34,094 nt of DNA, taken from the IMG/VR virus record IMGVR_UViG_3300029305_009617; one strand, written 5' to 3'. The notes under the pieces were generated by a model. It ran no database searches, had not been told where the DNA came from, and saw only the letters and a program-made list of their open reading frames with translations. Both the position numbers and the translations under genes were made by a program. This document shows, in pieces, positions 1 to 34,094 of the stretch; the stretch's first letter is position 1, and the number at the start of each line of letters is the position of its first letter. Origin of the DNA: an uncultured virus (IMG/VR IMGVR_UViG_3300029305_009617). Lineage: Duplodnaviria > Heunggongvirae > Uroviricota > Caudoviricetes.

Positions 1-7
1 ACAATTA

Positions 8-271
8 ATGTATTTACTGGTTTTTGGCGGAATCGGATTATTGTTACTTATGTTGTCAGCCGTTGCCAAAATGGTTGTTATCGGAGGCATCTTATTTGTT
101 GTTTTTTTGGTATTGGGGATTGTTATTCCAAGATTTAATATGCCGGATGATAAATACCTTTGGGGTGGTGGAATGCCTTTGGAAACAATCTTTATACGAT
201 GGATTTTTAAAAAAATATCCAAAAAGTCATTATATATTAAATGTCATACAAAAGGAGGAGAGTTTAAGTGA
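8..271 (+). CDS. Small two-TM membrane protein, PrgI/VirB3-like conjugation protein (may be 5'-truncated by the window)
   Basis: Two hydrophobic segments followed by a basic tail. Lies directly upstream of the VirB4 pair, and its stop overlaps the next GTG start. Confidence 0.55.
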   Translation: MYLLVFGGIGLLLLMLSAVAKMVVIGGILFVVFLVLGIVIPRFNMPDDKYLWGGGMPLETIFIRWIFKKISKKSLYIKCHTKGGEFK

Positions 272-1398
272 CAGTTATAAATCAATTGAATTACTGGCTG
301 GATATCATAATGCTTTCGACTGTTATTGCAATTGTTGTATTTGGCGGTATTGGTTTTTATCTTATAAAAATTAAAAAAATAACTGCAAAAGAAGAGCGGA
401 TTAATTATGAAGTATTTCATAGAAAAGATGCCAGTGAATTTGTGAAATTTGATAATATTTTTAACTGTTCTATGTCACGCGATAGTAGCACTTACGGTGT
501 TATGGTGATTGACGATTATACTTTTTTGGCAGCGCTTGATGTTAAAGGTTATAATTTCGCAACTGCTTCGGCAGAAGACAGGCGTAATACGATAATAAAT
601 GCGGTGTCTATATTCAATATAGTAGAAAGACCGGTGCAGATGCGCCAGAGTGCAATTGCAATTGATATTGGTCATAATATACAAATGCATAAAGACATAT
701 TGAAAGAACTCACATATAAACAGATGGACTTAGAACAAGAATATGAAGAAACAGGGCTTTTGATAGAACAGGAAGGGGATAATCCGGAAGTAAAAGATTT
801 TTTGGAAGCAAAAATTAAATCTTTACAGAAAGAGATCGTATCCACACGTTGGAAGAAAAAGGAAGTGAAAGAACTGATTAAGTACATGGAGTCTTTGTCA
901 TCGAAAGGGAATGCCAAGAAAGTAAATCAGTTTATTTTTACATATACCTACAATCCTTCGGAATATGTAGAAGAATTGTCTGTTGAGGAAATTTATACAA
1001 AAGCTAGTCAGGAAATTGCAATTATGGCAAATAATTATGCATCTGCATTTGGAAGTTGTGGATGTAACTGCAGACTGCTTACCGGCATGGAACTTCTTGA
1101 CCTGGTACGGCACCATTTTCATCCGGCTACGGCAGATGAAGTGAAAATAGAAGCTTTATATAATTCATCATTATCTGCACTGTTTGTAACGAGTGATTCT
1201 TTACTGAAGGCAGAACGGGAGCGAATGTCAGAAGCACAGTACCGGAAAAAACAGCAACAGTTGAATGAAGAATTTTTGATGCGTACTAAAAAAGCACAAT
1301 TGGATATGGAAACATTAAAAAAGGAATTGCTCAGCGAAGTGGAAGAAAAGGTAATAGAAGAGCTAGAACAGGAAGGCGGTGGATATACATATGAATAA
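268..1398 (+). CDS. Membrane-anchored conjugation protein (TrsD/VirB4-N-associated type) with coiled-coil C-terminus
   Basis: GTG start after AAGGAGG. N-terminal TM helix, a 'LDVKGYNFATASAED...PVQMR' segment like proteins that precede Gram-positive VirB4, and translational coupling to VirB4. Confidence 0.55.
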   Translation: MTVINQLNYWLDIIMLSTVIAIVVFGGIGFYLIKIKKITAKEERINYEVFHRKDASEFVKFDNIFNCSMSRDSSTYGVMVIDDYTFLAALDVKGYNFATASAEDRRNTIINAVSIFNIVERPVQMRQSAIAIDIGHNIQMHKDILKELTYKQMDLEQEYEETGLLIEQEGDNPEVKDFLEAKIKSLQKEIVSTRWKKKEVKELIKYMESLSSKGNAKKVNQFIFTYTYNPSEYVEELSVEEIYTKASQEIAIMANNYASAFGSCGCNCRLLTGMELLDLVRHHFHPATADEVKIEALYNSSLSALFVTSDSLLKAERERMSEAQYRKKQQQLNEEFLMRTKKAQLDMETLKKELLSEVEEKVIEELEQEGGGYTYE

Positions 1399-3733
1399 AG
1401 TACAATCAACGGAGTATTTATTAGAGCTTTCAACGTTTGCACCTTTGTTTTCATTACTTGCCATTTTGTTCGGAATCGCTGTAGTAGCCTTTTTAGGACA
1501 GATGATATATGAGCGGTTGCAGACAGTTCATGCTAATTCAAAGAAGCAAAGAGAAATTACGAAAAACAGTTTAAAGAGTGCTGATTTTTCTAAAGTTAAA
1601 GATGATAAAAAAGGCGAGCTGCTTAGAAAGATAGCAGAGCCAGACGGTGTTAACCCAGGGCCGGATAAATATTTGACACTTGATGATGGTGGCAAGGAAA
1701 TTTTTGTCCGTTGTTTTACAATCGCTGCGATGCCTAAAAATACGGATTTTGCAAATACATTTGCGGGATTGTTTGATTTTCCTGGTTGTATTTCTTCCGT
1801 GTTTGTAGAACCTCTTTCTGAAGGCAGCGTAATAGCAAAGATGGATAGACAGGTAACGGTACTTGCCAGTGAATATTCATCGGCCCAGGGTGATCCTAAC
1901 AGAACGCGTAAGATTGATTCGCAGTATAAGGAAGTCTATACAATGGCTGACCAGGTGGAAAGCGGAGATACAAAGATGTTTAATGTCGGTTTTGGGTTTG
2001 TCCTCTGGGCTGAATCATTACCGGCACTTAACAAGATTTCGGATACATTTCGTTCTAAGGCACTTTCAAAATCCATTATTATTTCAAGCTGCTTTGCTGT
2101 TCAGGCAGAAGCATTTGAGGCGTGTGCACCGTTTAATCATGTGATTCAGGTTAAGAGCAGTTTCATAAAGCAGGACGGTATCAAGTACCACATGTGGGAC
2201 AAGTATGCAGTTTCTACATTATTTAATTATACACAAAGCAGTTTTTCGCACAAAGACGGAATCATCCTCGGACATGATATGCAGCTTGGTTCTCCTATTT
2301 TTTATGACTTATTTGACCCAAGCCACGACGGATTTACGATGGTTATTGCAGGAAAAACAGGTAGTGGTAAGTCTGCCACAATTAAAATGTTCGTATCCCG
2401 GAGTGTATTTTTTGGATACCGGTTTGTCTGTATTGATTCGGAAGTCAGAAAAGGTACGAATGAGGGTGAGTTTGCGGCAGTATGCGAATTAGTAAATGGG
2501 GTTAATTATAAAATTGCTAATAATTCTGACTGCATCATGAATCCTTTTGAGATTTCTGAAACTACAAAATCAATCAAAACAGATTATAACGCTACAAAGG
2601 AAATTCGTACGCTTGACTTAAATGATAAGATTGCTGTTTTGGAAAATACACTTCTTACCATGTTGCAGGGAAATAAAGAATTTTCGAATCTTGAAAATAC
2701 TATTACCATACGTCGTATTTTAGTGGATACGGTTTCGGCGTTATATCAGTCGTTTGGTATTTATGACGGAAAACCAGATTCTTTATATACAGAAGGATAT
2801 GTTACGGTAAATGGAACATTACAGAGCGGTAGGGTGAAAAAAATACTGCCTACCATGTCGGATTTCTATAAACGTGTTTTGATTGAGTCTAAAAATAATA
2901 GGGATGAGTCACTGAATAAGGCGTACAACATTATCCTGATGGGGTTAAAGGATTTTGTAAAGGAATTACATTATACGGCAAAGACATACACATTTTTATC
3001 AAGAGAGCAGGTTAGCCAGCTGAAATATCGTGATGTAAAATCGAGACAGTATACCTATACGAATGCTAATGGAGAGGATGAAGATGTTATTTCTATTCAT
3101 GGTATACGTGCTTACTATGATGGCCAGTCAACGTTTGGTGTGGATGCAGACTGTCCGTTTACAAATATTGATATTTCATTGCTGCCGGAGAATGAAAAGA
3201 TTCTTGCCCGTCAGATTGCAATGGACTTTTTAATTGAATCCTTCATTAAGAAAAATTCAGAAGTTTTGGAAAATTCAAAGAAGTTGGTAGCAATCTTTGA
3301 TGAATGTCATAAAAACTTTAAATATGAATATGCCCGCAAGGCAATTGATGATGCTGTTCGTACAGTCCGTAAGAGATATGCCGGCATTATTCTTTCCAGT
3401 CAGACATTATCGGAATATAAAAATTATCCGGAAACACAGGCTATTTTGAAGCAGGCAACTACTAAATTTATTTTCAAGCAGGATACACAGGACAGGGACT
3501 TCTTAAAGAGTGCACTTGATTTGACAGATGCTCAGGTTGAATACATTACAACAAGACTTGGCGGGGATAAGAAAAATGAAGCAGATCAAGACAGACACCG
3601 TGGAGAAGTATGTATTGTCGACAATATGGATGTTGCTTTCTGTAAGGTTGATTATTTAAAGCCAACTGAAAAATACGCTGTTGAGACGAATGCGAAAGAA
3701 GTTGAAAAGATGATGAATCAGAAGGCTAGTTAA
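1391..3733 (+). CDS. virB4: VirB4-family (TraE/TrsE-like) T4SS ATPase
   Basis: Walker A AGKTGSGKS, 'CIDSE', 'MNPFE', Walker B 'AIFDECH', 'RKRYAGIILSSQ', 'FIFKQ'. About 780 aa. ATG at 1391 is chosen over the ORF-track start. Confidence 0.9.
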   Translation: MNKVQSTEYLLELSTFAPLFSLLAILFGIAVVAFLGQMIYERLQTVHANSKKQREITKNSLKSADFSKVKDDKKGELLRKIAEPDGVNPGPDKYLTLDDGGKEIFVRCFTIAAMPKNTDFANTFAGLFDFPGCISSVFVEPLSEGSVIAKMDRQVTVLASEYSSAQGDPNRTRKIDSQYKEVYTMADQVESGDTKMFNVGFGFVLWAESLPALNKISDTFRSKALSKSIIISSCFAVQAEAFEACAPFNHVIQVKSSFIKQDGIKYHMWDKYAVSTLFNYTQSSFSHKDGIILGHDMQLGSPIFYDLFDPSHDGFTMVIAGKTGSGKSATIKMFVSRSVFFGYRFVCIDSEVRKGTNEGEFAAVCELVNGVNYKIANNSDCIMNPFEISETTKSIKTDYNATKEIRTLDLNDKIAVLENTLLTMLQGNKEFSNLENTITIRRILVDTVSALYQSFGIYDGKPDSLYTEGYVTVNGTLQSGRVKKILPTMSDFYKRVLIESKNNRDESLNKAYNIILMGLKDFVKELHYTAKTYTFLSREQVSQLKYRDVKSRQYTYTNANGEDEDVISIHGIRAYYDGQSTFGVDADCPFTNIDISLLPENEKILARQIAMDFLIESFIKKNSEVLENSKKLVAIFDECHKNFKYEYARKAIDDAVRTVRKRYAGIILSSQTLSEYKNYPETQAILKQATTKFIFKQDTQDRDFLKSALDLTDAQVEYITTRLGGDKKNEADQDRHRGEVCIVDNMDVAFCKVDYLKPTEKYAVETNAKEVEKMMNQKAS

Positions 3734-3748
3734 GAAAAGGAACAATTT

Positions 3749-6478
3749 ATGAGAAACAGAAGCTTATTTTATAAAGTTCAAATTTTTATATTGATATTAT
3801 TATCAGGGATTGTATTATCTTTTCTGCCTAACATTACTGCAAATGCATCTAACTATCATTCGTGGATGCGAGAAGGAGAAGAATTATATGGCGGTGATGT
3901 AGGAACACCTTCTGATACTTCAAATATTTTGAGTTATGAACCTAAAGATGATAGTGTACTCAAGCATTTAGTAAATTTAATCAATTCGTTTGCGGCATCT
4001 ATTAATGAACATCTGTTTAAAGTGGACGCAGCTGATTACAGTGTAAGTTTGAGTGGAATTGTAATGGGAAGATTGGCAGATTACAGAGTTTCCATACTTA
4101 AATTTGAACTGTTTGAAGACAATCCTTGGGGACTTGTTGGAAGCGTAGTATATGTGGCCTTTAGAAATATAATTTATGGTCTGATGCTGTTATATTGCGG
4201 GATGCTTTTAGTAAAACAGTTATTTAATAATGGCGCAAAAGGAAGGGCAGAATTAAAAGCTATCTCATCTACGGTACTATTTTTATTTTCCCTTCTTTAT
4301 ATTATGCCATGGTTTGCTAATATGTTTATTATTGGAAGAGATTCTATTATCCTTAATTTGGGAGAGCGAATGCTTGGGGTAAGAGGACTGGATATACATG
4401 ATTCCGTTCTGGAGGTTATGAGTATATCAGATGAAATAGATATTTTCCTTTCGCTGATTTACTTTGCACTTATGTTCGCACCTCTTTTTTATGTTGTAGG
4501 ATATGCTTCTATTGCGATGCAGGAAACTGCTCTTTTTGGATTGTTTCCTGTGGTTACCCTTTTATCTATACGGGATAAGAAGCTTCTTAATTCATGGTGT
4601 GGTATGTTTTTTTCAAATCTTGCAGTACCATTGCTGGATTATATTTTTTTGATGTTACCACTTATTATGAAGCTATTGGTTAATCCTGGAGGTGGAGAAA
4701 ACTTTGCATATGTGGTAGTGACTTTGTGTTGTATCTGGTCTGCACAGCCGGCACGTAACGCAATTCTTCGTCTATTTGGAAATATGGGCGGAGCACAGGC
4801 AAATATCGGTGGTATGGCTGCTCTTGGTATGGCTGCTATGCGAATGATGGGTGGTGGCTTTAGAGGCGCTTCTGGTTCCGGTGGTGTTACCTCAAGTGTT
4901 ACGGATGATTTAACAAATGCACAGAGATTTGAAAATCTGGCTGGAGGATTTAATGAAGCACTGGCAGATACGCAAAGAGAAGTAGATAAGATTGCTTCTG
5001 TTGATGATATCAACAGGGAGCTGTCAGCTATTGGTGGCGCAGAAGACAATGGTGTAATCATGAACTCTCTGGGAGATGGTCCTGCAGAAGGCGGTTCTTC
5101 TGGTATAGATACCTCAGAAATTGAGTTGGGAACTGGTGGTAATGCCGAAGCAATCATGGGAGATGAGGCAGAACCTGTTTTAGAGCCTGCACAGGCTGAT
5201 GCAGGTGAGGCTCCTGTGATAGAGGAAGCAGCACTTGACGAGGCAGGAAACAGTGAAATGTCCAATGGAATCTCTGCGGAGCGTGGCGCAGAAATGGAAG
5301 CTCAGGAAGACAATGGCACATTCTACAAACATGGTGAAATTCCAGCCGAAGAACTTTCACAGCGGCAGGTATTCCAGAATGCTCGTCTTGATAATTTGGA
5401 GAAACTGGATGCAGCAAAGGATGCACTGAACGACCAGCAACAAGCGGTGGATTTAGCGGAGCAGCGTTTTGCAAGTGTTGGTGGTGACGTTCCTGTTAAA
5501 GAAGCGAAACTTGCAGATAATGAAGCCCGTTTAAAGGATATATCTGATGAACTTAAAGCAAGTGAGTCGTATATGAAAAATTACGATAGAGAAAGTAAAG
5601 CATATCCATCCATGTCAGCGGATGAGAAGCAGATTTTTGACAGTAAGTATGCAGATGTTGAAACGCACAGGACTAATATTTCAAACCTGACCAATGAACA
5701 GGCGGCACTTACAGCGCAAAATGCAACGTTAACGAAAGAAATAAATGCGGTGAAAGCAAATCCAGAATATGCAAATGCAGCGCAAGCTGTAACCAATGCG
5801 AAAATCAAACGGGATAAGTTGTCTGAGGTTATTCAGAAACGAACAGATGCAGAAAAAGCGTATGCAACCATGATGGAAGGACAGGGCGGTAGTGGCAAGA
5901 CTTATGAGAATGCTCTTTCATACAAACACGCTATTAATACTGCCGAAATGAAAAACCGTCAGACCAGCTGGAGAAACTTTGATGCTCATGCAGATACAAG
6001 TGATATCTCACCGGATGAAAAGGCGGCATACTATCGCCAACGTGCAGAGCATAAGCAGAACCAGAAAGAGGTCAGCAACGTCGCTAAGGTTGCAGGAACG
6101 CTTGCTGGTGGTATTGCTGGTATGTATGGTGGAGTTGGTGCTATGGCAACAGGAGCAATGCTTGGATATGGTATATCTGAGACTACTGCAAATAAGGGTA
6201 TGGAATTCTATAACGACCGGAAAGACTATAAACAGGCTCAAAATGCGGGTCAGACGGAATCTCCAACGCCGGCACTTCAGAATAGTTCCGGAAGGAAATT
6301 TAACTATAGTAAGTTTGTTGAGACTAAGAAACAAGAGGCGAGAGCCAAAAATGCCCAGAAACAGGCAGAACAAAACAGTACTCCGATTGATGGACTGACT
6401 GACTTGATTCGTCCAACTGTACAATCTAATGCATCAAAGGCAGGATTTACCGTTAAAAATAATGATTCAGACAAATAG
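3749..6478 (+). CDS. VirB6/TrbL-like polytopic membrane protein with long Gly/acidic and coiled-coil cytoplasmic extension
   Basis: Multiple TM segments in the N-terminal ~350 aa, then Gly-rich, acidic, coiled-coil and glycine-zipper regions. Follows VirB4. Confidence 0.7.
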   Translation: MRNRSLFYKVQIFILILLSGIVLSFLPNITANASNYHSWMREGEELYGGDVGTPSDTSNILSYEPKDDSVLKHLVNLINSFAASINEHLFKVDAADYSVSLSGIVMGRLADYRVSILKFELFEDNPWGLVGSVVYVAFRNIIYGLMLLYCGMLLVKQLFNNGAKGRAELKAISSTVLFLFSLLYIMPWFANMFIIGRDSIILNLGERMLGVRGLDIHDSVLEVMSISDEIDIFLSLIYFALMFAPLFYVVGYASIAMQETALFGLFPVVTLLSIRDKKLLNSWCGMFFSNLAVPLLDYIFLMLPLIMKLLVNPGGGENFAYVVVTLCCIWSAQPARNAILRLFGNMGGAQANIGGMAALGMAAMRMMGGGFRGASGSGGVTSSVTDDLTNAQRFENLAGGFNEALADTQREVDKIASVDDINRELSAIGGAEDNGVIMNSLGDGPAEGGSSGIDTSEIELGTGGNAEAIMGDEAEPVLEPAQADAGEAPVIEEAALDEAGNSEMSNGISAERGAEMEAQEDNGTFYKHGEIPAEELSQRQVFQNARLDNLEKLDAAKDALNDQQQAVDLAEQRFASVGGDVPVKEAKLADNEARLKDISDELKASESYMKNYDRESKAYPSMSADEKQIFDSKYADVETHRTNISNLTNEQAALTAQNATLTKEINAVKANPEYANAAQAVTNAKIKRDKLSEVIQKRTDAEKAYATMMEGQGGSGKTYENALSYKHAINTAEMKNRQTSWRNFDAHADTSDISPDEKAAYYRQRAEHKQNQKEVSNVAKVAGTLAGGIAGMYGGVGAMATGAMLGYGISETTANKGMEFYNDRKDYKQAQNAGQTESPTPALQNSSGRKFNYSKFVETKKQEARAKNAQKQAEQNSTPIDGLTDLIRPTVQSNASKAGFTVKNNDSDK

Positions 6479-6483
6479 CTTTT

Positions 6484-6515
6484 ATGGGAGCGGCATGACC
6501 GCTCCCATTGCTTTT
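6484..6515 (+). terminator. Intrinsic terminator after the T4SS genes
   Basis: ATGGGAGCGG-catga-CCGCTCCCAT perfect stem followed by T-rich sequence. Confidence 0.75.
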
Positions 6516-6521
6516 CAAACC

Positions 6522-6540
6522 GTGTACGAAAAACAGAACA
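6522..6540. repeat. 19-bp motif GTGTACGAAA-NN-CAGARCA, copy 1
   Basis: GTGTACGAAAaaCAGAACA. Other copies at 7492 and 15043. Confidence 0.75.
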
Positions 6541-6559
6541 AGTATAAAAATGTATACCA

Positions 6560-6588
6560 TTTACATTAATAAAATTTTATTTTAGAAT
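6560..6588 (+). promoter_or_regulatory. SigA-like promoter for TA module 1 toxin mRNA
   Basis: TTTACA-17 nt-TAGAAT immediately upstream of the structured leader. Confidence 0.55.
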
Positions 6589-6677
6589 ATTAACAAGGTA
6601 CTACTAAGTACGGTAGCGGTTGCCCTTCTTTGTATATTGGAGGGTTTTCCCTCTAATCGAAAGAAAGGGGGATGCTT

Positions 6678-6740
6678 ATGGTTACATATGATGGATTATT
6701 TCAGTTCGGATTATTAATCGTTGCAATTATTAGCCTGTAA
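6678..6740 (+). CDS. Holin-like type I toxin peptide MVTYDGLFQFGLLIVAIISL (probably truncated by a 1-nt deletion)
   Basis: RBS AAAGGGG. The MVTY..LFQF + hydrophobic helix pattern is typical of Firmicutes putative holin-like toxins. 5'/3' UTR complementarity and an antisense promoter are present. Confidence 0.75.
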   Translation: MVTYDGLFQFGLLIVAIISL

Positions 6741-6751
6741 AGGCTTATAAT

Positions 6752-6840
6752 AAAAAATAAACCGCCAGCCTGGACAACTGCGGTTCATTTTTACCAACGT
6801 TATAAGGGTAACCGTCTGCAATACGGTAGTACCTCTTTAC
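6752..6840 (-). ncRNA. Antisense antitoxin RNA, TA module 1
   Basis: Minus-strand promoter TTGACT-17-TATTCT (6875-6847, extended -10 TGn). Ends in a hairpin at ~6755-6790. Confidence 0.65.
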
Positions 6841-6892
6841 TTTTTTAGAATAGCACTTAAGAATCTCGTAGTCAATATTATTAAGGCATCAA

Positions 6893-6982
6893 TTTAGAAT
6901 AAAAACAGCTGTTTTTATTCTAAAATTGAACGTTTTAACAGTAATTGTATTTATACAATTAAATTGCGATGTCGCAATTTAA
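6893..6982. repeat. Three stacked palindromes
   Basis: 32-bp perfect palindrome 6893-6924, 9-bp-arm IR 6942-6961 and 11-bp-arm IR 6959-6982. Confidence 0.85.
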
Positions 6983-7030
6983 ACATCAAATAAATTAATA
7001 TGAAGTCTTTCAGCGAAACTTAATAAAAGA

Positions 7031-7059
7031 TTGTATATCGTATTATTAATTGTTATAAT
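7031..7059 (+). promoter_or_regulatory. SigA promoter for TA module 2
   Basis: TTGTAT-17 nt-TATAAT with extended TG. Confidence 0.7.
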
Positions 7060-7177
7060 TAACCATGGGTGCTACCAAACGGTAAGCGGTTTGCCTTTCG
7101 CCAAAATGATTACATTTTGAGAACTTCCGGCATTCTGGAGGTGATACATATGGAAAATATGGAGAAAGGAATACTTG

Positions 7178-7306
7178 ATGTTAGATACTGTTCTGAAGAT
7201 AGTAGATATCATTATTAAAGCAATCGGGATGATTGTTAAAATAATTGATATTCTACAAAAATCCAAAGATAAACATCAAAAAGACAACCGCTCCGACCAA
7301 AGTTAG
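7178..7306 (+). CDS. 42-aa amphipathic peptide, putative type I toxin (MLDTVLKIVDIIIKAIGMIVKIIDILQKSKDKHQKDNRSDQS)
   Basis: RBS GAAAGGA. Amphipathic helix plus charged tail, inside the same RNA scaffold as module 1. Confidence 0.65.
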   Translation: MLDTVLKIVDIIIKAIGMIVKIIDILQKSKDKHQKDNRSDQS

Positions 7307-7368
7307 GTTGTCTTCTTGATAAGCAACTATTAACCAAGGCGAACCGTTTATCGGTAGCACCTCTTTAC
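7275..7368 (-). ncRNA. Antisense antitoxin RNA, TA module 2
   Basis: Minus-strand TTGACT-17-TATTCT (7403-7375). Its 5' end AAAGAGGTGCTACCGATAAACGGTT resembles module 1. Hairpin AGACAACC...GGTTGTCT. Confidence 0.65.
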
Positions 7369-7491
7369 ATTTTTAGAATAGCATTAAAAAAAATTGTAGT
7401 CAACATTTTATTTTGAACAACGATAGCCTATACTCGAGGCCGGTTGCAAGGAGATTCTATCATTCCATGAAAACTATGCAATCTGCTTTAA

Positions 7492-7510
7492 GTGTACGAA
7501 ATTCAGAACA
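7492..7510. repeat. 19-bp motif, copy 2
   Basis: GTGTACGAAAttCAGAACA. Confidence 0.75.
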
Positions 7511-7525
7511 TTTTTTGCAAATCTG

Positions 7526-7580
7526 TTGACATTTGTGATACCGGGTGGTATATATTATTTATAGACAGAACATTTGTTTG
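7526..7580 (+). promoter_or_regulatory. SigA promoter with LexA/DinR (SOS) box
   Basis: TTGACA-17-TATATT (7526-7554). GAAC-ATTT-GTTT at 7568-7579 matches the Firmicutes GAAC-N4-GTTC box. Confidence 0.7.
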
Positions 7581-7599
7581 CGCCAAAGGGGGTGTGGTT

Positions 7600-8394
7600 A
7601 TGACAATAGATAAAGATATAAATAACCTGTTAAATGTTTCAGAAATGCAGATTTATAATAGGATAGGAAGAGGAGATTCGCACCTTGTAATGGAAAAAAT
7701 AAATAGTATAATGAATCAGTTTATACGGCTTGCCAATTACAGGCACTCATCTGAAAGCCGACGTATTCCTGTAGGACTGGATATCTCAATAAATTACATC
7801 GTAAACAGCACTGGTCAAGGATATTTTTTAACAGATAATAATATATCTATTTCGATTCCTTATTTTGAATTAAGAGATTATAGGGCAGATTCAGAAGAGG
7901 AAAAAAAGGTATATCGTGATTATTTGTTTTCGCTGTTTGGGTACAGAATGCTTTGGGCTACTTCCATATATGAGTTACAGAATGATTTGGAGAGGTTAAT
8001 TGAATCGTTTAATGAGGATAATAAAAATAAGTGGAGTACTGTGAAAAGACCGATTGGCTATACCTTTCAGCAGATAGAATCTCACATACCACAACCGGCT
8101 CTGGGAGGCTTCACGTCAAGATATGAATACATCTGTATTGTAATTTATGAAGAAATTTGCAGGGATAGAGTGGATTTCCTGATAACAACAAATCAGGTAA
8201 AGGGAGTAGGAAGTCTTGAGGATATGGTTTGGTACTGGAATGATGGACGGGAAATCGGCAAAAATTTGGATGAAGATATCAAAAAATTCCCAGAGGAAGA
8301 GGGGTTGATATTTGATGAACCAACGATTATAATGAGAGACCCTTTCAGTCATGATGTAAAGGTGATTAAGGAGCGGCCATTTCCGCTTAAGTAG
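7600..8394 (+). CDS. Hypothetical protein (264 aa), predicted SOS-regulated
   Basis: ATG at 7600 after AAGGGGG. The upstream extension in the ORF track overlaps the promoter. No recognisable family. Confidence 0.75.
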   Translation: MTIDKDINNLLNVSEMQIYNRIGRGDSHLVMEKINSIMNQFIRLANYRHSSESRRIPVGLDISINYIVNSTGQGYFLTDNNISISIPYFELRDYRADSEEEKKVYRDYLFSLFGYRMLWATSIYELQNDLERLIESFNEDNKNKWSTVKRPIGYTFQQIESHIPQPALGGFTSRYEYICIVIYEEICRDRVDFLITTNQVKGVGSLEDMVWYWNDGREIGKNLDEDIKKFPEEEGLIFDEPTIIMRDPFSHDVKVIKERPFPLK

Positions 8395-8455
8395 TGGGCC
8401 TTATATGATGAAGGAAAAATTATTTCAGAAGATGATTTTAGAAAGGAGTTAGAGA

Positions 8456-8680
8456 ATGTGTTATCTAATAGCAAAGAAATTTGATGAAGAAGGCTGTCTT
8501 GCTGTTGAAGCAGAGCGCGGAAAAACTCTAGCTGCTTTAGTGACATATCTGGGACAAAAGACTTTGGATAAAGGAATTCAGATATTAACAGTAAGCGACA
8601 TGGATATGTATGGTGAATATAAACCATATAATCTTGTTGAAAGCGAATCTTTATTTATTCAAAAAGTATTAAGCATGTAA
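8456..8680 (+). CDS. Small hypothetical protein (74 aa)
   Basis: RBS GAAAGGAG, protein-like composition, and a terminator follows. Confidence 0.8.
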   Translation: MCYLIAKKFDEEGCLAVEAERGKTLAALVTYLGQKTLDKGIQILTVSDMDMYGEYKPYNLVESESLFIQKVLSM

Positions 8681-8685
8681 AAAGA

Positions 8686-8721
8686 GAGGAAGGTCTGGTT
8701 GCTAGCCAGGTCTTCTTTTTT
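8686..8721 (+). terminator. Intrinsic terminator
   Basis: GAAGGTCTGG-ttgctag-CCAGGTCTTC followed by a T-run. Confidence 0.7.
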
Positions 8722-8878
8722 ACTGCTTTTTTCAAGGTAAATGCAACCATCTTCTACTGTCAGAGTGATTGCAACTACGTGGTCGCATTAGATTTGAAAA
8801 ATCATACTTGCAGAAAAAGTGTGTAAATGCTTACATTTTTTATTGACTATAATTGTGATAAGTGCGTATAATGAATAT

Positions 8879-8967
8879 ACAAAGAGGTGCTACCGATAGA
8901 TGGTTAGTCCCCATTATATGTTTATAAAAAAATAACCGCTAGTTTGGAAGCTGGGCGGTTATTTTTG
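8879..8967 (+). ncRNA. Antitoxin-type sRNA, TA module 3 (inverted relative to modules 1 and 2)
   Basis: TTGACT-18-TATAAT promoter (8843-8872). 5' AAAGAGGTGCTACCGATAGATGGTT matches the module 2 antitoxin. Terminator AAAATAACCGC...GCGGTTATTTT. Confidence 0.7.
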
Positions 8968-9042
8968 TATTAATTCTCTCGCGATGGTATATCTGAATCC
9001 AAAGGCTGTTAGAACCGGGCTGACAACTGCAATCAAAAACAT
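8959..9042 (-). pseudogene. Possible Fst-like toxin remnant MFLIAVVSPVLTAFGFRYTIARELIQK
   Basis: 27-aa hydrophobic ORF whose stop abuts the sRNA terminator, as in module 1. No RBS or complementary leader upstream. Confidence 0.4.
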
Positions 9043-9084
9043 TTCAATGGTGTGTGGCGCAGTCAGTGTAAATGGGTGGTAAAT

Positions 9085-9577
9085 ATGATTGATACAATAA
9101 TTAGAAATACATATATTTATAAAAAAATCATAGTAAAAAGAAGCGAAAATGTAAAGGCCAGTTTTTTACGCCAGCATCAATAGCTGAATTTATGGCGCAT
9201 AGAGCAGTATTTGCGGCACAGCATTTATCAATATTAGAGCCGGGTGCTGGGAATGGGCTTTTAACTGCTTCTATTATTAAGTATTGTATTGAAAATGAAC
9301 TGTGTAATTCATTTGATGTAAAATTTGTTGAGAATGATGCAGATGTAATAGAATTACTCGAATCTACCATTTCTGTTATTATGAACTATGTAAATGATAA
9401 TAGTGGAAACATAAACATCTCGTTATTAACAGATAATTATATAACAACTGATATGGATGGGAAATATGATATCGTTATTTGTAATCCTCCATATAAAAAA
9501 ATACGGAAAGATTCCAAAGAATCCAATAGTATGAATAAATATGTATATGGACAACCAAATCTGTATGGTTTATTTAT
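9085..9577 (+). pseudogene. N6-adenine DNA methyltransferase (Eco57I/type IIG-like) fragment
   Basis: Motifs GQFFTP, ILEPGAGNG, ICNPPY, PNLYGLF. Frameshift at the A7 run 9121-9127 and truncation by an IS at 9578. Confidence 0.85.
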
Positions 9578-9695
9578 AACCCATGCGGACGAGAAAACCC
9601 ACGGTTTTAACCGTGGGGATGACAGTCCGTAAATATTTTAACTATATGTAGATGCACATGTTGATTACATCTACATGCTGTGATATACTAAAACT

Positions 9696-10097
9696 ATGAA
9701 AAATGAGTATAAACACACAAAAACAACTATATCACTAATTAACTACCACTTCGTGTTCTGCCCTAGATATCGCAGAAAAATTTTCAATATTGAGGGCGTA
9801 GAACGACGATTTAAAGAACTCACAATAACTGAATGTACTAAAAGCGGTATTGAAATACTTGCTTTGGAGTGCCATATAGACCATGTACATATATTTGTTA
9901 GTGTACTTCCAACAATGAGTATTCCAACAATCATGCAGCAAATAAAAGGTGCTACATCTGTAGAACTTAGAAAAGAGTTTCCACAGCTTAAAGCAATGCC
10001 TAGTCTTTGGACGAGAAGCTATTTCGTAAGTACAGCTGGCAATGTTAGTTCTGAAACTATTAAATGGTACGTTGATACGCAAAAAACAAGACCATAG
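9696..10097 (+). CDS. tnpA: IS200/IS605 Y1 transposase
   Basis: YHFVFCPRYRR, HUH motif DHVH, LWTRSYFVSTAG, catalytic YxxxQ (WYVDTQ). Confidence 0.95.
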   Translation: MKNEYKHTKTTISLINYHFVFCPRYRRKIFNIEGVERRFKELTITECTKSGIEILALECHIDHVHIFVSVLPTMSIPTIMQQIKGATSVELRKEFPQLKAMPSLWTRSYFVSTAGNVSSETIKWYVDTQKTRP

Positions 10098-10105
10098 GAG
10101 CGAAT

Positions 10106-11197
10106 ATGCAAAAAGGTATTAAGTTTAAAGCATATCCTAACAAAGAACAACAAAACTTAATAAATCAAACCCTTGGTTGTTGTAGACTCATCTACAACAA
10201 AGGTCTTGCTATGCGTAACGAAGCCTATGAATGTGGTACTAAAATCGGCTATAATCAAACCTCTGCCATGCTTACAGAGCTAAAGAAAACTGCCGATTTT
10301 TCATTTCTTAAAGAGGTAGACTCAATTGCTTTACAACAAGCTCTGCGTGACCTCGACAGAGGTTTTGTAAACTTTTTTCAGAAACGTGCTGCACACCCGA
10401 CATTCAAGAGCAAGCATAACTGCCACCAGTCGTACAGAACGGTAAACCAAGGGGATAACATCCGTATTGTAGACAAATATTTGAAATTGCCAAAATTGGG
10501 TTATGTTAAAATCAAACAGTCTATGGAGGTTGGCAAAATCAATAACGTAACCATAGAACGTACATCTTCTGGCAAGTATTTTGTAGTTCTTAATGTAGAT
10601 TTTGAGCCTGAACTAAAACCCAATAAAGGCGGTTCTATCGGTATTGATGTAGGTATCAAGGATTTTTACTCTGATTCCAATGGAAATGTAGTGAACAATC
10701 CTAAATATCTTGAAAAGTCAATGCGTAAGCTCATTAAAGAACAACGTAAGCTATCACGTAAGCAAAAAGGAGCTCATAATCGCAATAAGCAGCGTATGAA
10801 AGTAGCTTTGCTACATGAAAAGATTGCCAATCAAAGAAATGACTTTTTGCAAAAACAGTCTACTATGTTAGTGCGTGAAAACCAAACAATCTGCATAGAA
10901 GATTTGAATGTAAAAGGCATGATTCGAAATCATAAGCTTGCTAAAGCAATAGCAAGTGCTTCATGGTCGAAGTTCTTTACAATGCTTGCGTATAAGGCTA
11001 TTTGGTATGGTAATGATGTAATTAAAGTACCAACTATGTATCCAAGCAGTCAAACTTGTAGCTGTTGCGGTTACAAAAACCCATTGATAAAGAATCTGGC
11101 TGTCCGCAATTGGGAATGCCCAGAATGTCATACTAAGCATAATCGTGATATCAATGCAAGTATCAATATCTTAAACAAAGGGCTTGAAGTGGCCTAA
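10106..11197 (+). CDS. tnpB: RNA-guided endonuclease TnpB
   Basis: N-terminal HTH (YPNKEQ...GCCRLIYN), RuvC D-E-D (GIDVG, IEDL, RDINA), Zn ribbon CSCCG...CPEC. Confidence 0.95.
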   Translation: MQKGIKFKAYPNKEQQNLINQTLGCCRLIYNKGLAMRNEAYECGTKIGYNQTSAMLTELKKTADFSFLKEVDSIALQQALRDLDRGFVNFFQKRAAHPTFKSKHNCHQSYRTVNQGDNIRIVDKYLKLPKLGYVKIKQSMEVGKINNVTIERTSSGKYFVVLNVDFEPELKPNKGGSIGIDVGIKDFYSDSNGNVVNNPKYLEKSMRKLIKEQRKLSRKQKGAHNRNKQRMKVALLHEKIANQRNDFLQKQSTMLVRENQTICIEDLNVKGMIRNHKLAKAIASASWSKFFTMLAYKAIWYGNDVIKVPTMYPSSQTCSCCGYKNPLIKNLAVRNWECPECHTKHNRDINASINILNKGLEVA

Positions 11198-11351
11198 ATA
11201 TACTCAAACTGTAGGCTAGGGCATAGCCGAACAGTATAATCTACGCTTGTGGAGACTATGTAAAACTAAAGTCCTTGTGACAATGTAACGGTCTTAGAAG
11301 CAAGAATCCCATTGCTTTAGCTGTGGGAGTGTCAAATTAAGATTGGAATAT
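11198..11351 (+). ncRNA. TnpB omega/reRNA scaffold plus flanking guide
   Basis: Position between the tnpB stop and the IS right end. The guide is predicted to be the flank starting at 11336 (ATTAAGATTGGAATAT). The 5' boundary is approximate. Confidence 0.6.
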
Positions 11352-11417
11352 AAATCTTAGGGCGAAGACGAAAAACTGTCTTGAAAAATATAAAAATATG
11401 TAATACGAGGGATAAAA

Positions 11418-13010
11418 ATGGGACTTGTGTTGGAAAGTTGCTTTGATATATACGATATAATGGCAAGATGTTATTTGTATATGAAAAACGACAAAACGTT
11501 TGATTTTAATGATATTGATTCTGAGGAGCAAGAGTCAATAGATAATAAGATGATATCTAAAGAAATAAAATTAGTTATTAAAGCATACTTAGAGCGTAAG
11601 AGCGCAAAAGATCCTGACGCAAATTTATTCTTGATAAATTCATTGAAGCAGTTAAATAGCGAGTGGGTATTTGGTTCGGAAGAGTGTTATCAGATTATAA
11701 GGACTATTGATAATAACATAGGTTATTCTGTAAATGAAATTAATTTATATGACAGTTTTTTTAATACATATAGAAGTTTGAATACGGAATTAAATAATAA
11801 AGTAAGGATTTTTCCTATAATTACGGATAATTATCGTAATACAATTAATAAATATTATAGAAAAGCACATGAACAGGATTTTTTGAGAAAGAGAATAGCA
11901 TACGATAGCCGTTCTATAAATAAAATGCTTGAAAATTATATTTTTATGGATGATAGTGATTTTCAGCAATATACGCCTGTCATTCATGAGCTTATAAATT
12001 ATGAGTGTTTTATGGAACATATAGAAGATGACTATATGACAGTGGCTATTTTCCCCGTTACGAGTGTAAATTTAAATGATATTTTGAAAGTTAAGTACAG
12101 TAAGAATTATTTTGAGATAAAGGACATGGACGAAGATTATGAAAATATGATTATCGACAGATGTAACAGATTTATTAAATCACTTACTGGAACAATAGAT
12201 TTTCTGTTATTTCCCGAAATGCTCATGACTCCCAAAATAATAGCAGAAATAGAAAAAAATATCGAGCATTGTACTGCAGAGATAAGATTTGTAATATATG
12301 GTTCGCAGTGGAAATCGGGTTGTAATATTAGCGAAGTAAAATATAGGGGAGAAAATCTTTTTTCCTATTTTAAAAAAATCCCTTTTGAGATATCACTTGA
12401 TAAAAAGGGGTTGGAAAATTTAAAAAATAATTGTAAGGATGTAAATCAAAAAAAATTACTCCATTCTATACTGATGAATCATGATTTTGATAAAAATGAG
12501 AAGAAGATATTTCAAGAAAAATTAAAAGGTTTATCAGATGATAATAATCAGGTGCATATAATAGATATTAATAAATTAGGTAGAATATTTGTTTTTATAT
12601 GCAAAGATGTGAATGATCCAAAGTACACTAATACAGTTAAAATTCTTCATGGAGATATTTTGTTTGTTCCGGCATGTTCTCCTTCAATGGATTTAAATTC
12701 TGTACCAAAGGAAATGGCAGAACTGTTTCACTGCACTACGTTTATGTGTAACACTTGTGCCTCCTTATGTGATGGTATAAAAGATAGAAAAAATAAGATA
12801 AATAAGAAGGCAAGAATAGGTTTTATTACAACACCTGAGAAAGCGGGTTCGGAAAGAGAAGACAATAATATTTTTTATTGTTTTGATAAATCCTGCGAAA
12901 ATTGTGATAAAACGTGTCTGGGAAGAATTTATAATATGAATATCTCATCTTTTATAGAGGAGGATAATACAGTGAGCATGGATATAAAGGAAGCAGTGAG
13001 AAATTTTTGA
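11418..13010 (+). CDS. Protein with C-terminal nitrilase/carbon-nitrogen hydrolase fold
   Basis: E-K-C triad-like motifs LLFPEM, YFKKIPF, VFICKD, plus DILFVPA and FMCN. The N-terminal ~200 aa are unrecognised. Confidence 0.7.
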   Translation: MGLVLESCFDIYDIMARCYLYMKNDKTFDFNDIDSEEQESIDNKMISKEIKLVIKAYLERKSAKDPDANLFLINSLKQLNSEWVFGSEECYQIIRTIDNNIGYSVNEINLYDSFFNTYRSLNTELNNKVRIFPIITDNYRNTINKYYRKAHEQDFLRKRIAYDSRSINKMLENYIFMDDSDFQQYTPVIHELINYECFMEHIEDDYMTVAIFPVTSVNLNDILKVKYSKNYFEIKDMDEDYENMIIDRCNRFIKSLTGTIDFLLFPEMLMTPKIIAEIEKNIEHCTAEIRFVIYGSQWKSGCNISEVKYRGENLFSYFKKIPFEISLDKKGLENLKNNCKDVNQKKLLHSILMNHDFDKNEKKIFQEKLKGLSDDNNQVHIIDINKLGRIFVFICKDVNDPKYTNTVKILHGDILFVPACSPSMDLNSVPKEMAELFHCTTFMCNTCASLCDGIKDRKNKINKKARIGFITTPEKAGSEREDNNIFYCFDKSCENCDKTCLGRIYNMNISSFIEEDNTVSMDIKEAVRNF

Positions 13011-13066
13011 TCGGTATGAATCATCATAAGTGGTTTCATGATTTATAAGAAAGGGTATGCAGGGAA

Positions 13067-14005
13067 ATGAACTTTTTCCCTGTTAGGTATTTTATGGCGA
13101 GAAACAGAGAGATAAATTTGTTATTAGATTATGTAGAAGTTGAGAATAAAAAAAAGAATAGCTCCAGAGTTGTTGAAAATATGGAAGTAAAAATGCGGGT
13201 CAATTCTGCCAGTGGTTCTCTTATAAACATACTTATAGGACAAATTAGGGATATGCGTAATATCCGTAGTGATGTTGAGTATTTGATTGCAAATAAAAGT
13301 AAGATAATCGAATTGTCCTTGAGAAGAAGAAAAGAAATTGAAAACCTGATGGGTCAGAAAAATAGAACTTACTTATCCGAACTACTAGACCTGTATAATA
13401 CCTCTGTTTTTATAAAAACTTCTATTAATATATTAGAACAGGATGTAAAATATAAAAGAGATTTATTGAAGTGTCGAAAATACTTTTTGAATGACGCTTC
13501 TGATATATATGAATATTTGTACTGGAATGATGATGTGAATATAAGTGCTTTATCTCGTGAAACGAAAAAAGATATGGATTCTATTTATCGTGTGTTTTTA
13601 GAGCATGAAGAACTGGTTAAGAAAAAGAGAAAAGAGGATGAGACAGAACCATCTTATTCGCTATCTTTAAAGGGGAAGGAACTATATTCGTTATATAAAA
13701 GTGAATATAGAAATATTGCTACTGACGAAACACGACAAGTCCAGGATGAAGATAAATTAAATGAAGTATTAGAATTTCTAATACAATATGCTCAGGATAA
13801 AAAAGAACCTAAATTTAGGAAGGCCCCTGTATTAAGAACTGCACGAGCAAGGGAGAATTTTGCAAAATTGAAATCTTTAATTGATGGAGAAAAAGGATAT
13901 AAGTATGGTTCTATTATAGATGAGCTATATGAAAGCAGGATGAGTAAGATACAGCCGGATTATGCAATTGTTGTTGAACGAAAAAAGGGGAGAATGTATG
14001 AATAA
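13067..14005 (+). CDS. Hypothetical protein with probable winged-helix domain
   Basis: 'NISALSRETKKDMDSIYRVF...LVKK...YSLSLKGKELY' resembles a MarR-type wHTH. Confidence 0.55.
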   Translation: MNFFPVRYFMARNREINLLLDYVEVENKKKNSSRVVENMEVKMRVNSASGSLINILIGQIRDMRNIRSDVEYLIANKSKIIELSLRRRKEIENLMGQKNRTYLSELLDLYNTSVFIKTSINILEQDVKYKRDLLKCRKYFLNDASDIYEYLYWNDDVNISALSRETKKDMDSIYRVFLEHEELVKKKRKEDETEPSYSLSLKGKELYSLYKSEYRNIATDETRQVQDEDKLNEVLEFLIQYAQDKKEPKFRKAPVLRTARARENFAKLKSLIDGEKGYKYGSIIDELYESRMSKIQPDYAIVVERKKGRMYE

Positions 14006-14648
14006 ATTATTTTATAAAAGTATGTTTCATTCTTTAGATGATGAAGAAATTAAAAACGTTGAAATATGTTATGACGAATTAAAGAAAATAATCGGAAATA
14101 ATTTTCAGGAAATAGTCAATAACGATGCTATTAAAATAAAAAAAGAATATAAAAATCAGTTCGACAGATTTTTATACGAGTTATTGTTAATATATCCGAA
14201 AATCAACATGGATATGTTTAAAACTGAAATAGAATTACTGGAAGATATGTCGGAAGGGATGTTTTGGAATATTGTTTTAGATTATTGTGACCAATGTAAT
14301 CATGTAAAGGAAAAAACAAAATTTATCCAAGAGTTGGACCAGACAGAGTATGAGAGAATTATAGAATATGTATTTGAAAGGTATGTAAGACACCATAATT
14401 ATATTGTTTCTTATGACGAATATGATGAGGAAAAAATAAAGGTGTTGATTAAATATGTTAATACAATCCTTTCCTGTGTAATAGAAGATTTTTTTGATTT
14501 AGACAGAATAGTAGAGGAATATGCTGCTAAATTCGGATTAGATACGTGCAAATTAGAATATGCCTACAATTTGGTAAACTCAAATAAAATAGAATTAATG
14601 CTTAAAAACATTATCTGCAATTTTCAGGAAATAAAAATAGATGATTAA
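13998..14648 (+). CDS. Acidic helical hypothetical protein (216 aa)
   Basis: ATG overlaps the upstream gene's end. RBS GGGGAG. Confidence 0.75.
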   Translation: MNKLFYKSMFHSLDDEEIKNVEICYDELKKIIGNNFQEIVNNDAIKIKKEYKNQFDRFLYELLLIYPKINMDMFKTEIELLEDMSEGMFWNIVLDYCDQCNHVKEKTKFIQELDQTEYERIIEYVFERYVRHHNYIVSYDEYDEEKIKVLIKYVNTILSCVIEDFFDLDRIVEEYAAKFGLDTCKLEYAYNLVNSNKIELMLKNIICNFQEIKIDD

Positions 14649-14664
14649 AGAAGTGTTTAAGACT

Positions 14665-14701
14665 GTGAACTACTCGGTTATGCAATTGCCGAGTAGTTCA
14701 C
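14665..14701. terminator. Stem-loop after the three-gene operon
   Basis: GTGAACTACTCGG...CCGAGTAGTTCAC, 13-bp perfect stem. Confidence 0.65.
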
Positions 14702-14752
14702 GTATAAAAATGGTTATGCTTGAATGTGCTGATAGCATATGTTATAATAATA

Positions 14753-14828
14753 TAGATTAGGAATGATTTTGATGTGCCATGGCTGACACAAATCGAAAAC
14801 CCCAGAGTTGCAGCTCTGGGGTTTTTGA
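14753..14828 (+). ncRNA. Putative short sRNA (orphan antitoxin-like)
   Basis: TTGAAT-17-TATAAT promoter just upstream and an AAAACCCCAGAG-ttgcag-CTCTGGGGTTTT terminator, with no convincing ORF between them. Confidence 0.55.
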
Positions 14829-14898
14829 GTTAATTACAAGTTCTAAGCGGGAAAGCCTCCAATCCTCAGATAGTGAGGATGAAAGCGCCCTCGTTTTT

Positions 14899-14982
14899 CG
14901 AACATATATTTGTATTGTAATAGAATCTGTGGTATAATTCTATTATGATGAATGATTATAAAACTTCCGAACATCTGGTTTA
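14899..14982 (+). promoter_or_regulatory. SigA promoter with SOS-box-like sites
   Basis: CGAACATATATTTG overlapping TTGTAT-17-TATAAT (14910-14938). A second CGAACATCTGGTT at ~14968. Confidence 0.45.
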
Positions 14983-15042
14983 TTTGTGCCATTATCACGT
15001 TATTGTCTAGATTGTTTCGCAAAGGTGTGTACACAATTTTAA

Positions 15043-15061
15043 GTGTACGAAATCCAGAGCA
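15043..15061. repeat. 19-bp motif, copy 3
   Basis: GTGTACGAAAtcCAGAGCA. Confidence 0.75.
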
Positions 15062-15218
15062 AACTGGAGCTTGAAAAAATGTTAATTCTATGCATTTTTT
15101 TCAAACGAATGAATATAATTAATTATAAAAAGTACTGTTTTTTTTACGATTCTTATGATATTCTGGAATTACATCTATTTAAGACGTATAGAAAATAGTA
15201 CACGAGAGGATAAGGGAA

Positions 15219-15566
15219 ATGACAGAATTTGTAGGGGCAGAGCATCTGATTGCCAGGATGCTTATTGAAAAAGGAAAGCAGGAAATCTCAACGGCTGAGT
15301 TAAATAGACTCGGAATTTATGTAAGACGGTTATCTATTAAGGAAGGAGTAGATGCGGTTTTTCTCACTTCGCGAGAGGAAGTTTATTCGGCAGTTTATGA
15401 TTATTCGGATTATTTTGAATGTATTTATGATGCTGATGAACGTTTGACTGGTATTAAAATTAACGCTAGCAAGAATGCAGAAGACTTGAATTTGAAATTT
15501 ATTAAATTTTTGCCGGAAGACATTATAGGGTTACTTGACAGAGCAATAAGAGAGTTGGCAGCTTAA
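15219..15566 (+). CDS. Hypothetical protein (115 aa), partner of the HD gene
   Basis: RBS GAGGA/AAGGG. Ends 22 bp before the HD gene. Confidence 0.75.
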   Translation: MTEFVGAEHLIARMLIEKGKQEISTAELNRLGIYVRRLSIKEGVDAVFLTSREEVYSAVYDYSDYFECIYDADERLTGIKINASKNAEDLNLKFIKFLPEDIIGLLDRAIRELAA

Positions 15567-15588
15567 TTAACAGCAGAGGGTACAGAAG

Positions 15589-17199
15589 ATGAAGCAATTT
15601 AAAGACCCAATTTATGGATACGTAGATGTTGAAACCCGCTATATTCCTGTAATTAACTCGGCTGAATTTCAAAGGCTCAGAAGTATACGACAGACGGGTT
15701 ATGCGTCGTTATATCCAAGTGCTCTTCATAATAGATTTGTACATTCATTAGGGGTACTCCACTTAGGGAAGAAAGCGGTTAATTCATTAAGGGATAATAT
15801 TGGCAATCAATTAGGTGATAATTTTGATAAGGAATATGACTGGGATAGATTGAAAGAAACTTTTATCCTTGCATGTTTGTTGCATGATGTTGGACATTCT
15901 CCTTTTTCGCATACTGGAGAAGCTTTTTATGCTCAAAGTACAATTTTTGAAGAAGAATTCCAAGAATTAATACATTCTGAAGAATTAAATAGGGATTTAA
16001 TTCTTCATGGCTATGGAAAACCTCATGAGGCTATGAGCGCTATTATCGGCATAAAACTGTTAGAAGAAAAAAGAGTAGAAATAGATAAAGAATTTTTTGC
16101 ACGGGCAATCATGGGAACGGAGTATTCTGCAAAAGATACTAAGTATCAAATACGAAATTGCCTAATCAGTATTCTAAATGGAAACCTAATAGATGTGGAT
16201 AAACTGGACTATTTAATGCGTGACGCGTATGTAACAGGCTATTCCACAATGAAGATTGATTATGAACGCTTATTGGCTGGCTATACAATAGTAAAGATAA
16301 GTACTAAGACTTGTGGAGATGTATTAAAAGCGGCTTTTAAAAAGGGTGCCCTTAGTATTATTGAAAACATTACGTATGCTAATGATTTGGAACGCAGGTG
16401 GATACAGAGTAATCCTACTATATTATATGATTGTAAACTGGTTGAATTTGCAATTATGCGTTATAATCAGTATATGTCTCAGACTTATGAAGGATTGAAA
16501 AAATATGGTAATGTTTTTAACAAGGTTGCTATATCGAAGGAAGGTTTTAAAGAAGAAGATAAGGTAGATTTGCGGCTGTTATGTGACGATGATATAATAA
16601 CCTATTTGAAAAATGTCGACAATAGTATTATAGGGGAACATTATTTTTCCAGAGATAAACGTTACAAACCATTATGGAAAACAGAAGGTGAATACATAAC
16701 AAAAGTAAAAGAAGGTATTGCACCTCGTAAACTGGAGAGACTTTTTGATGTTTTACGTGGCAGTTTAAGTTATTTTCGGATCTTTTTTATTAATTCAGAA
16801 GAATTGCTTCGGTTAGAAAGAGAAAAAACTACGAATCAACCGGATAAGCAGGGTAAGTATGATTCACCGATATCGCTTGTAAAATTCTTTGAAAAATTTG
16901 CAGATGATTTTGGACTGGAATTTGAATTTGCAATCATAAGAGAAAATGCTTTTACAAGTAACCGTGAAAAGATGGAAAAAAATCCTATTTATATTAAAAT
17001 CGATGAGACGGAAACTTCTACGTTCATTGATTTAATGTATGGAAAAGAAAAATCGGTTAATACTGGAAAAGATAAAATGAATGATACGCAGTTGTTCTAT
17101 GTCTATACATCCAAACGTAATCTTGAAATAGCTAAAGAAAAAGGAATGAAATTGTCTGATGAACTTATAGATTATTTGAATTCTAATTGGAGTAATTAA
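15589..17199 (+). CDS. HD-domain dNTP triphosphohydrolase (SAMHD1/dGTPase-like)
   Basis: KDPIYG, FQRLRSIRQ, HNRFVHSLG, LLHDVGHSPFSH, PHE, DVDKLDYLMRD. Confidence 0.9.
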   Translation: MKQFKDPIYGYVDVETRYIPVINSAEFQRLRSIRQTGYASLYPSALHNRFVHSLGVLHLGKKAVNSLRDNIGNQLGDNFDKEYDWDRLKETFILACLLHDVGHSPFSHTGEAFYAQSTIFEEEFQELIHSEELNRDLILHGYGKPHEAMSAIIGIKLLEEKRVEIDKEFFARAIMGTEYSAKDTKYQIRNCLISILNGNLIDVDKLDYLMRDAYVTGYSTMKIDYERLLAGYTIVKISTKTCGDVLKAAFKKGALSIIENITYANDLERRWIQSNPTILYDCKLVEFAIMRYNQYMSQTYEGLKKYGNVFNKVAISKEGFKEEDKVDLRLLCDDDIITYLKNVDNSIIGEHYFSRDKRYKPLWKTEGEYITKVKEGIAPRKLERLFDVLRGSLSYFRIFFINSEELLRLEREKTTNQPDKQGKYDSPISLVKFFEKFADDFGLEFEFAIIRENAFTSNREKMEKNPIYIKIDETETSTFIDLMYGKEKSVNTGKDKMNDTQLFYVYTSKRNLEIAKEKGMKLSDELIDYLNSNWSN

Positions 17200-17219
17200 G
17201 CAGCATACATATAATGATG

Positions 17220-17288
17220 AAGGCTTGTCTATACAGCAGGCCTTTATTTTTTATTAGTAAAAGACGCACGACGGTGGGTCTTTTTTAT
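17220..17288 (+). terminator. Two tandem terminator-like hairpins
   Basis: AAGGCTTG...CAGGCCTT followed by Ts, and AAAAGAC...GTCTTTT followed by Ts. Confidence 0.55.
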
Positions 17289-17409
17289 TGCAACGCAAAG
17301 TATTTATAATTATTTGGAAATTCTTTTTCATAACTTATTGCATTTCATATGTACAATTCGAATAATTAAAAGTAAGAGATATATTCTGAAAAATCTGGAG
17401 GAGGTAAAA

Positions 17410-18576
17410 ATGGCAAATTATCATATCTTGTTTGGTTTTAGGCAGGAAGAACTGGAATTAAAAATTGTAAACATAATTAAAAAAAAGGGGCATGATGTAA
17501 TTTATGCAGAGAGGGATAGTAAAGAAAGCATCAGGGCCTATCTTAGTGAACATAAAGACTGTGCTTGTGCAGTTCTTAGAGAAGGCATGGGAGAAGAAGC
17601 TTATTCTGCTGAAGATTTTGCGGAGCTTACAGACGAAAGGGATATTAATATCGTTGCTATTGTAGAAGGAATACATAAGGGAACGGATTATATGCAGACT
17701 CTTTATGGGGCAGGAATTACGAGTGCTATTTTGGTCTCAGATAAAGTAGGAGCTTTCCCGGCAGACATTGCCCGGTTGCTGATGGAAAAGAGGACTAGGA
17801 AACAAGCCCGGAAAACATATGGAATCATAGGAAATAAGATTAAGCTGGATGTAATTACGTATGAGACATATGTGCATTATTATACAAAGCTTGTAAATAT
17901 GGAAGAGGGTATCAATATTGTAGATAGGTATTTATCCATTGTAAAAGAGTTATCTGTTAAACAGGCGGCTGATTTCACAAAAAAACTGCCACTGGAACTT
18001 CGCCGGGAATTAACAAAGTATGAAGAATTTCATATTGTTTTAGACAGTATGAGGCGACAAGGAATTCCTGTGAATATTAAAAAGCCAGCAGATGTAAGAA
18101 AAGGGCTTACCGATGAGGAATTTATGCGTGCGATAGGGAAACGCCAGGCAAAAGCGAAAAAGGTGTCGGCGCAGATAATTGTGCCAGAAGTAGATGAGAA
18201 ACAGGCTGTTGCGGATAAAAAATCAGGAAGTGGTAAAACAAAAACGGATAAATCTGTGGCAACTGGATTGACTGCAGAGGCAGAAGAAAATGTATTTTTT
18301 CAGGAACAGGAGGAAAAAGAGAATTCTTCAACTGAGATAAATGCTTCTGAAAACAATGCAGTTAGGGAAGTTTCGCCGGTAGAGAAAAAACCAACTTCAA
18401 TCAAAAATGAGTTGCCAAAACAGACAGTAAAAAAGAAGGAGACTTCGAAACCCATAAAAAGGGATATGAGCAAAAAAGAAAAAAAGAATGGCATACGATG
18501 GAAATATATATTAATAACATTTTTCGCAGGCCTTATCGTTTTGGGTTTGTGGTATGTTCTTTTGATGTATCTTTGA
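17410..18576 (+). CDS. Hypothetical protein: receiver-like alpha/beta N-terminus, charged linker, C-terminal TM anchor
   Basis: GGAGGAGG RBS before ATG 17410. The C-terminus is a hydrophobic helix. Confidence 0.75.
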   Translation: MANYHILFGFRQEELELKIVNIIKKKGHDVIYAERDSKESIRAYLSEHKDCACAVLREGMGEEAYSAEDFAELTDERDINIVAIVEGIHKGTDYMQTLYGAGITSAILVSDKVGAFPADIARLLMEKRTRKQARKTYGIIGNKIKLDVITYETYVHYYTKLVNMEEGINIVDRYLSIVKELSVKQAADFTKKLPLELRRELTKYEEFHIVLDSMRRQGIPVNIKKPADVRKGLTDEEFMRAIGKRQAKAKKVSAQIIVPEVDEKQAVADKKSGSGKTKTDKSVATGLTAEAEENVFFQEQEEKENSSTEINASENNAVREVSPVEKKPTSIKNELPKQTVKKKETSKPIKRDMSKKEKKNGIRWKYILITFFAGLIVLGLWYVLLMYL

Positions 18577-18685
18577 TTTTTGTATAGTCATGTACAAGTG
18601 TAAGGCCAGATATTGTATAACTATTTATTGTATATACAACATTTGTTATTCTTCGCAGTTTTTTTAAAAAAATTTGTAAATTTTA

Positions 18686-18714
18686 TTGATTTTTGTAAAT
18701 AATTAAAGTATAGT
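18686..18714 (+). promoter_or_regulatory. Putative SigA promoter
   Basis: TTGATT-17-TATAGT in a 270-bp intergenic region. Confidence 0.45.
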
Positions 18715-18843
18715 CAGTATCGAAGAACAAAAACGACATATAATATACAAAACCAATCAAAAGATTGGGTTTTTTTTAACAGTAATGAAATACAAAAACA
18801 ATATAAATAATACATAATCAAAAAACATAAGAGGAAATGCCAA

Positions 18844-19260
18844 ATGGAACGACAAAATTATAACGGTCATTGCAGGCAAAAAATATCTATGGGGCAAATG
18901 AGGACAGTTAATGAACAGGTTAATCAACTGCCTCCGATAGGAACAGAAGTTGTAGTTTATGAAAATGTACTGCTAACAGAAAGACAAAAAAGAAAATTTA
19001 GGAAAACGGCGCAATATATGCCTTCAGACAGTTATTTTGATGCTCATGATCATCCACGTACATGGATCATAGACAGGTATACAGGTGGAATTGATAATCC
19101 ACTGGATAAAAAAAACTGGGTGCAGCTTGTTAACAGTGAAAATAAGTATATTACATTTAGGAGTTCTATCAGAACCGTATTAATTGCTACGGGACATTTT
19201 AAGCTGGTACCAATAAGTAAGAGTGTTGATATACAGGAGGTATCGTATGTTAAAGATTAA
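18844..19260 (+). CDS. Hypothetical protein (138 aa)
   Basis: RBS AGAGG. Overlaps the next start. Confidence 0.7.
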   Translation: MERQNYNGHCRQKISMGQMRTVNEQVNQLPPIGTEVVVYENVLLTERQKRKFRKTAQYMPSDSYFDAHDHPRTWIIDRYTGGIDNPLDKKNWVQLVNSENKYITFRSSIRTVLIATGHFKLVPISKSVDIQEVSYVKD

Positions 19261-19675
19261 AAAGGCAGTTTTGCTAATGCTCCTGCTATTACTGGCGACT
19301 GTTATGTGTTCTGGATGTATGACCCCTGCGGAGATTTATGAAAAATCAAAAAAATATGAGGCAACGGATGAACAGCTTAAAGCATTAGCAGAAGGAAAAT
19401 TAACAGTAAGTTATGATAAAGAAAGCTTTGATTCCTATATTGATTATTTAAAATATTTGGCGGCAAGTTACATTACGTCAGGCAGCCAGAGTATAAAACA
19501 ATATGCAGTTCCATTAGGCTCAACAAGTATTGCGATTGGTCTTGTGTTGATGGGTCTAGGGAAAAGGTCCATGAGGATTAGAAAATTTGCATTGTTTGTA
19601 TTTGTAATAGGAATTCCCGCATTTATTATATGTCTTATTTATGCAGCAGCTTTTTTAGCAGATGCAGCATCGTAG
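19247..19675 (+). CDS. Putative lipoprotein with two C-terminal TM helices (VirB2/TrbC-pilin-like C-terminus possible)
   Basis: AGGAGG RBS, signal peptide with lipobox-like CSGC, and two hydrophobic segments separated by a basic loop. Confidence 0.55.
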   Translation: MLKIKKAVLLMLLLLLATVMCSGCMTPAEIYEKSKKYEATDEQLKALAEGKLTVSYDKESFDSYIDYLKYLAASYITSGSQSIKQYAVPLGSTSIAIGLVLMGLGKRSMRIRKFALFVFVIGIPAFIICLIYAAAFLADAAS

Positions 19676-19689
19676 AAGGAGAAAAGTAT

Positions 19690-20637
19690 ATGAGTAAATT
19701 ATTAAACAAGTATAATGAACGGTTTGTAAATTCTTTGTCAGGAGATGGAAAATCTGTCATGCCTGAAATAATGGATAAATTCTTTCAATATCGTAAAGCA
19801 TTAGAAGAAGGAACAACAATAGAAGTTTTTTTTGATTTTGCGGATAATGAAGGCAATTTGTCATTAAAAGATAAAAATGGAATTATGATTTGTCTAAGAA
19901 GTGAAGAATTTAAAAAGACAAACCGGTTCTATTCTGAAAAGAAAAAAGCTAATTTTATTGGAATTGCTTTAGAGGTAAAAGTTACGGAGATTGACACAAA
20001 GAATGACTTGGTTTATGTAAAAAGCGCTGTTGGAACAGAAAACATTCGTGGTGCTTTTATAAGTGAAATTTGCAAGGAATTAAAAAAAGGAAATCATCCG
20101 GTTTTATCAGGAACAGTTCTTTTTGTAAACGATAACCGTGTAATTGTAAATATTTTGAATCAAAGCATTTTGGGAATTATCAATGCGAAAGATTGGAGGC
20201 CTACCTATACTAGATTTTTATCTAAAGTTGCAAAAAAAGATGATGTTGTTCAATTTGCAGTTATGGAATTGCCAGAGAGAAAGAAAGGAAAAGATATTTC
20301 CTTTATTTGTTCAAGACGTGAAATAATGACATCTCCATGGGATGCAATAGAGGATATTGACGTTGGCAGCGTTATAACCGTAAAGTGCATTGATAAACCA
20401 AAAGACAAACTCTATTTCTGGGGATTTTCCAGTCGTTTGCCGGAAATTGACGTAATGTGTGACTATAATTCGAACTTAGAAATACTGACAGGTGTTTATT
20501 ATAAATGTAAGGTGCGTACATTTGATAAAGAAGAAAAGAAACTGCAGGTAGTTCCATTTGCAGTAATGCCAATGGGTATAGGAACGGTAGAAAATATTGA
20601 ATTTTTAACCAAGAAACGCAAGAAGAAAGAGGTGTAA
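19690..20637 (+). CDS. Multi-S1/OB-fold-like protein
   Basis: Repeated beta-rich units ('IGIALEVKVTEID...VYVKS', 'GTVLFVND..VIVNI...GII', 'DIDVGSVITVKC'). Confidence 0.55.
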   Translation: MSKLLNKYNERFVNSLSGDGKSVMPEIMDKFFQYRKALEEGTTIEVFFDFADNEGNLSLKDKNGIMICLRSEEFKKTNRFYSEKKKANFIGIALEVKVTEIDTKNDLVYVKSAVGTENIRGAFISEICKELKKGNHPVLSGTVLFVNDNRVIVNILNQSILGIINAKDWRPTYTRFLSKVAKKDDVVQFAVMELPERKKGKDISFICSRREIMTSPWDAIEDIDVGSVITVKCIDKPKDKLYFWGFSSRLPEIDVMCDYNSNLEILTGVYYKCKVRTFDKEEKKLQVVPFAVMPMGIGTVENIEFLTKKRKKKEV

Positions 20638-20640
20638 TCA

Positions 20641-21663
20641 ATGAGTGCTGCAGAACAAGGGCGCCACGTATTGAGATTTAAAACAAAATTAGGTGGACTG
20701 GTGAGGCATTTTATCTATTCAGAAAATGCCATTGATTCGTATGAACGTTTTTACAACTATGTGGAGCAGGATGTAAAACTGTTACGCTTTGCCAATAATG
20801 TGGTTGGTTTTTACTCAGATTCATTTATTCTTTATGCGGTTGCAAGTCTGGGAATTTGTGATGAGGCATCGATTTCTACATTTTTAAAAGCAATTGCAGC
20901 GAAAAACCGGGAATTACAAATTATGGATTTTTCGAATAAGGAGTATTTAAAGAAGCGGTTGTATGCCTTATATAAGAATGGTTTTTTATTTAAGCATGTA
21001 TATAAACAGGTATATTATTATGATGCACTTGAAAAAGAACAGGACGAAAATGTTTCTTTATATTCCATGGATGCAGACAGCATAAAGTTTTTGAACCAGC
21101 ATCTGGATAAGCACATCGGAATAAACACATGGATTCAGGCTAAACCGTTAAATGAATTAATTGGGTGGGCATGTGCTTCTTACGTTGGAAGTAAAATTGC
21201 CACAAATTCTGCTTTTATCAGCTTTAAAGAGGGTAATTTTTTGAGTAAACCGTTAGGAAGACTGTTTGTACCTTGTGAATTAAAGATGCATACGGATGAT
21301 GACTATTATGTTGTTGTTACATACAGCTATATGTATCAGGATAAAAGAATCCTTACAGAACAGGAGTTTAAAGAGAACTGCCTTCGAAAAATTAATGTCC
21401 TGCTAAATTATATTAATATACGTCAGCGAGGAAACAAGAACGCCTGCGCTGTTGTGGCAGTGCAGGACGCAAAAGATTTGGATACATATGTTGATTGGGT
21501 TGTTAATTCCGAGGTGCTGGTACCTCATTTGGATAAAATTTTCTTCACTGGCGAGGGTGTTGTAAAAAATGATACTTTTTCTATGTTGCAAGTACAAATA
21601 AAGGGAAATACGCCTTCTCTTGTAGAGGTTGAGCCTTATTTTTTAGCACACGCATCAGAATGA
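20641..21663 (+). CDS. wHTH plus nuclease-like-fold protein (Replic_Relax-like architecture)
   Basis: 'YLKKRLYALYKNGFLFKH...YSM' wing motif followed by an alpha/beta C-terminal domain. Coupled to the S1-like gene. Confidence 0.4.
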   Translation: MSAAEQGRHVLRFKTKLGGLVRHFIYSENAIDSYERFYNYVEQDVKLLRFANNVVGFYSDSFILYAVASLGICDEASISTFLKAIAAKNRELQIMDFSNKEYLKKRLYALYKNGFLFKHVYKQVYYYDALEKEQDENVSLYSMDADSIKFLNQHLDKHIGINTWIQAKPLNELIGWACASYVGSKIATNSAFISFKEGNFLSKPLGRLFVPCELKMHTDDDYYVVVTYSYMYQDKRILTEQEFKENCLRKINVLLNYINIRQRGNKNACAVVAVQDAKDLDTYVDWVVNSEVLVPHLDKIFFTGEGVVKNDTFSMLQVQIKGNTPSLVEVEPYFLAHASE

Positions 21664-22397
21664 TAGGTGGTAGCCATTTTCTGCTTAAGGTTTACGCTGG
21701 CTGCATCGATTAATGCAAGGTATTCAGCAAAATCATGGTAGGCTGCAATAGGTTTGTTTTTTGATGTAATGTGTTCTTCAATCATAACAAGGGAACTGTT
21801 TACATTATCTTTTACAGTTAATAAGTAGTTAAGCGGAATGTCATCAAGAAGCGGCATTTTTTTTCCAGGCATTTCGATATCCAGATTAGGAATGCCTAGA
21901 AATTCCCATGTTTCTTCTACAGAATTATGGCATAATCTCCGACGAAGTTTTTTAATATCTCGGTCTTTAAGATATTGCCGGTAGTAATAAGTTTTTTTCA
22001 AATGAGTTGCATTAATGGTATCGATGTTAAGTGTTTTGCAAGCTCTTCTTAAAGAACCTATAAACATAGAATAGCTGTAATTTTTTGGAAAAACTAAGTC
22101 GTCGTCTTTTTTTCCTTGTATGTATTTGGAAAGTTGTTCTTTTAGAAAGGGAGATATTATTTCTTTTCGAGTAATAGGTTTTTCGAGGTTATACCCTTTA
22201 TGCGGCACTTCGATGATATCTTTGTTTTTTACATCAATTACTTTAAATTGTAAAAGATGTGTATACTGAGCGCCGGTTTCGATGATAAGCCAGAATAGAA
22301 GATAGTCCTCTATTCTGTAATCGGCTAATGTCTGTCCGATTTGATGTAATAATGTATCATCAGTTATAGCAGTGATTTTTTTCGACAGATACGGCAT
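21636..22397 (-). CDS. Tyrosine recombinase-fold protein lacking catalytic residues
   Basis: Aligns by eye to small XerC-like integrases: DYLLF...ETGAQ (TGxR), ATHLKKTYYY (THTLRKTFGY), LCHNSVEETWEFLG (LNHSS...TLRYIG). RBS AGAGGTG before ATG 22397. Confidence 0.75.
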   Translation of the reverse strand: MPYLSKKITAITDDTLLHQIGQTLADYRIEDYLLFWLIIETGAQYTHLLQFKVIDVKNKDIIEVPHKGYNLEKPITRKEIISPFLKEQLSKYIQGKKDDDLVFPKNYSYSMFIGSLRRACKTLNIDTINATHLKKTYYYRQYLKDRDIKKLRRRLCHNSVEETWEFLGIPNLDIEMPGKKMPLLDDIPLNYLLTVKDNVNSSLVMIEEHITSKNKPIAAYHDFAEYLALIDAASVNLKQKMATTYHSDACAKK

Positions 22398-22498
22398 TTT
22401 CAACACCTCTTTAATGGTATTTTTTGGAAATTATTATAAATTATTTTGCAAATATATTCAATAGAAAACCCTGTTAAAAAGGGGAAAGGGTATTTGGA

Positions 22499-23521
22499 AT
22501 GAAAAATTATAAAATATATGGATTATGGATATGCATAAGTTTTTGCATTGTTTTTTTTATACTCTCTAGAATTGCAGGGAATGTAGACGATGGAAAACCA
22601 TCACCAATTGCATATCCAGATAGTGAGTTGAGTGATGATCTGTTTGTAAGTCAAAACATAGACTATGTCGAGAATGAAAGTCTGACAGAGACCTATGGTT
22701 TTATGGATGTTCCTTTTGTTATTGATTTGCATGATGGTAAGACTGCAGATATTGAGGAGGGGCATCTTGTTTATACAGATGAGGGAATCACTTTTTTTTC
22801 AACACAAGTAGAAAAAGGTGAAAACATACATGATGCTATATTAGAGCAATATCCAGCTGCTGTGAATATGCATTATTCAAAAAAAGCATCGTATATTCAA
22901 ACGGCTATGACAGATACAGGCTATATAAATGGTTTTTATGCAACTTACTTCATAGACCACTTGCTCGTATCTACCGGAGTGCAGATTGATGCGAAAAATG
23001 CATATGTTGTAGGTTATATTATTGACCCTGGTGTGGAATATGATTATTACATTGTTCTGAGTTTTGCTACAACTATAGAATCCAGTGAGGCATTAAGTAT
23101 ATGTAAGGAATTACTTGATTTGGTGACAGTTACGCTTCGCTATGATGATGACTTAGATAGGGAGCAGATACGAAAGCGGGAAGATGCTCTGGAAGAGGCT
23201 TTACGTGCCGCAAAAAATGAGGATAACAACGTTGTTTCGTATTCCGGATATGAAAACAATATAGCGGATAGTAGAAATGTTGAGGTTATAGTACCTAATG
23301 ATTTTAGGAATATGGCCTGTCTTATAACATGGACTAATGCGTGCTCAGATTATGAGATTTCATTTTTCAATGAGTTTAATACAAGAATGGGAAAAGTTTC
23401 CACAAAAGGAACAACGCAAGCCCTTATTGAAGTAGGTGAAGTAAAAAAAGGAATTTATTATTTGGAGTGTTCGCATTATGGAAGTTGCGGTGACATTAAT
23501 ATTAAATTGATTGAAAATTAG
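22499..23521 (+). CDS. Membrane-anchored extracellular protein, paralogue A
   Basis: N-terminal TM. Shares YPDS and GYxNx[FY]xAxY motifs with 23533. Beta-sandwich-like C-terminus. Confidence 0.75.
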   Translation: MKNYKIYGLWICISFCIVFFILSRIAGNVDDGKPSPIAYPDSELSDDLFVSQNIDYVENESLTETYGFMDVPFVIDLHDGKTADIEEGHLVYTDEGITFFSTQVEKGENIHDAILEQYPAAVNMHYSKKASYIQTAMTDTGYINGFYATYFIDHLLVSTGVQIDAKNAYVVGYIIDPGVEYDYYIVLSFATTIESSEALSICKELLDLVTVTLRYDDDLDREQIRKREDALEEALRAAKNEDNNVVSYSGYENNIADSRNVEVIVPNDFRNMACLITWTNACSDYEISFFNEFNTRMGKVSTKGTTQALIEVGEVKKGIYYLECSHYGSCGDINIKLIEN

Positions 23522-23532
23522 GGGATGTAGAT

Positions 23533-24696
23533 ATGCGTAATAAAAAAAGTAAAAAAGAACAGGCTAAACAGAAACTGAAAAATAATCTTAAAACAGGGCT
23601 GGTTATATTTAGTCTTGTAGTACTGGTTGTTGTTTCTGCATTTACAGTTTCGTTTTATATGTACACATCTGGAAGTGAAGAAGTAGTGTATCCGGATTCT
23701 CCATTAACAAAGATTATGGATGAACCTTATTTTTATGTAGAAGATGAATCCCTAAATATTTCAATTCAATGTCCTACGATACCCGTTATTTTATCAGTCG
23801 GGGGCATAGAGCGAGCTTACAATGATGTAGGATGTGTGTTTCGTTATAATGAGGATTTGTCTATATCAGTTTATGAAGTATCGGCTACAGCATACGATAT
23901 TCTATCTACGAACTTTGCACTTGATTTATACAACGGGGTAGTGAGTGGAGAAACTGCATATATTCCATGTACTGATATGTTTGATGTTGGTTATTTTAAC
24001 AGCTATCCGGCGGAATATCAGTGTGGCTACGTTAACATTTGTGAAGAAGATGGTATTACAATATACAACCAGATCTATGTACTTTCATTAGTGCTTGATA
24101 TGGGTTTTGATAAAAATCTGATGATTACTGTTTCAAGTGCAAATGATAAAGCACTATATGATGCAGAGATTCTTCTTGAAAGTGTTGCATATACCGTAGT
24201 GGATGCATCATTAACCTTAAATTATGAAGGTGAAGATGTTTTAGTTCAAGATGCAGTTAAGATGATTGATAATACTTCTATTGAAGAACCTATCATATCG
24301 GAGCAGCCTTCGGACACGGAGATATTGGAAGAATCGTTTATTGATATTATGGTTCCTATTATGGAAGAAATAGATGGACGTGGATATGTGGTGTTGCAGT
24401 ATACAAATATGGATACGGATATTTCTGATATATATTTATATGAACCGGATAAAGCCACTTTTTATGAAAACAGCTCTATTATGAAGGGCGTATTAGTATA
24501 TTGCATGGATAATCCGGCAAAGGGAAACTGGTCAGTTCGATTGCCGGCGGGTATCGATTTAGGAACATATACAACTATTGTATATACAAAAGATGAATTT
24601 GCATCCAGTATATATCCTTCAGCGCTTCCAAGCGCTGAAGATGATTTAAATGAGTCGTCTGAGGCAGGGGAAGTATCATTAGAGGATGCACAGTAG
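23533..24696 (+). CDS. Membrane-anchored extracellular protein, paralogue B
   Basis: N-terminal TM, YPDS, GYFNSYPAEY. C-terminal domain resembles 27048. Confidence 0.75.
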   Translation: MRNKKSKKEQAKQKLKNNLKTGLVIFSLVVLVVVSAFTVSFYMYTSGSEEVVYPDSPLTKIMDEPYFYVEDESLNISIQCPTIPVILSVGGIERAYNDVGCVFRYNEDLSISVYEVSATAYDILSTNFALDLYNGVVSGETAYIPCTDMFDVGYFNSYPAEYQCGYVNICEEDGITIYNQIYVLSLVLDMGFDKNLMITVSSANDKALYDAEILLESVAYTVVDASLTLNYEGEDVLVQDAVKMIDNTSIEEPIISEQPSDTEILEESFIDIMVPIMEEIDGRGYVVLQYTNMDTDISDIYLYEPDKATFYENSSIMKGVLVYCMDNPAKGNWSVRLPAGIDLGTYTTIVYTKDEFASSIYPSALPSAEDDLNESSEAGEVSLEDAQ

Positions 24697-24724
24697 TTTT
24701 ATTTAGACGGAGTGAGCGTAATAT

Positions 24725-27046
24725 ATGGCAAAGGGGTTTGGGCAGTCTCCTTATCAAGGACCAGATGCAGATGGTGGAGCGCAGTCGGCATTGAACAATT
24801 TAATAGGTGTAGCTGCGGATAAATTGCTTTTTGCAAAATTGAGGGCTAAGATTGCGCAGGTTGTTATAAAGTTTTTGATAAAACTTTTATTTGTTTTATT
24901 AAAAATCATATTAATTGTCTGTTTAGTGCTGTTAGTATTAGGGATCATTGTTTTAATCATTAATATGATGATTAAAGGACCTGCTTTGGTTTTTGCTGAA
25001 ACAAAGGCAGCGCTTAGTACTATTTCAAGTGACGGACTTTTTTTTGATGAAGAAACTGCAGAACACCGGGTTGAAAATTTTGACGAAGCAAATTTTGAAG
25101 ATAAAGAATGGTACTACACCTATGATGAAGAAACAGGGGAAATGATGTTTCGTTATATAGATTCAGAGGGTATTATTCAAGAAAAAACACAGGATGAGTT
25201 TTTTGTAGAAGCATATGCCGTATGGATGCTGTTTAAAGACAAAACTATAGATGGTTCTGATTCTGATATGGTATTACTTGATGATTCAGATGTGGAGAAA
25301 ATATTTGATAATATCATTGAAGCAGAAGAAAAAAGAAAGGAATCTGCAACAAAAAAATACCAATGGATATATAAAATTTATGATTATGTGTATTCCGAAG
25401 AGGAAGTATATGATGAAGAAGAAGGTTGGATTACAGAAACCGTAAGGAGCGATGCTCCGGAATGGCAGCCAGATGATGTATGGGATGATACGCAGATGTG
25501 GCACTGGTACGATGAATGGGATGAAGTGGAATTATATCGTAAAGACATCGAAGGGGAACTGGACACTTATACCTATGTAAAAGAAACAGAAGATGGACAA
25601 TCTGTGGCTACGACGATTGAAACACCACGTTTCATGGTTCATTGGCAGTCTGTACTGACAGCATGCCAGATGGTAAGTACTGCAAACTATGATAATTGGA
25701 ATGAAACAGGGGATGAAGTAACAGGCGACCTTAATATCATAGAATACGGGGATATTGATGGTTACTATTTAACAAATGAAACAGTTAATAAGGTAGTAGA
25801 AGCCTTCGATTATGATTTTGAATTTTATTATGATGGAAGTGAGTTTGAACGCTCTTACCGTTATACAGAAATGGAGGATATTGCCTATCGTTTAGAAATT
25901 CGATATATGGAAGAGGTTACGAGTGCACCGGATACGGCTTATATTATTAAAACACCAGCAACTGCACCAAAGAAAATTTCTAATTTATTTGAAACCTATA
26001 CATATATTTATGAACCGGTAGAGGCTAATTTTGGAAATTTAACCTGTGTTGGGCGTACTAAAAACGTAGATGCAGTCGCATTTGTTGAGTTTATGAAATC
26101 ATACTGTCCGGAGTTTGATTTTGATGAATTTATAGAAATTGTTGAGAGTTATCCATCTTCTTATGGAGAGGTTCAAAAATTTAAAAAATTGAAAGCTATT
26201 TATGAATGGCAATTGGAAACAGGCTATCCATATTTCACAGAAGAGTACCGGTTTCCTTGTTTTTCAAATGGTGTAATTATAGGCTCTAATGTTGATGTGA
26301 GTGGAAGAGAAGAACCGGGACCGCCGTACTGGGATGATATACCAGGTGGCGATGATGACGAGGATTATCTGGGCGAATATGATTATGTTTACGTAAGTAA
26401 CGGATGGTATGCGGTAAGTGAAGCTGCTCGAAAAGACTTAACTCAGTCTGATAATCTGTCAAAAGACCAAATTTATAAGCTATTGGAATGGTTTTCTTTA
26501 AAATATGGAAATCCGGAAGGTTGCGAACTGACTGATGCTACGGATGCGGTATACAACTGGCAACAAAGCGAAGGAGGAAGCGTCACGGCTGTATTTGGCA
26601 TATTTATGCAGGAAGGGGCTATGACAACACAAAACGGATTAAAACATTGGAACTTTGGAAATTTTACAGCGGCAAGCGGAGATAAAAGCTTTAAAAGCAG
26701 TCCCAAAAGTAAATATAACTGGGCAGATTTTAGGGCGATGTATCCAGATGTGGGGTCTGCAATAGCAGAGCAGCTTTCAAGAATCAGTAGAAATTATTGG
26801 GGAAGAGGGCAGAATTCTTTTTTTGCCATGAGTTGGAAAACGTTAGGTGGTGTATATGATGCACAGACGCCGGAAGAAGCTGCTGTACAAGACCATCCAG
26901 GATATTTTTCGCATTGCTATTGTCCATATTGGGAGGACAGCGCCTTTCGTGTTACACAGGAGAAAGTTCCGGATCCTGCGTATGGCGGTTGGAGTAATAA
27001 ATGTGCGTTGTATATGGAATCACTAAAAAGTGTTGCGGGTGGTTAA
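24725..27046 (+). CDS. Large acidic membrane-anchored protein with C-terminal lysozyme/glucosaminidase-like domain (VirB1-like)
   Basis: N-terminal TM. 'AVFGIFMQEG...HWNFGN...WADF' resembles GH73/lysozyme-fold motifs. Conjugative context. Confidence 0.55.
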   Translation: MAKGFGQSPYQGPDADGGAQSALNNLIGVAADKLLFAKLRAKIAQVVIKFLIKLLFVLLKIILIVCLVLLVLGIIVLIINMMIKGPALVFAETKAALSTISSDGLFFDEETAEHRVENFDEANFEDKEWYYTYDEETGEMMFRYIDSEGIIQEKTQDEFFVEAYAVWMLFKDKTIDGSDSDMVLLDDSDVEKIFDNIIEAEEKRKESATKKYQWIYKIYDYVYSEEEVYDEEEGWITETVRSDAPEWQPDDVWDDTQMWHWYDEWDEVELYRKDIEGELDTYTYVKETEDGQSVATTIETPRFMVHWQSVLTACQMVSTANYDNWNETGDEVTGDLNIIEYGDIDGYYLTNETVNKVVEAFDYDFEFYYDGSEFERSYRYTEMEDIAYRLEIRYMEEVTSAPDTAYIIKTPATAPKKISNLFETYTYIYEPVEANFGNLTCVGRTKNVDAVAFVEFMKSYCPEFDFDEFIEIVESYPSSYGEVQKFKKLKAIYEWQLETGYPYFTEEYRFPCFSNGVIIGSNVDVSGREEPGPPYWDDIPGGDDDEDYLGEYDYVYVSNGWYAVSEAARKDLTQSDNLSKDQIYKLLEWFSLKYGNPEGCELTDATDAVYNWQQSEGGSVTAVFGIFMQEGAMTTQNGLKHWNFGNFTAASGDKSFKSSPKSKYNWADFRAMYPDVGSAIAEQLSRISRNYWGRGQNSFFAMSWKTLGGVYDAQTPEEAAVQDHPGYFSHCYCPYWEDSAFRVTQEKVPDPAYGGWSNKCALYMESLKSVAGG

Positions 27047-27047
27047 T

Positions 27048-27644
27048 ATGAAGAAACGTTTTTTTATAGGATGCTTTTTTGTATTTGTACTGTGTTTTGG
27101 AGTGTCTTTTTTGTTAATGCATATAAAACCAAATGAAGAATCACAGAGGGAACTTTTGGTATATAGGAATGGAGCCATTATACAGGATTCTCTTTCATTA
27201 TCAGATGAGGAATTCGTAGAGAGGATACAATATGAACATCCTGAAATTAAAGAGGATACCGTTGTAGAAAATAAGGACATAGCTGAAAAACAAAACTATG
27301 GTTGGTACAGCACTGAGATATATGTTGAAAATCTCTTACCCGGAACGGAATATGTCATCGTATTAGAATATTTAAACTTAAAATCAGAAGTAATTGAAGC
27401 ATTATTGTATACGCCTGACCTTTCGAAGTCATATTCGAAAGATATGATGTCGATGTCCGGGAGAATTGTTTTTCCGCTGACGCAATGGGAAGAAGGGGCA
27501 TATAAGGTTGTTATATACGGAACAGGGGATATAGGTGGTTATACCACCTATATTGTCAAAAAGGAGGATTTTGTAAAGTTGCAAGAGCCTAATATGGAAT
27601 ATCCCAGAGATTTAATGAGGGAGGATGCTTTAATTGATGAATAA
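27048..27644 (+). CDS. Membrane-anchored protein with beta-sandwich domain, paralogue C
   Basis: N-terminal TM. 'YVIVLEYLN...LLYTPD...GAYKV...DIGGYTTYIV' parallels 'YVVLQYTN...YLYEPD...GNWSV...DLGTYTTIV' in 23533. Confidence 0.75.
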   Translation: MKKRFFIGCFFVFVLCFGVSFLLMHIKPNEESQRELLVYRNGAIIQDSLSLSDEEFVERIQYEHPEIKEDTVVENKDIAEKQNYGWYSTEIYVENLLPGTEYVIVLEYLNLKSEVIEALLYTPDLSKSYSKDMMSMSGRIVFPLTQWEEGAYKVVIYGTGDIGGYTTYIVKKEDFVKLQEPNMEYPRDLMREDALIDE

Positions 27645-27970
27645 TTTTGCAACTTACCACAACATTCCACAAATTATTAATATGTTTACCCTATACCTTG
27701 CCTTGTTCGCTGGCCTGCGGAAAAGATGAACGTAGGGCAACGGCTAAGGCCTGATACCTGCATTGATTAATTTTTTTGTATGTTTATTAATGAAAGCGCC
27801 CATTAGGGCGCAAAGTGCGGCTTCGCCGGTAAACAAGGGAGAGAGAAATATGGCGAAAATGATTGGAGGAGATACAAACTGGAAATGTTAGAGAATAGGA
27901 AAAGCAGGAGAACAAAGGAAAAAAGTAAAACATAATGTAAATTTGTGGAAGGTTTGAGAAAGGAAAAAGT

Positions 27971-28276
27971 ATGTTACAAAAAGAAGAGTTAATAAAAAAT
28001 TATTTGAAAGCACAGGGATTTACCAGAAATCAAAGAGGCTTTATGTTTATGAGTGATGCCATTGCTTTATGCATCGATAATCAGCTTATTCGTGGAAAGG
28101 AACTGAATCATCTTTTAGGAAGAAAATATCTTTTATCCGAATCCCAGGTATTAAGCGCATTAAATTATTCTTTAAGCTATGCAAAAGCAAATGGACTCGA
28201 AGAAGTTACTTTATTGACTTTTATCCGGGAAAGTGCAGACCAAATAAAAAAAGAACTAAAGGAGGAAGAAATATAA
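27971..28276 (+). CDS. Stand-alone Spo0A C-terminal DNA-binding-domain protein
   Basis: '[21 protein letters not shown]...[20 protein letters not shown]...FIRESADQI' follows the Spo0A_C pattern (GxxxHxKGYxYLxxAI...IAKKYxTTxSRVERAIRHAI). Confidence 0.7.
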
Positions 28277-29376
28277 TGGACATTTTAAAGAAAAAAAGAG
28301 AGACAGAAGAAATGGAAACTCTCGTCATCGATGATGAAAATGACGAGCTTTATGAGGATGATGAGGATTTTCCTTCGGATGACGAGTTAGGAATTTCATC
28401 TGAGGATGAAGAGATTGAGGAAAAAAAGGATTTGAATGTGCCAACCATCCTATTGATCGCACTGTTGGTATTACTTATCATTGCAATAGGCGTAGGTCTT
28501 TATAGTATTTCCCGTTCATCTAATCAGGAAGCAGCATTGCAGGCATGGGTTGCTGAATACTTATATGAAGCAGTCAGTGATGATGGGACAGGGCTTTTTA
28601 CGGATGAAGAAATTAAGAAAATTTCAGAAGAGGTGTCCTATATCATAGCTTCCGAATATCCGGAAGGTTTAGATATGGAAAATTTATCTGATGAACAAAT
28701 TTCCACCTTGGTACTCCGCATCAGAGAACAACTGCTTGACAGTGGAGCCTCTTTATCTACCTCTGATGTAACCACTATTTCCAGAGGTGTAGTAGAACAG
28801 TATTTTAAAGAACTGGGATATGATATAACAGACCTTTCATCATTAAACTCTAAAATATCTGATCTGGAAACTACGGATGAGCAGCTGGCTCAGTCTATAA
28901 AAAATCTTGCTGCAACACGTGGTGCTACGGGTGCTACGGGTGCTACGGGTGCTACGGGTGCGCAAGGTCCTAAAGGTGATAAGGGTGATAAGGGTGATAA
29001 AGGTGATACGGGTGCTACTGGCTCTACAGGTGCTAGGGGCGCAACGGGTGCTACGGGTGCAAGAGGACCACAAGGTATTCAAGGAAAACAGGGTGAGCAA
29101 GGTATCCAGGGTATCCAAGGCGAAAAAGGTGAGCAGGGTATCCAGGGCGAAGCCGGTAAGTCAGCCTACATTGTCTTTTCTGAATATGCATCCGGAAAAG
29201 ATGCATCCGGAAATCCTTCGTTCTCTACAAGTCCTTCTACGAACAGTAAGTTTGTAGGAATTGCAAACGTGGCAGAATCCACAGCACCGGAAGACCCTTC
29301 TGCATACACATGGTCTCAATGGAAAGAAAATGGTCTTATAATTGACCGCGAAAGTAACACTGTTTATTTTGATTAA
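28276..29376 (+). CDS. Membrane-anchored collagen-like protein
   Basis: Acidic N-terminus, TM helix, uninterrupted G-X-Y tract (28921-29160), and a phage-fibre-like C-terminal module ending TVYFD. Confidence 0.9.
28921..29160 (+). repeat. Collagen-coding tandem repeats
   Basis: (GGTGCTACG)x4, (GGTGATAAR)x3, GGTATCCAR units. Confidence 0.9.
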
Positions 29377-29385
29377 GGAGGTCTT

Positions 29386-32060
29386 ATGCTGAAATTATCG
29401 AAAACCCCAAAAATAGTTTTTTCAATAATTGCTGCTTTTTTTATTGTGATTTTTTCTGTATTTGGCTATTCCATGAGTGTCAAAGCAAGTGATTTAAAAG
29501 CAGTAAAAGAAGCTTTAGAGGCATCGGTTCCTGCTTCAACCAAAAATTTCACTGCAGAATTTATTACAACCTCTGATTCTGCCTCGGGCGGATTAGGGAC
29601 GAATGGTGCTGACCCATCGGGTTCCATTGCCTATGCTGTCAGTAATACAGTAAATAAGAATTTGACATCAACAACACTTACAGATGCTCAACTTAAGGAA
29701 CTTAATGATGAAGTGGCCAAAACTGTAAGTACGCAGTTAAATGCTATGCAGATTTCCTTAAATGCTTCCGACCAGAAAATGTTTACTGCCGGTATTCAGG
29801 CGCTTGTTATCTCGGATTTATATAAGGCGATTTCTGAGCGTGGTCTTATTGACCTTGCTTCATTAAATACCATGAGACATGGGCTGGAAGAACGCTTATC
29901 AGCCTGTGAAGAGATTATTTCTTCGCAGGCTGAAAGTGTTTCTTCTTCCATTACATATCTAACGGAAATGATTAATGAAATTGAACAGGACCCGGAAGGT
30001 GCTAAAAGATATGCGGAACTGGCTAATGAGATTGCTACTCTTCAGGAATATATGAAAACCTTTGGATTTGAAAATCTTAGTCCGGAAATAATTAAAAATC
30101 TGGATACTATGATAGCTTCGCTTCAGGAACGCCTTAATACATTAGATAATGAACTGTCCGGTAATGATGCTGACCTGACTGGTTTGTATAATGAACTTGA
30201 AAAGGTAAAAGATTCTCTGTCTGACAGTGATTTGCTGACGGAAGATATGCTTAACTCCTTACGTTCACAATTAGAACTTTCTAATTCCGAATTGCAGGGT
30301 ATTATATCAAGCCAGTCAACCCGGATTAATAACTTAAATACTTCGCTTAATACGTTATCTACAGATTTTGAAACATCTTTGGATAATTTCAATGCTGTTC
30401 AGACAAACACAAACAATGTGATTGCAGCAATAAAACGTGATTTAGGTGAAGGCAGCGTAGATGAACGTATTATTTCATTATGTAATGAACTTGCCGAGGC
30501 TTTGTCTGCAGATATTACTTCAACGAATGATTCTATTAATCAGCAGATCAGCGGATTAAGTGCATCTATTAATGCAACGAATTCGACACTTACAAGTGGT
30601 CTTAATAATTTAAATGACAAAGTTACGTCCATACAGGTATCTATGGATACTCTTTCCAAAGAACAAACGGATGCCTTAACACTTGCCACCCAAAATTTAC
30701 AGACAAAAATCGAGGAAAGTAATGATGACATTGTTTCCCTGTCCTCTTCCTTATCCGCAAGTACATCCAGCTTAAACAGTCTGATAGAAGGTAATGAGGC
30801 TGATATAGTTTCTCTTCGCACTAATATACAGAATGCAAAAACAGAACTTATTTCGGCCATGGATACTGCAAACGAGGAACAGCAAGCAGAGATTGAAGGA
30901 CTTATCGGTGAACTAGATTTAACACTTGCAGCCCTTGATTCTTCTTTCCAGATAAAAACACAAGAACTGCAGGTATCCATTAGTAATCTTTCGGAAACGC
31001 AATCAAAGGCACTTGCAGATGCAACCAGTGACTTACAGTCACGCATTGATGAAAGCAACGCGGATATTTCTTCACTTTCTTCATCATTAAGCAATGCAGC
31101 TATTAATTTAAATGGTTTGATAGAAGGTAATGCGACTGATATTACCGCTCTAAGAACTAATTTGACAAATGCAAAATCGGAATTAGAGGCTCTAATGGAA
31201 ACTGCTGATGAAGAACAGAAAGAAGAACTGCAGGGTATGATATCCGATGTAGACAAGGCATTACAGACATTAAATTCATCTTTTGCAGCTAAAACGGCTC
31301 AGCTGGAAGCAAATATTGCTGAATTAGATGAAAAACAGACGCAGGCATTAAATGAGGCTACTTCTGCATTACAGACAAAGATTGACGAAAGCAATGCAGA
31401 TATTTCGTCCTTATCGTCTTCTCTTTCTTCTGCAACTGAAAGTCTGAACGGATTGATTGAGGGTAATACAACCAATATAACTGAGTTGCAGGATAATTTG
31501 GAAACTGCTAAATCTGACCTGGTAAAACAAATGGAAAGCGCAGATGAGGCACAGAAAGAAGAACTGCAGGGTATGATAGATGCTATTGATGAAACTATTG
31601 TTGCTTTAGATTCTTCTTTTGATGCGTCCATCAGAGTATAAATGATTCGCTTCTTTCCGTGAATTCACAAATTACAGCTACCAATACAAAGTTGGAAGAT
31701 ACGAAAAATGCTCTAGAAACTGCAAAAAGCAATTTGTCAGGGCAATTAAGTACGTTGTCAACGAATCTTACAAGTGCTAAGAGCGATATTACTACTTTAT
31801 CCAATACACTCACTAATACTCAGAATGAGCTTTCTGCCTTGCAGGGTAATTTAGATACAACGACTGAAATTGTAAATAAGAATGCGGAGGATATTGATGC
31901 TTTAGAGACTTCTGTTACCTCATCACTTGATTCAAAAGCGAACAACAGTGATGTTGATGCTTTAAATGAACGTATTGAAGCATTGGAAGAAGAATTAGAA
32001 AACCAAAACAAAGTTACGTTTTCATCTGAAAATGGAGTTCCAACTGTTTATTTTAATTAA
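29386..32060 (+). CDS. Secreted/anchored long coiled-coil protein, split by a single-base frameshift at ~31632
   Basis: Signal-like N-terminus and heptad-rich sequence. Adding 1 nt at tccat^cagagt fuses 29386-31641 with 31659-32060 (...DASIQSINDSLLSVNSQ...), ending TVYFN. Confidence 0.75.
30664..31625 (+). repeat. About three tandem 336-bp (112-aa) repeats
   Basis: Units start at 30664, 31000 and 31336 (QTxAL..AT..LQxxIxESNxDIxSLSSSLS...LIEGN...). Confidence 0.9.
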
Positions 32061-32071
32061 TGAGGTGGATT

Positions 32072-33235
32072 ATGCAGGATAGTATTTTATTAGAATTAAA
32101 AGACTTTGTAGAGAATGAAGGGGTTTATGATAAGTCCGCCCCGCCAAAGTTTAACGAACCTTATTATGGTTTATATATGCAGCAAAAAATGAAGGCAATG
32201 GGAATCAACTCTGGCGATAAGGTTACTTTTACTTATATGCCTGACCCATCAGCTCCGAGCAATAAGGAAATATATGAGAACGTAACTGTAATTGAAACGG
32301 GAACGTGGCTAAAATTTCTTACACAGGGGCGTTCCATTTGGAAAACACGTGAAAACTTTAAATCTGCTATTCCCGGGCGCATTACAGACATATGCATTAC
32401 GAAAAAGGCAGATAATAATTTTGATGTCATAAAGGCAGCAAACGGAAACTATCGTATTACGCCTCTTTCAGAAGAAGAGAAGAAAGAATTGGAAGATACT
32501 TCCCATAGATGCAGAGTAGAACAACGTCATGAAGATATGGATAAATTTGGTCGCTTATTTCCTGAATATGATTTTGAAACTTGCAAATGGCTGATCCTCC
32601 GGATAGACTCTTTTTCTTATTATTATAATTTTGCATCCGGTAACGTCACTATTAGTTTAAAAGATGGCCGGAAATTAGATATTCCGAATCTTTCATTTAA
32701 ACGGATTTATCCAAACAGGCATTACATTTCGGCGATAAGAGGTAAAGAACCTTATATTTATATTCCTTTTAGTACTGATGAAGAATTGTTGTCGATAGAA
32801 TATATTTCAATACGTTTTTCTTATGAATATATCGGTAATTCTATCTGTACGGAACAATATGCTTTGGTGTATCCGGAATTTGATTTGGAACCTGAAAAAA
32901 ATTTTTATTCTATTCCAATTCGATTATTTTTTATGGATGACTATCGTTCTGTCGCGGATATTGGTCAACATTTAATGGATAATACCGCCGCAGGTTCCTT
33001 TGATACGAAATGTAATCTATTTCCAATCAAAGGGGATTTTGATGATAAGATTCTTGCAGATATGGAAACTGCTTCCTTTGGAAAAAATTTTAAAGTATCA
33101 ACCACCTTAACAGAACATGATTATCTTTATGACATCTTTATCATAAAGGAGACATATACACCGGTTTTATCATCTTATGAGCAACGTTATCCGCAAAATA
33201 AATTTGTATTCAAATGTAAGGAGGAATGGTTATGA
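32072..33235 (+). CDS. Hypothetical protein, no signal peptide
   Basis: GAGGTGG RBS before ATG 32072 (alternative start 32060). Coupled to the next gene. Confidence 0.75.
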   Translation: MQDSILLELKDFVENEGVYDKSAPPKFNEPYYGLYMQQKMKAMGINSGDKVTFTYMPDPSAPSNKEIYENVTVIETGTWLKFLTQGRSIWKTRENFKSAIPGRITDICITKKADNNFDVIKAANGNYRITPLSEEEKKELEDTSHRCRVEQRHEDMDKFGRLFPEYDFETCKWLILRIDSFSYYYNFASGNVTISLKDGRKLDIPNLSFKRIYPNRHYISAIRGKEPYIYIPFSTDEELLSIEYISIRFSYEYIGNSICTEQYALVYPEFDLEPEKNFYSIPIRLFFMDDYRSVADIGQHLMDNTAAGSFDTKCNLFPIKGDFDDKILADMETASFGKNFKVSTTLTEHDYLYDIFIIKETYTPVLSSYEQRYPQNKFVFKCKEEWL

Positions 33236-33444
33236 AAAAAATAAGATTTGCTTTATCCCTTGCCATTACTGTTGCAGCTATTTTATATTACAATACCAGC
33301 TCTTACGCAGCATATTCAAAACCCGCGGAGATTCTTTCTTCAGGAAATATGGCAAGTTTAAATTCAACGAAAGAAGATACCAGTGACGATTCCTATTTTT
33401 TCTATTGTCAAGACATTTATTATTTATACGAATTATGTAAGTAA
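33232..33444 (+). CDS. Small secreted protein (70 aa)
   Basis: AAGGAGG RBS and signal peptide (SYA/A). The mature part ILSSG...NSTKEDTSDDSYFF..QD is homologous to the N-terminus of the next gene. Confidence 0.75.
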   Translation: MKKIRFALSLAITVAAILYYNTSSYAAYSKPAEILSSGNMASLNSTKEDTSDDSYFFYCQDIYYLYELCK

Positions 33445-33458
33445 AAAGGAGAGTACCT

Positions 33459-34094
33459 ATGAATAAAAAATTTAAAATAATTGCTTCATCGATAGCTGTT
33501 TTCACCTTAGTATTTGGATTAAATTCATTTGCTTTTGCCGGTGATGATTATACAATTCTTTCCAAAGGACGTTTTGTTGACCGAAATGGAACTGTTAATG
33601 ATACTAGTGATGATACCATTTATTTTGATGCTAGTGACCTTACAACATTAAAAAACATGGTCGAAACCGGAAAAACAAAAATTTCCACTGCAGTCAATGC
33701 CTATCCAAACGCAAGCGTTCAGACATTGGATACATTTGATAATTTAACAGCAGCAATTGATTCTCTGACGGAATTTCCGGCCGGAACATATTATTATGAT
33801 TCCACTACCGGGACAGATGATGCGTCTGCATTAGTACGTTATATCAAAGAAAATGATGCATATTATCTTTGCGATCAGAATGGTAATAAGACCTCTGATG
33901 AGGCACAAACAGTAGATGAAAATAACCTGGTAGAATACACGAAAATGGCAGCTGAAAATTTAACTGCCGGAACAGCCGGAATGGTCGATAAAGCCTTTGT
34001 TTTAGGGAATGGTTCTGATAATATTTCTTATCGGAACTTAGGGATTGAATCTGCAGATACTGTAGTAAATACAAATTCAGCAAGTTATAAAGCT
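33459..34094 (+). CDS. Secreted protein with phage tail-fibre-like motifs (3'-truncated by the window, absent from the ORF track)
   Basis: AAGGAG RBS, 212 codons open to the window end, signal peptide AFA/G, then ILSKG...NGTVNDTSDDTIYFDASDL, GKTKISTAV...TFDNLTAAIDSL and AENLTAGTAGMV...VLGNG. Confidence 0.85.
   Translation, partial: MNKKFKIIASSIAVFTLVFGLNSFAFAGDDYTILSKGRFVDRNGTVNDTSDDTIYFDASDLTTLKNMVETGKTKISTAVNAYPNASVQTLDTFDNLTAAIDSLTEFPAGTYYYDSTTGTDDASALVRYIKENDAYYLCDQNGNKTSDEAQTVDENNLVEYTKMAAENLTAGTAGMVDKAFVLGNGSDNISYRNLGIESADTVVNTNSASYKA

Follow-up and report, generated by a model that had tools for sequence, protein, structure and literature searches.

Can a nitrilase-type enzyme serve as the effector of a bacterial defence system that has no reverse transcriptase (RT)? 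This question is raised by a cassette of three genes, g1, g2 and g3, located at positions 11418–14648 of the plus strand in the window, which is the whole 34,094-nt stretch of DNA that was analysed. The first-pass annotation, made from the sequence alone, had described the cassette as a candidate new defence system composed of a stand-alone nitrilase-fold protein, a winged helix-turn-helix (wHTH) protein and an acidic protein.

Organization of the cassette and its surroundings

Three ORFs on the same strand were confirmed, and their coordinates are given in Table 1 together with those of the domains and sites discussed below. The AT-rich three-gene operon, the coupling of genes 2 and 3 and the terminal hairpin of the first-pass annotation were all found again. 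The cassette has a GC content of 28.9%, compared with 36.1% in the remainder of the window, and the minimum among 1-kb windows (27.8%, at 11501–12500) is inside g1. The longest-ORF versions of g2 and g3 share 44 nt. With g3 starting at 13998, the overlap is of 8 nt (ATGAATAA); a GGGGAG ribosome site is located 7 nt upstream of this start, which agrees with the starts of the homologues. Judging from these sequence features, g2 and g3 are translationally coupled. The stem of the hairpin begins 17 nt past the g3 stop, and although there is no U-tract, the 72-nt stretch has a predicted folding energy of −27.6 kcal/mol (z −5.5), with none of 200 shuffles being equally stable. Downstream of it, a canonical terminator is present at 14793–14828. 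No RNA family was detected within the window by Rfam at gathering thresholds.

Table 1. Positions of the cassette genes, domains, conserved sites and 3' hairpin in the window
Feature	Coordinates	Strand	Description
g1	11418–13010	+	530 aa, two domains, putative effector enzyme
g1 N-terminal domain, residues ~1–199	11418–12014	+	predicted bundle of helices with beta strands; specific to the family
g1 nitrilase-superfamily (C-N hydrolase) domain, residues ~200–520	12015–12977	+	structure and profile matches
g1 catalytic tetrad codons	Glu267 12216–12218, Lys319 12372–12374, Glu367 12516–12518, Cys395 12600–12602	+	
g1 Cys447, Cys493, Cys496, Cys500 cluster (CxxCxxxC plus one)	12756–12917	+	family-specific
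g2	13067–14005	+	312 aa; 303 aa from Met10 at 13094; long helices around central winged helix
g2 MarR/ArsR-like winged helix-turn-helix, residues ~127–223	13445–13735	+	predicted structure
g3	13998–14648 (longest ORF 13962–14648)	+	216 aa from Met13 at 13998; 228 aa from 13962; acidic, helical
Hairpin 3' of g3	14665–14701	+	14-bp perfect stem, no U-tract

In the window, the cassette is part of a cargo island of 10.8 kb, carried by a backbone that resembles a conjugative plasmid. The backbone genes that flank the cargo correspond in order to those of the type IV secretion block of plasmid pNP144, and no phage match was obtained for a backbone protein of 773 aa. The island also holds a fragment of an Eco57I-type methylase, an IS200/IS605 element and, downstream of the cassette, an HD/dGTPase-like gene, which was considered as a further member and left outside because no related locus has an adjoining HD gene. 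In agreement with the earlier statement that no RT is evident, Pfam found no reverse-transcriptase family in 29 ORFs of the window, and no DRT model of PADLOC matched any of 10 window ORFs.

The three proteins

None of the three proteins was recognized by Pfam, NCBIfam, PADLOC or PHROGs. The nitrilase fold, the intact E-K-C triad and the N-terminal domain of unknown type that had been proposed for g1 were nevertheless upheld by structure and profile comparisons. The AlphaFold2 model of g1 had a pLDDT of 79.8 and a pTM of 0.83, and its residues 205–520 were superposed by VIA on yeast Nit2 (4hg3_D) with a Z of 16.0 and an rmsd of 3.3 Å over 225 aligned residues; Z was at least 8 for 197 of 1000 chains. 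At E<=1e-3 there were 103 Foldseek matches; those listed all belong to the nitrilase superfamily, as do 25 of the 26 PDB chains matched by the g1 family profile at E<=1. The best matches were Nit2-type structures (Z 15–16, profile E 3.7e-5), with an identity of 9–18%. A sequence search of the PDB with g1 alone returned no matches, and the Pfam CN_hydrolase model (PF00795) did not match the window g1 at E<=1. Against 44 g1 relatives, this model gave 12 weak matches, only one of which (P0068, 24.4 bits) passes the gathering cut-off of 23.2 bits. Because the family fails the curated Pfam model and fits the superfamily by fold and profile, it represents a deeply divergent nitrilase branch.

The catalytic tetrad is conserved throughout the family. 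Among 90 diverse members, Glu267, Glu367 and Cys395 were kept in all 90 and Lys319 in 89, and the profile alignment places these residues opposite the mouse Nit2 motifs PE, K, E and C. The motifs FPEM (265–268), KKIPF (319–323) and ICKD (394–397) of g1 lie at alignment positions with no or almost no variation in the family. Thus g1 is apparently a catalytically competent, very divergent enzyme of the nitrilase type. In the subgroup to which the window belongs, an extra helical segment of about 40 residues is present between Lys319 and Glu367. The cysteines of the cluster are also well retained (Cys447 in 90 of the 90 members, Cys493 in 66, Cys496 in 87 and Cys500 in 90), a pattern that makes a metal site possible. 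For the N-terminal domain no fold match was found, the best TM in a structure search of the Atlas being 0.33; its conserved residues include D13 (87/90), D98 (88/90), N122, R157 and N173.

The wHTH assigned to the second protein was recovered. The model of g2 had a pLDDT of 75–91 over residues 130–210, with a topology of three helices followed by two strands, and in a structure search of 48,161 chains the best 50 matches were all winged-helix proteins (Z 9.3–11.3). The domain was superposed on a MarR protein (5h3r_A) with a Z of 10.6 and an rmsd of 1.4 Å over 76 residues, and the best Foldseek match was MepR (9.4e-4). Long helices were predicted on both sides of the winged helix, with low confidence. 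Matches of the g2 profile to the PDB were led by a Pyrococcus transcription factor (E 0.05), and the MarR models of Pfam matched neither g2 nor seven of its homologues. The homologues, of 260–370 aa, share the motif YFN...SLSxxGK and do not have the compact architecture of the ~150-aa MarR dimers. The g2 protein is basic (pI 9.1), and we regard it as a putative DNA-binding protein with a MarR-like winged helix.

The third protein is indeed acidic, with a pI of 4.7. No relative of g3 was found in Pfam, the PDB or the Atlas (best TM in the Atlas 0.41), and its profile matched the PDB only at chance level. In the Atlas searches with g3 and with the N-terminal domain of g1, the best feature match was 0.80. 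Its homologues follow g2 in related loci, with E values from 5e-29 (L024) to 8e-8 (L002). A BLAST match of g3 to an 891-aa DEAH-type helicase of locus L073 (E 0.003) was judged to be spurious. Prediction of a complex between g2 and g3 gave a score of 0.08 (mark 0.32), counted neither for nor against contact.

Distribution and mobility

The g1 protein has 17 close relatives, and its family profile retrieved 695 cluster representatives at E<=1e-3. That the three genes should occur together elsewhere was corroborated: a g2 homologue was found directly after g1 in 20 of the 23 informative related loci (12 of 12 in the first set and eight of 11 in the second), and g2 and g3 overlap or abut in the cassette. 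Between the window and L024, a locus on a viral contig, the identity was 41% for g1, 30% for g2 and 33% for g3. The product of the gene after g1 in L024 matched g2 at E 3e-20, and with this homologue added, hhalign connected the window g2, across its winged helix, with the main family of g2 proteins (probability 85%, E 5.9e-6). As a single-sequence profile, the window g2 did not match seven g2 homologues (probability 0.2%), and by BLAST its similarity to the L002 group was undetectable. From these comparisons, the partners g2 and g3 appear to diverge faster than g1. What is defined here is a protein family outside the curated collections, accompanied by two fixed families of partners.

The carriers are gut and rumen Firmicutes, and the cassette was also found in six metagenome runs of animal faeces. 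Its distribution is patchy. It was present in 12 of the 401 sampled genomes of Lachnospiraceae (~3%) and in five of 49 genomes of the genus, and in one of the 399 genomes sampled in the class, the query genome itself. In three species of one genus, 3.6 kb with exactly g1–g3 lie between the terminator of an ABC exporter and a glyoxalase gene, and in two further species of that genus, in which the exporter is equally similar (88–89%), the site is empty and of ~92–94 bp. The composition of the cassette is foreign: in 19 of 21 loci it has a lower GC content than the flanking DNA, the mean difference being 6.8 points. The three genes are therefore gained and lost as one horizontally moving unit.

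The contexts in which the cassette is carried include the plasmid-like backbone described above, an ICE-like region with TraG-like and SSB genes (L009) and the viral contig L024. Most copies, however, are chromosomal and lie between core genes, with no mobile-element genes within ~8 kb. Two sets of patterns, scanned against 2.9 million viral contigs, detected a single cassette locus, a tblastn search with g1 gave no matches in 50,697 phage and 72,556 plasmid records, and nothing was found in the phage or plasmid collections by megablast of the cassette flanks. In three loci g1 is damaged, by an internal deletion (L001), a split at a TGA codon (L072) or a truncation of the N terminus (L069).

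A possible role in defence and its alternatives

We favour, with a probability of roughly 40%, a reading in which g1–g3 make up a mobile, self-contained cassette for biological conflict, most likely for defence against phages or other mobile elements, with g1 as a nitrilase effector. The proposal of a candidate new defence system stands in its nitrilase fold, its wHTH, the co-occurrence of the genes and the absence of an RT, and the association with defence genes, which it also called for, was weak. Genes with a non-generic PADLOC match (E<=1e-20) within ~6–8 kb were counted as defence neighbours, with controls taken from the same contigs. Such genes were observed beside the cassette in eight of 20 contexts and in two of 10 controls, a difference in the favourable direction but, in this small sample, not significant (one-sided Fisher test, p=0.25). 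For established system types only, the counts were four of 20 and one of 10 (p=0.45). GmrSD-like genes flank the cassette on both sides in L024, NsnB and NsnC precede it in L018, a type II-A retron is located 2–5 kb from it in L076, and GmrSD/Schlafen-like genes adjoin it in L006. In the other 12 contexts, the neighbours are only housekeeping or unrecognized genes, as in L003, where the spoIIIA operon lies on one side of the cassette and a sigma factor on the other.

In the favoured reading g1 would be the effector, a C-N hydrolase acting through Glu267, Lys319, Glu367 and Cys395. The proteins g2 and g3, produced together by translational coupling, would be the sensor or regulator, under which the operon or the enzyme stays silent as long as no cue derived from an invader is received. 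Once activated, g1 would presumably attack an essential metabolite or macromolecule, of which it would hydrolyse an amide (or nitrile) group, and this would stop the growth of the infected cell, by analogy with the action suggested for the DRT1 nitrilase domain. It is from the features of the genes and their contexts that we infer the role in defence, the regulatory role of g2 and g3, contact among the three proteins and the kind of substrate of g1. The foreign composition, the patchy distribution, the fast divergence of the partners and the damaged g1 copies also speak for this reading. A more specific version is tentative: an RT-independent immune system in which a stand-alone, strongly diverged nitrilase effector, its N-terminal domain resembling a sensor and its Cys cluster binding metal, is controlled by a winged-helix and an acidic protein and kills or arrests infected cells.

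Nitrilase domains have precedents in defence. They are reported to be required effectors of DRT1 and of UG5/DRT11 (PMC13275509, PMC13436386, PMC9226505), and in UG5-small and UG6 the nitrilase is encoded by a separate gene (PMC13436386). The authors of the DRT1 study consider nitrilases uncommon among anti-phage defences and describe the DRT1 nitrilase's substrate as still unknown (PMC13275509). The class 3 UG/Abi RT systems (DRT1/UG1, UG5-large, which is DRT11, UG5-small, UG6 and UG29) likewise have a nitrilase domain with an intact catalytic set and a presumed effector function in a mobile accessory system. The present cassette, in contrast, has no RT, its partners are a winged-helix and an acidic protein, and g1 differs from the UG/Abi nitrilases in having its own N-terminal domain and the Cys cluster. 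In the related loci scanned, the only RT-type genes were group II intron fragments in L006 and the retron of L076, which is separate from the cassette. A particular relationship with the DRT nitrilases was not detected: the DRT models of PADLOC matched neither the window g1 (E<=0.1) nor four relatives (E<=1e-5). The CN-hydrolase domain is also listed among the effector-type domains of bacterial NACHT (NLR-related) proteins in a figure legend of a preprint (bioRxiv 10.1101/2022.07.19.500537); going by that description, these domains are fused to an NTPase sensor, whereas g1 stands alone with separate partners. The three-gene system itself has no name in the libraries and literature searched. 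If the RT-independent version given above is true, this cassette would be the simplest system for finding the target of a nitrilase effector. With just two small proteins as partners of the enzyme, it would offer far simpler access to the chemistry of DRT1-type nitrilases. Even without a role in defence, a family with ~700 cluster representatives that is present in ~3% of the sampled Lachnospiraceae merits a name and a test.

An amidase beside a MarR-like regulator is a classic detoxification layout. The cassette could accordingly encode a self-regulated detoxification or catabolic enzyme, with g1 acting on a gut nitrile or amide (for instance, plant-derived nitriles), g2 as a ligand-responsive repressor and g3 as an accessory protein. 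The complete nitrilase-type catalytic set of g1, the MarR-like winged helix of g2, the gut, rumen and faecal origin of the carriers and the many loci with housekeeping neighbours only are consistent with this, but we consider it unlikely. The g1 protein is far from ordinary nitrilases, as judged by the lack of a CN_hydrolase match, the additional 200-residue domain and the Cys cluster. Single-domain enzymes such as Nit2/omega-amidase (4hg3), mouse Nit2 (2w1v) and Nit3 (1f89) share with it the alpha-beta-beta-alpha sandwich and the positions of the Glu-Lys-Glu-Cys set, and they have neither these two additions nor a pair of operon-linked non-enzymatic partners. Similarly, g2 resembles MarR/ArsR-type regulators in the winged-helix fold of residues 127–223, but its length is two to three times theirs and long helices are predicted in it. 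In addition, there is no conserved transporter or other catabolic gene beside the cassette, the partners diverge faster than the enzyme, and ordinary nitrilase-superfamily genes of 270–300 aa already occur in the same set of 401 genomes: 71 of these gave a match of any kind and 12 a full-length one, which leaves 59.

It is more doubtful still that the genes are an addiction module, similar to a toxin-antitoxin system, which stabilizes mobile elements or islands, with a toxic g1 that is neutralized by g2 and/or g3, these also repressing their own operon. Here the proteins are much larger than those of typical type II pairs, the gene of the enzyme is the first of the operon, no toxin or antitoxin model of PADLOC or Pfam was matched, and the predominance of chromosomal loci away from mobile-element genes is not what such a function would suggest. 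Pointing the other way are the plasmid-like, ICE-like and viral contexts, the coupling of g2 and g3, the combination of a predicted DNA-binding partner with an acidic one, and the inactivation of g1 in three loci, the partners persisting in at least L072.

Least probable is that the cassette is a weapon of mobile elements against the host or rival elements (for anti-defence, exclusion or establishment) instead of host immunity, given that most copies are away from recognizable element genes and that the phage, plasmid and viral collections yielded only the one viral locus, even though the window cassette is inside a transfer region, between the genes collinear with pNP144, and the homologue on the viral contig is near a Cro/CI-like gene.

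Layout of the cassette and its plasmid-like surroundings

At 11418–14648, three ORFs (g1, g2 and g3) formed the AT-rich operon noticed in the first-pass annotation, with a GC content of 28.9% compared with 36.1% in the remainder of the window. The shorter version of g2 has the same length as its database copy, P0018 (303 aa). The Met13 start of g3 agrees with the starts of its homologues, lies 7 nt downstream of a GGGGAG site and gives an 8-nt overlap with the g2 stop. Because of this site and this overlap, g2 and g3 are predicted to be translationally coupled whichever g3 start is used, as had been proposed along with a terminal hairpin and an acidic third protein; both of these were also borne out (the pI is 4.7 for g3, and 9.1 for the basic g2). 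At the thresholds applied, all three proteins went unrecognized in Pfam, PADLOC, NCBIfam and PHROGs. The short hairpin spanning the first ATG of g2 might favor initiation at Met10 or influence how g2 is translated, and the promoter-like site past g3 could, together with the terminator, delimit a transcript of very small size; 14720–14828 matched no Rfam family.

Features of the window discussed in the text
Feature	Position	Strand	Remarks
pNP144-collinear stretches	268–6478; 17314–27046		On either side of the island
Unknown ORF (cargo)			300 aa; in the 10.8-kb block
Eco57I-type N6-adenine methylase, N-terminal part (cargo)	9123–9632		Motifs EPGAGNG, NPPY
IS200/IS605 tnpA (cargo)	9696–10097		Directly after the methylase part
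IS200/IS605 tnpB (cargo)	10106–11197		
g1–g2–g3 cassette (cargo)	11418–14648	+	
g1	First ORF of cassette	+	530 aa
g2	Second ORF of cassette	+	312 aa, or 303 aa from Met10
g3	Third ORF of cassette	+	228 aa, or 216 aa from Met13
Hairpin across first g2 ATG (13067)	13059–13083		9 bp; z −2.1
Terminal hairpin	14665–14701		14-bp perfect stem, 17 nt past g3; z −5.5 vs shuffles; without U-tract
Promoter-like site	14720–14748		TTGAAT-17-TATAAT with TG
Canonical terminator	14793–14828		Strong, bidirectional; downstream of the terminal hairpin, ~50 nt beyond the promoter-like site
115-aa acidic ORF, then 536-aa HD-domain protein (cargo)	15219–17199		
ORF with weak integrase matches	21636–22406	−	256 aa; PHROGs 1.7e-4

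Five genes flanking the island matched the Butyrivibrio hungatei plasmid pNP144 in the same order, the VirB4-like ATPase with 44.7% identity over 99% of its length. Since this backbone is collinear with the pNP144 transfer region, the window probably belongs to a large conjugative plasmid or ICE from a gut Firmicute. The collinear genes also include one of the PrgI family and others with 23–39% identity, and most backbone proteins had no Pfam family. Between its counterparts of window genes 3749–6478 and 17314–18576, pNP144 has one gene where the window carries 10.8 kb of cargo. Nothing is left of the methylase beyond its N-terminal part, which ends at the IS200/IS605 element (9123–11400); it appears, therefore, that a restriction-modification gene adjoining the cassette was destroyed. 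The first ~110 residues of the HD-domain protein gave a partial match to dGTP triphosphohydrolase/anti-phage dGTPase (PADLOC 3.7e-11, NCBIfam 7e-11), and the protein also matched phrog_35128 (8e-25). It may represent a defence gene in its own right that acts by depleting nucleotides, and it did not travel with the cassette at related loci. The integrase-like ORF interrupts the + strand collinear backbone and is absent at the matching place in pNP144. Contigs from six metagenome runs on animal faeces also contained this DNA.

A diverged nitrilase-fold protein and its partners

A word-indexed search found only 17 relatives of g1. The profile built from them, scored against 1.84 billion representatives, gave 695 matches at E ≤ 1e-3; of stricter cut-offs, 1e-10 was reached by 444 and 1e-30 by 113. 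Among the 150 matches listed, lengths were 144–593 aa and thus no fusion to a larger protein was seen. The AlphaFold2 model, made from the 17-sequence alignment, was good (pLDDT 79.8, pTM 0.83). Foldseek returned 103 PDB matches at E ≤ 1e-3, all those listed being of the nitrilase superfamily, and on VIA re-alignment residues 205–520 superposed on yeast Nit2 with Z 16.0 (rmsd 3.3 Å, 225 residues), with Z ≥ 8 in 197 of 1000 chains. The nitrilase fold assigned to g1 from sequence alone was therefore upheld. The Pfam model CN_hydrolase gave no match at E ≤ 1 with the window g1, and among 44 relatives it matched 12 weakly and only one above the gathering score.

Searched against PDB sequences, a profile of 90 diverse members gave 26 matches at E ≤ 1, 25 of them nitrilase-superfamily enzymes, with mouse Nit2 the best (3.7e-5). 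In that alignment, the FPE, K..PF, Y.E.L and IC.D motifs of the family pair with the Glu, Lys, second Glu and Cys of what we take to be the Nit2 catalytic motifs. The proposed E-K-C triad is almost invariant among these members, as Glu267 and Cys395 were conserved in 90/90 members and Lys319 in 89/90; the second glutamate, Glu367, was also invariant (90/90). Four further cysteines (Cys447, 90/90; Cys493, 66/90; Cys496, 87/90; Cys500, 90/90) suggest a metal site absent from ordinary nitrilases. Because several branches (omega-amidase, carbamoylase, NAD-synthetase glutaminase, pantetheinase and N-terminal amidase) all matched at weak scores, the profile does not tell them apart. The N-terminal domain has conserved residues as well (Asp13, Asp98, Asn122, Arg157 and Asn173). 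In line with its first description as an unknown domain, an Atlas search with its 200 residues reached a TM of 0.33 at best and gave no relative by fold; a new fold is not claimed.

With the window g2, a single-sequence search found its own copies and no further homologue. It was 30% identical (E 3e-20) to the gene following g1 in a viral contig, L024, and this pair matched the winged helix of the main g2 family (hhalign probability 85%, E 5.9e-6), the families having the motif YFN...SLSxxGK in common. The model was poor overall (pLDDT 54) and confident at residues 130–210 (75–91), which form a helix-helix-helix-strand-strand topology. In a search of 48,161 chains, independent of Foldseek, all 50 matches listed were winged-helix proteins (Z 9.3 to 11.3), including E. 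coli MarR (Z 10.6, rmsd 1.4 Å over 76 residues); Foldseek agreed (MepR, 9.4e-4), as did the original reading of gene 2 as a wHTH protein. The g3 protein was homologous to the third gene elsewhere (E 5e-29 in L024, 8e-8 in the genomic locus L002); searches of Pfam, PDB sequences and the Atlas gave no relative for it.

Gain and loss of the cassette as a unit

A conserved cassette, gained and lost as a unit, is the solid result of this analysis. The first set comprised 16 loci (nine species genomes, six metagenomes and one viral). In all 12 with an intact g1 and enough downstream DNA, homologues of g2 and then g3 came next, as in the window; in L005 and L022 the sequence ends just past g1, L023 is a fragment with a partial g2, and L001 is degraded, with an internal deletion in g1 followed by an 80-aa g3 remnant. 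The second set came from a profile search of 401 Lachnospiraceae genomes, of which 12 had a full-length g1 match at E ≤ 1e-30 and a further 59 matched weakly, over the catalytic core alone (among the rows listed, within ordinary open frames of ~260–430 aa, one of 610). At the 11 new loci, the gene after g1 clustered with the g2 family by BLAST in eight. The genes of the proposed system thus co-occur elsewhere, with a g2 homologue after g1 in 20 of 23 informative loci (12/12 and 8/11). The third gene is, from these comparisons, the most variable part: in the second set it was related to g3 by BLAST in L072 and by profile (probability 83%) in L069, L071 and L076, with no relation detectable by either in L068, L070, L074 and L077. 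Neither g2 nor g3 was detectable in L067, L073 and L075. At L073, an 891-aa DEAH-motif helicase-like ORF (5–2680) converges on g1 and might serve as another partner or simply be a neighbor. The L001 g1 (7962–9447) lacks ~120 internal residues, which leaves 391–395 aa; it falls in three near-identical database clusters, one on 21 contigs, with only the g3 remnant after it. The copy is decayed and has spread.

Within the genus of G001, a Lachnospiraceae genome, 47 of 49 genomes have the ABC-exporter gene found ahead of the cassette in L002, and only five have g1, which in three lies at this site. The site is empty in two species with an exporter 88–89% identical, as close as genome G002, with ~92–94 bp from the exporter terminator to the glyoxalase gene, where L002 has 3.7 kb holding exactly g1-g2-g3; no recombinase or repeat was seen at the joints. 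In a class sample, one of 399 genomes had the cassette, the query genome itself. Of 21 loci, some of common ancestry, 19 had a cassette with a lower GC content than the flanking DNA (mean −6.8 points, Wilcoxon p 4.8e-6), the exceptions being L067 and L075, both also without g2 and g3.

The cassette encodes a strongly diverged, apparently active C-N hydrolase and a winged-helix partner. Its patchy spread and foreign composition, its siting as cargo (on the plasmid-like backbone, in an ICE-like region in L009 and on the viral contig), the fast divergence of the partners and the repeated inactivation of g1 favor a conflict system, to which we assign a probability of roughly 40%. A detoxifying amidase with its own regulator is an unlikely reading and an addiction module less probable still; a weapon borne by the element is improbable.

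Defence genes near the cassette and published systems

ORFs of at least 90 aa within ~6–8 kb on each side were scanned with PADLOC (E ≤ 1e-20). Matches judged generic were dropped: mad3 in ABC ATPases, mad8 in a TraG-like ATPase, DpdF in a topoisomerase, GajB in UvrD-type helicases, and mad3/LmuB in a 1192-aa L068 protein. L004 and L007 (same context as L002), L021 and L005 (same as L020) and the degraded L001 were also left out. Non-generic hits occurred in 5/9 first-set contexts (L002, PDC-S27; L006, NsnA/GmrSD-like; L018, NsnB 7e-93 and NsnC 7e-92; L019, PDC-M68A; L024, NsnA/PD-T4-2-like on both sides) and 3/11 second-set contexts (L067, PDC-M51A; L069, PDC-S34 as the cassette's immediate downstream neighbor; L076, type II-A retron and PDC-S15). 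Ten control regions of 16 kb, taken on these same contigs in four of the genomes and scanned in the same way, gave two (L034, PDC-M72A; L035, type I R-M and WYL). The trend is in the expected direction (8/20 vs 2/10, one-sided Fisher p 0.25; established system types only, 4/20 vs 1/10, p 0.45) and some adjacencies are striking; an island association is not established.

The literature compared covered, in the parts available, DRT1 (PMC13275509), UG5/DRT11 (PMC13436386), UG/Abi classes (PMC9226505), RT-nitrilase plus TM (PMC9122126), together with bioRxiv 10.1101/2024.10.26.620412 and a legend in bioRxiv 10.1101/2022.07.19.500537. Outside supplementary candidate lists, full-text searches gave no description of such a stand-alone nitrilase cassette; within these sources, as in the four databases, the view that it matches no nameable system held. 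The g1 family could sit in PDC-type or domain-centric candidate operon lists such as PMC13069673.

Two of the neighborhoods deserve description. In L018, the NsnB and NsnC matches (1543–4354) are full-length, are preceded by a weak NsnA-like gene and lie 1.6 kb upstream of the cassette, within a polysaccharide-synthesis locus. In L076, from a Lachnospiraceae genome, the retron (NDT 1.7e-81, RT 1.9e-107) and the PDC-S15 candidate (6200–9114) form a small defence islet 2–5 kb from the divergent cassette.
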